64,000 bases of DNA, from contig CAWDKY010000030.1 in NCBI GenBank assembly GCA_963802945.1, positions 192,001 through 256,000 on the forward strand, written 5' to 3'. The stretch comes from an uncultured delta proteobacterium (lineage in GTDB: Bacteria > Desulfobacterota > RBG-13-43-22). Positions 1 through 64,000 of the stretch are shown in pieces. The notes under the pieces are model-generated. The model did no database searches, was not told the DNA's origin, and saw only the letters and a program-made list of their open reading frames with translations. The translations under genes were made by a program, and so were the position numbers. Position 1 is the stretch's first letter, and each line of letters starts with the position of its first letter.

Positions 1-407
1 ACCACCATAGCATCAATTTCCGTTGGGGTTTGTGTGCCGATAGAAGGTGCTGTGTAGGTAACGATTAAGATTCCTCCCACGGTATAACCGCTAAAGGTAG
101 TATTTGTTGTTCCATTAAAAGTAAAAGTACCGCCCAACGAAGCAGTCAGGATGATAGCGGCATCGGTTCTTCTTCCGGAAGCATCGGTTAAAATCACCGT
201 GATGGTCGTGGTTCCGTTGGAGATCATAGTGTTATTTCCAGCCGTCACCGAAACATTGGCCACCGCGCCGCCGGAACTTCCAGAACCGCTGGTGGTTCCG
301 CTGCCGACGCTATTTTGTTTATTGACATCCGAGACATTGCACCCCAGGGAAATTACCAGGGCGGCTCCCAGTAAAAAAACCACAGCAATTGAGAAAAAAA
401 TTTTCAT
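1..407 (-). CDS. Putative lipoprotein, Ser/Thr/Gly-rich, Ig-like (runs off the window edge)
   Basis: Not in the ORF track. Read manually from ATG 407 with GGAGG RBS: MKIFFSIAVVFLLGAALVISLGCNVSDVNKQ...VANVSVTAGNNTMISNGTTTITVILTDASG. Signal peptide with SLGC lipobox; directly downstream of gspG. Confidence 0.75.
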   Translation of the reverse strand, partial: MKIFFSIAVVFLLGAALVISLGCNVSDVNKQNSVGSGTTSGSGSSGGAVANVSVTAGNNTMISNGTTTITVILTDASGRRTDAAIILTASLGGTFTFNGTTNTTFSGYTVGGILIVTYTAPSIGTQTPTEIDAMV

Positions 408-417
408 GAAATGCCTC

Positions 418-846
418 CTATTCCCAATTGGTGACATCTTTGTCTTCGCCTTCTCCCCCGGGTTTGTTGTCGCGACCCAAGGAGTAAAGATCATATTCCC
501 CATGCGTACCGGGACATTGATAATTGTAAGGGTTTCCCCAGGGGTCCGAAGGAAGATTTTTCTTGAGATAAGGACCATCCCAGTTGTCATGTCCCGGGTT
601 GGCCATCAAGGCATTTAATCCCTCCTCTGTTGAAGGATAAGAGCCTACATCCAATCGATATTGATCCAGGGCTTGACCCAAAAGCTCAATTTGGGCTTTG
701 GCTGCCGCTTGCCTCCCCTTGCCCAACTTTGGGAAAAGCTTGGGGGCCACCAGGGCCGCCAGAAGGCCGATGATGACCATGACCACCATAAGCTCAATCA
801 AGGTAAAGCCGCGATGGTCTGACTGGGACCTCTTGGGGATAACCAT
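418..846 (-). CDS. gspG: T2SS major pseudopilin GspG
   Basis: RGFTLIELMVVMVIIGLLAALVAP prepilin motif; ALDQYRLDVGSYPSTEEGL, WDGPYLKK..P.DPWGNPY, SLGRD..PGGEGED. Confidence 0.97.
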   Translation of the reverse strand: MVIPKRSQSDHRGFTLIELMVVMVIIGLLAALVAPKLFPKLGKGRQAAAKAQIELLGQALDQYRLDVGSYPSTEEGLNALMANPGHDNWDGPYLKKNLPSDPWGNPYNYQCPGTHGEYDLYSLGRDNKPGGEGEDKDVTNWE

Positions 847-1102
847 ATCTTTTCCTTCCCTTTTCCCTGAATCCACTGCCCAATTTTTTTAAATTAAAAT
901 ACAAAACAGATGGTTAGTCAACAAAAAAATAAAATCCGCTTTAAAATAGATCAACGCTGAAACCACCACCCCTGTCTGTATACGGTCACGAACGTGTAAG
1001 AAAAGGGAGGGCAAGAAAAATTTAAGAATCTAAGTTTAACCTTCGAAATTGATCTGCAATTTTTTATTTGTATATTTTTAATTTTTAGTATAAAAAAACA
1101 AT

Positions 1103-3180
1103 ATGGCAGGTGGTTTGATGAAATTAAGGAGGTTTATTCTGTTGGTAAAAAGGGCATCCCGATTCAGTCAACTCGGTCTTATCTTGGTCATCGCTGCCCT
1201 GCCCTTCCTGGGGTCGCCGATATCGGCTCAAACGCCCCAGCCACCCCTGTCCCCAGGACCTCCCCAGAACCAACTCCCCGTGGTTCAACCGCCAACGCCT
1301 GTACCGACATCTGAGGCACCGGCACCTTCAATATCATCGATGCCGTCCCCGACTCCCGGCCAACAACCAGGGGCATCGGTAACCAATCCTCCTGGAAACA
1401 ACAGACCTGAACCGCCCAATACCCAACAACCTTCTGCAAAAAGAGGAGAGGTCAGTTTTAATTTTGATGACGCCGATGTCTATCTCCGTCATCCAGACCA
1501 TTTTTGGAGGTGTTCTGAAATTCAATTATATTATCGACCCTAAAGTAAAAGGGCGGGTGAATTTCAGATCCGTGGCCCCGGTAGCCAAAGAAGATGTCCT
1601 CCCATTGATGGAGGTTATTTTACGCCTAAACGGTATCGGCGTTGTGGAAGAAGGTGGGCTTTATCGCATTATCCCTATTGCCGATATGCCCAAAGAACCG
1701 GCCCCGGTTAAGATCGGACGGGAGCCGGGCAGGGTAACCTTGCAAGGTCTGGGATTACTTCAAGTCGTTCCTATAAAATATAGTACCTCTACGGAAATGG
1801 TCAAGGTTCTGACCCCCTTTCTGTCCACGAATGCGGTGATCGTGGATGTTCCGAAAATAAACTATCTCATTCTGGTGGATACGGATGCCAATGTAAAAAG
1901 ACTCCTGCAATTAGTCGAGATATTTGACAGCGAACAGCTTAAAAAAATAAAACCTCAAGTCTTTGTCTATCCGGTTCAAAATGCCAAGGCCAAGGACCTG
2001 GCCGGTTTGCTGCAACAGATATTCCTTGGGGGAAAAGCCCCGGCGAAAACCTCTACAACCAGACAACATCCACAACAACATCACATCCAACCATCGTCCA
2101 AGCCGGGACTGACCCAAATCACAACCGCAACCACACTTCCGGCCTCGCCTCAAATCCAGACCACCATTGTCCTTCGGTGCTTCAGCGGGCGGGGAGGCAC
2201 TGGTTTCTGAAATTACCAAGATTTTTCCAGACAAGATTACCAATTCACTGGTCATCTTGGCCACACCCGAGGACTATGCCCTTATCTTGGAAACCTTAAA
2301 TAAACTGGATCAGGTCCCGAGACAGGTGATGATCGAGGTGCTCATTGCCGAGATATCATTAACCGATGAATTAAAATTTGGGTTGGAGTGGTCTTTAAAC
2401 TCAATGATGGGTCAAGGTTTTGCTACTGTTACGGGAAATTTTATCCCGAGAACGACTACCAGTACCACTAACTCATCCGGTTCTACAACAACCACAACCA
2501 ATCCGCTATCGGGATTTTCTTTTTTGGGAATTGACAAAACCGGACTGGTCCAGGGATTCTTAAATACTTTGGCTACCCAAGGAAAAACCAAGGTCCTGGC
2601 CTCCCCCCATATCCTGGCCGCCGATAACCGGAAGGCCAAGATCCAGATCGGCAATCAGGTCCCCGTTGTCACCGCCGTACAAGGCACCTCAATAACCTCC
2701 CAAAACGTGGAATATAAAGATACCGGGGTGATTCTGGAGATAACACCGAACATCAATGACAGCGGGCTGGTGTCCCTGGAGATCAACCAGGAGGTTTCAG
2801 ATTATACTTTCCAACAAATCGGCACAGTCGACACCAACGTCTTTCCGGTATTTACCAAAAGACAGGCCTCCACCTTTACGGTGGCCCAGGACGGACAGAC
2901 CCTTGTCCTTGGCGGACTGATACAAGAAAATAAAGGTCAGACCAGATCCGGGTTACCCTTTCTAAGTCAGATCCCCATCCTCGGATATCTTTTTGGTTAT
3001 ACGGATAACACCTTCAACCGATCTGAAATCATCTTATTGCTTACCCCCAGGGTGGTCAGAAATCAAAAAGAGGCCGAGAATCTGACCGATTTTTACATAC
3101 ACCGTTTGGATAAGAGTTTTAAAAACCAGATTAATATGGAAGAATTACTCCCTCAAAAAGAAAAAAAGGAAACCAAGTGA
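1103..3180 (+). CDS. gspD: T2SS secretin GspD (split in three ORFs, frameshifts near 1480 and 2170)
   Basis: Signal peptide, Pro-rich linker, VSFNFDDADV, YIIDPKVKGRVN, LDQVPRQVMIEVLIAE, DTGVILEITP, PFLSQIPILGYLF secretin motifs. Confidence 0.93.
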
Positions 3181-3518
3181 AGAGGGACAGGTAACGGGTG
3201 ACAACATTTAGAGATCCATACAAAACCCGGAAAAATAATCTGTGCAAGTCAGGAGTTGACTATACAGGCCTTGTCAAGTCGAAGATTTCTTCCTGTAATG
3301 TTGTTTTTCAATTTTGGCTCTTTATACAACATTACAAACGGTAATCAATTTGTAAAGTACAACCCTGCATAGTCCCCTTGCCTTCCGCCCTATTTTCTTC
3401 TTGATCCTGTCTTTTTCTCCCTTTATACTCTTTCCATCAAAAAGGAAGTTCTAATAAAATTCCTAAAGGTGGTCTTTTTGACTGCAACTTTTAATAAACA
3501 TAGGGGAGATAAGAAAGG

Positions 3519-5441
3519 ATGCCTGGTTGGTGTGGAAAGATCCTTCGGGTCGATTTGAGTGATAACAATATCACAACTGAAGAAACAGAAAGGGTTGCCC
3601 GGTTGTTTTTAGGAGGCCGGGGCATTGCCACCAAGATATACTGGGACGAAGTTCGCCTTGAGGTCGGTGCCTTTGATGCCGAGAACAAGGTCATCATCAT
3701 GACAGGTCCTCTTGTAGCCACAGGTGTTCAAGGGGCAACTCGATGTACGGTGATCAGCAAATCACCGATGTTGATCCCTGAGGGGTTTTCTTACGGGAAC
3801 CTGGGTGGATTTTTCCCCTCCGAATTGAAAAAGGCAGGGTTTGATGGGATCGTCATTTCCGGAAAGGCCTCCGAACCGAGCTTGATCGTTATCAGGGATG
3901 AAACAGTGGAGATCTGCAATGCCTCGGCCATATGGGGCAAGGGGACCCATGAGGTCGGTATGATTCTCCGGGGCTGGTACGGTGAAAACATTAAATATAT
4001 TTCGACCGGCCCGGCTGGAGAAAATCTCTGTCGAAGCGCCACCATCATAAGCGATCACGAGGGTAGCGTCACTTCAGGCTTTGGTGCCGTTTTCGGATCG
4101 AAAAAGCTCAAGGCAATTGCGGTAAAAGGATCTGGAAGTCCCTCTGTGGCCTGGAAGGATAAGCTTCAAACGCTCAACCGCAAAACCGTCCTTTTGAATA
4201 AACGGTGGGCCATTAAACTCCCTCTGCCCAAGGAGCAAATCATGTATCTGAGAAAATCTCCCTGTGCCGCCTGTGGCCTCGACTGCCAAAGAGGACTATT
4301 CCGCACCAATTCAGGCAAAGAAGCCGTTAGAAAATGCCATTCCATGACTTTTTATATGCCTTGGGTTTACCGCCGGAAAGATGAACACATTGATACGAGC
4401 TTCATTGCCACGGCCTTGTGTAATGACTATGCCATCTGCACGATGGAAATCCAAAACATCGTCGAATGGTTGCTCGACAGCCAAAAAAAAGGCCTACTTA
4501 CAGAAAAAGACACTGGAATTAATCTTTCGGACTTAGGATCTCTACCCTTCATTACTCAATTGACGTCGATGATCGCCAAACGGGAAGGCTTCGGAAACAT
4601 CCTGGCCGAAGGGGTGATGAGGGCCTCGGCACAAATGGGGGAAAAAACTTCAAACCGTTTGACCATAAACATGAGCGGTGGTGGTATTGGCCTGGCAGGG
4701 GGTTATGCGCCGCGGGAATATCCCATTACCGCATTATTGTATGCCTTCGAACCCAGACAGCCGATTGCCATGTTGCATGAGGTGGTCTTTCATATCATAC
4801 GATGGCTGGCCAACCGGAGGCGCCCCGATTTATCTCCGACAACGACGGAGGTATTCCGCAAGGCCGCCGAGCGGTTCTGGGGAAGTGAAGAAGCGGGAAA
4901 TTTTGCAACTTACGATGGGAAAGCCCTGGGGGCCGCCAGAATTCAGGATCGTACCTATGTCAAAGATAGTCTGGGATTGTGCGATTTTGCCTGGCCCATA
5001 ATGGACTCATCCAACACACCCGATCATGTGGGCGATCCGGAGCTTCCGGCGCAGATTTTTTCAGCTGTAACCGGTATGGAGGTCAAGGAAGATGATCTGC
5101 ATCTTTTTGGCGAGCGAATTTTTAATCTTCAAAGAAGCATCCTTTTGCGTGAGGGCCGTAAGCCAAAGGAATCGGACCTGCCACCGGACTTTAATTTTTC
5201 CAAACCAGTGACCCATGCGGCCACTAACCCTCAGCTAATCGTTCCCGGATCGGACGAAAATCCGGTATCGATAGAGGGCAACACCCTTGATCGGGACCGA
5301 TACGAGACCATGCGGCGTGAATATTACACCATAAGAAAATGGGACCCCGATTTGGGACGCCAGAAGAAAAGCACCCTGGACAAGCTCGGTTTATCCGATG
5401 TTGCCTCGGAAATGAATAAGTTGGGGTTCCTGGAATTGTAA
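3519..5441 (+). CDS. aor: Aldehyde:ferredoxin oxidoreductase family (tungstopterin) protein
   Basis: GKILRVDLS, FLGGRG, SKSP, LKKAGFDGIVISGKA, GPAGEN, GFGAVFGSKKLKAIAV, C..C...C, DSLGLCDF. Confidence 0.92.
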   Translation: MPGWCGKILRVDLSDNNITTEETERVARLFLGGRGIATKIYWDEVRLEVGAFDAENKVIIMTGPLVATGVQGATRCTVISKSPMLIPEGFSYGNLGGFFPSELKKAGFDGIVISGKASEPSLIVIRDETVEICNASAIWGKGTHEVGMILRGWYGENIKYISTGPAGENLCRSATIISDHEGSVTSGFGAVFGSKKLKAIAVKGSGSPSVAWKDKLQTLNRKTVLLNKRWAIKLPLPKEQIMYLRKSPCAACGLDCQRGLFRTNSGKEAVRKCHSMTFYMPWVYRRKDEHIDTSFIATALCNDYAICTMEIQNIVEWLLDSQKKGLLTEKDTGINLSDLGSLPFITQLTSMIAKREGFGNILAEGVMRASAQMGEKTSNRLTINMSGGGIGLAGGYAPREYPITALLYAFEPRQPIAMLHEVVFHIIRWLANRRRPDLSPTTTEVFRKAAERFWGSEEAGNFATYDGKALGAARIQDRTYVKDSLGLCDFAWPIMDSSNTPDHVGDPELPAQIFSAVTGMEVKEDDLHLFGERIFNLQRSILLREGRKPKESDLPPDFNFSKPVTHAATNPQLIVPGSDENPVSIEGNTLDRDRYETMRREYYTIRKWDPDLGRQKKSTLDKLGLSDVASEMNKLGFLEL

Positions 5442-5744
5442 CAGGCCATTCTCCTGCAAACATTTTCAGTACTGCATTTCGTGTCATCAGAAGTGTGTGA
5501 TAGAATTCGGGAAATGGCTCCGCATGGATGTCCTCAAGAAGATACCTCAGAAAAGCTATAGGTGTATTCGATAAATTCGATGAGATGAGGCCATGTCCGA
5601 GGAAACTCGAAGACTCCTTCCTTGTACTCTTCAAAATTCGATTTTCAAAAAAGACAAGATTTTAAATGGTAATCGTTGACAAACCCTTGTTATTTACTGG
5701 TCCCGTTCTAAAGAAAAATTCTCCTATTTACTGTTCCCAAAAAG

Positions 5745-5757
5745 GTGTATAATACAC
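5745..5757 (+). promoter_or_regulatory. -10 box (TATAAT 5748-5753) inside a perfect palindrome GTGTAT-A-ATACAC
   Basis: Direct reading; lies just upstream of the structured element at 5788-5885. Confidence 0.5.
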
Positions 5758-5787
5758 TATATCCAAAGGCCGGTTTAGTAAGGTAAT

Positions 5788-5885
5788 CTGTCTTCCGATT
5801 TAGCCACTATACCCTAAAGGGGAGCAAGTAAATGGAAGAATGCAGGAAACCCTGTTTCTCGATAGAGCGATGGGGTTTTTTTGTT
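5788..5885 (+). ncRNA. Structured leader or sRNA: long stem-loop followed by an intrinsic terminator
   Basis: CTG-TCTTCC-g-ATTTA..CCC-TAAA-GGG..TAAAT-GGAAGA-atg-CAG pairing, then AAACCCTGT-TTCT-cgat-AGAG-cg-ATGGGGTTT plus T-run (5847-5885). Confidence 0.5.
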
Positions 5886-6125
5886 TTGTAATTGACCTAT
5901 CGTGGAACCAGTAAAGTGTATACAAAATGGAAGAAGTAGAAGAAGTAAAGAAAGAAAAACTTGTTTCAAGTGATTAAATATATTAATATGAGCTATGCAG
6001 CTAAATTATGGAGGGGGTATTAGGCCTAATGATTTTGATAAGGGGAATGTCGGCTTGAAACCTATTAACTTTTTACTACGTTAATAGTAGAAATTTTTAT
6101 GTGATTTAATGATTTAGGAGGAAAA

Positions 6126-7162
6126 ATGCAACTTAATATAAATAAGTCAGAGAAAGATATTTTTTCAAATCCTGTTGGTTTTGATTTTCTTAACCTGTTT
6201 TTCTCGTCGGCACCGGACGGTCTGAAACTTATAAGTTTATCCGAAGATGGGGTTCTATGGGCCTTGGGGGGAATGGAAAGTTTCAGATCCTGAAGGTATC
6301 GCCGTGGACAACCAGGAAACGTTTATGTGAATGATAATCATGCTAACGATTGCATCCAGAAGTTCACTTCCTTAGGAAGTTTTATCACCCAATGGGGTTC
6401 CTCGGGCAGTGGAAATAAACAATTTTCAGATCCTGAAGGAATCGCCATTGACGGATCAGGAAATATTTATGTGGCAGATTATATGAACTGTCGTATCCAG
6501 AAATTAGACCACAATGGTAACTATTTAACCCAATGGGGTTCTATGGGCAGCGGGAATCTGCAATTTTTATATCCCATAGGAATCGCCGTTGACTCATCAA
6601 ATTATGTCTATGTGACGGACTTCGGTAATAATCGTGTAGTGAAATATGACTCCAATGGTAACTATCAAACCCAATGGGGCACTTATGGCAGCGGGAATAA
6701 GCAATTTATACAACCTATTGGAATCGGCGTTGACCATTCAGGATATGTTTATGTGGCTGATAGTTATAATAACCGTATACAGAAATTTGACTCCAATGGG
6801 AACTATCAAACCCAATGGGGTTCCTCGGGCAGTGGAAATAAGCAATTTTCAGATCCTGAGTACCTTGCCGTTGACGCTTCCGGAAATGTTTATGTGGCTG
6901 ATTGGGAAACTATCGTATTCAGAAGTTTACTTCCGCCGGACCTAGGTCACCCGATTCGGCACTTATGGCAGCGGGAATGGACAATTTAAAGATATTGAGG
7001 GAATCGCCATTGACTCCTCATAGGATATGTTTATGTGGGAGATCGTGCTGATAATGGCGGCAGCTACAGCATACGAAGTGCAAACATCCAGATCAAAAGG
7101 GTATGCCCTGGCTGCATTTGATGCTGGGAAATAAAATTTTTATTCCCAGCCATTGTCTCTGA
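6126..7162 (+). CDS. Exported NHL-repeat beta-propeller protein (several frameshifts; may be a pseudogene)
   Basis: 47-aa/141-bp repeats QWGS.GSGN.QF..P.GIA.D.SG.VYVAD..N.RIQK; RBS AGGAGG before ATG 6126; 3' end reads KGMPWLHLMLGN after a 1-nt correction. Confidence 0.8.
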
Positions 7163-7479
7163 CATCATTTTGTTCGTGCTATCTTTTTTTAGGGCTTACG
7201 GGCACCTGCCAGAAGCAACCCAGGGACTTTTGTCACGTTTTGGTAACATTGCCCAGAAGGTAACTGAGAGATTTACAAAGCAGCAATAAATTAATGGCCA
7301 TATCCATACAACGTTTTACTAAATATGTCAGAGGAACCCTACTATATTCTGAGAGAAAGGAGAAATGGATTTTCACTTGGCGAAGGGGTTTGATTGAAAT
7401 TATCGAATGAGGCCAGAGTTTTTTTCGAGACAAATTATTTTAATATACTTAAAATAAAATGGACGAAAGGGGAATGCTA

Positions 7480-7992
7480 ATGAAAACAACTTTTAAAAAG
7501 AGGTTTTTATCGTGGTGTTAGTGGTCATGACGGCAAATAGTTTTCTTCCTTGAAATCGCAATTCCAGGCTGGTTTTCCGGCGATGTATAGTTGTCAGGTC
7601 ATCGTGGCCTAGTCAAGGAAAGTAAGTACGGGCCAATTGTCTGACCGATGGGGGTGGGGATTTACTGGTAAATGGATGCAAACGGGATCTGGCTATTCAA
7701 TGAACAATTAGCCTCGCCTTGACGGCCATCAGTACCGGCAAGTGGAAATGGCTAATTTGGATGATACATTGACTCCCCCGATCATCATCGAAGTATTCTT
7801 AGTAAATCCAAAGGGCCAAGAATTCCGATATATTTAATTCTTGGATTTTCAAAAGATATGGATACCGGCAGGGCCTGCCCATTTTGGATCGACGGGGACC
7901 TGGCTGAGAAGATATAAGTTTTTTTCTGCCCGCCAAATCAATCACCTGATTCCCTCCCCAAGGACTTAAGAGGGAAAATTAAAATGGGATAA
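7480..7992 (+). pseudogene. Degraded ORF with signal-peptide-like start, function unknown
   Basis: ATGAAAACAACTTTTAAAAAG followed by a hydrophobic stretch; coding-like composition but stops in all frames. Confidence 0.3.
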
Positions 7993-8491
7993 GGAGGATT
8001 ATAAGATACACCGAGATTCAATGACGAGTACTATACTCCTCAAACTCCGATGATAGGAAAAGACAAGATTTCAATCAGTAATGGTTAATTTCCGAAATGA
8101 TATTTTTAATAGTTATAGGTGAAATCAAACATCATCCTGACTGAAACAACTCGATCTTCCATTTTCAGCCCAACTATGACTCCTGTCTTATTTATTCCTT
8201 TGAAAATTCAGTCGGTATATTTTTCCTAATTAAATAATCTCCAAAAAAAAAGGGATATAATTATAAGGGAGGAGGAAAAAAAACAGTAACCTTAAAACGC
8301 AGGAAGAAGTATAAATTGTAAGGCAAAAATATAACCAAAACAATGACCCAGGCCAAGAACAAAGCGCAAACTCATATCAGGTGAATTTGTCTCAAAAGGT
8401 CTAAAAGATATACACGTCAACCTTCATAGACCCTTATGACAAGCATTAGATCGTTTTTATCAATTTTCCACAAAAGAAGGATCGATTTAGA

Positions 8492-9258
8492 ATGAGCAAA
8501 AAGCATACCTGGCTTTTGACAATCGTATTTTTAGGTTGGCTTTTAATGGATTTTCCTCAAGTTGTCCAAGCAGTGGGCTTTGAAGCGGCCTTTGGGGTCT
8601 GGTACGCCGAACCAGGGGGAGGGATAGGCTATGAAGGGGATTCCCTAGATCTGAAAAATGATTTGAATTACTCCTCGGAAGTAAAATTTTTTGGAAGGGC
8701 TAAAGTTGAATTGCCACGTTTACTCCCCAATATTTACTTAATGGCTACTCCTCTTAGCTACGATGGCACTGCTGCAAAAAATACTTCCTTCACCTTTGGT
8801 AATCAAACCTTTGTTGCTGGCACCTCTTTTACTTCCAACGTCAAACTGGACCACTATGATTTGGCACTCTACTATGGGGTCCCCTTTATTAAGTCGGCCA
8901 CCCAGGGGATGTTAAATGTAGATTTAGGATTCAACATGAGGGTTTTTGATGTCCAGGCCAAGGTTACTCAGGGGGGGCAATATGCAATCCGAGAGTTTTT
9001 ATATGCCGGTACCCATGATTTACCTCGGCATCCAGGTCAGGCCTGTTCAATCCCTTTCTCTGGAGGGAGAAATCCGCGGTATTGCCTATAATGGCAATCA
9101 GTTTTATAACCTCATCGGAAGAATAAAATATAACTTCTTTAGCTTTGCCTTTGTGAGTGCCGGATACCGCTATGAGGAAGTCGTTTTTGATACGCTTGAT
9201 ATCAAGCTTGATGTTCGATTGAGCCGGACCCTTGTTGGAATTAGGCCTTCAGTTCTAA
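8492..9258 (+). CDS. Outer-membrane beta-barrel protein, TIGR04219-like (frameshifts near 8975 and 9225)
   Basis: Signal peptide, LPNIYLMATP, DLALYY, VPMIYLG, AGYRY; corrected end GPLLELGLQF* with terminal Phe. Confidence 0.75.
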
Positions 9259-9630
9259 TGGTGGTTGAAAAGTCTTTTCCGCCTAACTATAATCTGCTTC
9301 GCTTACTACCTTACGAATACGGCCGAAAAGAAGAAAAGCCGTGCAGGACGGTGAATTAAATCGTTACGCAAGCATTCAATCCGTAACCATTGCCCTTCAG
9401 TCCAGTTCCCAAACAAGATTTGTAGGTGTAAGCCGCGAAAAAAGTTTAAAACTGTCCGTCAACATAACTACTGGTCAGAACAAATATTCACCTCTTGAAT
9501 CTTTCCTTTATCGCCAGAGCGGATTGCTTACTTATCCGTTATCGGCTATGAACTTTTCTCGTCCATCGTCACCTGGCCGTGACCATTTTTAACGCCCATC
9601 AATCGCTGCTTTTCAAAAATTTGAGGGTCG

Positions 9631-10365
9631 TTATTCATCAGGCATGGGGGGTGGTATTCCCGGCCGGGCAGGTGGGGAAATCCCGTGCATCGGTCCGGGA
9701 GGCAGAGGCATACGGCCAGGCCCAGGTCTTTGCCCGGGAACGGGAACTGACCTTCCCAGTCCTTGTCGGCTGGGGAAAGACAGGGAAGAAGGAGCCGGTG
9801 TAGCGGAGCCCGGAGTGGATGGTCTGCGCACCGAGGTTGTTTCCCTGCTCCCCCGCTGAACCTGGTTCTTGCAAAAGAACCTGTGGCTATCTGATCTCCC
9901 CGGGTCATCACTATCTTGTCGGTCATGATCTCCTTCAACTTGAAACCGCTTAATGACTCTCCAAGTATTATGCGGTTTGCTTCTTTTCCCGCTCCAGGGG
10001 GTCGAGACCTAGGCCTTTTTGTCTTCCAAATAAGCCACTTTCAAATCGGGGCTTATTAAGGTTCCGAAGAGGACAAATTCAGGTTTGGGAAGGAGGTCCT
10101 CCGCTTTTTGTTCCAGGCGGGATAATGCGTTCCGGATGAAAAAGATTTTGGTCGGCAATAACCCTATATTCCTGGGGTGAGGGCGATTGGGTTTTCAAGG
10201 AATTGTTTGGGTTATTCTCAACCGGCTTCTTTTTAATCAGGGTAGGGACATAAACAACATCCGAATCCAGCCGGGGAAGAAGGAAACCAAAAAGAAAAAC
10301 AAAAAAAACGATGATCAGGATACAGTTCAATACATTAAAATTTTTTATACCCGAATCAGCTCCAT
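9631..10365 (-). CDS. GspC/GspN-like T2SS component with Pro-rich tail (frameshifted)
   Basis: N-terminal TM, IADQNLFHPER, FVLFGTLI...AYLED, GFKLKEI..DKIVM; last gene of the gsp operon. Confidence 0.65.
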
Positions 10366-10366
10366 T

Positions 10367-10980
10367 TTATTTGCCTCCATACAAGGCGGAGACATCCAGT
10401 TTCACCATGAGTTCTCTCGGCTCCCTAAAATTTCTGACCCGGCAATCCAGTTCTTTGATCACCAGGTAAGGAATCCGGGTCTCCACAAAAAAAACAATGT
10501 CCCTTAAAGCCCCTGTGTCGGGGGCCGTAAAATCAAAGCTCGCGCTGACGAATTTGAACCGACTTTTATCTTCGGATTTTTCTTTTTTGGCTTTGAACCT
10601 TTCCGGTTTTTGGCCTTTGGAGTTCTTTGGGGGGCCCGGAAGGCCCGGAGACGATTTCTTCCTCCTTCCCCATCCGTTCACTGGGGATCACTCCACCCCG
10701 GGTGGTGATAATGCCTTTGACCATTTCTTGAAGACCGGCGGAGGCCAGGGAGAAGGTCTCCCCTTCGATCAGTTTTGCTGTTTCGGCCTTTCTTTTTTCC
10801 TTAAGGTTATGAATTTTTTTTCCAGATCGGGCTTTTCGGCAATAATGGTCAGGTATTTTTCAAGCGTCTTGGATTTGCCGTTTGTTCCTCCCGGATCAAA
10901 GCCAATTCTTGGTGAATTCGCAGATAGCCAAATTGATAAAGGACCAATCCAATCAGGAGGACCAGGATAGGAAGCCATGA
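10367..10980 (-). CDS. gspM: T2SS GspM/PilO-like protein (frameshifted)
   Basis: Position after gspL; TM then coiled region; C-terminus PYLVIKELDCRVRNFREPRELMVKLDVSALY. Confidence 0.7.
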
Positions 10981-12489
10981 TCAATAGCTGTTTTTTTTCA
11001 TCAGATCAAACCCTAAGCCTTCCATTTTTATCTGAAACCGGTCCATATTCTGCCTCGGGTCTCGGAAAGTCGGGGCCGAAAACTCCACCTTCTGAAAAAG
11101 GGTCGATGCCTCCAGCCTGGAATCAGTACGGTGGCCAAAGGAGAATAGCCTTCTAAATTGATCTGGGATTCGGAAATTCTGACCCTTGTCAGCCATGAAT
11201 TCTTAGGCAGCACCAGGGTGAATTCCTTCAATATATCCGAACTCAGAGGTTTTGATTGTTTAAAGTCGTTAATAAGGTGAATTTCATTATAAACCGTTTC
11301 AATCTCTTTTTTAAGGCTCTCGATTTTTTTTATTTCCACCTTTTTTGAGGCAACCTGGTTTTCGATATTTTGAAGTTTTTTCTTTTCCACTTCAATCGGG
11401 GTCATCCAATAAATCCCCAACAAAATCCCCAAGGCCAAAATCAGAAAGGGTAATTACCCAGGGGGGCTTTGACTTTTTGTGAAGCCCCTTAAGGAGTAAA
11501 TTGATTCCCAGCGACTTGGTCCATAAAGATTCCAGCATCCCACCGACAGCGGGATAAGGAATTGGCTTCCCCCTTTTCCCTTGATCCAAGGCCCATCTCC
11601 GCTTCATCTAAAAATTGAAAAGGTCGTTCTATGTGGATATGATCAATTTTTTCAGAGATGGATTTTTATCTTTCAGATCAAAAATGGCTTCCTCCAACGA
11701 ATTCATTTCCCTTGAGCCGATTTTAATAATTCAATTTCCTGACGGATCAGTCCTGCTTTTGTCTTTTCATCTCGTCCGGAAAAACACCGGAAAAGACCTT
11801 CAGGTCAAATCGGCGAAAAAAACACCCCCTCATATTGATTTTCATCGATTCCAACAAAAAGTACCTGATCTGTTTTTTGAATATACCGGCAAAGGGTGCT
11901 CAATCCCAACAGGTTGACCGTAATTTGATCGACCTTAAATCCTTTTTCCTGAATGGCTTTCAGATAAGGCTCTAACAAGTCGGCCCTGACCGCCGCCACC
12001 AGGATATTGACCTTTCCCGCTTCTTCTTTAAGGACCCTAAAGTCATAATAGGCATTTTCGGGAGTGAAGGGGGTTATCCGATCCAGTTCAAAGGCGATGA
12101 CATTGGAAATGTTTTCCAATACACTGGCGGGATATTCTACTGTTTTAATGACCGCCCAGGCCTTGGGAAGGCTCAAGGTCAAACGGCAGTCTTCCGCCCT
12201 CAGTTCGGCCCTGGCTAAACTGAGGCTGGAGGTCAAAAATTCCGGTGAAGGATATCTGCTTCGGGAAAAGGATATTCTTTCCACCTTTCATTTTTATCCT
12301 GGAAAGAAAGCGGGAACCGAAGGCAACAGATACTCTCCCTTTTTCAATGGCCAGGCAAAGGGTTTTTTTAAAGGAAATCCTGTCATCCGCCGGACTTAAA
12401 AACAATACCCGGCCCAGGCCTGCTCCCATTTTCTTCCCGACCGACCGGAGGAAACTGACTGTCCCGTTTTTATTTTGAAGCAATTTCAT
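10981..12489 (-). CDS. gspL: T2SS GspL (PilM/PilN-like) protein (several frameshifts)
   Basis: NISNVIAFELDRITPF...AYYDF actin-like part; LKEFTLVLPKNSWLT..I....INLEGYS PilN part. Confidence 0.8.
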
Positions 12490-13439
12490 CCCTGTTTCAA
12501 AGTGACTGGCGTCTTATAATAAAGTATTTGATATTGGCTTTGTCGTCAAGAGGTTAACTGTTGCCCTGACCGCATAGCCGGATTGCGGTTTATCTTTGAA
12601 TCCCGATGATTCAATCGTATAGATATTGCTCGATGCCGTAATTGGTATAAGTTGAATCAGATTTTGACCTATTATTCCCTCGATCTCCGGGATACTTTTA
12701 ATCTCCTGATTCTGACGATAGCTGATGATCTGATCGGCTTTTCCCGAATCTATTCCCGGAATGACGGCCATTAAGACTTCCTTAGAGGCGGAATTAATAT
12801 TGATGGCCCTGCGGTGTCAAAGACGGTCAGAAAATCGATTAAACCCTTTTTCCCCCGTCTCCATAAAGGAGTTCCCGGGTCACCCCTTTGACCAATAAGA
12901 GTTCCTCCAGGGTATCAAAATCGGCATTTTTGGCTTTATAGGGATTGGGCAGCGAAAGATAATAGTCGGATTTGGCCCCATTCAGACGGTGCAAATCACC
13001 CTTATCCTTCCAATCCATGATGGAGTCCGCAACGGTATCTATGTCTGTTCCTTCAATACCCATGATTTCGATAAGCTTCCTGAGGACTATTTCCGGGGCC
13101 GAATTAATATTTAATTTTCCTGATTCATCGGTTATCTTGAGGACATAGTTTCCATCCCCCAACTGACCGGAATAAGGGCGGCCGTCGACTTTCCAAATCT
13201 CCCCGCCTTCAACCAGGACCTTATTCAGAAATCTGCATCTTTCGTCGGTAAAAAAGCTCATAAACCCCTCGTTCCACCCCCGCTTCGGCCAGGAATCTTT
13301 TTCCCATCTCCTCCTTGAAGGATAAGGTGGAAAGGGTCTCGGTCCGGGCCATATAGGAAAATGAAAAAACAATGACCATCAGGACCGTCAAAACCCATAA
13401 AACGGTCAGCAAGGCAATACCTTTTTGATTCTGACTCAT
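12486..13439 (-). CDS. gspK: T2SS minor pseudopilin GspK (frameshifted)
   Basis: KGIALLTVLWVL, DESGKLNIN, DSIMDWKD, PYKAKNADFDTLEELLLVKG; ATGA overlap with gspL. Confidence 0.92.
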
Positions 13440-14231
13440 TTTTCCCCTGAAATAAATTTCCCGTTATCCGTTATTCGACCTTCAACCTTCGATTTCAAAT
13501 TCATTCTTTCTCACTGTTTCTTGATCAATCTTTCCTTGCCCGCATGCCTGGGCCCTGACGGCCTGGCTTCCCGCCAAGCCTCCTCCCGTTTTCATGGAAA
13601 GGATCAGGAAAGGTCCTTCCTGTCTTTGATCAGGTGAAGCCGAATCTTATTCGGCAGAAAACCGGTCTCGGTCCATTCATCAATCCATTTCCCTTCTTCT
13701 TCGGTCGGATCCTGATAATAATATTCAAAATACATCTCATCAAAAAATTCCAGGAGTTTAATCTCTTTTTTGTTTTCCCGCCCTACCCTGTTTTCCGAAG
13801 CCTAAAGCGTCCTTTTCCCCTGATCGTCTACAATCACCTGATAGGTGACCACCACATACCCTGTCTCCCCTCCCCAAATGGAAAAATTGGTAGAAAATTC
13901 GAGAGAGTCAGGCTGTCCTTTAAAATAATATTTTTTCTCTCCGTCTTCATCGTAGATCAGAGGGATTTCCGATTGTATTTGGGCGTCAATCATATTTAAA
14001 GAGGCCTTGACCCGCCCCAGAGATTCTATCTTTTTTTCCCCGGCTTCGACTGAACGAAACCCCAGTCTCAACACGGCCATCAGGATGAAAACCATAATCC
14101 CGACAATGGCGATGGAAATCATGAGTTCCAGCAGGGTGAAGCCAAGGTTATTCCTCTTACCTCTTTTTTCAGTTATGACATGAATTCACTGAATCCCTGA
14201 ATCCTCGACTCCTGGAATCCTCTGGTTTCAT
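13436..14231 (-). CDS. gspJ: T2SS minor pseudopilin GspJ (frameshifted, ends approximate)
   Basis: GFTLLELMISIAIVGIM; FKGQPDSLEFST; start ATG overlaps the gspI stop (TGATG). Confidence 0.8.
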
Positions 14232-14656
14232 CATACCGGTTTTTCAACCATCTTCAAGGTCTTCAGGGTCAAAGATTTTTCCTTGTTCCCCTGGGTCCAG
14301 TAAACCTTGACTTCCACCTCCATCAGTTTCACCGGGAGGTTTTCCGTCCTCTCCGTCAAGGTATCCGAAACAGAAACCTGAAATCGATATCCGTTATCCG
14401 TAATCCCATTCCAGGTCCTTTCGGAAAATTCCTTGCCTTCCAGAACTTCTCTCATCTTGGACTGGGCCTCCAAAGAACCGGCCACATATTCTTCCGAAGC
14501 TGAAATGGATCTCAGGTTGGCTGAAAAAAGCTGTAAAACCGCGGTGACGGCCATTCCCAGCAGGGCCAGGGCAACCAAAACCTCCAGCAGGGTAAAACCG
14601 GCCGTTTTATTCAGGGGCTTCATTTCAGCCTTCTTTCGATATTCATTGTTCGCCAT
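14231..14656 (-). CDS. gspI: T2SS minor pseudopilin GspI (alternative start 14623)
   Basis: AGFTLLEVLVALALLG; EVEVKVYW...L.LKTL. Confidence 0.88.
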   Translation of the reverse strand: MANNEYRKKAEMKPLNKTAGFTLLEVLVALALLGMAVTAVLQLFSANLRSISASEEYVAGSLEAQSKMREVLEGKEFSERTWNGITDNGYRFQVSVSDTLTERTENLPVKLMEVEVKVYWTQGNKEKSLTLKTLKMVEKPV

Positions 14657-14672
14657 TCGATGTTCCCTATTC

Positions 14673-14804
14673 GATGACTTCGTAAAAAGACGTCATTCCC
14701 GCGCACGCGGGAATCCAGGCCCTGCGTAACCAATTAAAAACACTGGATTCCCGTTTTCACGGGAATGACGAAAATGGGTTTCGTCGACTTTTTGCGGGTT
14801 CATC
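14673..14804. mobile_element. MITE-like repeat with an internal REP-like pair
   Basis: Ends GATGACTTCGTAAAAAGAC / GACTTTTTGCGGGTTCATC; core GTCATTCCCGCGCACGCGGGAATCCAG...CTGGATTCCCGTTTTCACGGGAATGAC. Confidence 0.75.
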
Positions 14805-14843
14805 CACGGGTTCATCCATTGGTTCTGTTTGTCTGAATAGGCT

Positions 14844-15331
14844 TCACCGGGTAACCACTGCCCCCAGTAAAGGATCCAGCTCGATTCCTATAGCCTTTTT
14901 TTTATCGGACAATTGAAATTGGGCGCTGTCCATACCCCAATTCGATTCAAAAACCAGCCGATATTGCCCGCTCCGAATCTCTTCCCCTGTTGAATCTACT
15001 ATTTTGAGTTCCAAATGGGAAGGGATTTTCTTGACCTGTCGCCCTTCTATTCCATATTCTTTAGAGTCCAGATTAACGGACCATCCCTGTTGTTCCCCAT
15101 GAATTTTGGCCAAATCACGGGCCTGTCTCAGTGTGGCCGAAAATTCCCTGACCGTTGCCTGGAGCTTGGCCGAAGACAGAAGGTTGGCAAAAGAGACCGT
15201 CACCAATCCCAGGATCAGCAGGCTTAACAACAAGACAATGATCAATTCCAGCAGGGTAAATCCCGATCGTTTTTAAAATATTCGAAGGGTTCGAGCGATT
15301 CGAGGATTCGAGGATTCGAGTTTGTTAACAA
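14844..15331 (-). CDS. gspH: T2SS minor pseudopilin GspH/FimT-like (1-nt indel in the A-run near 15272)
   Basis: RSGFTLLELIIVLLL; LRQARDLA; probable TTG start 15331 with GGAG RBS. Confidence 0.82.
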
Positions 15332-15401
15332 ATTAAACTCCAGATCGAATTTAATTTTTTCACTTAATCCTTGACCCCTTGAATCCTTAATCCTTATTTT
15401 T

Positions 15402-16596
15402 TTAAAAAGGAAGATCCGTGATACTGAAAATAGCCATCAGCATGGACAAAACAATAAAGCCGATGATCAGCCCCATCACTAAGATCATCGCCGGTTCCAG
15501 AAAGCTGATAAACCTTTTAATGGAGACCCGCAAACTTTTTTCATAAGTGGCCGCCACCTTCAACAACATATCATCCAATTGACCGGTCTCCTCCCCCACC
15601 TTGATCATGGATAAGGCCAGCGGAGGAAACACCTTGGAAGCGGAAAGCGGCAGGGCCATGCCCTTGCCTTCTTTCACCCCGGTTGACACTTCCTCCAGGG
15701 CGGAAGCAATCGCCTGATTACTGACTACGTCCCGTGAATTTTTTATGGCCTGCAGCAATGGGACCCCGCTCTTGATCAGGGTGCCCAGGGTCCGGCAAAA
15801 ACGGGCGGTCTCCAACTTTCGGATGATATCTCCCAACCAATTTAAGTTTTATACCGTCCCAGCGAAACCGACCCTGTTCCGATTTGGTGTAGGTCCTGAA
15901 GAGAATCCAGCCGAAAACAATCAGGATCAGGGCTATCCACCAGTAGGTTTTCAAGCCCTGGCTGAAGGAAAGCAGAAGTTGAGTCGAAAGAGGCAGGGAA
16001 CTTCCCATTTCAGCAAAGATGACGGAAAATTTAGGCAGAACATAGGTCAGCAGGATAATGATCGACAGTCCCCCGGTGGAAAGCAAAATAATCGGGTAAA
16101 TCATGGAGGACAAAACTTGTTCTTTCAGTTCCTGGGCCGATTCCAGAAATTCAGTCAGCTTCTCCAAGACAACGGACAATACCCCGCCCGCCTCCCCGGC
16201 CTTGACCATATTGACATAAAGTCTCGGAAATACTCTGGGGTGCCGCTGAAGGGCATCCGAAAAAGAACTTCCTCCCCGGATCGTCTGGAGTATAGACCGG
16301 ATCAGGTCCTGATTCTCTTTGCTTTCGGCAATACCGGCCAGGATATTCAGACTCCGATCCAAAGGCAGTCCGGCCTCTAAAAGGGAGGTCAGCTCGGAAG
16401 TAAAACCCAGGAGATCGGCTTTAGGGGAAAACAGGGCAAAGCGTTTCTGGAGGCCTTTTCCGGGAACGAAGACCTTTAAAGGAATGATATCGGAATTTTT
16501 AAGACGATCAATGGCGGCTTGTTCATCAGCGGCTTCAATAGCCCCCTCGATAATAGCCCCCTCAGGGTTGGTCCCTCGGTAAGAAAAGACGGCCAT
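15402..16596 (-). CDS. gspF: T2SS inner-membrane platform GspF (frameshift near 15840)
   Basis: LLEAGLPL, HPRVFPRLYVNMVKAGEAGG, MIYP, ARFCRTLGTL..SGVPL, VGEETGQL, LEPAMI. Confidence 0.96.
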
Positions 16597-18119
16597 TAGA
16601 CCTCTTGAGTGACCCGGAGCACTTCCGGTAAAGTGGTCAAAGAGGCCTTCACTTTTTCAAGCCCGTCTTCCAACAGGGTCTTCATGCCGTTTCTTCTGGC
16701 CTCCTCCCTTATTTGAATGGCATCGGAATTTTTCAGGATCATTCTCCGTATGGAATCTTCGATCAGAAACAATTCAAAGATACCGATTCGGCCAAAAAAA
16801 CCGGTCCCGGAGCACTGCTCACACCCGGTTCCTTTATACAGGGTGTCGATCTTGCCCATCTGGAGGTGAATCAGCTCCTCCTGAACCGCCGGGGCCGGAT
16901 CAACAACCTTGCAGGCCGGACAGATGACCCGGACCAGGCGCTGGGCCAAGATACCGCGGATGGTCGATGAAAGCAGAAAGCTCTCCACACCCATGTCCAG
17001 CAAACGGGTAATGGCACTGGGGGCGTCATTGGTGTGCAGGGTGGAAAAGACCAGATGTCCGGTCAAGGCCGATTGAATGGCGATCTCGGCCGTCTCCAGG
17101 TCTCGGATCTCTCCGATCATAATGATATCGGGATCATGGCGGACGATATGCCGCAGGGTGCCGGCAAAATTCAATCCTATCTGAGGTTTCACCTGGATTT
17201 GGTTGATCCCTTTCAACTGGTATTCGATGGGGTCTTCCACGGTGATGATCTTTTTGTCCGGGGAATTGATCTTATCCAACGCCCCGTACAGGGTGGTGGT
17301 CTTCCCGCTTCCGGTCGGTCCGGTGACTAAAATAATCCCGTTGGCTTTTTTGATCAGTTGGTTAAAGATGGATAGGTTTTGAGCGGAAAACCCCAACAGA
17401 TCGAGATCGATGGTCACCCCTTCCTTTTGCAGTATCCTCATCACCACCCCTTCTCCATGAAGCACCGGGATGGTGGACACTCTTAAATCGACCTCTTTTT
17501 CACCCACTTTTAATTTGATCCGGCCGTCCTGGGGCAGCCTTTTCTCGGCGATATTCAGTTTGGCCATAATCTTAATCCGAGAGAGAATGGCGGCCTGAAG
17601 ATTCTTGGGCAGGGATTCTATTTCGTGCAACACCCCGTCAATACGATAGCGTACCTTCAATTCATCTTCGAAAGGCTCGATATGAATATCACTGGAACGA
17701 CTTTCTACGGCCCGGGTGATTACCATGTTGACCAATTTGATGATCGGGGCTTCCGAAGCCAGATCCTTGAGATGCCCGATATCCTCTTCCTCTTCTTTCA
17801 GGAATTCCAGGTTGTCGGTCCCGATGTCTTCGATGATCCGGTTGATGTTTTGAGCTTCCTGACCGTAAAACTTGGCAATATATTCGCTAATCAGGTCCGG
17901 GTCTCCTGCATAAACCATCACCTCAGCCGAAAGGGCTACCTGCAGGGCATCAATGGTCGCCTTGTCCTCAGGGCGGCCAAGGGCCACTTTCAAAACATTA
18001 TTCTTGAATTCCAAGGGGACGACCAGATTTTCTCGGATGAAACGGGTGGAAATACCCTCTAACGCCAGGGGGATCTTGGGAAGTTGTTCGGGATTTAAAG
18101 AATGAATTTCAAAACCCAT
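16596..18119 (-). CDS. gspE: T2SS ATPase GspE
   Basis: SDIHIEP, RLPQDGR, GPTGSGKTTTLY, TVEDPIEY, DPDIIMIGEIRD, TGHLVFSTLHTN, CPAC..GCEQC. Confidence 0.97.
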   Translation of the reverse strand: MGFEIHSLNPEQLPKIPLALEGISTRFIRENLVVPLEFKNNVLKVALGRPEDKATIDALQVALSAEVMVYAGDPDLISEYIAKFYGQEAQNINRIIEDIGTDNLEFLKEEEEDIGHLKDLASEAPIIKLVNMVITRAVESRSSDIHIEPFEDELKVRYRIDGVLHEIESLPKNLQAAILSRIKIMAKLNIAEKRLPQDGRIKLKVGEKEVDLRVSTIPVLHGEGVVMRILQKEGVTIDLDLLGFSAQNLSIFNQLIKKANGIILVTGPTGSGKTTTLYGALDKINSPDKKIITVEDPIEYQLKGINQIQVKPQIGLNFAGTLRHIVRHDPDIIMIGEIRDLETAEIAIQSALTGHLVFSTLHTNDAPSAITRLLDMGVESFLLSSTIRGILAQRLVRVICPACKVVDPAPAVQEELIHLQMGKIDTLYKGTGCEQCSGTGFFGRIGIFELFLIEDSIRRMILKNSDAIQIREEARRNGMKTLLEDGLEKVKASLTTLPEVLRVTQEV

Positions 18120-18153
18120 AGTCTTATTCCTGGTTTTTTTATAACAATTAGGG

Positions 18154-18576
18154 TTACAAAAGAATCGTTTCTATGGCTAAACCTTCTGCTGATTTCGATA
18201 GACCTTTATCGGCCGTGACGAAAATATATTCTCGAGAGGAAGCAACAGCCAAATGAATCGCATCGAGACTTCTTAATGAATTATTAAACAAGCTGATCCA
18301 TTCTCTGGCCAAACGGAAATGATGGGGTTCGATAGGCAGATTCAGATAAAGACGGCCATCTATGTGAGCCAGAAATTTGGCAATAATTCGTCCACCATCC
18401 CTTTGGCTAAGTCCCCGTTCTCTTATTTTCCTTGATATGGCCGAGCAAAACTCAACTTCTGTCAGTGCACTAATGGCAGGTCGAAAATGATTCAAGATAA
18501 AATCCTCTGCTTTTTCGCTTAAGGGCTCCGGGCAGTAGTAGGCTGCAAGAATGCTTGTGTCCAGGTAAAAATTCAA
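18154..18576 (-). CDS. vapC: PIN-domain toxin VapC
   Basis: YLDTSIL, TEVE, LRSLDAIHLAVA, FVTAD. Confidence 0.92.
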   Translation of the reverse strand: MNFYLDTSILAAYYCPEPLSEKAEDFILNHFRPAISALTEVEFCSAISRKIRERGLSQRDGGRIIAKFLAHIDGRLYLNLPIEPHHFRLAREWISLFNNSLRSLDAIHLAVASSREYIFVTADKGLSKSAEGLAIETILL

Positions 18577-18806
18577 TAGCGTTCCTCTGCTCTTTGGCGT
18601 AACACCATAGCCCTTAAAGGTTCCCCTTTGATCCGGATTGAAGATCGGAATTTTTTTAAGCTGGGCAGCTTTATCCCTTCGGTCAGAGATGGAATCAAAC
18701 GGGCCACTTTTTCCCCCCGGCGGAGAATAACGATCTCATCCCCTTTTTCCACCCTATCCAGAAGGGAACTCAATTTGCTTCTGGCTTCTTTGATATTTAT
18801 TTCCAT
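18573..18806 (-). CDS. Phd/YefM-family antitoxin
   Basis: INIKEARSKLSSLLDRVEKGDEIVILRRGEKVARLIP; 4-nt overlap with the toxin. Confidence 0.92.
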   Translation of the reverse strand: MEINIKEARSKLSSLLDRVEKGDEIVILRRGEKVARLIPSLTEGIKLPSLKKFRSSIRIKGEPLRAMVLRQRAEERY

Positions 18807-18934
18807 TTTCTTATCCCTTAATCCTTATCGTTGGGGTAAAGTGTACACTAATCTACAATAAGTGTCCATTACCTAATTTTACCTTTATTTATCTTAACCC
18901 CCTTTATAAATTGCAAAACGGCCCCTTTGTTGAA

Positions 18935-18954
18935 ATGCACAGAAATTTGTGCAT
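18935..18954. promoter_or_regulatory. Palindromic activator site (possible bEBP UAS)
   Basis: ATGCACA-GAAATT-TGTGCAT about 90 bp upstream of a -24/-12 motif. Confidence 0.5.
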
Positions 18955-19039
18955 CTATAACCAAAATAACTGCGCCAATGGACATTCGGCACCAACCCAG
19001 AAAAAACATAACCAAAAGAAAATTTTAAATAAATTCATA

Positions 19040-19055
19040 TGGCATGTTTTCTGCT
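19040..19055 (+). promoter_or_regulatory. Sigma54-type -24/-12 promoter
   Basis: TGGCATGTTTTCTGCT (GG-N10-GC) pointing toward the S53 protease gene. Confidence 0.6.
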
Positions 19056-19369
19056 TAATAAAAATTAATTTTAGAAAATTCAGAAAAATGTTTTCAGGTC
19101 AGGCAAACAGGATCAATAAAAAGGAGAAAACAAAAGTTGATGAATTTTTTATTGACATAACCTATTAAATATTTTAAATAAGATACATAATCAGCACATC
19201 AAATAATGTCACATTTATCGGACAGAATATAAAATCATCCACCAATAGCAATCAAATATATGGTGTGGCCCGATCCCATTCAAACCCCACTCAAAACAAC
19301 ACTCCAATTCATGCATTGCTTCCCTGTAACGCTACAGAGGACGGTGATTGCTTATTAAGGAGATCAAAC

Positions 19370-21764
19370 ATGAAGATTGCATCCCTTCGCCTTTCCAACC
19401 CAATAGGCGTGTTTTTACTTGCTCTTATCATCCTCCTGGGTCTGGTGGCAACGCCATGTTTATCGGGTCCCGTTCCTTCCATGGTAAGGCTGTCCGGTCA
19501 TATCCCGGCAAAGGCTATAGCCAAGGCCAGGTTGATAGAGAGGCTGGATTCCAAAACTGAAATTTCCATTGTTTTTTCTTTGCCGCTGCGCAACCAGCCA
19601 GAGTTAGACGGATTGCTGAAACGCATCTACGATCCTACTGATCCGCTTTATGGCCACTATCTAACCTCCCAGGAGTTTACCGACAGATTTGGACCTACAC
19701 AGAGCGATTATGATTCAGTCGCTGGCTATGCTGCCGGCCTGGGACTTAAGATAACCGGAACTCATCCAAACCGTATCCTTCTGGACGCATCGGGCACAGC
19801 AGCCGTGATTGAATCTGCCTTTGATTTGCATCTTAATAATTATCAAGGGCCGGATAACCGAATATTTTATGCCCCTGACAATGACCCTCAAGTTCCCGGT
19901 TCCATTGCTTCCCTTATTGTCGGCCTGATTGGTCTGGACAATGCAGCCGTCCGGCATACCCATAGCCGCCGTGTTTCTGCCGAGGGATTTTCACCAAGAT
20001 CGCCTCAGCCGAAAGGAACAGGCACCGGTATTAATTTGAGACCCAGCGACATCCTAAAAGCTTACAACCTCACCGGCGTATCGGCCAATGGGTCCGGCCA
20101 AACGCTTGGCTTATTCGAACTCGCCTCGTACACCTCCTCTGATGTGAGCGCTTATGCGAGTTATTTTGGTTTGCCAACGATAACGCTGCAAAACGTCCTG
20201 GTTGACGGAGGTCCCACCTGTGGTCCTCCCCCCAACTGTCTATGCGGCCAATGTGGTGAGGACGAAGTGACACTTGACATTGAGCTTCAGATGGCGCTGG
20301 CCCAGGGTGCGAGCAAGATCATGGTCTATGAAGGCCCGAACACGGATGCGGGGACGGTGGACACTTATAACAGAATGGCCACGGATAACCTGGCCAAACA
20401 GATGAGCACGAGCTGGGGGCTTGATGAAGGGGATAATTCCTCGACGTTTCTCAACAGCGAGAATACCATCTTCCAGCAAATGGCGGCACAAGGGCAATCC
20501 ATCTATGCGGCCTCGGGCGACTCGGGCGCCTATGACAATGGTATTACTCTCAGCGTCGATGATCCTGCCTCTCAGCCTTATATGGTTGGAGCGGGAGGGA
20601 CAACGATTTTTGTCAACTCGGACGGGTCATACAATCATGAAACAACCTGGAATGACTCTTACGGGGCCAGTGGCGGAGGTGTCAGGCTGGGTATGGCCAA
20701 TTCCCTCTTGGCAGCAGGGAACTGGAACCGCGGCCTCAGCCACCATGCGGAACGTGCCGGATGTTTCGCTCAACGCTTCCGTCGCAGATAGTCCCTATTA
20801 TGTTTATTATGAAGGCGCCTGGTGGCTTTATGGCGGCACGAGCTGTGCTGCTCCCCTCTGGGCGGCTTTCACCGCGCGCGTCAATCAATTACGCGCTGCT
20901 AATGGGAAGGCAACGTTGGGATTTGCTAATCCTTTGATTTACCAGATTGGGAAAGGCGCAAATTATCAAACGGATTTTCATGACATCGCCGACGGAAGCA
21001 ACAACCTGTATTATGTGGCCAAAACGGGTTATGACAATGCTACCGGATGGGGTTCTTTCAATGGAGCCAATCTGTTGGCCGATCTGGCGTTGTCAACTTC
21101 AGCGCCAAGCGTTACCACAGGCTCGGCTACCAATATAACCGGGGTGACTGCCACCCTGAACGGGACGGTCAATCCCAACGGGTCATCGACAAGTTTTTAT
21201 TTCGAGTGGGGGACATCCACTTCTTATGGGAATACCACCAGCAGCCAGTCAGCCGGCAGCGGCACAAGTGATGTTGCTGCTTCGGCAAATTTAACCGGGC
21301 TCCTTACTGATACTACCTACCACTACCTTCTCGTGGCCACTAACAGTGCCGGGACCAGTTACGGGTCGGATATGACCTTCACGACTTCAACCGGTCCACC
21401 AATCGTTCCGACAGTCACGACCAATGCGGCCAGCGGGCTGACGGCCTCGGGGGCGACCTTGAACGGGACGGTGAATGCCCATAACGCCAGCACGACGGTG
21501 ACCTTTCAATACGGGTTGGACACGAACTATGGCACCACGGTGACGGCGGACCAGAGCCCGGTAACCGGCACCAGTGATACGGCGGTGAGCAAGGCCATAA
21601 GCGGGTTGACTCCCCCAAACACGACCTATCACTATCGAGTAGTCGGTGTGAACTCGGCCGGCACGACCTACGGTGGGGATATGACCTTCACGAATTCTAA
21701 CGCGGGTATGTTTTACTTCATCCCAAACCGGAAGGGCGGGGGAGCAGTCATTTATCTTGAATAG
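19370..21764 (+). CDS. Secreted S53 (sedolisin/kumamolisin) peptidase with pro-domain and two C-terminal FN3-like repeats (frameshift near 20685)
   Basis: AAGGAG RBS; signal peptide; pro-domain YGHYLTSQEF; EVTLD, SGDSG, RNVPDVS, GGTSCAAPLWA, GYDNATGWGS; repeats ATLNGTVN...YHY...NSAGT.YG.DMTFT; tail FYFIPNRKGGGAVIYLE. Confidence 0.92.
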
Positions 21765-21793
21765 GGCGAAATATGGCTTCCTTTAGACACAGA

Positions 21794-21922
21794 ATGGCCA
21801 GGCCAAGGCCAGCCGGGTCTCTGGTGGCCACCAACAGTCTGGGGACTCCCTATGGATCGGATATGTGCTTTATTGCCTCTGTCAAAGTTATGCCATGGTT
21901 GTTGTTGCTGCTGGAAGATTAA
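21794..21922 (+). pseudogene. Orphan FN3-repeat end plus alternative C-terminal tail
   Basis: LVATNSLGTPYGSDMCFIASVKVMPWLLLLLED*, homologous to LVATNSAGTSYGSDMTF at 21330-21380. Confidence 0.8.
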
Positions 21923-22053
21923 TTAAACCTTGGCCCGTCGGTCTCACAGGTTTCAGTCTCCTTTTGACCCGGCTCAAAATATCATGGCCGGTACCCGTTA
22001 TTAAGCCGGGGTGCTAAAAATGATAATATATTTTTAGTAATGGGAAATATCAA

Positions 22054-22503
22054 ATGCGGCTGGTCATTCAAAGGGTCAAAGAAGCCCGGGTAACAGTCAA
22101 AGACGAGGTCGTCGGCGAAATCGGCAGAGGCATTCTGGTCTTTCTGGGCGTTGGGGCGGAAGACACCGAGGCCGACGTGGATTATCTGGTGGAAAAATGC
22201 CTTCACCTGCGAATCTTTCCTGACGCCGGCGAAAAATTCAATCTTTCCTTGATCGATGTTGGCGGGACCTTATTGGTGGTTTCGCAGTTTACCTTGTGGG
22301 GTGATTGCCGGAAAGGCAGACGGCCTTCGTTTACGGAATCGGCGCCTCCCGCGAAGGCCCAGCCTTTATATGATTCATTTATCGATAAAGCCCGGCAGAA
22401 AGGGATTCCTGTGGCCTGTGGCCGGTTTCAGGAGATGATGGATGTGCATTTAATCAATGATGGCCCGGTTACCTTTATTTTGGACAGCAAGAAGAACTTT
22501 TAA
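22054..22503 (+). CDS. dtd: D-aminoacyl-tRNA deacylase
   Basis: [32 protein letters not shown]. Confidence 0.97.
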
Positions 22504-22504
22504 G

Positions 22505-22650
22505 TAGGCGCCCACCAATCCCGCCTGCGGCGGGATTGCCCTCATCCCTCCCCGCCTTTTGGCGGGGCAGGCTTATTGCAACGTACTTCAATGTACGTCT
22601 CATTCTTCGGAATGAGGGCGCCTTGTATTTGAGCATTTTTGATCAGCCTA
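22505..22650. repeat. Dispersed intergenic repeat (homologue at 33418-33535) carrying extra hairpins
   Basis: Reverse strand GGCTGATCAAAAATGCTCAAATACAAGGCGCC...AATGAGACGTAC..AAGTACG..GCAAT matches 33419 GGCTGATCAAAAATGCACAGATGAAAGGCGCC...AATGAGGCGTAC..AAGTACG..GCAAT. Confidence 0.8.
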
Positions 22651-22711
22651 CAGAAAACAGTTTTATTGGGCTTAGTTAACTTCGGAGGAAAATTTTTTTT
22701 AATGGAGACTT

Positions 22712-23185
22712 ATGGCTGAGAATTCAACATCACTTCCTCCCTGCATGATCTTCGTCAGCAAGGAAGGTAAATGGTTTCATGAAGGGGCAGAGATCATTCA
22801 TCGGGCCATCTTTCTCTGGCTGATCCAAAGCCTGGAGAAGACCGAGGACGGCCTGTTCATCGTCCACCTCAACAATCAGAAATGTTATCTGGAGGTGGAA
22901 GACACCCCTCTGGTCGTCCAACAAGTGGACCGGATATCGGAAAGCTCTGAAGGACCTGAAAAGATCCGTCTTACCTTGAACGATGAATCCCAGGAAATCC
23001 TCGACCCGGAAACTTTAAGGATCAGTTCAGAGAGCGTCCTTTATTGCACGGTCAAGGCGGGTGAGTTTCCCGCCCGATTCCTTCGCCCGGCCTATTATCA
23101 GATTGCCGAAAACATTATTGAGGATGAGGCCGGCGGATTTCTCCTTCAACTTACCAATAAAAAATATCCGATTCGAGCGGTTTAG
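22712..23185 (+). CDS. DUF1285-like protein
   Basis: I.V.KEGKWFHEGAEI, LEVEDTP, LY..VK.G...ARF.RPAYYQ. Confidence 0.75.
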   Translation: MAENSTSLPPCMIFVSKEGKWFHEGAEIIHRAIFLWLIQSLEKTEDGLFIVHLNNQKCYLEVEDTPLVVQQVDRISESSEGPEKIRLTLNDESQEILDPETLRISSESVLYCTVKAGEFPARFLRPAYYQIAENIIEDEAGGFLLQLTNKKYPIRAV

Positions 23186-23194
23186 AGAGAAAAA

Positions 23195-23295
23195 ACGAAT
23201 ATCGAATCTTGAACATCGAATTTCGAAATCATGAAGTGCCGGGTTTCCAATTGACTTCGCAATTAAATATTCAATGTTCGCCATTCAATATTTTA
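23195..23295. repeat. Heptamer-armed hairpin element, copy 1 (divergent)
   Basis: (C/T)GAA-nnn left arm, ATGAAGT..GGTTTCC..GACTTC centre, ATTC-nnn right arm. Confidence 0.7.
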
Positions 23296-23331
23296 ATTCG
23301 TCGTGATGTTCAACGAGACAGGTACAAGGAT

Positions 23332-24345
23332 TTAGGTCGATATTAGACTTTCGCAGGCCTCCAAGACCTGACGGACGGTCAAATCAGCCAGACATTCTTT
23401 CTTGGTACAACCCTGCCTGGTTTTTGGGTCACAAGGAGCACAAGGAATTTCAGAAGCCAGAATCCTGACTGTTTTCCCCTTGGGACCCCAAAGGTCTGGA
23501 TCGGAAGGACCGAAAAGAACCATTGTAGGCAAACCCAAGGCGGCGACCAAATGAGAAACCCCGGAATCATTACCCAGATAACCGACACAATGGGACAAAA
23601 CACCAGCCAGCATTGGTAGGGAAAGTCCTTTGACGATCGGGAAACCAGAAGCCTGGATCACTGAGGGAGAAATAACACCGCTTTCCTTTTCTACCGGACC
23701 CAACAAAAAAATCGGCTGAACCCGATTACCGCCTCCCAATTTTTCTGCCGTTTCTAAAAATCGTTCCATTGGCCAATTTTTATGCGGACTGCCGCTGCCG
23801 GGATGGATGGCGAAGAGAGGTGGGTTATCATCAATCTTTAAATGCCGGCTCAAATACTTCTGAGCTTCATCAAGGTCTTCTTGGGCAGGGAAAATATATC
23901 TTCCGGATTCAATCCAGGGGATATTTTGGGATTCCAGAATTTCTTTTTGCAAAAGTTCCAAAGAGGTCCGGTGCTCAACATCCGGAAGAGAAGGTATCCA
24001 TAAAACCTTTGACAATCCGGCCCGGTTTAATCCCCGGATCAGTATTTCAGGTTGCTGGGCCGAAAGCAGATAGGCCTTTTGAAAGGAGAATAGATAATTT
24101 CGAAATGGATCAGGGATGGCCGTTTTTTCCTGATAAAGCCAGGCCCATTCTTTTTGATGGATGGAAATGATCTCCTGAGCATAGAACCGTTTATGAAGCA
24201 GAGACAAGGTCTCCAAGTTTCCAGCCATGGTCCAGGGGATGCCCTCTTCGAACAAACGCAGACAGTAAAGGGCCGGCAGAGACAGAACCAGATCACCCAG
24301 GGCACCCTGGTGAATAATAAGGATTGGAGCCGAAGATGCCTTCAA
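23332..24345 (-). CDS. GT9 family glycosyltransferase (LPS heptosyltransferase-like)
   Basis: GALGDLVLSLP, IHPGSGSPHKNWP, YLGNDSGVSHLVAA, LFGPSDP..WGP. Confidence 0.92.
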   Translation of the reverse strand: MKASSAPILIIHQGALGDLVLSLPALYCLRLFEEGIPWTMAGNLETLSLLHKRFYAQEIISIHQKEWAWLYQEKTAIPDPFRNYLFSFQKAYLLSAQQPEILIRGLNRAGLSKVLWIPSLPDVEHRTSLELLQKEILESQNIPWIESGRYIFPAQEDLDEAQKYLSRHLKIDDNPPLFAIHPGSGSPHKNWPMERFLETAEKLGGGNRVQPIFLLGPVEKESGVISPSVIQASGFPIVKGLSLPMLAGVLSHCVGYLGNDSGVSHLVAALGLPTMVLFGPSDPDLWGPKGKTVRILASEIPCAPCDPKTRQGCTKKECLADLTVRQVLEACESLIST

Positions 24346-24515
24346 TTAAAATCATTAGCCTTTCTGAAAATTTTCATTCGGAACCTGAACCAACATTAGA
24401 AGATTAAGTGCTAAAAACACTTTGTCAAGATAATATTTATCGTTTATAATAGGTTACAAATATGAAACGAAATCTCCTCTTTGATAGTACAGGATAAGAA
24501 ATGGAGGGCTCAAAA

Positions 24516-24725
24516 ATGAATAGAGAGTTTAGCGTAGTTATCGAAAAGGATGAAGATGGTTGTTTTGTGGCCTCCGTGCCTACCTTGCGAGGGTGTCACA
24601 CTCAGGCGAAATCACTTGATATTTTGATGAAAAGAATCAAGGAAGCCATTGAACTTTGTCTCGATGTGGAACAACCCGCAGCAACTGAGTTTATTGGGGT
24701 TCAACGTGTTGAGGTCACTCCGTGA
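24516..24725 (+). CDS. hicB: HicB-family antitoxin (short)
   Basis: VVIEKDEDG.FVASVP.L.GCHTQAKSLD.L...IKEAIELCL. Confidence 0.9.
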   Translation: MNREFSVVIEKDEDGCFVASVPTLRGCHTQAKSLDILMKRIKEAIELCLDVEQPAATEFIGVQRVEVTP

Positions 24726-24826
24726 GAGGCCTTCCTACTATCACCGGTAAACATCTCATTATAATGATCAAGGATACCTTCCATAATTTAGAGTTAAAAA
24801 TGCAGTGTTATACAGAAAAATTTTAG
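24722..24826 (+). pseudogene. Truncated HicA toxin
   Basis: GTGA overlap with hicB; MRGLPTITGKHLI resembles HicA N-termini; the GSH motif is absent. Confidence 0.6.
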
Positions 24827-24867
24827 AATAATTTGTTCCTCCCTCTTTCTCCAAATCAAAAGGGCGG

Positions 24868-26203
24868 TTATTGTCCTGCCCCTAATAATCCTTCTTCATC
24901 CATCCAAGCCTTCAAATCAGTCAGGGCCCTTTGGGCATAGGCCTTGCCTCGAAAACGACGGGAGACCTTCCCCTCGAGAGGAGGGAAAAGGCCGAAGTTG
25001 ATGTTCATGGGTTGAAAATCTTTTTTAGGTGCTCGGCTGATATGGGCTGCCAAAGCACCAATGGCGGTTGTGGGCCGGAGGAATGACCAGCGGTTTATCC
25101 TTCAAAAGACGGCAGGCATTGATTCCGGCCAGGATCCCCATAGCCGCCGATTCCACATAACCTTCCACCCCGGTAATCTGACCGGCCAAGAAAATCTGAA
25201 GGGACTTTTTGAGTTGAAGGGTAGGCAGCAGCACCTCAGGACCATTGACAAAGGTATTACGATGGATACTGCCCAGACGGGCGAACTCCGCCTGTTCCAG
25301 TCCGGGTATCAGGCGAAAGATGCGTTCCTGTTCCGGCCATTTGAGTTTGGTCTGAAAACCAACCATGTTGAATAAAGTCCCTTCCTGATTGTCCTGCCGC
25401 AATTGAACTACTGCATAAGGAATTTTTCCCGTTCGGGGATCGGGTAGGCCTACCGGTTTCATCGGACCGAATCGCAAGGTATCTCTTCCCCGCTCGGCCA
25501 TGATCTCGATAGGCAGACAGCCTTCAAAATAGCGGGGCTCCTCAAAAGCATGAAGCGGCACTTGTTCGGCTTGAAGGAGTTGCCCCAGGAAAATCTGATA
25601 TTCTTCTTCATTGAAAGGGCAGTTGATATAGTCGGCCCCACCGTGCCCGTACCTCGATCCTCGAAAGGTTTTATTTAAATCAACGGAATCCAGAAAAACA
25701 ATCGGGGCAATGGCATCGTAAAAATGCAGATGATTTGAACCCAGCAATTCTCCAAGGGCTTGAGCCAATTCATCGGTGGTCAAAGGGCCGGTAGCCAGGA
25801 TCAACGGGCCTTTCGGAAGGGTGGAAACATCTTGGTTTATGATCTCTATCAGAGGATGGGTCGTTATTCGACCGGTAATGAAGCGGGCGAATCCTTCGCG
25901 GTCCACAGCCAGGGATTTTCCGGCCGGCACCTGACAGGCCCGGGCCGCTTCCATGACCAGAGACCCCAGAAGACGCATTTCTTCTTTCAGCAGCCCGACC
26001 GCCATTTCCAGGTCCTGAGAGCGAAAGGAATTGCTGCACACCAGTTCAGCCAACAATGGAGAATGATGGGCCGGAGAAAAACGAAGCGGCTTCATCTCCA
26101 GAAGCCGGACCCGGATCCCTTGCCCGGACGCCTGCCAGGCGGCCTCACACCCGGCCAAGCCCCCACCGATGATGGTGAGTGTCATTTTCTCTTCACTTTG
26201 CAT
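24868..26203 (-). CDS. trmFO: tRNA (uracil-5-)-methyltransferase TrmFO/Gid (frameshift near 25065)
   Basis: [61 protein letters not shown]. Confidence 0.97.
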
Positions 26204-26310
26204 TTTTTTTGATACCCCAAATAATTTTATACCAATCCGATGATCGAAACAAGGACATTGCTCCGGCCCCCCTAAAATGCACTTGACTTTTTCTTTTTAT
26301 TAGTTTAATT

Positions 26311-26340
26311 ATTAAATTGTTTAATTGTTTAATTGTTTAA
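26311..26340 (+). promoter_or_regulatory. Tandem AATTGTTT direct repeats, probable TA operator
   Basis: ATTAAATTGTTTAATTGTTTAATTGTTTAA between TTGACT (26284) and the RBS of the antitoxin. Confidence 0.45.
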
Positions 26341-26361
26341 GATAAAGGAGCATAAAACGAT

Positions 26362-26640
26362 ATGGCAACCGTATTAAAAATCAGCCCTCAAGGTCAAATT
26401 CGCATCCCCAAAAAATTGATGGAAATTCTTGATCTTCAAAAAGGAGATTATATTGAGATGGGTTTAGAAAAAAACGAAATCGTCCTAAAACCCAGAAAAC
26501 TGATTGACCCTGCCCAGGGATGGTATTGGACCAGAGAATGGCAAAAAGAAGAAACAGAAGTGGACAAGCAAATTGAAAAAGGAGAACTGTCCCCCAAATT
26601 CCGATCGGCCGAAGAAGGTCTCAAGTGGTTAAAAAAATAG
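26362..26640 (+). CDS. AbrB/MazE-type antitoxin
   Basis: GQIRIPK.....L.L..GD.IE; IDPAQGWYWTREWQ..E. Confidence 0.88.
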   Translation: MATVLKISPQGQIRIPKKLMEILDLQKGDYIEMGLEKNEIVLKPRKLIDPAQGWYWTREWQKEETEVDKQIEKGELSPKFRSAEEGLKWLKK

Positions 26641-26897
26641 AAGCCTACCAATTCAGCAACAAATTTAAAAAGGAGTTCAAAAATCTTCCCAGGGAAGTCC
26701 AAAAAAAGTTTGAGGAAAAGCTCTCGTTATTTCTTAATAATATTTTCCATCCCTCACTCAGAGTAAAAAAGATTCAAGGAACAAAGGATCGATGGGAAGG
26801 ATCTATAACTCAGAATTATCGGGTCACTTTTCAGTTTACCGAAAATAATTTGATCGTTTTCCGAAGAATCGGAACCCATGATATTTTAAAAAAATAA
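26625..26897 (+). CDS. RelE/ParE superfamily toxin
   Basis: FKKEFKNLP, HPSLRVKKIQG, WEGSITQNYRVTF, RRIGTHDIL. Confidence 0.88.
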   Translation: MVKKIEAYQFSNKFKKEFKNLPREVQKKFEEKLSLFLNNIFHPSLRVKKIQGTKDRWEGSITQNYRVTFQFTENNLIVFRRIGTHDILKK

Positions 26898-26939
26898 AGT
26901 GCGTTCTTTTGACAATTTAGTAATATAGCACCAAAAGTT

Positions 26940-27068
26940 TTTGATGCCATCCATCTGGCTTCGGCCCTACTGATCCAAAAAGAAGTCCCTCTGGCCGTTA
27001 ATTTTATTTGTTTTGATCGTCATTTAAATAAAGCTGCGGTCGAAGAAGGCCTTATTATACCTTTTTAA
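26940..27068 (+). pseudogene. 3' remnant of a VapC/PIN toxin
   Basis: FDAIHLASALLIQKEVPLAVNFICFDRHLNKAAVEEGLIIPF*; no 5' half. Confidence 0.8.
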
Positions 27069-27134
27069 CAACAAAAGGTTTATTTTCTAAATCTTCTTTG
27101 ACTCTATTCTGTAAACGAAAAATACTTTATTACC

Positions 27135-27295
27135 CATACCCCATTTCCGCGGAATTACGTATGCTGTCCCCGGAATCCCGGACTTGATCCGGGATCCAGG
27201 TTATCGTAATTTCCTGAGGTCTGGATTCCGGATCTCCCTTTGGTCGTCCGGAATGACAACCTTAAACTCAGGTAATTTCCTGCGAATGCTGTATA
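27135..27295. repeat. Composite REP/MITE-like repeat
   Basis: GGAATTACGTATGCTGTCCCCGGAAT, CCCGGACTTGATCCGGG hairpin, CTGGATTCCGGA...TCCGGAATGAC; imperfect inverted ends. Confidence 0.65.
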
Positions 27296-27334
27296 AGATA
27301 GATTATTATGAACTAAGTCAATAGGCAATATTAT

Positions 27335-27613
27335 TTAATTAAGGCAAAGGAGAACAAAACAATATGGCAACCGCCTTCCCGGAGGTAAATTATTTGCCCC
27401 GGCATTCTTTTGCCAATTCCACTTTATTGGATTTCCCCTTAATAAATGCTGGCAAGGCCCTCTTTTTACAACTTTCATAAAAAGAAAGATGTCTCTTTCT
27501 CTGAATGCAATTAAAAACTGTGAGGATTTTGGGATTAGAAATTTATCTTGATAAAAAGGGAATACAGGCTGGCTGGCAAAATGCAACAATAGGTCCATTT
27601 GATTTTTGCTCAT
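27335..27613 (-). CDS. Hypothetical protein (doubtful)
   Basis: 92-aa ORF with GAGGG upstream; no recognisable motif. Confidence 0.25.
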   Translation of the reverse strand: MSKNQMDLLLHFASQPVFPFYQDKFLIPKSSQFLIAFRERDIFLFMKVVKRGPCQHLLRGNPIKWNWQKNAGANNLPPGRRLPYCFVLLCLN

Positions 27614-27781
27614 AGAACCCTCGTTATTAGTTGCGTGTTGAATAATACTAGCTGCGAGCTTATAAAAAAAACCTATTGAAACAGCCGGAAGATCAAGGCT
27701 TGAAATCTTGCAGGATTTTGAATCTTTATCTTAAAAAAATCATGTCAATGGAAAAATTATGAAAATATCCGTGAACTTCTT

Positions 27782-30218
27782 CTATTCGTTCTCCTTCTTC
27801 TCCTGATAGCCGCACTCTTTATTGGCGCAGGACCAGACCGTCCCGTCTTTTTTAGTCGTCTTCTCCACTAAAAAAGGGGCCTGGCATTGGGGGCAGGGTT
27901 CCATGACCGGCTTTCCCCAGATCATGAGTTTACATTCCGGATAGCGGCTGCAGCCGAAAAATTTCATGCCCTTTTTACGGGCCACTCGGGAGACCAGCAT
28001 CCCGGAACAGCCGGGCGTCGGGCAGGGAAACTCGGTGGTCACCGGCAGGGTCGATTTACATTTGGGGTATTTTTCACAGGCCAGAAAGGTCCCGCCAAAA
28101 CGGTTTTTTTTCACCACCATTGGGCCTCCGCACTTGGGACAGACCTGGTCGCTGACCGCCTTGGGGAGAGGCTCGGCAGGCTTCCCTTCGGAGGAAATCG
28201 GCTGTGTTTCTTTACAATCCGGATAACCCGAACAGGCCCAGAAAGATCCAAATCGTCCCTGGCGGACCACCATGGGTTTCCCGCACTGGGGACATTCTTT
28301 TCCCGAACCGTCGGATTGTGAGGTTTCCGCAGTCACCGGCTGGATCTTTCCTTTTTCATCCCGGACAAAATTTTGCGTTTGTTTGCAGGCCGGATACCCG
28401 GAACAGGCCAGAAAAGGCCCGTTTTTCCCAATACGGATGGTCATGGGTTTGCCGCAGGTCGGGCAGACAATATCGGTCTTTAGGCCCTTGCCCCGCACCT
28501 GTCTCATTTCCGCACGAGCCCGTTCCAGGGTCTGGGCAAAGGGCTGATAAAAATCCCCCAGAACCTTTGTCCACACCTGTTTTCCTTCTTCGATCTGATC
28601 CAGGTTGTTTTCCATCAGGGCAGTAAACTGGACATCGAGAATCTCGGGAAAATTTTTCACCAGGAGATCATTGACCAGAAAACCCAGTTCAGTGGGAAAG
28701 AAAAAATATTTTTCTTTTTTGACATAGTCTTTTTCTTGAATCGTAGAAATGATGGTCGCATAGGTACTGGGGCGGCCGATCCCTTTTTCTTCCAGCTCCT
28801 TGACCAGCGTGGCTTCGGTATAACGGGCAGGCGGCTGGGTAAAATGCTGTTTGGGGGTGATCTGAAGCAAGGTCAGTTTCTGATGAAGCTGAAGCCTGGG
28901 GAGCTGTCCTTTTTTTTCTTCCTCTTCTTCTTCCGAAGAAACAATATCTTTCCCGACTTCATAGACGGCCGTAAAACCGGGAAAACGCAAGACCGAGCCC
29001 GAAGCCCGAAGTAAATAGTCCCCGGCCTTGATATCCACTTGAGTCTGATCGAACAGGGCGGCCTTCATCTGACTGGCCACAAACCGATTCCAGATCAGAC
29101 GATAGAGGGCCAGTAGATCCTTATCCAGAAAGCGGGCCAGGGCATCCGGCCTTAAATTCATGGAAGTCGGACGAATGGCCTCATGGGCGTCCTGGGCCGA
29201 CTTTTTATTAGTATAGAAATGGGGTTTTCCGGGCACATATTCCGTTCCGAACTGTCCCTGGATATAGCTCCGAACGGCCGTCAGGGCCTCCTGTGAAACT
29301 CGGGTGGAATCGGTGCGCATATAGGTGATCAAGCCGACCAATCCCTCATCCCCCACCTCGACCCCTTCATAGAGCCGCTGGGCCAGAAACATGGTCTTCT
29401 TGGCCGGAAAACGCAATTTACGAAAGGCCTCTTGCTGTAATTGGCTGGTGGTAAAGGGAGGCAAGGGACTGCGTTTGCGTTCCTTCTTTTCGATGTTGAC
29501 AACCTGGAAAGGCTCTTGCGACAAGGCGGCTGCTGATTGTTTGGGCCTGTTCTTCATTGACGATCTTGACGGCCTTCCCCTGGGCTTTGATCAGCCTGGC
29601 TTCAAAGTCAGGGGGAATATTGGCCTGAAGCAAGGCGGTGATCGACCAATATTCTTTGGAAACAAAGGCCTGGATTTCCCGTTCCCGGTCGCAGATCAGT
29701 CGAACGGCCACAGACTGCACCCTGCCGGCGCTCAAGCCTCTTTTGACCTTATCCCAGAGCAGGGGAGAGATCTGGTATCCCACCAGTCGATCCAAAATGC
29801 GCCGGGCCAGTTGGGACTGAACACGTTGTTCATTCAACGCCTCCGGATGCGCCAGGGCTTCCTGAATCGCCTTGGGGGAAAGTTCGTTAAACAAAACCCG
29901 ATGGAATTCTTTATCCTTGCCGGCCAGCTCTTCGGCCAGATGCCAGGCAATGGCCTCTCCTTCGCGGTCCGGGTCCGGGGCCAGGTAAATATGACGAATC
30001 TTTTTCGCCGCCTGTTTGAGTTCTTTCAACACCCGGTCTTTTCCGGAAATAATCTGAAATTCAGGCTTGAATTTATTTTCAATATCCACTCCGAGCAGGT
30101 TGGTGGGCAAATCCTTAATATGTCCGAGTGAGGCCTTGACCTCAAACTCAGGACCCAGATATTTTTTAATGGTTCGAACCTTGGTAGGCGATTCTACAAT
30201 CAACAACGATTTTTCCAT
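27782..30218 (-). CDS. topA: DNA topoisomerase I with C-terminal C4 zinc ribbons (frameshift near 29530)
   Basis: LLIVESPTK, DPDREGEAIAWH, SAGRVQS, LITYMRTDS, QDAHEAIRPT, GIGRPSTY, five CPxC-type repeats. Confidence 0.98.
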
Positions 30219-30369
30219 TATTCCTTTTTCCATCATTCTCTAGAGTAATTGTTTTTCAAGAGAGGTCCTTGTAAATCTCGCAAATTCCGTCACACCGGCC
30301 CCGCATCAAGTGCGGGATAGACTCCAGCCGGTGTCCAGGAAGCACTGAAAAGACTGGATTCCGGCTTCC

Positions 30370-30557
30370 GAGACTGTGTCGTAATGGCAGATAGAGCCGT
30401 CAAGGCCGTCATGCCGGCGGAAGCCGGCATCCAGACGTCGTCCCGGCGAAAGCCGGGAACCAGACCCATATGGATTCCCCCGGATCGAGTCCGGGGCAGG
30501 CTCCTCGTCGCGCTTCGCTTGCACGGAATGACAAAAATATAATTGCGACACAGTCTC
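30370..30557. mobile_element. MITE (188 bp) inserted in a REP-like hairpin; 3-bp TSD TCC
   Basis: TIRs GAGACTGTGTCGTAAT / ATTGCGACACAGTCTC; flanks CTGGATTCCGGCT-TCC and TCC-GCCGGAATGAC; near-identical inverted copy at 41527-41721. Confidence 0.88.
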
Positions 30558-30666
30558 TCCGCCGGAATGACGTCACGGGACTCTTGCAAAAGGATCATGA
30601 GCAAAAATAAAAATCCAGCATCTAATATCCAGTATCAAGAATCCAGTATCCAGTATCAAACCCCTC

Positions 30667-31776
30667 TTACCCGCGAACGAACATTTTCCCCGGCAATTGT
30701 TTGATCAGGCCCTTGAGTTCCATTTCCAGCAGTAAAGACAACATTGGGGCAATCCCTATTCCGGCCTGCCGGACCATCTGATCCACGTGAAGGGACCCAT
30801 CGGCCAGGAGGTCCCATATTTGTTTTTCTTTCGAAGAAAGAGAAGAAATTCTGTCAGGGACTTTAGATTTTGTTTTCGGCCCAACCTCGTTGGGTGATTC
30901 CTCCCAATGAAGTTCCTCCAAAATGTCCCCGGCATGTTCCACCAACTTGGCCCCTTGTTTGATCAGGCTATGGGTTCCGGAACTTTTAAAGGATTCGACG
31001 CTTCCGGGAACGGCAAAGACCTCCCTCCCCTGCTCCAGAGCCAACCGGGCCGTAATCAAAGAGCCGCTGCGCTGCGTAGCTTCAACAATGACCACTCCCA
31101 GGGCCATCCCGCTGATAATCCTATTTCGGATTGGAAAATTTTGACGTTCCGGAAGTGTGCCCAGAGGAAACTCGGAACAGACCATACCCAAATCAACTAT
31201 GCGATCATAGAGCTTTTTATTTTCCGACGGATAAATAACATCCAGACCTGAACCAAGCACGGCCACGGTCCTGCCTTGGGCCATCAAGGCCCCTTGATGG
31301 GCTGCGGTATCGATACCTCGGGCCATCCCGCTGACAATAGTCAATCCTTTTTGAGATAAACCCCAGGCCAATCGTTCGGTCATTTTGATCCCATAAGGAG
31401 TCCCCATCCTGGAACCGACTAAAGACAGGCAGTGGCTATCCTGAGCGGCAGGGGAACCTTGGTAAAATAAATAAGGGGGAGGATCATGGATCTGGGCCAG
31501 GAGAGGAGGATAAAGAGGATCGGTTAAGGTCAAGATCCCTATCTTTTGCTTTTCCAGTTCATCCAGTTCCCGCTCAATTTTTTCAGCCCTTTTAAATTTG
31601 ACAATGGCCAGGGCGATATTTTTCCTCATCCCTTCGATAGATTGCAAATCCCCAGGGTCGGCCTGGAAAACCTTTTCAGGAGATCCATACCTCTCAATAA
31701 GACGGGCATAGCTGACCTTTCCTAATCCGGCGATCCGGTTCAAGGCCAGCCAGTAATAAAGGGATTTGCGATCCAT
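30667..31776 (-). CDS. dprA: DNA-processing protein DprA
   Basis: VGSR..T.YG, IVSGMARGIDTAAH, FPIRNRIISG, SGSLITA, GREVFAVPG. Confidence 0.97.
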   Translation of the reverse strand: MDRKSLYYWLALNRIAGLGKVSYARLIERYGSPEKVFQADPGDLQSIEGMRKNIALAIVKFKRAEKIERELDELEKQKIGILTLTDPLYPPLLAQIHDPPPYLFYQGSPAAQDSHCLSLVGSRMGTPYGIKMTERLAWGLSQKGLTIVSGMARGIDTAAHQGALMAQGRTVAVLGSGLDVIYPSENKKLYDRIVDLGMVCSEFPLGTLPERQNFPIRNRIISGMALGVVIVEATQRSGSLITARLALEQGREVFAVPGSVESFKSSGTHSLIKQGAKLVEHAGDILEELHWEESPNEVGPKTKSKVPDRISSLSSKEKQIWDLLADGSLHVDQMVRQAGIGIAPMLSLLLEMELKGLIKQLPGKMFVRG

Positions 31777-31898
31777 GGTCCTAAGAAAAAAAGTTTATAG
31801 TTCAGAGTTCGGAGTTCAGAGCTCGGAGTTCAGAGTGACCGCTTGGAGTGATAAGGCTTTTCGCCATGCTCGTAACTGCGAACTTGTCTTTGACTTAC

Positions 31899-32267
31899 TC
31901 AGGCCGGCTTCGTGGGTTGAGGAACCTCTTGTCCGGGCCCGGCTAAGCCGGAAACAAAACTCCTGGCCACTTTGATACGCACCTTGTCGGCCACTTCCAG
32001 GACGATAATATTATCATTAATCTCAGCAATCCGTCCGTAGATCCCTCCAGTGGTGATGACCGAGTCCCCTCGTTTCAGATTGCCCAACAATTCTCGATGT
32101 TGTTTGGCCTTTTTTTGTTGTGGCCGGATCAATAAAAAATAAAAAATCACGAACATCAAAACCAAGGGGATCAATCCGGTAAATCCCCCTGCTCCGGATC
32201 CCCCGGATCCTCCGGATCCTCCACCCGGAAGCCCCATGGCCTCGGCAACGGCAGTGAACAGATACAT
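31899..32267 (-). CDS. yajC: Preprotein translocase subunit YajC
   Basis: IFYFLLIRPQQKKAK, LKRGDSVITTGGIYG. Confidence 0.96.
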   Translation of the reverse strand: MYLFTAVAEAMGLPGGGSGGSGGSGAGGFTGLIPLVLMFVIFYFLLIRPQQKKAKQHRELLGNLKRGDSVITTGGIYGRIAEINDNIIVLEVADKVRIKVARSFVSGLAGPGQEVPQPTKPA

Positions 32268-32272
32268 AAACG

Positions 32273-33388
<1,116 letters not shown>

Positions 33389-33417
33389 TTAATTTTTGAC
33401 TATAAATCGCATTGTAC

Positions 33418-33535
33418 AGGCTGATCAAAAATGCACAGATGAAAGGCGCCAAAAATTCCGTGAAATGAGGCGTACACATAAGTACGCCGCAATGACGAGG
33501 GATGAAGCCAACACAGCAGAGGGGTATTTTGATCG
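33418..33535. repeat. Dispersed intergenic repeat (homologue of 22505-22650)
   Basis: See the 22505 entry; begins GGCTGATCAAAAAT and ends ATTTTGATCGC (imperfect inverted ends). Confidence 0.75.
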
Positions 33536-33634
33536 CGCTACATCTCGGCTCATTGCCACCTTTTCGAGCGGTGGTTAGATCTGTCTGTTAGTTTATCCTT
33601 CTGAATTCTGACTCCTGGATTCTGGATTCTTGTT

Positions 33635-34701
33635 TTATAGAATCAACATCGCATCGCCATAACTGTAGAACCGATAATTCCGCTCAATCGCCTCCTGGTA
33701 GGCTTTCAGAATTTTTTCCCGTCCGGCAAAGGCGGACACCAATAACATCAGGGTAGTCCTGGGCAAATGAAAGTTGGTGATCAACCCGTCGATCATTTGA
33801 AAAGAGAAACCCGGAGTGATGAAAAGATCACACTCTCCCTCTTCGGCCTTAACCAATCCATATTTCATGGCCTGGTATTCCAAGACCCGGGCGCTGGTGG
33901 TTCCCACGGCGATAATCCGTCCTCCCTGTTTTTTTTGTTCCTGTATCACTTGGACGGCCTGCGCCGAGACCTTGTAAACCTCAGAATGCATCTTATGCTC
34001 GGCAATCTTTTCCGTCTTGACGGGGGCAAAGGTCCCATAACCGACATGCAAGGTAAGGGGAACCCAAAATATGCCCTTGTCCTTAAGGGCCGCAATCAAA
34101 TCCAAAGAAAAATGAAGTCCGGCCGTAGGTGCCGCCACCGCCCCTGGATGTCGGGCATACACGGTTTGATAGCGTTTCCGATCCTGTTCCCAAAGACCGG
34201 CCTCACAGCCGTCTCTGCGGATATACGGCGGAAGAGGAACCCGGCCGAATTTTTTTAAAACAGAATCAAACAGCCCTTTGAAATGGAATCGAACCAGGGC
34301 CGTCCCATTTGGGGAAGGAGGCAGTATCTCACCTTCCAGACCTTCACCAAAATAAATTTGCTCCCCGGCCTAATTTTCCCTCCAGATTTAATCAGACAAG
34401 GGCTCGTATAGGTTTGTTCAATCGCCAAGGCCGGATATTTCAAGATCAGACATTCCACCCGGCCCCCGCTCCTTTTCTTCCCTTCCAAACGCGCCGGGAT
34501 CACCTGGGTATCGTTAACCACCAGTACATCCCCCGGAGACAGGTATTCGATAACTTGATTAAAGCGTTGATGTTTCCGGTCCCCTGTCTTTCGATCCAGA
34601 ACTAAAAGTCGGGAATGATCTCTCTCAGGACAAGGCTCCTGAGCTATCAAATGCGGAGGCAAAATAAAATCAAATTGGGATAAAGTTAGTAAATCATCCA
34701 T
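33635..34701 (-). CDS. queA: SAM:tRNA ribosyltransferase-isomerase QueA (frameshifted)
   Basis: LIAQEP...RD.SRLL, NDTQVIPARL, AAPTAGLHF, LHVGYGTF, TNFHLP, YRFYSYGDAM. Confidence 0.97.
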
Positions 34702-34997
34702 AGATTAAAAAAAGATAAAGATAATAGCCTTTAATATACTTCCGGCCTCTTGTCAAGCCAAGCTGCCAATGGCCTCCTGTCTTTAACATTTTCGGTTAGT
34801 AAGGGTCTCATAAGCATAATGAGCCCGTTTGGTTGCCGGGGGCCGAATAGCTTTTATGCTGTAACGGGGTTAATAAGGGAGCCTAGTCTATTGTTGAATC
34901 CGTTGATATTTCACTGAAGGCATCGAGGTGTCGACCAAGACCACGATGAGCGAGGTTTGAAGCTCACTAAGTTTTACATCCTAAGTTTAAAGAAATA

Positions 34998-35984
34998 TTA
35001 GAATCGAAATAAAGCCGCTCCCCAGGTAAAGCCGGCTCCAAAGGAAGCGGTCAAGACCAGATCACCCCTTCGAACTTGTCCGCTTCGAACCGCTTCATCC
35101 AGGGCCGTGGGAATGGTGCCCACCGAGGTATTGCCATATTTGTGTACGGTGACGATCACTTTTTCCATAGGAATTTTTAACTGTTTAGCCACGGACTCCA
35201 TGATCCTGATATTGGCCTGATGCGGGATAAACCAATCGATTTGGTGTGCGGTAATACCGCCGGATTTCATGGCCTTCCGAGCGGCATCGCTCATGGAGCG
35301 AACGGCATGTTTGAAGACTTCATTTCCCTGCATCTTGATATAATGAAGGCCGGCTTCGATCATAGGAATTGAAATGGGATTACGGGAACCGCCTCCGGGC
35401 ACATTGAGCAATTCCCACAGATTCCCATCGGAATGGATCTCAAGAGACAGGATTTCTCCATCTCCTTTGCCTTTGGAATGGCCCAAAACGACAGCCCCGA
35501 CCCCATCACCAAAAAGGACACAGGTAGCCCGGTCCTGATAATCAATCCGGTGGGAAATGATTTCACCACCGACGACCAGGACGTGCTGATAAGAACCGTC
35601 CTGCATAAACTTTTGGGCAACGGTCAAAGCATAGATGAACCCCGGACAGGCGGCATTGACATCAAAGGCGACCGCATTTTTTGCACCAAGTCGATATTGG
35701 AGAATACAACCCTCTGAAGGCGAAGTCATATCGGCCGTGGAGGTCCCGACAATAATCAGATCCAAATCTTTGGGAGAAAGGCCGGCCATTTCCAAAGCAT
35801 TTTCACAAGCCGGGGTGGCGATATCAGATAAGGCCTGCCCGGGCAGGACCATTCTCCGTTCCCGAATGCCGGTCCGGCTGAATATCCATTCATCGGAGGT
35901 ATCCACAATCTTTGCAAAATAGGAGTTGGGTACTATTCTTTCGGGCAAATAACAACCCGTTCCTTTAATACTTATTTTTTTCAC
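34998..35984 (-). CDS. fabH: Beta-ketoacyl-ACP synthase III
   Basis: DTSDEWI..RTGI, AACPGF, PHQANIRI, YGNTS, FGAGFTWG. Confidence 0.96.
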   Translation of the reverse strand: MKKISIKGTGCYLPERIVPNSYFAKIVDTSDEWIFSRTGIRERRMVLPGQALSDIATPACENALEMAGLSPKDLDLIIVGTSTADMTSPSEGCILQYRLGAKNAVAFDVNAACPGFIYALTVAQKFMQDGSYQHVLVVGGEIISHRIDYQDRATCVLFGDGVGAVVLGHSKGKGDGEILSLEIHSDGNLWELLNVPGGGSRNPISIPMIEAGLHYIKMQGNEVFKHAVRSMSDAARKAMKSGGITAHQIDWFIPHQANIRIMESVAKQLKIPMEKVIVTVHKYGNTSVGTIPTALDEAVRSGQVRRGDLVLTASFGAGFTWGAALFRF

Positions 35985-36304
35985 CTAACAAAAACCTTTC
36001 ACTTATTTTTTTGAACAATAAGGATTGCCGTTCACAAAGCTAAAGAGGAACTCTGAAGCTCCCTGAAGCAACTACGGGGAATGCGATCGTTAGGCCTTAT
36101 CAAAGAAAACCATTAAGGTTGAAGGCCATATAACATATATAAAAATATTTTTCAAAATAATTTTATCTTATTTCAGAATAAATTGGCTTTGTCTAAAAAG
36201 TATGATATAAAAATCAAGCTTTTTTAATCATCGTTCCTTCTCGAACCCTTGGATAACAGTGGAAAATATCAGAAACATCTATCCTGCCCGAATGGGATCC
36301 TTAC

Positions 36305-37075
36305 ATGTGGATTGATTCTCACGCCCATTTGGAAATGAAAGCATTTGACCCGGATCGCCCTCAGGTGATTGAGCGGGCCGCTGCCAAGGGGATAACCGGG
36401 ATCATCACCATCGGGACCGACGCGGAAAGCAGTCGCCAGGCGGTGGCTTTAGCCAAAACCTACAAAAATATTTGGGCTACGGTCGGCGTCCACCCCCATG
36501 AGGCCGCCTCTTATAAAACAGAAACCCAGCCCCAATTATCTCAATTGGCCGAAGATCCTTTAGTGGTGGCCATCGGAGAAATCGGGCTGGATTTTTATCG
36601 CAACCTTTCCCCACAAAAGCAGCAAAAAGAAACCTTTCGTCATTTGATTCATTTGGCGCGGGCCGTGAATCTTCCCATCATCATTCACGACCGGGAGGCC
36701 CATGAAGAAGTGCTGGCGATTTTAAGAGAGGAAAAGGCCGGGGAGGTCGGAGGGGTTTTCCACTGCTTTTCCGGTGATTGGGCCATGGCCAAGCAGTGTT
36801 TGGATTTGAACTTTTTTCTGTCCGTCACCGGGGCCGTTACCTACAAAAATGCCGGGGTGTTGGAAGAGGTCGTCCGCCGAGCCCCCATCGAATCCCTGCT
36901 TCTGGAAACCGATGCCCCGTTTCTTTCTCCTCATCCCTTTAGAGGTAAACGGAATGAACCGGCCTATCTGGTCCACACCGCAGAACACGTGGCCCGGATT
37001 AGTAACATCACTCTGTCTGAATTAAGTCAGGTGGTCTTGAAAAACACCTGTCGGGCCTTTAAGCTTCCGTTGTAA
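36305..37075 (+). CDS. tatD: TatD family DNase
   Basis: DSHAHL, GVHPH, IGEIGLD, IIHDREA, VFHCFSG, LETDAP. Confidence 0.95.
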   Translation: MWIDSHAHLEMKAFDPDRPQVIERAAAKGITGIITIGTDAESSRQAVALAKTYKNIWATVGVHPHEAASYKTETQPQLSQLAEDPLVVAIGEIGLDFYRNLSPQKQQKETFRHLIHLARAVNLPIIIHDREAHEEVLAILREEKAGEVGGVFHCFSGDWAMAKQCLDLNFFLSVTGAVTYKNAGVLEEVVRRAPIESLLLETDAPFLSPHPFRGKRNEPAYLVHTAEHVARISNITLSELSQVVLKNTCRAFKLPL

Positions 37076-37128
37076 AATAGGTTCATGATCCTGAACAATT
37101 AACGACAAATCATGAGATAGGAATTGCA

Positions 37129-37722
37129 ATGGAATCTCCTTTCTTCATTATCCTGGCCTCTGGTTCACCCAGAAGAAAGGCCTTGCTTGCGGATTTGGAT
37201 CTTCATCTTAAAATCGTTTCAACCGGGATTCCGGAAGAACCTGAACCCGATGAATCACCGCTGATTTTTTCCAAACGGATGGCCCGAAGGAAAACCGAGA
37301 TGGTTTCCGCCGCCTTTCCCAAACAATGGGTTTTAGGGGCCGACACTGTGGTCCATCTGGGAGAAAAAATATTGGGTAAACCTAAAAATCCCCGAGAAGC
37401 AAAAAGGTTTCTCCAGACTTTAAGCGGGAAAACTCACCGGGTGATTACCAGTTTCTGTCTAAGAAATCGAGAGATGAATCAAAACATCATCCAAAGTTCT
37501 ACTACCAGGGTAAGTTTCAAATCCTTAACCAACCAAGAGATCGACTGGTATGTCCGAACCGGAGAACCTTTGGACAAGGCCGGTGCTTATGCCATCCAGG
37601 GTAAGGGGGCTTTCTGTGTCAAGAAAATTTACGGTTCTTATACCAATGTGGTGGGCCTTCCGGTAACTGAGGTTTTGGAAGCCTTAATCCACTATGCGGG
37701 TTTTCAGTTTAGAAAACCATAG
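37129..37722 (+). CDS. maf: Maf family nucleotide pyrophosphatase
   Basis: ILASGSPRR, GADTVV, LGKP, DKAGAYAIQG, NVVGLP. Confidence 0.95.
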   Translation: MESPFFIILASGSPRRKALLADLDLHLKIVSTGIPEEPEPDESPLIFSKRMARRKTEMVSAAFPKQWVLGADTVVHLGEKILGKPKNPREAKRFLQTLSGKTHRVITSFCLRNREMNQNIIQSSTTRVSFKSLTNQEIDWYVRTGEPLDKAGAYAIQGKGAFCVKKIYGSYTNVVGLPVTEVLEALIHYAGFQFRKP

Positions 37723-37847
37723 TTATTAATACTAGATAATAATCTGAACGGTTTAAGGATACATTTTCTTCCGTGGGGAGGCTCGAAGAGAACCAACCCA
37801 CTTTCAGCCTTGCGTTTTGAGCTGGCCCAGTAAAAGGATAAAAAAAG

Positions 37848-38531
37848 ATGGATAGTTTAGTTCTTTCCTTACAACAGATTCAAGAAAGGATAAAATCGGC
37901 CTGCATCAGGGCCGGGAGAAAACCCGAAGAAGTTTTACTGGTCGCAGTAACCAAGACCGTTCCGGTTGAACGGATTCAAGAAGGAATCCGGGAAGGTTTA
38001 GGCTATTTTGGAGAGAATTATATCCAGGAAGCCCAAAATAAAATTGAATATCTTAATCAAGGGACCTGGCATTTTATCGGTCATTTGCAAAAAAATAAGG
38101 CCAAGCAAGCAGTAAAGTTTTTTTCTATGATAGAAACTCTGGATAGTTTGCCTTTGGCCCGGGAATTAAATCGTCAGGCCCTTCAGGCCGGTAAAACCAT
38201 CGAAGTACTCATTCAGGTGAATGAGGCTGAAGAATCCAGCAAGTCCGGTATAACCCCCGAGCTGGTCCCTAACTTATTAAAAGAACACCTGGACTGGCCG
38301 GCCTTGCGCCTTCGGGGTTTGATGACCATCCCTCCCTATGATCCTGATCCGGAAAAATCCCGCCCCTGGTATCGCTCGCTGTCTCAGTGGCAAAAAAAAT
38401 GGCAGCAACAATTTCCTGAAATGGATCTAACCCATCTTTCCATGGGCATGTCCCATGACTTTGAGGTGGCTATTGAGGAAGGGGCGACAATCATACGGAT
38501 AGGCACGGCCATTTGGGGAGCCAGGGATTAA
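37848..38531 (+). CDS. yggS: PLP homeostasis protein YggS
   Basis: LVAVTKT, FGENYIQE, WHFIGHLQKNK, LSMGMSHDFEVAIEEGAT. Confidence 0.96.
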   Translation: MDSLVLSLQQIQERIKSACIRAGRKPEEVLLVAVTKTVPVERIQEGIREGLGYFGENYIQEAQNKIEYLNQGTWHFIGHLQKNKAKQAVKFFSMIETLDSLPLARELNRQALQAGKTIEVLIQVNEAEESSKSGITPELVPNLLKEHLDWPALRLRGLMTIPPYDPDPEKSRPWYRSLSQWQKKWQQQFPEMDLTHLSMGMSHDFEVAIEEGATIIRIGTAIWGARD

Positions 38532-38675
38532 TACCTTAACTTAACTTCCATGATTAAAATGGGTACACTGCAACCTATATTAGGCTTGGGAATCGGCCTA
38601 AGCTAACCGCTTCAATTCCCGTTTGCCTTTTTTATTATTTAATGCTAATCCCATTTTAGTGCGAGAATAAAAAAC

Positions 38676-38925
38676 AAGAATCCAGAAGCCAGGAGTCAGA
38701 ATCCAGAAGAAAGACTTTTGACTTCTTGATTCTAAATTTTATTTTTATGCTCCGTGGTACTCTGCCCATGACAAGGCATGAGGATTTATCACGAAAATAT
38801 GAATATTAAATTTTAAATCATGAATGGATTGGTTTCTTATTAACTTCGACATTCAATATTCATTATTCGATATTCGACATTTTTATGCTTCGTGGTCCCC
38901 TTCAAGAAGCCTGAGGGTTTAGTCT
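38676..38925. repeat. Cluster of heptamer repeats including heptamer-armed element copy 2
   Basis: GAATCCA/GAAGCCA/GGAGTCA run; ATGAATGGATTGGTTTCT core at 38820-38837; TTTTATGCT(C/T)CGTGGT twice. Confidence 0.75.
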
Positions 38926-39010
38926 GCTCAATAGGCCTTCGAGGTAAAAATCAACCCTAAGCATCAAAATGACCTTTGTAAACACCTAAGGATTGTTAAA
39001 CAGGAGGGAT

Positions 39011-41437
39011 ATGTCAAGAAGAGCATTGGAAGGTATTAAGGTCGTGGAATATGCGACGATGGTCTCCGGTCCCTATTGCGGTAAGTTGTTGGCCGATCTG
39101 GGGGCCGACGTCATCAAAGTGGAACCGCCGGAAGGCGATCCGTCACGCCGCTGCGGGCCTTTTCCGAAAGACAGAAAACACCCGGAAAAAAGCGCCCTTT
39201 TCCTTTACGCCAACACTAGTAAACGAGGCATCACCCTGGATATTGAAAATCCGGAAGGGCTTGAGGCCTTTAAAAAACTCCTCCTCTGGGCGGATGTTTT
39301 CATCGATAATCATCCTGTGGGTTTTTTTGATAATCTGGGTCTCGGTTGGGATGACCTGCATTGCTTAAACCCGGGGCTTATCTATGCTTCCATCACCCCT
39401 TACGGCCGTACCGGCCCCAGGGCCAAGGCCAAGGGAGATGAGCTTACCCTCATCCAGGCCGGCGGCGAAGGCAATCTCATACCGGCCCGATCCTTTGACC
39501 TATCCTTTCCTCCCGTCAAGTTCGGAAGTTATCAGGTGGGCTACCACGGTGCCCTGAACGCCGCCGTGGGCATCATGGCCTTGATTTTAGGCCGAATGAA
39601 AACCGGCCAAGGACACCTTTTGGATATCTCCCTACAGGAAGTGGTCATCAACCTGCTTCATGGAACCCTGCATAACCACCGCTATGACGGCTTTACCTGG
39701 AGTCGTGTCCCTGACAGGCCCCCGGCCATGGGCCGGATGGAAACCAGCGACGGCTATATCACCCTGGGGGCCAATGACGATCACCATTTCCATGCCCTTC
39801 GGGAATTAATGGGTATGCCGGACTGGCTGGCCGACGACCGTTGGGACAACCGGGTCTATCGAGCCAACCATTTACCGGAGGTTGCCGCTAAAATGGATGC
39901 CTGGATGAAGCAGCAAAAAAGAAATGAAATCTACCATAAGTTGGCCAAGGCAGGCATCCCGGTCGGACCAATCAATTCGGCTGAGGACGTCATGAACAAT
40001 GAACAATACAAAGCCAGGCAATATTTCATTGAAGTCGAGCATCCCGTGGCCGGCAAATACTCCTATGCCGGATGGCCTTACAAAATGACCGCCTCTCCGC
40101 CGGAGGTATCCAGACCGGCCCCACTCCTGGGACAGCACAATGAAGAGGTCCGCCTGGAAATCATCGACCGGGAACCTAAAGGGCAAGCCAAACCGGGTAA
40201 AGCCTATCAAGATCTCAAGCTTCCGCTCCAGGGCATAAGGATCCTCGATTTTTCCTGGGTTTGGGCAGGTCCTTACTCTACCATGATGCTGGGCAATCTT
40301 GGGGCCGAAGTGATCAAAGTGGAAGGGCATAAAAGGACGGATATCATCCGTCGCGCCGTTATGTGGCCGCGGTGGGAACCGGAGCCCCACCAGGTACCGC
40401 CCAACCAGGGATTGAGCTACAATTCCGTCAACCGGGACAAGAAAGGCGTTACCCTCGACCTGAGCAAGCCGGAAGGCATCAAACTGGCCAAGAGGCTGGC
40501 GGCCATGAGTGATATCGTCATTGATAATATGCGGCCAGATGCCATGGCCAAAATGGGTCTGGGTTATCAGGACCTGATTAAGATCAAACCCGACCTGGTG
40601 GTGGTTTCTTCATCCGGCCGGGGTCACGGCGGCCCGGAAACGAACTATCTCGGTTTTGCCACCATTCACCAGAGCGTTTCAGGTGTGGCCTATCTATCCG
40701 GTTATCCCGAGGATCATCCCACCTTCGGGTCCTTAGGCCACACAGACATCACCAGCGCCGTCACCACCGCCTTTATCACCCTGGCCGCGCTCCATCACCG
40801 GATCAAGACGGGTGAGGGGCAGTTCGTTGATTATTCCCAGTGCGAAGGTTCAACCAATATGATCGGGGAACAACTGCTCGGCTATCTGATGACCGGCATT
40901 ATTCCCGAACGGCAGGGCAACGCCCATCCCGAATATGCCCCTCATAATATGTATAAGTGCTGGGGTGTGGACCGCTGGTTGGCCCTGGAAATCCATACGG
41001 ATGAAGAATTTCAGGCCCTGACCCGGGTTATGAACCAACCCGAATTGGCCGATGACCCGCGATTTGATAGGCAGGCCTCCCGAAAAAAAAATGAAAAGGA
41101 ACTGGATCAGATCATCGGGGAATGGACCCGACAAAGAGATCGGGACTGGATGGTCGAAGAATTCATAAAGGCCGGATTGGCCGCCGCACCCTCACGGGAC
41201 GCAGAAGATATCTATGCCGATCGCCACTTGCAGGCCCGGAATTTTTTTATCAAGGTTCAACATCCCGAATTAGGGGAACTGGAATTGGCCGGACTGCCCT
41301 GGAGGATCAGCGACATTGAATTGCCCTCCGGCCATGCCCCTTTGTTGGGTGAGCATAATCAATATGTGCTGCAGGAACTTCTGGGTTTAAGCAACGAAGA
41401 GATTGCCGAGCTTCGCACCAAGGAAATCATCATGTAG
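39011..41437 (+). CDS. Family III (CaiB/BaiF) CoA-transferase, fused double domain
   Basis: Two halves, each with L.GI.V/I.., GP, LGADVIKVE/LGAEVIKVE and APLLG.HN. Confidence 0.94.
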   Translation: MSRRALEGIKVVEYATMVSGPYCGKLLADLGADVIKVEPPEGDPSRRCGPFPKDRKHPEKSALFLYANTSKRGITLDIENPEGLEAFKKLLLWADVFIDNHPVGFFDNLGLGWDDLHCLNPGLIYASITPYGRTGPRAKAKGDELTLIQAGGEGNLIPARSFDLSFPPVKFGSYQVGYHGALNAAVGIMALILGRMKTGQGHLLDISLQEVVINLLHGTLHNHRYDGFTWSRVPDRPPAMGRMETSDGYITLGANDDHHFHALRELMGMPDWLADDRWDNRVYRANHLPEVAAKMDAWMKQQKRNEIYHKLAKAGIPVGPINSAEDVMNNEQYKARQYFIEVEHPVAGKYSYAGWPYKMTASPPEVSRPAPLLGQHNEEVRLEIIDREPKGQAKPGKAYQDLKLPLQGIRILDFSWVWAGPYSTMMLGNLGAEVIKVEGHKRTDIIRRAVMWPRWEPEPHQVPPNQGLSYNSVNRDKKGVTLDLSKPEGIKLAKRLAAMSDIVIDNMRPDAMAKMGLGYQDLIKIKPDLVVVSSSGRGHGGPETNYLGFATIHQSVSGVAYLSGYPEDHPTFGSLGHTDITSAVTTAFITLAALHHRIKTGEGQFVDYSQCEGSTNMIGEQLLGYLMTGIIPERQGNAHPEYAPHNMYKCWGVDRWLALEIHTDEEFQALTRVMNQPELADDPRFDRQASRKKNEKELDQIIGEWTRQRDRDWMVEEFIKAGLAAAPSRDAEDIYADRHLQARNFFIKVQHPELGELELAGLPWRISDIELPSGHAPLLGEHNQYVLQELLGLSNEEIAELRTKEIIM

Positions 41438-41526
41438 AAAAACATCGGAAAGGATAAAGCGAGGACGATCTTTCCCTTTTTATAATTAACCCCATAAATA
41501 GGTGTGCATATTGTCATTCCGGCGAA

Positions 41527-41721
41527 GAGACTGTGTCGCAATTATATTTTTGTCATTCCGTGCAAGCGAAGCGCGACGAGGAGCCTGCCCCGGACTCGAT
41601 CCGGGGGAATCCAGGGGGGATATAGGTCTGGTTCCCGGCTTTCGCCGGGACGACGTCTGGATGCCGGCTTTCGCCGGCATGACGGCTTTGATGGCGCTGT
41701 CCGCTATTACGACACCGTCTC
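41527..41721. mobile_element. MITE (195 bp) inserted in a REP-like hairpin; 3-bp TSD GAA
   Basis: GTCATTCCGGC-GAA [GAGACTGTGTCGCAAT...ATTACGACACCGTCTC] GAA-AGCCGGAATCCAG. Confidence 0.88.
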
Positions 41722-41856
41722 GAAAGCCGGAATCCAGTGTTTGAAATTCCCTGGATGCCGGATCGGGCCTGCCCCGTACTTGATACGGGGTCCGGCATGA
41801 CGTTTTAGGACATGCATCTTATAAAAAATAATTTATGTCGTTTCTATAAGCTAGTT

Positions 41857-42414
41857 TTATTTTATCCGTTGGGCAATCACCTTAAAGGCCTCGGTCCCGG
41901 CCCGTTCCAGGACTTGAAACAAAACCGTCTCAGTAGTGGTGATAACGGCGCCGGCATCCCGCATCATTTCAAGACCGGACCTGAAATTGTTTTTGGTCCT
42001 TGAACAAACCGCATCCTGGGCCACCTGGACATTATAGCCTTCCTGCATCAATCCAATGCTGGTCTGTAATACACAAACGTGCGTTTCCATGCCGGTCAGA
42101 AGCCATTTTTTTCTGCCCGTGTCTGCGACCTTTTCCAGAAACCCTGCTTCCAGGCAACAATTAAACGCCGTTTTCTCAAAAGGGTTATACGCCGGGAGGG
42201 CCTCCTGGATTTCCGGAATGGTCGTCCCCAGCCCTTGGGGGTATTGTTCGGTCAGAAGAATAGGGATTTGTAGGAGCTTGGCCAGTTCAACCAGATGCAG
42301 GCAGTTGTTGACCACCTGATCCTTGTGCTTCATGACCGCAGCCAGTTTGCCCTGAATGTCGATGATCAACAGGGCCATTTCTTGCTGATTCAAGGAAAAT
42401 TTATCCATGGGCAT
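41857..42414 (-). CDS. Isochorismatase-family hydrolase
   Basis: LLIIDIQ.KL, TEQYP.GLG.T, K.AF.C, GMETHVCVLQT, DAVCSR. Confidence 0.92.
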   Translation of the reverse strand: MPMDKFSLNQQEMALLIIDIQGKLAAVMKHKDQVVNNCLHLVELAKLLQIPILLTEQYPQGLGTTIPEIQEALPAYNPFEKTAFNCCLEAGFLEKVADTGRKKWLLTGMETHVCVLQTSIGLMQEGYNVQVAQDAVCSRTKNNFRSGLEMMRDAGAVITTTETVLFQVLERAGTEAFKVIAQRIK

Positions 42415-42751
42415 CCTAAAACCTAACCAAACATATTTGAAATTTTTCCCTTCAATCTGATCCGTCAAATTTAAAGGGTAGATGAGGTTCTATCGAAAGA
42501 GGCTGGATACAGGACCAAACTGCCGATCCTGGATACTGGATACTAGATGCTAGATACTGGATGATAGATTTTGTACTGCCTTCAACCAAGCTAAGAAATA
42601 GTATTCTAACAACTTCCAGTACCAAGGATCAAGAATCCAGTATCGGAATTTTATTTATCCAGTATCACTCTGTAAAACTTGTTGAACCCAAGATGATAAA
42701 AAGTTAGGGATAAATTCAAAGATTGTATAGTCTAACTAAGAACCTTTTCCT

Positions 42752-43210
42752 TTATTTCTTGGCCTGGTGTACCGTCAACACCGAACAGTCGGCCCGGCGG
42801 ACCACTTTTTCGGCAGTACTGCCCAAGAAGAAGTGGGCTATCCCGGTTAAACCATGAGTGCCCATTACCACCAGATCCACTTTTTCCTCATTGATGAAAT
42901 TCAAAATCTCACTGGCCGGATGTCCGGAAAGGACGCGGGCAGAGGTATTCGGGTGATCGCCCATTTTTTTAATATAGTTTTCCCCCATTTGCTCCATAGC
43001 CCGTTTGGCGGCATCCTCCGAAAATTTAAGATTGGCTTGTTCCGAAATGAAATCCTCCATCACCGGGGACGGAAAGACCAGGGGCGGAACCACATGAACC
43101 AGCAATAACTGGGCTTGATATTTCTGGGTCAAGTCAAAAGCCAGGTCAAAGGCCTGCTCTGCATTTTCGGAAAAATCCGTACAGAAAGCGATCTTTTTGA
43201 TGGATGCCAT
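42752..43210 (-). CDS. Universal stress protein
   Basis: KKI...TDFS, DLVVMGTHG, LGSTAEKVVR.A.C.VL. Confidence 0.94.
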   Translation of the reverse strand: MASIKKIAFCTDFSENAEQAFDLAFDLTQKYQAQLLLVHVVPPLVFPSPVMEDFISEQANLKFSEDAAKRAMEQMGENYIKKMGDHPNTSARVLSGHPASEILNFINEEKVDLVVMGTHGLTGIAHFFLGSTAEKVVRRADCSVLTVHQAKK

Positions 43211-43339
43211 AACATACCTCCCTGTTTAGATTGACGGCTTCATAGGGTACAATTTTACCTGGAATTTTTAACCTGTCAACCCATTATCTTTTTTCGCCCA
43301 CCTTTCCTTTTGACAATTTTAATGAAAGTAAAATTCGAA

Positions 43340-44320
43340 TTATGAGGGATCGAGAAGCCTTTTTTCAAAGGGAGCCTTCAAGGTAAAATCCGGTAGGTAA
43401 ACCTCAGCACTTTCCAACTCCTGGATAAAGACCTCTTCAAATCCCAACTGTCTGGTAAAGGCTACGACTTCCTCATATTCACCCGGATGTAAGGACCTGT
43501 TGATTTCAGGTACCTGATAGGCTTTAAAACAGGGACGATACTGGGCCATTAGACTGATCGGGATCTCAAGAGATATCGAGGCCAGCGTCCTAATCATTCG
43601 CAGACTATTGGCAATATTTTCAGGCAGGATCAAATGCCGCACCAAAAGACCCCGATAGCCAAGACCCTGTTCATTGATCTTCAACGGCCCAACCTGCCGG
43701 AACATCTGCTTGACGGCGGCCTGGTTATAATGGGGATAATCATCTACCTGAGACAAACTGGCTCCCGTTTTTTTCTCTCCATATTTCATATCAGGCAAAT
43801 AGATATCCACGATCCCTTCCAACAAGTCCAAGGTCATCGCGGAAAGATAGCCGTGGGTATTATAAATAATTGGCAAATGAAACCCTTGTGAAATAGCCAT
43901 CTCCAGAGCCGAAAGAATAAAAGGCAGATGAGGCGTGGGGGAGACCAGATTGAGGTTATGACAACCTTGATTTTGCAAATCCAGAAAAATGCCGGCCAGT
44001 TCTTCCGGGACCAGTTCTTCTCCGATTCCCTCCTGACTGATCTGAAAATTCTGACAGTATAAACATCTCAGGGCACAACCGGAAAAAAAGACCGTCCCGG
44101 ACCCAAGGCTCCCGGAAAGAGGGGGCTCCTCTCCAAAATGGGGTAAGGCCCCGGCCACTTTTGCCTTTGAACCTTGTCGGCAAAGGCCTTTCTCTCCATT
44201 GAGCCGGTTTACCCGACAGTTCCGAGGGCAGAGGGAACAGCAGGACAAAAGATCCCAGGCCGCCTGGATTTTTTCTCGAAGTTTTCCCGAAGACCAAAAT
44301 TTGAGATAAGAGGGATCCAT
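43340..44320 (-). CDS. PflX-like radical SAM protein
   Basis: CSLCPRNCRVNR, HFGEEPP, FFSGCALRCLYCQN, HNLNLVSP, VRHLILP. Confidence 0.92.
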   Translation of the reverse strand: MDPSYLKFWSSGKLREKIQAAWDLLSCCSLCPRNCRVNRLNGEKGLCRQGSKAKVAGALPHFGEEPPLSGSLGSGTVFFSGCALRCLYCQNFQISQEGIGEELVPEELAGIFLDLQNQGCHNLNLVSPTPHLPFILSALEMAISQGFHLPIIYNTHGYLSAMTLDLLEGIVDIYLPDMKYGEKKTGASLSQVDDYPHYNQAAVKQMFRQVGPLKINEQGLGYRGLLVRHLILPENIANSLRMIRTLASISLEIPISLMAQYRPCFKAYQVPEINRSLHPGEYEEVVAFTRQLGFEEVFIQELESAEVYLPDFTLKAPFEKRLLDPS

Positions 44321-44382
44321 GGATTCGCCGAAAAATTTCCCCTTTTCTTTCTTCTCTCCCAACCGATGGGAAAAATTAAGTT

Positions 44383-44573
44383 TGAACATACGAATATTGA
44401 ATTTCGAACACCGAATTTCGAATCATGAATGGATTGGTTTCTTTCTAACTTCAACTTTCAATATTCGTAATTCGATATTCGACATTTCCATGATTCTTGC
44501 TGCTTATCCGGGATATGGGTGCTTAGTGTGAAAATAAAAATCAAGAATCTGGAATCTAAGAGTCAGAATTCAG
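44383..44573. repeat. Heptamer-armed hairpin element copy 3 plus adjacent heptamer run
   Basis: ATGAATGGATTGGTTTCT core at 44425-44442 with GAA-nnnn and TTC-nnnn arms. Confidence 0.8.
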
Positions 44574-44628
44574 CATACATAAAAAAACGGCCTTCCTTCG
44601 TCCTCCGAATTTTCTCTCTCTTTCTTTC

Positions 44629-45516
44629 TTAAGCGGGATGCGTTCGTATAATAAGCCCTTCCAGGTTTATTCGATCCCTCTGGGAGGTGTTGCGGTGCAG
44701 GGAAAACAGAAAAGCCCCTTCGGTTATGTCCGGCTTTAGAAAAGGAAGACAGTGCCGGCGGAATTTGTCGATGGACAGGCTGTTCAGGATATCAAAACAT
44801 TTCGGGTTTTCAGAACACCCTTTCAACCATTTTTCTTGATGAACTTCCTGATCTTTAGGGATCACCCGATCCAATAAAGGAACCACGTCCACTTTGTCCT
44901 TATCTACCGTCCCCAGAAGTTTGATGAAATTGACCTGAATAAACCGTTTTCGGCAAGGCAGTTTATAAAACATCCGGCCTTCGGAATCAAATTTAATTTC
45001 TTTATAGTTGGTCCCTAAGGCCCAGGTCAAAGAACGCACATTATGATTGATGGCTATATCCTGAAGACCTAATCGCCAGTTTTTCAGGTGAGAGAGGTTG
45101 GTTGTTCCCGCGGCCGAGTCCTTATAGTCAGGGAAATAGGGTTCCAACAACCGCCTAAGGTATCCTCGGGAGAGATTTTCATTACAGGAATTCAGGTCCA
45201 GAATCTCCCGATTTAACTGGCGGATGGTTTTTTTCCATCCTTCCCCGACCCGACGGGCATATAAATTCTGATAATGCTCAAGAGAATCCGGATCCCGGTC
45301 GTTATTCAATTTTTCAAAAGCCAAGTTGATCTCGGCCACTTTTTTAGTCCTCTGAATTTTTAAATCCTGGTCATGCAAAGGAGATCGATCCGGATGATAA
45401 ATGAGCATTAAAGCCCGATAGGAGGCCTTGATCAGAGAAAACAATTCCTCTCCTTTTAAGGCCCGAACCATGGCCGGGGTGATACCCAAAACTTCAAATG
45501 GGTTTTTATTCTTCAT
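44629..45516 (-). CDS. J-domain protein with uncharacterised C-terminal region
   Basis: NPFEVLGI...IKASYRALMLIYHPDR...EINLAFEKL. Confidence 0.8.
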   Translation of the reverse strand: MKNKNPFEVLGITPAMVRALKGEELFSLIKASYRALMLIYHPDRSPLHDQDLKIQRTKKVAEINLAFEKLNNDRDPDSLEHYQNLYARRVGEGWKKTIRQLNREILDLNSCNENLSRGYLRRLLEPYFPDYKDSAAGTTNLSHLKNWRLGLQDIAINHNVRSLTWALGTNYKEIKFDSEGRMFYKLPCRKRFIQVNFIKLLGTVDKDKVDVVPLLDRVIPKDQEVHQEKWLKGCSENPKCFDILNSLSIDKFRRHCLPFLKPDITEGAFLFSLHRNTSQRDRINLEGLIIRTHPA

Positions 45517-45776
45517 AGTTGGGGTATTATACTCAATTATAAATATTAAATCAACCCGTTGATTCCTCATGACCTGTGGCCTCCTCAAAAAGCAATCAAG
45601 GAAATTAATTTTCTGAAAAGATTATTTTTATATTGACATACGAGTTCAAATCTCCTATTTACCATGCCTAAGAAAAGCGTCTCTATCAAAGCCAATCAAG
45701 CAGTCGTGGTCATGATAGGATTTAGAAGCAACGGAAAATCGGTAGACCCTTCGAGGGTTGCCAGAAGCGATGAGGT

Positions 45777-46982
45777 ATGGATATGAATGAATTAGAAGGA
45801 TTCAGAGCATCCGTTCGGAGCTGGCTTGAAGAAAAGGCCCCCAAAGCTTTACGGGGCAAGATGGGAGATATTCTTTCGCCCTATCAGGGTGGAACCAAAA
45901 CACCCCCTCCTTTTCCCGATTCTAGGGCCTGGATGGAAATGATGGTGGAAAAAGGCTGGACTGTGCCTTCCTGGCCCAAGGAGTACGGCGGCGGCGGTCT
46001 GAGTAAAGCGGAGACCAAGGTCCTGAACGAGGAGTTGACCCGTCTAAGGTTACCGCCTCCTTTAACCGGGTTCGGGATCACCATGATCGGTCCTACGCTC
46101 CTGCAATACGGCACCGAGGAGCAGAAAAAAAAGTTTATCCCTGAAATTGTTCACGGGGAAATCCGCTGGTGTCAGGGCTATTCCGAGCCGAATGCCGGGT
46201 CGGATCTGGCCAATATCCAGACCAAGGCCGTGATTGATGGGGATGATTATATCCTTAACGGCCAAAAGATTTGGACCAGTGGTGGGAATATGGCCGATTG
46301 GATTTTTATGCTGGTCCGTACAGACCCCGGAGTCAAAAAACAGGTGGGCATTACCTTCCTGCTGGCTGATTTGAATACCAAAGGCATTGAAATCCGACCG
46401 ATCAAACTGATCAGCGGAGCCAGCATCTTCTGCGAAGTCTTTTTTGAAGATGTGCGCGTTCCTCAAAAGAACGTCCTTAGCCGGGTGAACGGGGGATGGG
46501 AAGTGGCCAAGGCCCTGCTGGGCCACGAACGAACGTCCATTGCCACCCTGGGCACCAGAAGTGTGACGGCCAAGGCCGAAAACCCCGTGGAGGCAGCGGC
46601 CAGAAAGTATATCGGCCTAAGGCATGGGAGGCTGGCCGATGAAGTTATCCGAAACAGGATGGCCCAGATCCAGATGGATGAGTCCTGTTTCCAGCTTACG
46701 GTGCAGCGTAACAGCGACAATATCAAGGCCGGCCACCGGCCCGGCCCGGAGAGCTCCATTTTCAAGGTTTACGGCACGGAGTTGAACCAGAGGCGTCAGG
46801 AGCTTTTGCTTTCCATCCTGGGCCCGGAGTGCCTGGGCTGGGAAGGAGAAGGCTTTGAAGAGGACGAACTGGAGTTGTGTCGAACCTGGCTGCGTTCCCG
46901 GGGGAACACCTTAGAGGGCGGCACCTCAGAGATCCAGTTGAACATCATTGCCAAGCAGGTGTTGGGACTTCCGGACAAATAA
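45777..46982 (+). CDS. Acyl-CoA dehydrogenase, large subunit of a heteromeric (PimC/FadE-like) pair
   Basis: WCQGYSEPNAGSDLA, NGQKIWTS, LGHER, GGTSEIQLNIIAK. Confidence 0.92.
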   Translation: MDMNELEGFRASVRSWLEEKAPKALRGKMGDILSPYQGGTKTPPPFPDSRAWMEMMVEKGWTVPSWPKEYGGGGLSKAETKVLNEELTRLRLPPPLTGFGITMIGPTLLQYGTEEQKKKFIPEIVHGEIRWCQGYSEPNAGSDLANIQTKAVIDGDDYILNGQKIWTSGGNMADWIFMLVRTDPGVKKQVGITFLLADLNTKGIEIRPIKLISGASIFCEVFFEDVRVPQKNVLSRVNGGWEVAKALLGHERTSIATLGTRSVTAKAENPVEAAARKYIGLRHGRLADEVIRNRMAQIQMDESCFQLTVQRNSDNIKAGHRPGPESSIFKVYGTELNQRRQELLLSILGPECLGWEGEGFEEDELELCRTWLRSRGNTLEGGTSEIQLNIIAKQVLGLPDK

Positions 46983-47135
46983 TATAATACAGGTGCAGGG
47001 TTTGAGGTGTAAGGTGCAAGGTAATTAAATCCTCAACCCCAAATCTTTTCAAAAGATCGGTTTTGTTTTTTGGACCTAAAACCTTTTACCTTAAACCTTG
47101 TACCTTAAACCTTTTTTTCAATAGGAGATACGATC

Positions 47136-48278
47136 ATGGAACTAGTTCTCAATGAAGAACAAACCATGCTGGCCAAGACGGCCAAGGATTTCATCAAAGA
47201 CCATTCCCCGATCACCCGCCTGCGCAAACTCAGGGACGACCAGGAACCTCTTGGTTACTCCAAAGAGATGTGGCAAAAGATGGTTGAGTTAGGATGGACC
47301 TGCATTAATTTTTCTGAAGAGGATGGCGGCATGGGGTTGGGCATGGCCGAGGTGGTCCTGGTTACCGAGGCCCTGGGAAGGGGCCTGGCCCCGGAACCCT
47401 TTCTTTCAACCATCATGCTGGCCGGACAGGCCTTATCGATCGGGGGGAGCCAAGAACTCCGTGAACAATGGCTGGGTCCGATTATCGGAGGAGAAAAGGT
47501 TCTGGCCCTGGCCTATCAGGAAAAAGGCGGGCGTTATGACCTTAACCGAATCAAAACGCAGGCCACTAAGACCTCTGAGGGCTATCGCCTGAACGGTGAA
47601 AAAATCCAGGTCCTTGACGGGTACGGCGCGGATGCGATTATCGTCTCGGCCCGCACATCAGGAAAAGATGGCGATGCCGAAGGAATAACCCTCTTTCTCG
47701 TTCCCAAGGAAACCAAGGGTATGACCGTCACCCGTCAATGGCGAGTGGATTCCAGGAATGTGGCCCTGGTCCATTTGAAAGACGTAGAAATTCCGGCCTC
47801 AAATATCGTCGGCATGATTGATCAAGGGAGACCATTGCTGGCCCAGGTCATCGACCTGGCCACAATAGCCCTGTGCGGTGAAATGCTGGGCGGCATGAGC
47901 GCCGCATTCGATCGCATGCTGGGTTATATGAAGGAACGCGTTCAATTTGACGTGGTTATCGGTTCCTTCCAGGCCCTCAAACACCGGGCCGCCAAGGTAT
48001 TTATGGAGATCGAACTTGCCCGATCAATAGTCATGGCTGCGGCCCGGGCTCTGGACACCAATGATAAGAACAAAGAAGCCCTGGTTTCTACGGCCAAAGC
48101 CCGCTGTTCGGATGCCTATATATTGGCCACCAACGAAGGGGTCCAGATACTGGGCGGGATCGGAATGACCGATGAGGAGGATATCGGCTTCTATATGAAG
48201 CGCGCCAGGGCAGCGGAAATGACCTTCGGCGACGCCACTTATCACAAGGACCGGTTAGCCACTTTGAAGGGATATTGA
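47136..48278 (+). CDS. Acyl-CoA dehydrogenase, partner subunit (PimD-like)
   Basis: R.QF...IGSFQALKHR, QILGGIGMTDE, FGDATYH; degenerate N-terminal FAD motif (ALAYQE). Confidence 0.9.
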   Translation: MELVLNEEQTMLAKTAKDFIKDHSPITRLRKLRDDQEPLGYSKEMWQKMVELGWTCINFSEEDGGMGLGMAEVVLVTEALGRGLAPEPFLSTIMLAGQALSIGGSQELREQWLGPIIGGEKVLALAYQEKGGRYDLNRIKTQATKTSEGYRLNGEKIQVLDGYGADAIIVSARTSGKDGDAEGITLFLVPKETKGMTVTRQWRVDSRNVALVHLKDVEIPASNIVGMIDQGRPLLAQVIDLATIALCGEMLGGMSAAFDRMLGYMKERVQFDVVIGSFQALKHRAAKVFMEIELARSIVMAAARALDTNDKNKEALVSTAKARCSDAYILATNEGVQILGGIGMTDEEDIGFYMKRARAAEMTFGDATYHKDRLATLKGY

Positions 48279-48407
48279 TTACCTCTTGAATTCCCTCCGT
48301 TAGCTTAACAACTGTTTATTCCATCCATCTAAAATTTTGATGGTTGCGCCTTGCCCTGCGATTTGGCCCATTGGAGTCGAGATAACCGCAAAACAGTAAC
48401 TTAAAAT

Positions 48408-48439
48408 AAAAAGCCCTGTGTCCCCGCACAGGGCTTTTT
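48408..48439. terminator. Bidirectional intrinsic terminator
   Basis: AAAAAGCCCTGTG-tccccg-CACAGGGCTTTTT between convergent genes. Confidence 0.85.
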
Positions 48440-48494
48440 ACTATCAGAAGTAAAATTGCTTTAGAAATGAGCTTTGAATACCTGTTTTGAAGGA

Positions 48495-49883
48495 TCACGG
48501 TTTCTGTGGAAAAATTTTCCCCGGATTCAGGATGTGATTGGGATCAAAGAGATCTTTAATCTTTTTCATGAGGGTCAAGGAGACCGGATCTAATTCCAGA
48601 GACAGGAATGGGGCCTTGGTCAATCCGACGCCGTGTTCTCCGGAAAGAGTGCCGCCTAATTTAAGGACTGTTTTAAATATCTCGGCTAAGGCCTTTTGGG
48701 CTTTTTCCTTTTCGCCCGTTTTATTCCCATCAAACATGATGTTGACATGAATGTTCCCATCTCCGGCATGGCCGAAACTGACGATCAATAATTCAAAATG
48801 CCGGCCGATGGCCTCAAAACGCTCGATCGCCTCTGGGATCTTTTCACGAGGGACAACGATATCTTCATTGATCTTATTGGGCCGCAAACGAAAAAGGGCC
48901 GGAGAAATGGCCCTCCGGGCTTTCCATAATTCTTCCGCTTCCGAAGGGCTGGCCGCCTTCTCCACCCCCCCTGCCCCGATTCGCCGGCAAAGGCGCTGAA
49001 TCGTTTCTCCCTGCCGGGCCACCGCTTCAAGATCACCGTCCACTTCAAATAGCAGCAGGGCCTGAGACTGAGTGGGCAATCCCAGATGGAGGAATTCCTC
49101 GACACAAGCCATGGATGAATGATCCATAAATTCAAGGGTGGAAGGGAGTATCCCGGCCTTAAAAGTTTCTATCACGGCTTGGGCGGCTAAGGTCATCCGG
49201 TCGAAAAAGGCCAGAATGGTTTGCTTGGCCTCAGGCATAGGAATCAACTTCAAGACCATTTCAGTGATGATTCCCAAGGTCCCTTCGGAACCGACCATCA
49301 AACGGGTCAGATCATAACCGACTACCCCTTTGGCCGTCTGAACCCCGGTTTTTAAAATTGCTCCAGTTGGAAGCACGACCTCCAGACCCAAGACATAATC
49401 CCTCGTTACACCGTATTTTACAGCCCGGCCTCCTCCGGCGCATTCGGCCAGGTTTCCTCCCAAAGTGGAAAAATGGGAAGAGGATGGATCCGGAGGATAG
49501 AAAAGTCCCTTGGCCTCGACAGCCTGTTGCAGATCCCGGGTAATCACTCCCGGTTCAACGACCGCCAGAAAATTATTCGAGTCGATGGTCTTGATCCGGT
49601 TCATTCGCAACAAGACCAGGACCCATCCCCCCCAGATCGGCACCGATCCTCCGCTCATACCCGATCCTGCCCCGCGGGGGACAACGGGGAATTGATAAGC
49701 GTTGGCCAGTCTTACTATTTCGCTGATCTCTTGTGTTGTTCCGGGAAAAAGCACACCATCGGGCCAGGCCTCGATCTGAGTAGCGTCATAGGCATAGCTC
49801 TGTCGATCGGTGTCCCGGTCGGTGATGTACTCTGGCCCGACGATTTTCTCCAGGGCTTTGTAAATTTTTTTATCCATTTTCAT
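48495..49883 (-). CDS. glcD: FAD-linked glycolate/D-lactate dehydrogenase subunit (GlcD-like)
   Basis: PRGAGSGMSGG, YPPDPSS, KYGVTRDYV, GSEGTLG, HAGDGNIH, SGEHGVG, LNPGK. Confidence 0.9.
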   Translation of the reverse strand: MKMDKKIYKALEKIVGPEYITDRDTDRQSYAYDATQIEAWPDGVLFPGTTQEISEIVRLANAYQFPVVPRGAGSGMSGGSVPIWGGWVLVLLRMNRIKTIDSNNFLAVVEPGVITRDLQQAVEAKGLFYPPDPSSSHFSTLGGNLAECAGGGRAVKYGVTRDYVLGLEVVLPTGAILKTGVQTAKGVVGYDLTRLMVGSEGTLGIITEMVLKLIPMPEAKQTILAFFDRMTLAAQAVIETFKAGILPSTLEFMDHSSMACVEEFLHLGLPTQSQALLLFEVDGDLEAVARQGETIQRLCRRIGAGGVEKAASPSEAEELWKARRAISPALFRLRPNKINEDIVVPREKIPEAIERFEAIGRHFELLIVSFGHAGDGNIHVNIMFDGNKTGEKEKAQKALAEIFKTVLKLGGTLSGEHGVGLTKAPFLSLELDPVSLTLMKKIKDLFDPNHILNPGKIFPQKP

Positions 49884-50173
49884 TCAAGTATACCGCAGTG
49901 TTGGAAAAACCTAACACCCCACCACTCCATTACTCCAATACTCTAGTACTCCAAGTGTTTTCCCCCTACCATCATAGAAAAGATGTTACTGCCAAGTCAA
50001 ATAAAAAGAACCGGCTAAAAATCTATTGACAAACAGACCGAATATTTATGATAGTGAACCTGATTTTTCCCTTGAACCCTGGTTTCAAAATCTTAACCCC
50101 TTGAATCCTTAGCATGCATCTTGGTGCTCCAATGGGGTATGTCTATTCTCTTAGAAAGGCGGGCCGGTTTTAG

Positions 50174-51331
50174 ATGTTCCTTCATCTTAATCAGGTGCAA
50201 AGAGAGATACAGGATCGGGTGCGGTCTTTGGTTGCTTCTGAGATCGCCCCGAATGCCGAAAATATCGATGCCCGGGATGAATTTCCTCAGACCAGTTATG
50301 AGGCCTTTAAAAAGGCCGGGCTTTTAAGGCTTTCCCTTCCCTTGGGCTATAACGGCCAGGAGGCGGATTCAACCACGCTTTGCTTAGTTATTAAAGAAAT
50401 AGCCAAGGCCTCTCCGGCTTCAGCCCTTCTGGTGTTCCCCACCCAAGCGGTGATCCGGACCATCCGGGAAGTGGGAACCAGCGAGCAAAAGGAGCGCTTT
50501 TTTTCCGATATGTCCCAAGGAGACAAGCTCTGCGGATTTTGTCTGACCGAACCGAATTATGGTTCGGATGCAGCGTCCCTGCAAACCCGAGCAGTTTTGA
50601 ATGGGCAATATTATCTGGTCAATGGAACAAAATCTTTCATTACCTTGGGACCTCATGCCCATTATTATCTGGTTTTTGTCAGGACGGATAACGGAAAACA
50701 AAGCAGAGGAGTCAGTGCCCTGATTGTTCCTCGCCATGCGCCCGGTTTGTCCTTTGGAAAAAAAGAAAAAAAAATGGGATTGGGAGGTTCGGTAACTACT
50801 GAGATGGTCTTTCAAAATGCCCAAGTGCCCAAAGACAATCTGCTCCTCGGCGAAGGAAGAGGATGGGAAATCCTGGCGCGCCATGCCAACATCATGCGGG
50901 TCTGGGGTGCGGCTTCCATGGCCTTGGGGATTGCTGAAGGGGCCTATGAAGCAGCCCTGGCCTTTGCCAAAAACCGAAGCCAGTTCAAACAAGCGACAGC
51001 CTCTTTCCAAGCCGTTGGTTTTATGCTGGCAGACATGAAAATCGCTATTGAGGCAGCCAAATCTTTGATCTTTAGAACGGCGGCCATGGTTGACGCCCGG
51101 GAAGGCTCATTTCGCGATATAGAGACCCTAGTTTCCATGTGTAAATGTTATGCCTCGGATATGGCCATGAAAATCACCATTGATGCGGTCCAGATCTTTG
51201 GTGAGGCCGGGTACATGAAAGGATCTCCAGTCGAACGGATGATGCGGGATGCCAAGGCAATCCAGATTTTCGACGGCACCAATCAGATCCAGCGGATAGT
51301 CGTCTCCAGGAATCTTTTAAGGAAAAAATAA
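50174..51331 (+). CDS. Acyl-CoA dehydrogenase family protein (IFDGT at the usual IYEGT site)
   Basis: FCLTEP..GSD, NGTKSFIT, KKMG, AVQIFG, RDAKAIQIFDGTNQIQR. Confidence 0.92.
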   Translation: MFLHLNQVQREIQDRVRSLVASEIAPNAENIDARDEFPQTSYEAFKKAGLLRLSLPLGYNGQEADSTTLCLVIKEIAKASPASALLVFPTQAVIRTIREVGTSEQKERFFSDMSQGDKLCGFCLTEPNYGSDAASLQTRAVLNGQYYLVNGTKSFITLGPHAHYYLVFVRTDNGKQSRGVSALIVPRHAPGLSFGKKEKKMGLGGSVTTEMVFQNAQVPKDNLLLGEGRGWEILARHANIMRVWGAASMALGIAEGAYEAALAFAKNRSQFKQATASFQAVGFMLADMKIAIEAAKSLIFRTAAMVDAREGSFRDIETLVSMCKCYASDMAMKITIDAVQIFGEAGYMKGSPVERMMRDAKAIQIFDGTNQIQRIVVSRNLLRKK

Positions 51332-51424
51332 ACATAAGACAGTTAACTTTTTACCTTTTACATTTTATATTTTGTATTTCACATTTTATTACCAATTATT
51401 ACCAATGATCAGGAGGAATAATTC

Positions 51425-53199
51425 ATGCGACCTTATTTTGAAAAGATGGACGATTTAGGTAAACCCATCAAACCCGCCCAGATAGAGAAGATGGCAGAAA
51501 ACCGGGCACAGATTGAGGCGGTAGTCAAAGAAGTGGAAGCGGAGATCGAGCGGGTCAAGAAGGCCGGACTGCCGGCTGAAAAAATCCATGAGCGGAAAGA
51601 GATGACCGTTTGGGACCGGATTGAATATCTGGTCGATCCGGGAACGTTCTGCCCTCTTCATACCTTATATAATCCAAAAGATAACGAAGAAGGGACCACC
51701 GGAGTGATCGACGGCCTGGCCCGCATCAGCGGACGGTGGTGTGTCCTGATCGGTTTTGATAATAAGGTCATGGCCGGGGCCTGGATCGCCGGACAGGCGG
51801 AAAACCAGTTGCGGGTGACGGATTTGGCCAAACGTCTTCACATCCCTCTGGTCTGGCTGGTCAACTGTTCCGGGGTCAAGCTCACCGAACAGCAGGAAGT
51901 CTATGCCGATCGACGGGGAAACGGGACCACCTTCTTCCGCCATGCCGAACTGGAAAAATTGGGCATCCCGGTCCTGGCCGGGATATATGGAACCAACCCG
52001 GCCGGCGGCGGTTATCAGGGGATCAGCCCCACCATTCTGTTGGCCCATAAGAACTGCAATATCGCCGTCGGCGGCGGCGGTATCGTCAGCGGTATGAGTC
52101 CCAAAGGGACTTTTGATGAAGAGGGTGCCGAACAGATCATTGAGGCCACCCGGCACTTCAAACAGGTCCCTCCGGGCAGTGTCAAAATCCATTATGATTC
52201 CACCGGATTTTTCCGGGCCGTCTTTGAAGAAGAAACCCAGGTCCTGGATGCCTTGAAAGAGTATATGGCCGAAATACCGGCCTATCATCCTCGGTTTTTT
52301 CGGGTGGCCAAACCGGCCGACCCCAAATATCCCCTTTCGGATCTGCCTCCATTATTGCCTTTAACCAAAAAGCGGTCTATGACTTCGATAACTTCCTGGC
52401 CCGTCTGGTGGACTCAAGCGAACACCTGGAGTTTCGTCCCGGGTATGGACCGGAGGTCTATACCGGGCTGGTCAAAGTGGATGGTTTTTTGTTGGGGGTC
52501 ATCGGTAATCGACAAGGTTTTCTTGGGGCCAATTATCCGGAATATACCAATGAATATATCGGGATCGGCGGAAAACTTTATCGCCAGGGCCTGATCAAGC
52601 TGAATGAATTCGTCACCCAATGCGGACGGGACCGGGTGCCGATCGTCTGGTTTCAGGACACCTCGGGGATCGATGTGGGGGATATTGCCGAGAAGGCCGA
52701 ACTGCTGGGTCTGGGTCAATCCCTGATCTATTCCATCGAACAGACCGATGTGCCCATGATGTTGGTGGTCTTAAGAAAAGGCACGGCTGCGGCCCATTAT
52801 ATCATGGGCGGCCCGACGGCCAACAATCACAATGCCTTCACTCTGGGCACGCCGACGACCGAGATCTATGTCATGCACGGCGAGACGGCTTCCGTGGCCT
52901 CTTTTTCCCGAAGGCTGGTCAAAGAAAAGGACAGCGGCAAACCCTTACAGCCGGTGATCGATAAGATGAATGCCCTGGCCCAGCAGTATTACGATCAATC
53001 CCGGCCCATTTATTGTGCCAAACGGGGCTTTGTGGATGAAGTGGTCCGCTATGAGGCCATTCGACTTTACCTGAAGGCCTTCGCCGGCAGTGCCTACCAG
53101 AACCCCATCTCCATCTGCCCCCATCATCACATGATGCTGCCGCGAATGATCCGTTCCCAGATCGTCAAAGGATTAGACCGACCCAAGAAGGAAGGGTAG
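51425..53199 (+). CDS. gcdA: Glutaconyl-CoA decarboxylase alpha (carboxyltransferase) subunit (frameshift near 52360)
   Basis: DNKVMAGAW, NCSGVK, GIYGTNPAGGGY.GISP, IGGKLYRQGL, QDTSGIDVG, AAAHYIMGGP, VMHGETA. Confidence 0.9.
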
Positions 53200-53254
53200 A
53201 TAAGAACGTTTAACTTGCAATTCCCCACATCTTGATGGGAGGATACCTCTGAAG

Positions 53255-53349
53255 TCCTCTCCCTTGACGGGAGAGGATTTAGGTGAGGGTGAAACTGAAA
53301 TAATGTTTTATCCTTTGATACCCCGCAGCTTGCTGCGGGGAGCTTCATT
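53255..53349. repeat. Two REP-like hairpins
   Basis: TCCTCTCCC-ttgac-GGGAGAGGA and CCCCGCAGC-tt-GCTGCGGGG-AGCTTCA; degenerate reverse copy of the second at 36054-36083. Confidence 0.7.
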
Positions 53350-53407
53350 GAAACGGGCCTGAGGATTTTATTTTGGATTGGCGATAAGGAAATTTGAAAA
53401 AGAGGAT

Positions 53408-53436
53408 AAAAAAGGGAGGCTAAGCCTCCCCTTTTT
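53408..53436. terminator. Bidirectional intrinsic terminator
   Basis: AAAAAAGGGAGGC-taa-GCCTCCCCTTTTT between convergent genes. Confidence 0.85.
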
Positions 53437-53506
53437 ATTTTAAAAAACAAGGTTGTTTTTCAAAGGACTACCAAAACCGTCAATTAAGTTGCAACTACTC
53501 TGACTT

Positions 53507-54352
53507 TCACCTTTTTTGTAGCCCTCCATGTGGGCTTGGTCCAGGCGCTCGGGATACACCGTGCTGTTGGAAACCAGGTCCGGGCCCTCCAGCATGCGGG
53601 TGTAATCCAGGTCCGGGTCCTCCAGCATGCGGGTGTAATCCAGGTCCGGGCCCTCCACCATGCGGGCGGAATCCACCGTGTCCTCCCCATCCATGGTCAT
53701 AGGGTCTCAATCCATATCCATAAGGTGGCCTCCACCCATGTCCGTGCCAACCCCCGCCATACCATCGACCACCAGGCCCCCAATACCCTGGATACCATTC
53801 ATATCCTCGAGGGTGTCGACCACGCCAGAGGCCGGGATGCCAAATTCCGCCCTCCCAAAAACCAGGAACCCAGACCATCCCAGGAGCCACTGGTCTAATT
53901 CTCGCCCAATGAGCAGGACGCCAGCGGCCCAAGTACCAGTATCCTGGAACCCATTCATATCCAGATACGGATGGTGGAGGGGCCGGCACCCATTGGCCAT
54001 TTTGCCAGACATAAGGAGCATCTGCAGGAGGGGCAGGGACCAATATCCATCCCCCCTCAGATTGAACCCATATTTGTCCAGAAGGTGGAGCAGCCAACAT
54101 CACTGGTGGTGGCGGCGGTGGAATGAACGCCAGAGGTCCTAGTGGTCCGAATCTAGGTCCGGGCCCTCGGAATCCTGGTGGCGGCGGTCGGAATCCCGGT
54201 CCGGGCGGGTGAAATACAGGTCCGGGCCCTCCAGGTCCATGCGGTCCGGGTGGCGGCGGCGGAACAGCTATTGCTAAACTGCAAAGTGAAACCAGGAAAA
54301 AGACACAAAAAAGAATTCGTACCATAGACTCTAAAAATTTTTTTCTCTTCAT
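53507..54352 (-). CDS. Exported Pro/Gly/His-rich protein with WxPGxW (YXWGXW-type) repeats
   Basis: Signal peptide; WVPGYW, WVPGFW, WYPGYW; 33-bp repeat encoding GPGPGLHPHAG at about 53574-53672. Confidence 0.8.
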   Translation of the reverse strand: MKRKKFLESMVRILFCVFFLVSLCSLAIAVPPPPPGPHGPGGPGPVFHPPGPGFRPPPPGFRGPGPRFGPLGPLAFIPPPPPPVMLAAPPSGQIWVQSEGGWILVPAPPADAPYVWQNGQWVPAPPPSVSGYEWVPGYWYLGRWRPAHWARIRPVAPGMVWVPGFWEGGIWHPGLWRGRHPRGYEWYPGYWGPGGRWYGGGWHGHGWRPPYGYGLRPYDHGWGGHGGFRPHGGGPGPGLHPHAGGPGPGLHPHAGGPGPGFQQHGVSRAPGPSPHGGLQKR

Positions 54353-54740
54353 CTGTCCCCCTTCTCCCTTGGCAATAACTACAAAAAAAATCGTTTAAGC
54401 TTGAATGCGTGTTTTTACATTAGACTCCTTTAAATTAGTTTAAAATTATTCCCACCTCCCTCCATAAGAAATATTTTACTGTTTAATTTCATAATGTCAA
54501 TAATATTGAAATCCCGATTACTGCCTCTCTCTTTTTGTGGTCTTATTTCTCCTTCCCCCATCTAATCCTGAATGAAGCACAACTGGTTCACAACGAAGCC
54601 TTTTGATGATCCGTTCCCTCTATTTTTCCCCTTGACCGTATCTTTTTCCTGTCCTATATTCTTTTCGTCCAATAAAAATTCCTGATGCCGGATATCGGAT
54701 TGAAGCAGGGACTACGGAAGGAAAAAATTAATCGAGGGGC

Positions 54741-54892
54741 CAAGGAAAGGTTTAAGGTTTAAGGCGTAAGGTCCAAAGTAAAACCTCAAACCATAGACCT
54801 TGTGCCTTTTATGAATATGGAATGTCGAAGTTAGACAGAAACCAATCCATTCATAATTCGAAATTCGACATTCGAAATTCATTGTTCGTATT
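54741..54892. repeat. AAGG-nnn / nnn-CCTT heptamer pair plus heptamer-armed element copy 4 (reverse)
   Basis: AGAAACCAATCCATTCAT at 54837-54854 is the reverse complement of the core. Confidence 0.8.
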
Positions 54893-54917
54893 TTTAAACT
54901 AAACCAAGGAGGTCTTT

Positions 54918-55760
54918 ATGGGAAAGTTGGATGGTAAATGCGTTATTGTAACCGGTGCCAGTCGCGGTATTGGAAAGGCGATCAGTACCCTTTTTGCCTC
55001 TGAAGGGGCAAAAGTGGTTTGTGCCGCTCGCACCCTGGAAGAAGGCGGACATGCCTTTGGGGGATCCATCAATGAAACGGTTTCCGAGATTCGAAAGGCC
55101 GGGGGCACGGCTGTGGCCGTTCAAACTGATGTGTCGTCCGAAAATAGTTGTGAGAATCTCGTCAATACGGCCCGCAAAGAGTTCGGTCCGGTAGATGTGT
55201 TAGTCAACAATGCGGCCTTGAATTATTACATTCCCATCAAGGAATATCCTGTTCACCGATGGGTTAGGGCCTTTTCAGTCAATGTGCACGGTCCTTTTAT
55301 GCTGGCTCAGAAGGTCTTGCCGGACATGATCGAGCGGGGCAAAGGGGCTATTGTGAATGTCGCATCCGGGGCGGCCATCGGTCCGGGACGCGGGCCCTAC
55401 AAAACATTCGGCACCGGGGGAACCATGTATGGGGCTTCCAAAGCGGCCATAGAGCGCTTTACCCAGGGGTTGGCCCAAGAGGTCTATCCGTACGGGATTT
55501 CAGTCACCTGTGTCTCTCCGTCCAAGGTCGTTCCGACCCCGGGTACGGTCTATCACAAGCTGGTAACGGGTTATGATGACCCTCGCGGCGAGCCGCCTAC
55601 CATGATGGCCCGAGCCATTCTACTTTTGTCTACAGAGCCCCTGGATAAGGTCACCGGTCGTGTCACTTACAGCCAGGCCATTCTCAAGGAGTTCGGCTGG
55701 ATCGAGAAGGCCGAAGGTCGCGGCATTGATATCGTCGGAACAGGCTACAGTCAGATATAA
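54918..55760 (+). CDS. SDR family oxidoreductase
   Basis: TGASRGIG, LVNNAA, YGASK. Confidence 0.95.
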   Translation: MGKLDGKCVIVTGASRGIGKAISTLFASEGAKVVCAARTLEEGGHAFGGSINETVSEIRKAGGTAVAVQTDVSSENSCENLVNTARKEFGPVDVLVNNAALNYYIPIKEYPVHRWVRAFSVNVHGPFMLAQKVLPDMIERGKGAIVNVASGAAIGPGRGPYKTFGTGGTMYGASKAAIERFTQGLAQEVYPYGISVTCVSPSKVVPTPGTVYHKLVTGYDDPRGEPPTMMARAILLLSTEPLDKVTGRVTYSQAILKEFGWIEKAEGRGIDIVGTGYSQI

Positions 55761-55778
55761 GTAAGAAGGTAGCGAAGC

Positions 55779-55813
55779 TTCTCGAATGCCGGGAATATCC
55801 TGGCATTCGAGAA
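55779..55813. terminator. Hairpin between convergent genes
   Basis: TTCTCGAATGCC...GGCATTCGAGAA. Confidence 0.6.
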
Positions 55814-55887
55814 AAGTGCTTCTTTGCGTCCTTTGCACCTCTGCGGTGAATTTCTTTATTTCACTTCCTATCGCGCAGAAATATGAA

Positions 55888-57033
55888 TTAATCCTTGGGG
55901 TCAAGCAACTCATTCGCCTTTTGGATCCATTCTGAAATAGGAATCCCCTGGGGGCACTTCTCTTCACATTCTTTGCATTCCAGACATTGACTGGCCTTTT
56001 CGCCTTCCTGAATTCGGATGGTGTAAAGAAACTGAGTCCTCTTCAAATCACCATACTTGGCCGCATCATTGTATAAGCCCAATACACCTGGGATGTTCAC
56101 ATTATTGGGGCAGGGAAGGCAATATTTGCAATTGGTACAAGGGATGGGAGACCGTTTCCTGTATTCTTCCCGGACCCTTTCAATCAAGAACAATTCTTCT
56201 GAGGTAAGCACACCAGGTCCGGAGCGATCCGCCGACTTGGCGTTTTCAATGACCTGTTCCATGGTGGTCATACCGCTGAGTACTACCGACACTTCCGGAT
56301 GGTTCCACACCCACTGCAAGGCCCATTCAGCTGGTGATCGTTTTTCCTTTGCCGATTTCCACAATTTGATTACACTCTCCGGAGGTTTTTTAGATAACAT
56401 TCCACCCCGTATGGGTTCCATAATCACCACGGCCAATCCTTTATCAGCCGCATATCGGAGTCCCTTGCTGCCGGCCTGGTATTCCGTATCCATAAAGTTG
56501 TATTGGATTTGACAGAATTCCCAGCGATCATAGTAATCGATGATCTCTTTGAAGGTTTCGAATTCATCATGAAATGAAAATCCCAGGTGGAGAAATTTCC
56601 CTTCTTTTAAGCACCCTTCCGCCCATTTAAAGATCTCCAGGTCACGGATCTTCATCCAGGTGGTTTTATTGAGTCCGTGGAGGAGATAAAAATCCAAATG
56701 ATCGGTCTGTAGCCGTTTCAATTGTTCGTTCAGAATACGATCGGAATCTGCCGGGGTTTGAACAAGTCGGGGTAATAGTTTGGTAGCTAGTTTGACTTTT
56801 TCCCGATACCCGTCTTGGAGTGCCCTTCCAACTACCCCCTCGCTGTGACCGCCGTGATAAGGCCAGGCCGTATCCACATAGTTGACACCGTGGTCAATGG
56901 CGTAACGAATCATCCTGATCGCTTCGGGTTCATTGATTCTAGTCTGATCTCCTTCAATGACCGGTAGCCGCATAGCCCCAAAACCCAGGGCCGAAACCTG
57001 AAAATCAAGTTTGCCAAAAGGTCGATATTGCAT
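55888..57033 (-). CDS. Aldo/keto reductase with C-terminal 4Fe-4S motifs
   Basis: LGFGAMRLP, YVDTAWPYHGG.SE, ATKL, CTNCKYCLPCP, CLECKECEEKCP. Confidence 0.94.
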   Translation of the reverse strand: MQYRPFGKLDFQVSALGFGAMRLPVIEGDQTRINEPEAIRMIRYAIDHGVNYVDTAWPYHGGHSEGVVGRALQDGYREKVKLATKLLPRLVQTPADSDRILNEQLKRLQTDHLDFYLLHGLNKTTWMKIRDLEIFKWAEGCLKEGKFLHLGFSFHDEFETFKEIIDYYDRWEFCQIQYNFMDTEYQAGSKGLRYAADKGLAVVIMEPIRGGMLSKKPPESVIKLWKSAKEKRSPAEWALQWVWNHPEVSVVLSGMTTMEQVIENAKSADRSGPGVLTSEELFLIERVREEYRKRSPIPCTNCKYCLPCPNNVNIPGVLGLYNDAAKYGDLKRTQFLYTIRIQEGEKASQCLECKECEEKCPQGIPISEWIQKANELLDPKD

Positions 57034-57142
57034 AGCGCTGTTTTCCTCCTTTTTCTTCTTGACCCTATTGCCCCTTATCTTATATTCTTTTTATCCAAAA
57101 GCAAGCACCTATCAATTTTTCACCTATAACAAGGAGGTTGTT

Positions 57143-57958
57143 ATGCCCGAGCCTTTGGTTCTCTATGAAAAAAAAGGTCCAGTCGCCATAGTTACCATAA
57201 ACCGACCGGAGAAGATGAACACTTACAACGGAGAAGTCTGCCTGCTGCTGGGTGATGCCTTTTTGGATTTCAGAGACGATCCTGATCTCTTGGTGGCCAT
57301 TCTTACCGGGGCCGGAGATAAGGCCTTTTGCGCTGGAGCCGATATGAGAGGCATGGTTCCCCCGAAGGAAGGGGAGACTGCACCTATTCCTTTCCCCCGG
57401 GGAAGGATGTTTCATGAAGGAGATATTAAGATTTACAAACCGATTATCGCTGCTATCAACGGCTACTGTCTCTCCGGAGGATTATGCCATGCCCTGCAGT
57501 GCGATATCAGGGTAGCCGCGGAACACGCCACCTTTGCCCTGCAGCAAGTCAGGTTTGGGGCCCATTCCCCGTCTTCAACCCATCTGCTGGCTCGCAACAT
57601 CGGGATGTCCAATGCCATGTACCTAAGCTTAACCGGCAGCCGGATCGACGCCAAGGAAGCCTTGCGCATGGGCATCATCCATAAAATCGTACCGATGAAA
57701 GAACTGATGGGCGCGGCCATGGAAATGGCGGAAACCCTGATGGGTAACTGCCCGTCCCATTTAAAGGCCAGGAAAGAACATCTCCTCAGGGGCTACAACC
57801 TGCCCTATGATGAGGCCAGGGCCATGGGCGGATATCTGGAAGACCAGGTCCCTGAAGAAGAAAAAAGAGAAGGAATCTCGGCCTTCTTCGAAAAAAGAAA
57901 ACCGGACTGGAGCAAGGTCCGAAAGCCAAAACCTGGTCCGTCAAAAGGAATGCGCTGA
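57143..57958 (+). CDS. Crotonase (enoyl-CoA hydratase/isomerase) family protein
   Basis: AGGAGG RBS; INRPEKMN, AFCAGAD, KPIIAAING, EGI.AF.EKR.P. Confidence 0.92.
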   Translation: MPEPLVLYEKKGPVAIVTINRPEKMNTYNGEVCLLLGDAFLDFRDDPDLLVAILTGAGDKAFCAGADMRGMVPPKEGETAPIPFPRGRMFHEGDIKIYKPIIAAINGYCLSGGLCHALQCDIRVAAEHATFALQQVRFGAHSPSSTHLLARNIGMSNAMYLSLTGSRIDAKEALRMGIIHKIVPMKELMGAAMEMAETLMGNCPSHLKARKEHLLRGYNLPYDEARAMGGYLEDQVPEEEKREGISAFFEKRKPDWSKVRKPKPGPSKGMR

Positions 57959-57960
57959 AA

Positions 57961-59151
57961 ATGAAAAAAAATACGGCTGAAATTATTGCCATCGGCTCCG
58001 AACTTCTACTGGGTCAGATCCAGGATACCAATACACCCTATCTGGCCGGCCGATTGCAGGAGATCGGCCTGGAAACCGCTTTTCAAACTATGGTCGGTGA
58101 TGATCGAAAACGGATGAACTCCGTCATCCGCCGGGCCCTCAGTCGTTCCAAGGTCATCCTTACCACCGGGGGAATCGGTCCCACGGAAGATGATTTAACC
58201 CGAGAGGTCGTGGCCGAGGTTTGCAGAAAGAAGCTGGTCTTTCACCCCAAACTATTTAAGCTCATAAAATCCTTTTTTGACCGGGCCGGCTTGGTGATGG
58301 CCCCCAACAATCGCAAACAAGCCTATCTGCCTGCCGGGGCCCGTCTCATTCCCAATCTCCAGGGAACAGCCCCGGGATTTATTTTGGAAACAGAGGCCAA
58401 AAAAATTATTGCCGTCCTGCCGGGAGTTCCCCGGGAAATGAAAAAGATGATGCAGGACACAGTCCTGCCCTTTTTAAAAAAGAAACTGGGGCGGGATCAG
58501 GGATTGATCGAATACCAGGTCCTCAAGGTCTGCGGCCTGGGTGAGAGCCGGGTGGATGAACAGATCGGCGATCTTATCAGAGAAAGTACCAATCCGGTCA
58601 TCGGTCTGCTGGCCTCATTGGGTGAGATCCGGATTCGGATCACGGCCCACGGAAAAGATAAAAAAGAAACCCAAGCGATTATTGCCGAAATGGAGGCCAA
58701 AATTCGCGGGCGTTTGGGAACGCTGATTTTTGGTCAAGGGGAAGAGACCCTGGAAGGGGTGGTAGCCCGCCTATTGGATGAGAAAAAAACGACTCTGAGT
58801 CTGGTTGAAAACTTTACAGCCGGGAGGGTCAGTCAAAGACTCCAGACCACAGGCAGCTCCTGGTTCATGGGCGGCCTGCTGTTGGCTTCAAGACAAAAAT
58901 GGCCTTTTGCAAAACCGGCCATCGCCAAAGAGGCCATGGCTCTGTTTCTGGCTGAAAAGATCAGGGAAATGTTTTCCTCCGATCTTGGCCTTGCGGCCTG
59001 GGTGGAGGGCACAGCCGACGAACGAACCCTTTCTCTGGCCCTGGCCGGAAAAATGAAAGACGTCTTTTCATACCGAATAGGCGGTTTTGGCGACACGCTG
59101 CCCGACCGGGTGGCTGTTATGGCCTTAGATTGGCTCAGAAAGAAATTATAA
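57961..59151 (+). CDS. cinA: CinA family protein
   Basis: IGSELLLGQI.DTN, VGDD, GGIGPTEDDLTRE, GTAPG, LPGVPREM; degenerate C-terminal PncC domain. Confidence 0.9.
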   Translation: MKKNTAEIIAIGSELLLGQIQDTNTPYLAGRLQEIGLETAFQTMVGDDRKRMNSVIRRALSRSKVILTTGGIGPTEDDLTREVVAEVCRKKLVFHPKLFKLIKSFFDRAGLVMAPNNRKQAYLPAGARLIPNLQGTAPGFILETEAKKIIAVLPGVPREMKKMMQDTVLPFLKKKLGRDQGLIEYQVLKVCGLGESRVDEQIGDLIRESTNPVIGLLASLGEIRIRITAHGKDKKETQAIIAEMEAKIRGRLGTLIFGQGEETLEGVVARLLDEKKTTLSLVENFTAGRVSQRLQTTGSSWFMGGLLLASRQKWPFAKPAIAKEAMALFLAEKIREMFSSDLGLAAWVEGTADERTLSLALAGKMKDVFSYRIGGFGDTLPDRVAVMALDWLRKKL

Positions 59152-59218
59152 TAGAATAAAACCAGGACAACAAATTCAACAACGTCCCTGGAATTCACAC
59201 AACTTACAAGGAAATAGT

Positions 59219-60420
59219 ATGCAAAGAGTACTTGAAGACATCAGAGTTCTGGATTTTGGGCGATTCATTTCATGCCCGTATTGCGGCATGATTCTGGCGG
59301 ACATGGGTGCGGAAGTTATCCGGGTTGACCGGCCCGGAGGAGAAGAAGATCGTACCCACAGCCTTATAGGGCCGGACGGCAATAACCTGTCCTTTCCAAG
59401 TTACGCCCGGAATAAAAAGGGCATTACCTTGAACCTTTCGCAAAATAAACCGGAGGCCCGGGAGATTTTAGATTCCCTGGTGAAGCAGTGTGATGTGGTG
59501 ATTCACAATTTCACACCGGCCGCTGCCGAATCCATGGGTCTGGCCTACGACCGTCTGACTGCCGTTAAACCGGATATTATTTTAACGGCCATTTCCTGTT
59601 TTGGAAGCGAAGGCCCCTATCGAAATCGAACGGGATTTGATTTCATCGCCCAGGCTATGTCCGGGGCCATGAATTGCGGAGGATTTCGCCGACAAACCGC
59701 CTGTCAGGGCCTTCTTTAATCCCATGGATTATGGAACAGCCCTGGCTGCCGCCGTCGGTACCCTTCTGGCCCTGCGCCACCGGGACAAAACAGGAGAAGG
59801 CCAGATGGTTGATCTTGGCCCTCTTAAGGACGGCCCTTTCTTTTACGGCCCCGATCATTGCCGAAAAGGAAGTGCTGGGCCGGGACCGGCCTATGATCGC
59901 CAACCGCGCCCCTTATCTGACGACCACGGATTTATTTGAATGTCAGGACGGCTATGTGTTCATCGCCTCCATCATGAACAGCATCTGGAGACGCCTGGCT
60001 AAACTTATCGGTCATGAGGAACTCATCCCTGATCCGGAGCTATATAATGACTTGAGCCGGTTTGAACATAGAGACAAAATCGATCCCCTGGTAGCGGACT
60101 GGATAAGGGTGCGCACCGTGGAGCAGGTGCTGACGGAAATGGAAGCCGCCCATATCCCCTGCAGCCCCTACTACGAACTGGGCCAGGTGTCGCAAGATCC
60201 CCATATTCAGGAAACCGGCATGCTGCCTTATATCGATATGGAAGTCCCGGGTTTGAAACCATTACCCGTCAGCCCCAATCCGATCAAGCTGTCCAAAACA
60301 CCCGGCAGGATAGAAACCCGTGCGCCTCGCCCTGGAGAACACAATTTGGAAATTTACGGCAGATTACTGGGCTACAGCAAAGAAACCCTGGACGAGTTGG
60401 TTGCCAAAGGGATCATCTGA
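59219..60420 (+). CDS. Family III CoA-transferase (frameshifts near 59690 and 59820)
   Basis: IRVLDF, LADMGAEVIRV, RNKKGITLNL, GFDFIAQAMSG, MDYGTA, APRPGEHN. Confidence 0.92.
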
Positions 60421-60706
60421 AAACAGAAGAACAAGGTCGAATATTACCATTCAAATTTTTCCGAAGAACGAAATTACGTATATGAAAAGCAATAATTCAT
60501 GTCCTGGGAAAGGAAAGAGGATCCTGTCCGGCTTTGATCTCAAGGAAAAGCAGGACCGATATTCCATAAAAGGTGCGAAAAGGGAGAAAAGGAAGTAACA
60601 TCATAAGGGATTGAGAAGGGTTAGGTACTCAGAAACAGTTGGAAAGATGAGGGGGAATCAGTGAATCCAGTGGACAACGCCCCTTCCATCATGAGGAGAA
60701 TTAACC

Positions 60707-61339
60707 ATGATCCAATCGACAAATCGAAGGGCAAAAAAAATTATTGTTGTGATCCTGGGGCTGGTTGCCGCCCTAGGCCTGACCTTTTGGTTGAAGTGGG
60801 TATCCGCGGAAACCAGGTCCCTCAAAAACGATAGAACTATCGAATCCAAGGGGAACCTTGATAGGGCTTTCGAAACAGTCCGAAAGGTGCTCCAGAGTCC
60901 CCGTTGTCAGAACTGTCATATCCCGGGAGATGCCCCACTCCAGGGTGATCTCGGTAAAGTCCATGTTATGGATGTTAAACGGGGGGAAGACGGTCGAGGG
61001 AAGACGGACTTGCGGTGCACCGACTGCCATCAAAGTAAAAATGGAAGCCTGCCTCATACACCGCCGGGTGCCGTTGATTGGCGTTTACCCTCCCCTTCCA
61101 CTCCCATGGTTTTTATCAAGCTGTCGGCCAATGAATTGTGCAGTAATTTGAAGAACCCCGCCAAGAATGGGGGAAAAACGCCCGGCCAATTGATAGATCA
61201 TATCTCTAAAGACCGATTGGTTCTCTGGGGATGGGCCCCCGGGCCGGGCAGGAAAAAGCCGCCTGTCTCCCATAAGGAATTTGTGGCTGCTTTTTCTAAA
61301 TGGGTGCGTGCCGGTATGCCCTGTCCAAAAAACCGTTAA
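60707..61339 (+). CDS. Membrane-anchored or exported diheme c-type cytochrome
   Basis: N-terminal TM; [11 protein letters not shown] and CTDCH heme motifs. Confidence 0.85.
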
Positions 61340-61382
61340 CGTTTTAGGAAATGGGGTTTTTGTTTTTGGGGAAAAAAGGAAT

Positions 61383-61938
61383 ATGGATTTTGATTTAACC
61401 GTTATCCCTGCCGAGAGAATTGAGCAGGCCATTTTTCTGATTCGTGGACTTCGGGTTATGATTGACGCCGACCTAGCTATGCTTTATGGAGTGACAACGA
61501 AGGTCCTCAATCAGGCTGTCAAACGCAACAAGGATCGTTTTCGGGAGATTTCATGTTTCAACTGACTGCGGAAGAAAAAATGGAGGCGGTCACAAATTGT
61601 GACCACCTTTCCCGGCTTCGCTTTTCACCAGTCCTCCCTTATGCCTTTACCGAGCATGGCGTCCTTATGCTTGCCAATATTTTAAACTCGGACCGCGCTG
61701 CGCGGGTTAGTGTTCAATTGTCCGTACCTTGGTACGATTGCGAGAAACATTGTCCACCCATGCTGATCTGGCCAGAAAAATCACCGAGATGGAAAAGAAG
61801 TATGATGCTCAGTTCAAAGTGGTTTTTGACGCCTTGCGGGCCTTAATGGCTCCGCCACTGAAAACGAAACGAAAGATCGGCTTTGATCTCAAGGAAAAAC
61901 AGGCACGATACAGCACAAAGAAACCTTCGCGAAAATAG
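61383..61938 (+). CDS. ORF6N-domain DNA-binding protein (frameshifted)
   Basis: [60 protein letters not shown]. Confidence 0.9.
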
Positions 61939-62091
61939 GAGGTGTTGACTTTAACTGTTTGTTGTTTACCCTCGAAGTACCGCAACGTATGCAACAACGC
62001 CCCCCATGTCAACCTAATTTGGTTTTGTATCAGCATCCTCCTTTTATATTTTATGTAGACTCTTGACACAGGATACGTTATAAGGCCCGCC

Positions 62092-63039
62092 ATGAGTTTG
62101 ACGACAAAATTTATCATATTTCAGGCCATGATTATTGTGCCTTTTGTCCTTGGGTCATTGACCAAGGAACGCTTTTCCAATCAGACCGGTTTTAGCAAGA
62201 AGCTCGTCAGGATAAACCTTATCTGCATTGAGCCTTTAATCGTGCTCTGGAGCATTTGGGGAATCTCGCTCAAAAGTAATCTTGTGTTCTTACCCGTATT
62301 CGGCCTGGCTTTTGTCCTTACAGGAATGGCGATAGGGAAGATTTTTATCCCTGTTCTTGGCCTCTCAGGAAAGAAAAAAGCTACCTTTCTCATCAGTTCA
62401 TCTCTGGCTAATCACGGGTTCACCATGGGTGGTTTTCTGTGCTATCTGCTTTTGGGCGAGAAAGGGCTCGGGCTTTCTTTCATATTCATCTCCTACTTTA
62501 TGCCCTACATATTCCTGGTCATATTTCCATATGCATCACTGGCCTCGACGCCTGCCCGATATGATAGGCGATTTGTCAAAGATTTTTTTACCAACATTCA
62601 GAACATGCCATTATATGTATTTTTCTTTGCCCTGGCTCTTCAGGGGTGCGGACTTAAAAGGCCGGAAATATTTTTCCCCATTGACATCCTGCTTATGATC
62701 GCTATTGCCTTGTATCATTTTTCCCTTGGCATCAATTTTGAGTTTAAAGAAGTCCTCTCTTCCTGTAAAGAAAATACAGCACTCGGCCTGATTAAATTTT
62801 TTATCATTCCCATGATCACCTTCCTGGTATTACGATGGGTAGCCATTGATCCTCAGATAGAGGGAGTGATCATGCTTCAATCATTTATGCCTACGGCCGT
62901 TTATTCAGTGATGGCCCCTGTGCTCTATGATCTTGATGCCAAGCTGGCCTCATCTATGTTTGTGGTCAATACGCTCATTTTCCTCATGGTCGTGCTGCCG
63001 ATAGTATTCATGCTCAAAACAAGCCTATTAGGAATGTAG
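62092..63039 (+). CDS. AEC (auxin efflux carrier) family transporter
   Basis: About 10 TM helices; N.G..GG, KFFIIP, MPTA...V....Y.LD. Confidence 0.82.
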   Translation: MSLTTKFIIFQAMIIVPFVLGSLTKERFSNQTGFSKKLVRINLICIEPLIVLWSIWGISLKSNLVFLPVFGLAFVLTGMAIGKIFIPVLGLSGKKKATFLISSSLANHGFTMGGFLCYLLLGEKGLGLSFIFISYFMPYIFLVIFPYASLASTPARYDRRFVKDFFTNIQNMPLYVFFFALALQGCGLKRPEIFFPIDILLMIAIALYHFSLGINFEFKEVLSSCKENTALGLIKFFIIPMITFLVLRWVAIDPQIEGVIMLQSFMPTAVYSVMAPVLYDLDAKLASSMFVVNTLIFLMVVLPIVFMLKTSLLGM

Positions 63040-63049
63040 AGGTAATTCG

Positions 63050-63121
63050 GAAATTCCATATGGGGATTTAAGAATCTCCATGGAAAGGAAGCGGGACTGG
63101 ATGCAAAGGGATTCACCATGA
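63050..63121 (+). pseudogene. 3' remnant of a RelE/Gp49-like toxin
   Basis: EIPYGDLRISMERKRDWMQRDSP* with ATGA overlap onto the HTH gene. Confidence 0.5.
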
Positions 63122-63453
63122 AAAGAAAGACCAATTTTGATTTATACTTGGAAGAACAATTAAGAGATAAAGCCTTTGCCGCCCGTTTTAAAAAGGCCGG
63201 TGATGCCTGGGAGGTGGCCATGAAATTGGCCTCCCTGCGCAAAAAATCAGGTTTATCCCAAAAAGAATTGGCCGAAAAAGTGGGAACATCCCAACAACAA
63301 ATCAGCCGTCTGGAATCGCCGTCTTACGAAGGCCATTCTTTAAGCATGTTGCGGCGCGTGACTGAGGCTCTGGGCGGAACGATTCATTTAGAGATTTATT
63401 ACAAAAAGCAAACAAAGCCTTTGGCAGCGGCTGAAAGGAAAACACCTTACTGA
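63118..63453 (+). CDS. XRE/HTH antitoxin-like regulator
   Basis: LRKKSGLSQKELAEKVGTSQQQISRLESPSYEGHSL. Confidence 0.92.
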   Translation: MKRKTNFDLYLEEQLRDKAFAARFKKAGDAWEVAMKLASLRKKSGLSQKELAEKVGTSQQQISRLESPSYEGHSLSMLRRVTEALGGTIHLEIYYKKQTKPLAAAERKTPY

Positions 63454-63944
63454 AAAAGTTGAACTCCCTCCCGGACAATCAGTATAAAAGAGTCATAATC
63501 CCAAGAGGATTGAAAGATTTCCGGAAAATTTTATGTTTTTCAGGCCGCCAAGGGTGAAATGGAATCTTCTTTGAAATCACAATTGGTGATTTCAAGTTAA
63601 GCAAAAGCGAAAATAGGAGTTGTTGACTTTAACCAATTGATATATTCTAAAGTATCCGTTCAAATGAAAGGCGAAGGAGTTTAACCCTTTGAATCCTCGA
63701 ATCCTTGGCTCTGCTCGGCTCAGCTCGCCGCAAGCCTTGAACCCTGTTTTTCTTGAGGCTGGCCTAGGAAGCAGTCCTCTAACACCCCCATTTCTTGAAA
63801 AAAGAAATGGGGGTTCGTTTTGAGGTGAATAATAAAAAGGAATAAATCAAAAATAATCGGACCATGGGAAACGATAAGTTGTTTTAGGACCAAGGTCCCC
63901 TTCAACTATGAATTCAAAAACCATTTGGAGCAAGGAGGAAGGTA

Positions 63945-64000
63945 ATGAGTAAGCAGGCAGCTCTTAATGAGCTAAAAAGGCGTAAGGAAGTAACTCAGGC
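63945..64000 (+). CDS. Start of a gene, possibly an acyl-CoA carboxylase carboxyltransferase
   Basis: AAGGAGG RBS; MSKQAALNELKRRKEVTQ; too short to assign. Confidence 0.35.
   Translation, partial: MSKQAALNELKRRKEVTQ

Follow-up and report, generated by a model that had tools for sequence, protein, structure and literature searches.

AB5 toxins (LT-I/LT-II, cholera toxin, Shiga toxin, SubAB, EcxAB/CfxAB, and ArtAB/PltAB) are assembled from a cargo subunit with a short C-terminal helix and an established pentamer of small secreted OB-fold subunits, each with one helix; the two are encoded by adjacent genes in the order cargo then partner, both with signal peptides. LT and CT exit by type II secretion (the T2SS), and LT binds LPS via its B subunit (PMC3153253), while unrelated enzymes are described as having been repeatedly recruited to B rings (PMC11610972). 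C-terminal sorting signals, including GlyGly-CTERM/rhombosortase, IPTL-CTERM, PEP-CTERM, and MYXO-CTERM, are carried by many unrelated signal-peptide proteins per genome, are interchangeable in their slot, and are linked to intramembrane proteases, and the cargoes of GlyGly-CTERM and MYXO-CTERM need the T2SS. Furthermore, NCBIfam NF041763 (sort_motif_CFI) describes a short putative C-terminal sorting motif without a transmembrane helix, and the TcpF/CofJ signal of type IV pili is a short linear peptide for outer-membrane crossing with an oligomeric reader (a minor-pilin trimer), although, according to PMC10120004, it is N-terminal, serves one substrate per system, is proteolysed after export, and is read by a pilus subunit.

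The present analysis concerns a 64,000-nucleotide stretch (the window) of contig CAWDKY010000030.1 from an uncultured delta proteobacterium (GCA_963802945.1, referred to as G000), in which a short C-terminal tag on exported proteins lies beside the gene of a small secreted OB-fold protein, the partner. Tag and partner resemble AB5 toxins in the one-helix OB-fold subunit, the gene order, the paired signal peptides, and the short C-terminal helix predicted for the tag. Unlike AB5 toxins, the partner shares no sequence similarity with any B family and its pentamer is a prediction; the hosts are environmental anaerobes rather than pathogens; a genome holds many cargoes, several of them non-enzymatic (FN3-only, NHL, and β-helix); and the docking element is a free tag of 10-12 residues on unrelated proteins, also in tandem or internal. 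The cargoes are not host-targeting enzymes with nicked, disulfide-held A1/A2 parts, and no ADP-ribosyltransferase, RIP, or other known toxin domain was found among 20 cargoes scanned. In enzyme class, the S8 and M10 peptidase cargoes resemble SubA and EcxA. The tag has the position, multiplicity, and slot interchange of the tripartite CTERM signals, whereas it lacks their transmembrane helix and Arg cluster, ends in acidic residues, and is linked to a soluble OB-fold protein. It is short and TM-less like the NF041763 motif and lacks its Cys-Phe-Ile; that model matched nothing in five tag genomes and none of 38 tails.

The window locus and the C-terminal tag

The relevant features of the window are as follows.

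418-876, minus strand: T2SS gspG (TIGR01710)
1103-3180, plus strand: T2SS secretin gspD, frameshifted (TIGR02517)
6126..7135, plus strand: NHL beta-propeller protein with signal peptide, tag cargo (PF01436), frameshifted in the assembly
7097..7135, plus strand: tag copy 1, K-G-M-P-W-L-x-L-L-L-G-K and stop in the C57 copy (tail HMM A2, E 2.5e-4); the window copy has probable read errors
~7474-7810, plus strand: small secreted OB-fold protein, proposed tag reader, frameshifted, right after the NHL gene
8492..9359, plus strand: TIGR04219 outer-membrane barrel in two frameshifted halves, a neighbour not required for the tag
9546..18119, minus strand: remaining T2SS genes (gspE, F, H, I, J, K, L-like, and accessory), the probable route of export
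19370..21764, plus strand: S53 (sedolisin-type) protease with two FN3-like repeats (PF09286), one frameshift near 20685
21711..21764, plus strand: second tail type, FYFIPNRKGGGAVIYLE and stop, the S53 protease end
21818..21922, plus strand: orphan remnant, an FN3-like repeat end with tag copy 2 (K-V-M-P-W-L-L-L-L-L-E-D and stop; A2 E 5.4e-6)

The initial annotation had noticed two peptides with MPWL, and both are present: KGMPWLHLMLGN from 7097 and KVMPWLLLLLED, followed by a stop, at 21884-21922. Both copies are damaged, one being an error-ridden NHL tail and the other an orphan remnant. In the frame of the window NHL tail, 11 further codons precede the stop; a near-copy on contig C57, 94% identical over the tail stretch, ends in QKFGKHPDQKGMPWLLLLLGK and a stop in frame with the NHL repeats, so that the concern that the NHL tail might be out of frame is removed and the window reading LHLMLGN is most likely a read error for a true ending LLLLLGK. 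A relative of the NHL protein in G005 (P0264) ends in KAMPWLPLLLGN. The second peptide does not, as had been supposed, end the S53 protease, whose reading frame stops at 21764 with the different tail FYFIPNRKGGGAVIYLE; a paralogue on contig C39 (P0001, 93-96% identical), away from the T2SS, ends in GKAMPWLLLLLGK and a stop. Over 26 residues, the orphan remnant (~35 codons) matches P0251, an intact protein encoded elsewhere, at 88% identity, and its slot, between a PIN toxin-antitoxin pair and dtd, is occupied in G005 by another tag-bearing gene. The second tail was found by strict pattern in G000 alone among 61 genomes and gave no Atlas match.

Beyond the window, the tail K-A-M-P-W-L-x-L-L-L-x-[DE] is carried by unrelated signal-peptide proteins in 10 of 401 genomes of the phylum (inferred as Desulfobacterota), with at most eight copies per genome (eight in G005, five each in G053 and G414), and the C-terminal motif is real. 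A pattern search that did not ask for a stop codon gave 18 matches in 41 relatives; four were off-frame, and in each of the 14 same-genus matches (G000, G001, G005, and G007) a stop follows within 1-4 residues, which is more than chance. The cultured Desulfosarcina alkanivorans PL12 carries five tags, one partner, and two GspD. The hydrophobic run spans ~8 residues (alignments A1 and A2), short of a transmembrane helix, and the terminus is mostly G/E/D/N and then D/E/N/K over 1-4 residues, with no basic cluster. The tail alone is predicted as a short low-confidence helix (pLDDT 68.6). Tandem or internal copies occur in P0242, P0243, P0245-P0247, and P0250 and at loci L113, L126, and L157, the internal ones with 119-325 more residues behind them.

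The expected enrichment in signal peptides was recovered: a crude rule detects them in 28 of 43 complete tag reading frames vs 464 of 2354 in G000, and eight of the 15 tag proteins that it misses show one by eye. Cargo classes comprise S8, S53, C1, M10, transglutaminase, NHL, LRR, beta-helix, Lcl_C, and FN3. In homologues, the slot of the tag is filled by IPTL-CTERM or T9SS tails instead, and homologues with FN3-like repeats end in IPTL-like tails, PF18962, AMPWLLLVPLDD/E, or FPWQILLPGLV; none of 119 other S53 homologues has the tag. Thus, a short TM-less tag sits on unrelated exported proteins, as had been proposed, and has no NCBIfam or Pfam model, CTERM models giving no match on 38 tails. 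Judged by title and abstract start, no paper on tag or partner was found in the open-access full-text literature, subscription papers and bioRxiv supplements lying outside this scope; the motif could still be mentioned in seed notes of NCBIfam or in the supplementary tables of Haft. A literature search with the motif string gave one match, an unrelated venom paper. Separately, a candidate sister tail, FPW-x-x-x-x-P (P0187 and P0213), showed no enrichment, with matches in 31 of 401 genomes, once each bar one with two, and was set aside as mostly chance.

The proposed OB-fold partner

The partner is a secreted, unannotated protein of ~80 residues with 686 homologues. Family members P0279 and P0288 match the window at 7491-7742 by tblastn (E 3e-5 and 9e-5) and the C57 copy at E 3e-16. 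The gene had been overlooked in the initial annotation, and it tracks the tag far better than the partners proposed there; a first neighbourhood clustering, confined to reading frames of at least 120 residues, also missed it. At independent loci, it lies downstream of tag genes by 63 (L150), 72 (L070), 220 (L067), 709 (L063), or 756 nt (L061), 413 nt upstream at L001, and beside the tag gene in the window.

Partner genes are present in seven of 10 tail genomes vs 14 of 391 others (p=4e-8) and, in a smaller set, vs two of 70 (p=1.3e-6), the seven being partly circular in that the search seeds came from tag-positive genomes (A4: G000, G005, G007, and G058; A5 adds G001, G053, and G402). As a check of prediction, the 14 partner genomes scored as tag-negative were examined, and 10 carry, at most 0.9 kb upstream, a gene that ends in a variant tag (PWLPLLLGE, PWLKLLLDD, YPCLQLLLND, MPLLLLQD, and similar); seven of the 10 belong to family f60 and probably descend from a single inherited locus, which leaves about four independent lineages. 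At metagenome loci selected by the partner alone, a neighbour with a Leu-triplet tail at its end is present in 18 of 37 usable groups, and such a tail is found in 21 of 83 partner-neighbour reading frames vs 66 of 5767 in G000 and six of 195 others at the same loci; the rule was written after these neighbours had been seen, and a few of the 21 look like chance. The partner was not found in three tail genomes (G158, G214, and G289; drafts with one tag each) or in G410, G412, and G413, no tag gene was found near it in G029, G295, G300, and G318, and most tag genes have no partner within the flanking DNA examined. A functional link between tag and partner is very probable.

The partner is an OB fold in its AlphaFold2 model (pLDDT 97.8), with five strands and a helix at 42-55. 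Among the Foldseek matches listed, 33 of 35 are AB5 toxin entries (TM 0.57-0.71), led by LT-IIb B, with none reaching E 0.001. The likeness to B subunits is at the level of the fold, with weak E-values and 8-17% identity, and small OB folds are generic; no sequence link to AB5 families was found in Pfam or NCBIfam or by a PDB sequence search with A5 (0 matches), and Atlas features pointed to PF02918 and PF02258 as leads only (0.83-0.84). The helix is basic and then hydrophobic (in 100 rows, K43 76, E44 88, L46 95, A47 99, L50 97, and A52 99), a pattern that fits the AB5 pore as described in PMC11610972. A complex prediction with four partner copies (A5), not five, and a 30-residue tail (A6), outside the calibration of the tool, gave no verdict (score 0.04, mark 0.32) and weighs on neither side of the binding question.

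A plug-and-ring model and its alternatives

We lean towards a plug-and-ring system resembling AB5, with a portable helix akin to A2 that would bring diverse cargo onto a ring akin to B. The tag would be the portable docking helix, and the small co-encoded OB-fold protein its reader. Cargo and OB-fold protein would both cross the inner membrane by Sec, the latter most likely forming a periplasmic ring like the B pentamer of AB5 toxins, and the short amphipathic tail of the cargo would enter the pore, which is lined by helices, in the manner of the A2 peptide. There, the Leu-rich part of the tail would face the conserved helix M-L-A-x-A-L-T-A-M, and its acidic end the Lys/Arg at the start of that helix. 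The loaded ring would probably be exported by the housekeeping T2SS and may then keep its cargo (proteases, propellers, and beta-helix and FN3 proteins) attached to surfaces such as LPS or matrix, and one ring type could serve several cargoes. Direct binding of the tag by the partner is probable; docking in a pentameric pore is slightly favoured, as is, to a similar degree, T2SS export of the loaded ring.

The best-surviving alternative, although an unlikely one, is that the partner binds the tag as a monomer or dimer and acts in the periplasm as a chaperone or escort, similar to SilF/CusF or the pro-region of protein-glutaminase, which shields the hydrophobic tail and passes the cargo on with no ring. 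All linkage evidence fits it equally well, and in VIA the metallochaperone SilF ranks first (Z 10.7 and 9.8) and CipA of Photorhabdus (9.6) also stands above the toxins (LT-II B 9.4, pertussis chain F 8.7, and Stx2B 8.0), with the N-terminal part of pro-protein-glutaminase at 8.6. However, identity to SilF/CusF-type chaperones and CipA is 10-14%, the Foldseek matches listed are almost all AB5 entries, and the near-invariant small-residue face of the helix (A47, A49, and A52) suggests tight, ring-like packing. To our knowledge, neither SilF/CusF nor CipA has been linked to a peptide tag.

Less likely again, the tag would be a self-sufficient monotopic membrane anchor, with a Trp and Leu helix in one leaflet, Lys in front, and an acidic end, acting like a lipid anchor in T2SS pick-up and surface retention, and the OB-fold gene would encode a co-secreted accessory protein or lectin of the same islands. 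Tags in the six genomes listed above in which no partner was found, the many tag genes that stand alone, and variant tails in which hydrophobicity is kept more than sequence are consistent with an anchor, which nevertheless leaves unexplained why tag genes lie directly upstream at partner-selected loci at ~20 times background and why the distribution is near-disjoint against 377 double-negative genomes.

The model of the initial annotation, in which a T2SS subtype, the TIGR04219 barrel, or the gspG-linked lipoprotein would itself recognise the linear signal, is improbable. It has a precedent in a related machine, where the minor pilin TcpB reads the linear signal for TcpF export (PMC10120004); in G000 and G005, as well as in G250 from another family, tag genes adjoin the T2SS cluster; and GspG is present in 10 of 10 tail genomes. 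However, GspG is also present in 55 of 70 tail-negative genomes (p=0.19), and in 20 of 21 partner genomes vs 56 of 71 partner-negative ones, against a background of ~79%; the T2SS is too common for the suggested co-occurrence to discriminate. G403 (91% complete) has no GspG, and no secretin is present in G410 (titled Anaerolineales), which carries one tag. At 46 of 47 tag loci, no T2SS gene was found within the flanking DNA examined. The barrel fails as a partner: it is present in just five of 10 tail genomes (vs 15 of 70 tail-negative ones), is absent from the four tag-richest genomes, one a single closed contig, and is matched at one of 47 tag loci, the C57 copy of G000 itself. Nor is the lipoprotein specific, since it lies beside gspG in tail-positive and tail-negative members of the genus alike, and it was not seen at T2SS loci of other families; the cluster is laid out in the same way in G008 and G012, both tail-negative, which speaks against a special subtype. 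Dependence of the tag proteins on the T2SS is plausible.

It is very improbable that the tag is a truncated sortase-type CTERM signal, which a dedicated protease would cut off in exchange for a lipid or cell-wall adduct. Six of the eight criteria of Haft (bioRxiv 2023.06.07.544157) apply to it, and it stands directly behind choice-of-anchor Q at L053 and L061. By contrast, it has neither transmembrane helix nor basic cluster, and its association with the TIGR04219 barrel in only half of the tail genomes and the absence of GG model matches on 38 tails set it apart from GlyGly-CTERM. No protease neighbour recurs at tag loci, and internal and tandem copies fit non-covalent docking better than cleavage. 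Finally, a DNA-level repeat or assembly artefact encoding the peptide incidentally, as the frameshift-rich window might suggest, is refuted by codon spread, since among 57 distinct tails Pro is encoded by all four of its codons and Leu by five or six at each position; the tails are in frame with long reading frames across families. Some tag genes within the genus have common 3′ flanking bases.

Possible implications for secretion and AB5 evolution

An unmodelled tag and its linked, uncharacterised partner are new even without the ring, and the evidence suggests a plug-and-ring system of general use in loading and displaying secreted proteins. More tentatively, the AB5 architecture may be a general bacterial cargo-loading platform rather than a toxin invention, with a free plug of 10-12 residues and a pentameric OB-fold ring bearing a T2SS recognition surface and surface-binding sites. 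A third gene, often directly upstream and encoding a secretin-N0/STN-like domain with acidic repeats, may provide the link between ring and secretin; a search for its family in G000 found none.

The choice of folded substrates by the T2SS is described as not well defined (PMC10120004), and where some B subunits of AB5 toxins came from is called a mystery (PMC13592729). The tag-and-carrier pair offers a direct test of both, with a 12-residue peptide, a confidently folding protein of ~80 residues, and a cultured host. It would also put names to the surface proteins of many sulfate reducers and syntrophs that are uncultured, and would fill two or three gaps among the family models. If the model is true, protein sorting would gain a new class in this environmental system, itself a candidate reservoir for the origin of AB5 toxins.

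Tag copies in the window and its genome

The tag, a short C-terminal tail of the K-x-MPWL-x-LLL type on exported proteins (cargo), is found in the window (contig C30 of the genome G000) within and beside a complete T2SS cluster.

Features of the window
3-590, minus strand: putative lipoprotein linked to gspG, without family match
418-3180: gspG and gspD, part of the T2SS cluster
about 7474-7810: partner gene (small secreted protein encoded beside tag genes), frameshifted
between the two T2SS blocks: aldehyde oxidoreductase-like gene, labelled by reading of the sequence
between the two T2SS blocks: NHL protein and TIGR04219 barrel
9546-18119: gspE, F, H, I, J, K and L-like genes, part of the T2SS cluster
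behind the T2SS cluster: PIN toxin-antitoxin pair, labelled by reading of the sequence
behind the T2SS cluster: S53 protease and dtd

The G000 assembly carries many frameshifts and a contamination of 6.72%, and its T2SS region is present in three near-copies (C30, C57, and C8; identity 86-91%), representing either a strain mixture or a recent duplication. A fourth TIGR04219 barrel copy (96%) lies on C29, apart from the T2SS. Throughout the genus, the gspG-linked lipoprotein is kept beside gspG, tag or no tag.

Both MPWL peptides described in the initial annotation are present where it placed them, but the second is not the end of the S53 protease, which stops at 21764 with a different tail, FYFIPNRKGGGAVIYLE*; it belongs to what remains of an FN3-like repeat with its tail, which over 26 residues shares 88% identity with protein P0251. 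In the C57 copy, the NHL protein ends in frame with KGMPWLLLLLGK*, and an S53 paralogue on C39 (96% identical) carries the tag directly at its end; G000 thus holds two intact tag loci and, in the window, one relic. The S53 tail of the window (21711-21764) is short and hairpin-like and immediately precedes the orphan MPWL remnant, which looks like tail replacement; this tail may be another undescribed tag, and a strict pattern for it matched, among 61 genomes, only the G000 window. A gene on C39 a short way upstream of the partner and of the tagged S53 paralogue (L001:4336-5256, minus strand) encodes a secreted protein of 306 residues, extraordinarily rich in Tyr in its C-terminal half. Between the PIN toxin-antitoxin pair and dtd, the window (18154-22054) and its relative G005:C4 (locus L233) carry different tag-bearing genes, making this slot a cargo-swapping site adjoining the T2SS.

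Cargo and spread of the tag

The tag is attached to unrelated cargoes, including S8, S53, C1, and M10 peptidases, transglutaminase, NHL, LRR, beta-helix, Lcl_C, and FN3 proteins, and in two proteins it directly follows choice-of-anchor Q. Enrichment for signal peptides, a check proposed in the initial annotation, is seen with a crude rule: 28 of 43 tag ORFs satisfy it, against 464 of 2354 in the background. In 120 homologues sharing the S53 FN3-like repeat, the slot of the tag is filled by IPTL-like or T9SS (PF18962) tails, or by AMPWLLLVPLDD/E or FPWQILLPGLV ends. Further short hydrophobic tails in this slot (FPWWIFW, FPWQILLPGLV, IILPLIFK; proteins P0204, P0234, P0236, P0187, P0213, and P0223) are possible sister tags. 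NCBIfam and Pfam models, including the CTERM models suggested for comparison, gave no match to the tails. Six of the eight sorting-signal criteria of Haft (bioRxiv 2023.06.07.544157) apply to the tag, which differs in having neither a TM helix nor a basic cluster. It is not a tripartite CTERM.

A DNA pattern for the tag, written without the stop codon, gave 18 matches in 41 relatives; in four genomes of the same genus, each of the 14 matches is 1-4 residues away from a stop. Profile A2, built from 38 tails, sharply separates true from chance matches. Of the phylum's 401 genomes, it picks out 10 with the tag, across six families, with up to at least eight copies per genome (a lower bound, at most 22 candidates per genome being scored in the first pass). 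The tag is genuine and widespread. A GTDB scan yielded at least 119 matches. Among those listed, 27 come from deltaproteobacterial/Desulfobacterota records: 21 have a stop within five residues and a long or edge-cut frame (at least four being the same proteins as in the sampled genomes), four are internal in secreted proteins, and two are off-frame. Six or seven of the other 92 listed seem real (Gammaproteobacteria, Kiritimatiellaeota, Anaerolineales, and others, some on short contigs), the remainder being membrane helices or off-frame. One tag-bearing gene (L132:5991-7589, in a record titled Anaerolineales), whose genome gave no secretin or partner match, is probably a transferred orphan. In a search of 1.84 billion representatives, 30 of 31 matches at E ≤0.001, several of them training proteins, contain the motif, 28 within three residues of the end and six in two copies. 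Since synonymous codons vary freely in 57 distinct tails, selection acts on the peptide.

Linkage of the partner gene to the tag

The partner, a signal-peptide protein of about 105 residues, adjoins both intact tag loci of G000. In G005, G007, G058 (twice), and locus L150, and weakly in L255, related genes lie 63-756 nt downstream of a tag gene. The sequence has no match in Pfam, NCBIfam, or PDB, and 686 homologues were collected. Seven of the 10 tag genomes contain the partner, against 2 of the 70 tag-negative ones in the 80-genome set and 14 of 391 others; these counts are partly circular because the seeds were taken from tag genomes. The non-circular tests used the upstream genes of MPWL-negative partner genomes and metagenome loci picked by the partner alone. 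Ten of the 14 partner-positive, MPWL-negative genomes (G006, G105, G136, G224, G250, G277, G325, G347, G369, and G403) have a variant-tag gene at most 0.9 kb upstream; seven of the ten belong to one family and probably represent one locus, leaving about four lineages. G029, G295, G300, and G318 have none within that distance. The 80 metagenome loci formed 55 groups, of which 18 with less than 400 nt upstream were dropped; in 18 of the remaining 37, a neighbour has a Leu-triplet end. Such ends are found on 21 of the 83 neighbour ORFs, against 66 of 5767 and 6 of 195 ORFs in two backgrounds, by a rule set post hoc after inspection of the loci, with a few matches resembling chance. With these loci, the tag comes to include ends of the PILELLL, SWLSLLLDD, and AALYLLLE types, some of them as tandem copies. 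Distant partner homologues accompany other tails (AALYLLLE, SWLSLLLDD, tandem LSYL..LL) at the metagenome loci L361, L369, L381, L386, L391-L395, L398, and L399, and the tag-partner system may extend far outside Desulfobacterota. Searches outside the sample detected the partner in G411, G414, G418, and G419; they did not detect it in G410, G412, G413, G158, G214, or G289.

Partner fold and proposed mechanism

The AlphaFold2 model of the partner is a 79-residue OB fold of five strands and one helix (42-55; pLDDT 97.8); conservation is highest in the helix, which has a basic start followed by hydrophobic residues. Among the best 35 Foldseek rows, 33 are AB5 toxin entries (LT-IIb B, PltC, Citrobacter CT-like B, pertussis, cholera, and ArtB) and two are eIF5A, at E-values of 0.005-0.035, none of the 35 reaching 0.001. 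VIA structure-comparison Z-scores are 10.7 for SilF, 9.6 for CipA, 9.4 for LT-II B, 8.7 for pertussis chain F, 8.6 for pro-protein-glutaminase, and 8.0 for Stx2B. According to reviews (PMC11610972 and PMC13592729), the A subunit of AB5 toxins places a C-terminal helix in the pore of the B pentamer. This pore is lined by helices, hydrophobic on its apical side and charged or polar on its basal side, and B rings have repeatedly recruited unrelated enzymes. The T2SS exports LT and CT, LT binds LPS through B (PMC3153253), and the GspD vestibule can bind the CT B pentamer (PMC3169554).

Most likely, the tag acts as a plug like A2 and the partner as a ring like B. Directly observed are the tag itself, the variety of its cargoes with their signal peptides, the interchange of tails in one slot, the linkage and co-occurrence of tag and partner, and the partner fold. 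The partner would form a ring, the tag would bind in its pore, the complex would leave by the T2SS route, and the loaded ring would bind a surface. If the model holds, the pair would work like an AB5 assembly; judged by sequence or cargo, it is no AB5 toxin. Five tags accompany one partner in both G053 and G414, which fits a shared carrier. Alternatively, the partner could act as a chaperone without a ring, which is unlikely, or the hydrophobic tail could be a self-anchoring helix, which is more doubtful still.

Direct reading of the tag by the T2SS, as the initial annotation proposed, is improbable: in the 80-genome set (10 tag-positive, 70 tag-negative), GspG does not discriminate (10/10 versus 55/70, p=0.19). 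Its other candidate readers fared no better. The TIGR04219 barrel occurs in 5/10 versus 15/70 (p=0.11) and is absent from tag genomes G005, G053, G058, and G402. Tag-negative G008 and G012 share the arrangement of the cluster as well as the gspG-linked lipoprotein. Across 47 tag loci, the locus DNA matches the T2SS region only at the C57 copy. As an export route, the T2SS is compatible with the distribution of GspG (20 of 21 partner genomes versus 56 of 71 partner-negative genomes of the 80-genome set) and with T2SS clusters flanked by tag genes in G000, G005, and G250, neither being decisive. No secretin was found in G410, which has one tag, and no GspG match in G411, which carries tags, partners, and secretin-like genes. 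A cleaved CTERM is very improbable, as the tandem and internal copies are easier to reconcile with non-covalent docking than with cleavage.

At many loci, the partner is immediately preceded by a third gene, which encodes a secreted or lipoprotein product of 180-310 residues with acidic repeats (E-V-I-P-P...G-x-T-x-x-E-L), often preceded by an STN/secretin-N0-like domain; PF07660 scores E 2e-5 to 6e-3 in four of nine scanned proteins, all below cut-off. The family has no model, and a search of G000 found no member.

Loci with the third gene
L400:423-1355
L401:1954-2670
L061:8332-9021
L383, L387, L402, L307, and L306

The partner locus of Desulfosarcina alkanivorans carries the gene too. Its product may anchor the ring or connect it with a secretin, but this is no more than a lead, since STN domains are found in TonB-dependent systems as well.

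No description of tag or partner was found in searches of the open-access literature or in PMC10553843. It is possible, if somewhat short of probable, that the tag and partner represent a general environmental cargo platform ancestral to the AB5 toxins.

Follow-up and report, generated by a model that had tools for sequence, protein, structure and literature searches.

Hairpin targeting is established for members of the IS1182 family, and insertion sequences that land in REPs are known as well. IS1272 and TnSha1 of staphylococci, both of the IS1182 family, insert in either orientation into hairpin targets with little sequence conservation (PMC4923244). IS1272 is described as cutting within the stem or at its base, so that the hairpin is lost in part or in full and no duplication arises. 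The published model predicts a loop-only duplication as one pathway, and this 'pathway c' is drawn only as a possibility in the 2017 paper (PMC5678879).

REPs are transposition hot spots used with high target selectivity by elements of the IS110, IS4, IS256 and IS5 families. The REP-targeting elements named are ISPpu9, ISPa11, ISRm22 and others, and the five families in that source's list do not include IS1182 (PMC1525189). IS110-type elements have no TIRs and follow another chemistry. The IS3-family elements IS1397 and ISKpn1 insert into the loop and duplicate 3-4 bp. Their insertion is specific to REP palindromic units (PMC1525189). The CGTC-tagged REPs of Di Nocera et al. (2013) have a CGTC head, a GC-rich stem, a 4- or 5-nt loop and an unpaired CCA tail, are frequently dimers and occur mostly in Alphaproteobacteria; that paper reports no dedicated transposase for them and makes no mention of MITEs that target them (PMC3733652). 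In QMITE2 of Coxiella burnetii, the MITE-borne REP is the landing site of IS1111, an element of the DEDD type (PMC10969869). The term 'IS1182' does not occur in a 2024 review of prokaryotic MITEs, and full-text literature searches brought up no description of a MITE derived from IS1182 or of insertion into a loop with duplication.

The window, that is the whole stretch of 64,000 nucleotides that was analysed, contains two copies of a non-autonomous MITE, which is very probably moved in trans by an IS1182-family DDE transposase into the loops of hairpins or palindromes. The family resembles IS1272 and TnSha1 in its IS1182 affiliation (its full-length relatives match NF033551), its 16-bp terminal repeats and its use of varied hairpin-forming inverted repeats in both orientations (PMC4923244; PMC5678879). 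Unlike IS1272, it leaves both arms in place on inserting into the loop, with 3 (to 5) bp duplicated; the protein is distant and the abundant form here is a MITE. Loop insertion plus duplication is the distinguishing detail of the family. With IS1397 and ISKpn1 the MITE shares the specific insertion into REPs, whereas these elements have an IS3 transposase with two ORFs and different ends and are autonomous. Membership of that group was rejected, as the ends read GAGAC...GTCTC, not TG...CA, and the matching full-length protein is of the IS1182 type. The target REP corresponds to the CGTC-tagged description (PMC3733652). In contrast to QMITE2, it is the MITE that inserts here, into REPs of the genome, and the REPs that it carries do not serve as landing sites in this genome. 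The Chunjie MITE of Geobacter differs, with 21-bp TIRs and 9-bp repeats (PMC3184786).

Table 1. Coordinates of the two MITE copies in the window, their split REP hairpins and the neighbouring and internal REPs.
Feature	Position	Strand	Details
Partner REP, in the same REPIN-like doublet as the host of copy 1	30289..30338	+	loop occupied by a ~29-nt hairpin module CCCGCATCAAGTGCGGGATAGACTCCAG
Split REP hairpin around copy 1	30354..30366	-	CTGGATTCCGGCT; other half GCCGGAATGAC at 30561-30571
Target duplication of copy 1	30367..30369 (left), 30558-30560 (right)	.	TCC; junctions CTGGATTCCGGCT-TCC / TCC-GCCGGAATGAC
MITE copy 1	30370..30557	-	long form, 188 bp; TIRs 30370-30385 (+), 30542-30557 (-)
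REP inside copy 1	30408..30434	+	ATGCCGGC stem, GGAA loop
Second internal REP of copy 1	30436-30462		
Split REP hairpin around copy 2	41513..41523	+	GTCATTCCGGC; other half AGCCGGAATCCAG at 41725-41737
Target duplication of copy 2	41524..41526 (left), 41722-41724 (right)	.	GAA; junctions GTCATTCCGGC-GAA / GAA-AGCCGGAATCCAG
MITE copy 2	41527..41721	+	long form, 195 bp; TIRs 41527-41542 (+), 41706-41721 (-)
REP inside copy 2	41657..41683	-	ATGCCGGC stem, GAAA loop
Partner REP adjoining copy 2	41751..41801	-	loop occupied by a 30-nt hairpin module ACCCCGTATCAAGTACGGGGCAGGCCCGAT

The anatomy of the two copies bore out the original prediction of two near-identical elements with 16-bp TIRs that interrupt the same loop position with different duplications. 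Both end in the inverted repeat GAGACTGTGTCGYAAT; its pattern matches the window four times (Table 1), against 0.01 expected from shuffles. Aligned with their flanks, the copies have a mean column identity of 93% and a single 7-bp indel. The same hairpin is split at the same loop position in both, and the 3-bp duplications differ. The predicted REP-like hairpins inside the element are also present: the three internal REPs of Table 1 fold as DNA at -9.2 to -10.4 kcal/mol (z -3.5 to -5.9). Rfam gave no match at E<=0.1 over 29800-42300.

A genome-wide scan for the TIR with up to 3 mismatches gave 63 matches, which resolve into 22 two-ended elements of 124-195 bp. BLAST added about six degenerate or truncated copies, for a family of about 28 in the genome, with a short form of 142 bp and a long form of about 190 bp. 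These elements are short, non-coding and multi-copy, with TIRs, target-site duplications and flanks outside the hairpin that are unrelated between copies except for REP-unit repeats, as expected of a MITE. The copies outside the window do not sit at random sites: genome-wide, 19/22 two-ended copies interrupt a canonical REP of the CGTC type in its loop, two lie in atypical REP palindromes (two GTCAT-type arms, without duplication) and one in another hairpin. The claim that the element targets the loop of REP-like hairpins therefore holds well beyond the window. Under strict half-site rules, 15 of the 22 show a perfect 3-bp duplication and the remaining seven do not, four of them being off by one base. 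In four-nucleotide loops, the duplicated triplet is always the first three loop bases (16/16), whichever way the MITE lies. A search of the genome for interrupted REPs found none whose loop holds an element longer than 195 bp with these TIRs and a duplication.

The same behaviour extends to other genomes. Among 19 two-ended copies of three sister species, 16 have perfect duplications and, by our reading, 17 appear to lie in ATTCC-type REPs and two in unrelated hairpins. In other phyla, among the matches listed, the same TIR bounds at least 58 two-ended elements in at least 55 loci. Perfect duplications are present in 27/58 of these, and the flanks form perfect stems of at least 6 bp, of varying sequence, in 26/58 (45%), against 16% of shuffled flank pairs.

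In the proposed mechanism, an IS1182-family transposase would bind the terminal inverted repeats GAGACTGTGTCGYAAT and join the MITE to a DNA hairpin or palindrome at its loop. With a stagger of 3 nt between the cuts in the target, the loop triplet would be duplicated and both stem arms kept. The preferred REP target would itself belong to REPIN-like doublets, and the aligned paralogous loci do show doublets of this kind, bounded by outer inverted repeats.

The elements that could encode such a transposase occur elsewhere. IS1182-family members are 1.3-2 kb long, with TIRs and a single ORF of about 450-520 aa. In other genomes of the phylum, hairpin loops hold full-length elements of 1689-1762 bp that have a 484-aa ORF and the ends of the MITE. 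L177/L186 (1701 bp, TIRs GAGGCTGTGTCACAAT/GAGGCTGTGTCGTAAT) duplicate AAA within CCTCGCCT...AGGCGAGG. L188 and L189 carry the exact GAGACTGTGTCGCAAT end and are sited in C-rich/G-rich hairpins of about 20 bp, and L187 resembles them; the L190 contig starts and finishes at TIRs, and the visible flank of L195 carries a REP half-site. The L177 transposase scores 343 bits against NF033551, 'IS1182 family transposase' (cut-off 270), contains DUF772, DDE_Tnp_1_6 and DDE_Tnp_1 domains, and its type is at most 35% identical to the plasmid-borne transposases annotated as IS1182. The presence elsewhere of full-length elements that have the same ends and sit in hairpin loops supports the prediction that the MITE ends belong to an IS1182-family DDE transposon. 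MITE and full-length elements have only their ~17-18 terminal bases in common, so the MITE is no simple deletion derivative of those seen. The duplication varies within the family, with 3 bp in the present genome, 4 bp in L057/L058 and 5 bp in L189.

The original prediction had proposed a DDE transposase acting in trans on IS5/IS1182-like ends, and an autonomous element with the same ends was to be sought. The IS1182 part stood, and autonomous elements were found in the phylum (L177/L186, L188, L189, L190); the transposase itself was not found in the assembly or the order. A tblastn search of the assembly with the L177 transposase returned only IS1182 copies of 24% identity, on contigs C17, C33 and C30, the last of them broken. 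No close homologue at E<=1e-30 came from the other 20 genomes of the order, one of which holds broken pieces that are 29% identical. The driver is consequently one that we infer, as we do the recent movement of these copies and the mode of hairpin recognition; such a transposase, absent from the assembly, would have moved these particular copies. Other candidates were discarded. IS5-like small transposases (PF13359 and PF13586) have no match in the genome, the other PF01609 loci of the genome have unrelated ends, and the IS1182 of sister genome G008 (10 copies) has ends TAGGAGTCTGTCGGACTTAAAT that are related to those of the MITE and not the same. A separate question is whether the target REPs belong to a REPIN/RAYT system, with a Y1 (RAYT) transposase flanked by REPs. 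Of ten Y1_Tnp matches in the genome, only two near-identical IS200-like loci have REPs close by, seemingly just adjacent.

It is improbable that the resident IS1182 elements, rather than a missing cognate, moved the MITE. The C17 and C33 copies encode the only intact IS1182-family transposases of the assembly (490 aa, NF033551 329 bits), and a CTGT..C..AA(A)T core is common to their ends and those of the MITE. However, the ends of these copies, like the ones of C30, read TAGGGTCTGTTGCCSAAAT and match GAGACTGTGTCGYAAT at only a minority of positions, the proteins are as distant as stated above from the transposase that carries matching ends, and no obvious hairpin is present in the flanks of the C17 and C33 elements themselves.

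Still less probable is that the copies are old relics, immobile since before the lineage arose, with targeting an effect of survival only in neutral REP sites. The failure to find the cognate transposase in 21 genomes of the order would fit such an age, as would the degenerate or truncated copies. Against it, the median pairwise identity is 97.9% among the 13 copies of the short form, some pairs being identical, and survival bias cannot give a fixed position in a 4-nt loop with a matching duplication. The closest relative, G005, is 87-95% identical in the flanking genes and has no MITE at either locus, and its genome holds one TIR-like match, with two mismatches. G005 lacks the entire REP cluster at both loci and hence provides no empty REP; no orthologous empty REP was found. 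In this MITE-free genome a single contig carries both flanking loci, about 10 kb from each other, which rejects a reading of the 11 kb between the window copies as a composite transposon. In public sequencing runs, at most 0.16 of the sampled words matched and the assembled contigs covered mainly repeats. One such contig joins 30367 to 30561; its shorter side has 38 letters, it may be a paralogue or stem from another organism, and it was given no weight.

The preferred reading of independent insertions by an IS1182-family transposase is also favoured by paralogous empty sites. The REPIN-like repeat that hosts the C28:70088 copy is uninterrupted in three copies (C33, C42, C65), and its TTG is single in these and double at the filled site; for window copy 1, an uninterrupted paralogue with a GGAA loop was found. 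Together with both orientations and unrelated flanks, such sites argue for the independence that had been predicted and not for one duplicated composite. That REP arms and inner element spread as one unit, the arms being longer terminal repeats with no targeting, is hardly credible: the common orientation of the window copies relative to the hairpin means that these two alone would not exclude it, and the REPs look mobile and are missing from G005 together with the MITE, but the genome-wide set does exclude it, with 12 copies lying one way and 7 the other in the 19 canonical targets, a triplet that follows the local loop variant (GAA, GGA, TTG, TCC), hosts of various REP subtypes and non-REP hairpins, the three uninterrupted paralogues and 135 REPs free outside MITEs.

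The preferred target is one CGTC-type REP subtype, GTC-ATTCCGGC-GAAA-GCCGGAAT-CCAG, and its close variants. Strict REPs number 168 (0.10% of the genome; 5 in the reversed-genome control), with GAAA loops in 104, CTTGA loops in 32 and a C before GTC in 112/168; the search itself demanded GTC and CCA, which leaves the leading C, the loops and the count as independent features. These are high-copy short palindromes of the CGTC type, with its CGTC head, its CCA tail and a loop of 4-5 nt. The MITE copies of the genome carry 33 REPs, and none of them is occupied. All canonical targets (19/19) have ATTC-type stems, and the MITE-internal REPs are of the ATGCC or GTCCC type; all 23 ATGCCGGC REPs of the genome sit within MITE copies. 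The notion that each insertion supplies new targets, as in a self-amplifying system, is thus not supported in the present genome, where the carried REPs belong to unused stem subtypes; MITE-in-MITE nesting was seen in another MAG.

In the known cases of hairpin targeting by IS1182-family DDE transposases (IS1272), insertion destroys the target. In the MITE family the target is left intact and each event is marked by a loop duplication, so that dozens of natural insertions from several phyla can be read directly. One genome offers used REPs (ATTC stems) and unused ones (ATGCC, GTCCC and ACCCC stems) that are one to a few bases apart. This contrast is a simple, testable substrate set for structure versus sequence recognition. 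For annotation, MITE-in-REP insertion explains nested intergenic repeat clusters of uncultured anaerobes, which could otherwise pass for regulatory RNAs. More speculative, and in our judgement rather unlikely, is that the transposase would read DNA shape (the loop of an extruded hairpin or cruciform) with a fixed, hairpin-polar stagger of 3 nt, and that the MITE would seed a private REP subtype exempt from insertion. The families of MITEs and of REPs would in that case evolve together, and MITEs could found REP families.

The element under study is a MITE that seeks hairpin loops and has IS1182-type ends; the finding is real and the core of the original prediction is right. The pattern GAGACTGTGTCGYAAT has four matches in the window against 0.01 expected from shuffles, and the terminal inverted repeats (TIR) bound elements of 188 bp (copy 1) and 195 bp (copy 2). 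With the flanks included, the mean column identity of both copies is 93%, with a single 7-bp indel. The sequences bordering copy 1 are CTGGATTCCGGCT-TCC and TCC-GCCGGAATGAC, and those bordering copy 2 are GTCATTCCGGC-GAA and GAA-AGCCGGAATCCAG. The same hairpin is cut at the same loop position with differing 3-bp direct repeats, and the earlier description of two inverted-end elements that split one hairpin's loop was correct. Relative to the hairpin both copies have the same orientation, so the window pair alone could not exclude a duplicated composite.

MITE ends and modified REP hairpins located in the window
Feature	Position in window	Type	Source
TIR pair of MITE copy 1	30370-30385 / 30542-30557	inverted pair	pattern search
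TIR pair of MITE copy 2	41527-41542 / 41706-41721	inverted pair	pattern search
REP with hairpin module in place of loop	30289-30338		G000 search
REP with hairpin module in place of loop	41751-41801		G000 search

The whole assembly (G000; 4.37 Mb, 72 contigs), in which the window occupies C30:192001-256000, was scanned for the TIR with up to three mismatches, and the 63 matches yielded 22 two-ended elements. BLAST added a copy on contig C25 with a decayed right end, copies with decayed ends on C12, C53 and C17, and two truncated right halves (C53:56110 and C32:56472). The short form of the MITE (142 bp, n=13) has a median pairwise identity of 97.9%, some pairs being identical, and the long form (about 175-195 bp) one of 96.7% among the 8 copies compared. 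The forms have the first 51 and the last 66 bases in common and differ in their interiors, which are made of REP-like hairpins in both, as had been claimed. One long and one short copy (C53:18269-18443 and C53:157065-157188) carry an identical 18-bp deletion, also present in the truncated copy C32:56472, by which the internal ATGCCGGC REP has lost its stem-loop (CTGG|ATGAC). Either precise loss of the REP or repeated slippage mediated by the hairpin may account for it. A further family of small elements lies beyond the window (C30:9068 and C34:38997); its ends, GAGCCTAGGTCGCAAT / GAGACTTTGTCACAAT, are related to those of the MITE, and its REP-bearing interior is different.

Tabulation of the targets and duplications of all TIR copies confirmed REP-loop targeting genome-wide: among the 22 copies with two ends, 19 interrupt the loop of a canonical REP hairpin. 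Two others (C16:187334-187475 and C53:99754-99937) have a GTCAT-type arm on each side and no duplication. These may be recombination products between copies or insertions in symmetric REP variants; the reciprocal CCAG/CCAG products of such recombination were not seen. The remaining copy (C16:299260) lies in another, imperfect hairpin. Under strict half-site rules the 3-bp duplication is perfect in 15/22 copies and one base off in 4 more. The MITE is oriented one way relative to the REP in 12 cases and the other way in 7. The duplicated triplet tracks the local loop (GAA or GGA in GNAA, TTG in CTTGA, TCC in TCCA), and wherever the loop has four nt (16 of 16 cases), the duplication comprises its first three bases, read in the GTC-to-CCAG direction, regardless of MITE orientation.

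The strict REP search, which required GTC, an 8-bp stem allowing one mismatch, a loop of 3-7 nt and CCA, found 168 hairpins in the assembly, covering 0.10% of the bases, versus 5 in the reversed genome. A C precedes the GTC in 112 of the 168, and the loop is GAAA in 104 and CTTGA in 32; since GTC and CCA were preset, independent evidence comes only from the number of hairpins, their loops and the C at the head. These REPs fit the CGTC-tagged REPs in the account of Di Nocera et al. (PMC3733652), which have a CGTC head, a 4-5 nt loop and a CCA tail and are described there as often dimeric and without a dedicated transposase. In alignments, the REPs are held in REPIN-like doublets composed of two inverted REPs, a spacer and the outer inverted repeats GCAAAAAGTC...GACTTTTTGC. 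The doublets (about 110-130 bp) occur in the C28:70088 region, on C33, C42 and C65, and at 30283-30600 of the window; in the closest relative (G005) the orthologous intergenic regions lack them, and the assembly yielded no RAYT-like gene with these doublets on its flanks. At 24 loci the REP loop is replaced by a 28-30-nt hairpin module of two types (CCCGCATCAAGTGCGGGATAGACTCCAG and ACCCCGTATCAAGTACGGGGCAGGCCCGAT), with neither duplication nor TIR evident. Paralogous doublets show a plain TTC loop where the module sits in others, and the long MITE form contains a related module.

The doublet holding the C28:70088 copy has three uninterrupted copies elsewhere (C33, C42 and C65) whose flanks match it at every base; these empty doublets have a single TTG, whereas the occupied doublet has two, one at each end of the MITE. 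Copy 1 also has an uninterrupted paralogue, whose GGAA loop agrees with the GGA duplication of copy 1. The empty paralogues, the occurrence of both orientations and the variety of duplications jointly exclude derivation of the loci from one duplicated composite, and the insertions were independent, as first proposed. A composite transposon formed by the 11 kb that separate copies 1 and 2 is ruled out since a single contig of G005 carries both loci at a distance of about 10 kb. That genome, whose flanking genes are 87-95% identical, has neither the MITE nor any of the REP cluster at both loci and has a single TIR-like match, with two mismatches, genome-wide.

Across genomes, the same TIR is found in hairpins with varied stems, among them CCCTCTCCC/GGGAGAGGG, CCCCTCCC/GGGAGGGG, CCCTCGGC/GCCGAGGG and several REP types. 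Among the matches listed, a perfect stem of at least 6 bp stands beside the duplication in 26/58 pairs (45%), against 16% of shuffled flank pairs, a control inflated because many loci share stem types. In three sister species the duplications are perfect in 16 of 19 two-ended copies and, on inspection, 17 of the 19 occupy REPs of ATTCC type and the other 2 hairpins of unrelated sequence. The canonical targets of the assembly are all ATTC-type stems (19/19; 18 ATTCC and one ATTCT facing an ATTCC-complementary arm), whereas the ATTCC type makes up only 69 of the 135 unoccupied REPs that lie outside MITEs (one-sided Fisher test, p = 9e-6, with hand-entered occupied counts). The two lines diverge, and from varied stems elsewhere and uniform stems here it seems that the hairpin is necessary, with an additional stem preference in a given host. 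This preference may be read by the protein or may reflect stem stability.

The suggestion that each insertion supplies new targets, in a self-amplifying manner, was not borne out in this genome. The MITE copies contain 33 of the 168 strict REPs, including every ATGCCGGC REP that the genome has (23) and 9 of its 11 GTCCCGGC REPs, and not one of these 33 has received an insertion. With an even spread over 187 REPs (168 intact and 19 split), about 3.4 of the 19 insertions are expected in the 33, and by arithmetic the chance of zero is about 0.03. Consequently, insertions in this genome have not made used targets. Nesting was seen in another MAG (L057 and L058), where a 141- or 168-bp copy with a 4-bp duplication sits in a GAAA REP loop inside a larger copy, so nested insertion is possible within the MITE family.

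No element longer than 195 bp was found in any REP loop of the assembly, and PF13359 and PF13586 have no match in it; its PF01609 loci were rejected as the driver, their ends differing from those of the MITE. The TIR scan of species-representative genomes (596 Gb) gave at least 121 stretches. About a thousand chance matches are expected by arithmetic for this 16-mer in 596 Gb, so single matches carry little weight. True relatives among the matches listed comprise at least 58 two-ended elements in at least 55 loci, by record title mostly Syntrophales, Smithella and 'Deltaproteobacteria' MAGs, and further Nitrospirota, Binatia, Tectomicrobia and Udaeobacter. At the single-hit locus L051, in a Muribaculaceae MAG, this end belongs to a 1.9-kb element whose transposase has DUF772 and DDE_Tnp_1_6 domains. 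The end GAGGCTGTGTCGTAATTAAG..TTACGGCGCAGCCTC is common to five loci in Bacteroidales records (L049, L051, L061, L063 and L088), so the same TIR type extends to Bacteroidota; in L051 it bounds an IS1182-family element.

The L051 protein, as a query against 401 genomes of the window's phylum, retrieved L177, a 1701-bp element with ends GAGGCTGTGTCACAAT/GAGGCTGTGTCGTAAT inserted as CCTCGCCT-AAA-IS-AAA-AGGCGAGG, which is a hairpin loop with a 3-bp duplication. Its transposase (P0001, 484 aa) scores 343 bits on NF033551 'IS1182 family transposase' (cut-off 270) and has matches in 13 of the 401 genomes (E<=1e-40); five genomes besides the source genome G216 encode proteins 58-76% identical to it. 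Among these, L188 (1689 bp) and L189 (1731 bp) have the exact GAGACTGTGTCGCAAT end and lie in loops of about 20-bp C-rich/G-rich hairpins, with ACTGG duplicated in L189. L187 resembles them except that its left end is decayed, the contig of L190 (1762 bp) starts and stops at the TIRs, and L195 has a REP half-site on its sole visible flank. In the assembly, the only tblastn matches of P0001 were IS1182 copies of 24% identity, on C17, on C33 and, in broken form, on C30; the ends of the resident copies read TAGGGTCTGTTGCCSAAAT. No close homologue (E<=1e-30) was found in any of the 20 other genomes of the order, and G005 has broken pieces 29% identical to P0001. The sister species G008 carries a multi-copy IS1182-family element (10 loci, L151-L163; 457-471-aa ORF) whose left end, TAGGAG(T/C)CTGTCGGACTTAAAT, is related to the MITE ends yet distinct. 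The proposal of a trans-acting DDE transposase therefore stands in part: full-length elements with the same ends occur in hairpin loops of other genomes (L177, L188 and L189), but none occurs in this assembly. These shared ends make IS1182 well supported as the family of the transposase that would move the MITE in trans, and such a driver is presumed for this organism.

IS1397 inserts in the loop of REPs and duplicates 3-4 bp. Elements of the IS3, IS110, IS4, IS256 and IS5 families are known to target REPs, as stated in PMC1525189. Within the IS1182 family, IS1272 and TnSha1 are described as entering hairpins of low sequence conservation in both orientations, with part or the whole of the hairpin deleted and without duplication (PMC4923244; PMC5678879), and a 2015 review, as cited in both, has palindromes targeted by some IS1182 members. 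In contrast, the MITE inserts in the loop with a 3-bp duplication; a loop-only duplication is drawn in PMC5678879 (2017) as a hypothetical pathway. IS1182 is not mentioned in a 2024 review of prokaryotic MITEs, and a full-text literature search returned no IS1182-derived MITE or loop insertion with duplication, though a named ISfinder relative may exist. The MITE, whose transposase is missing from the assembly, is abundant in this lineage and appears to have expanded recently; its interest lies in the duplication at loop insertion, the selectivity for a REP subtype and the REP cargo.
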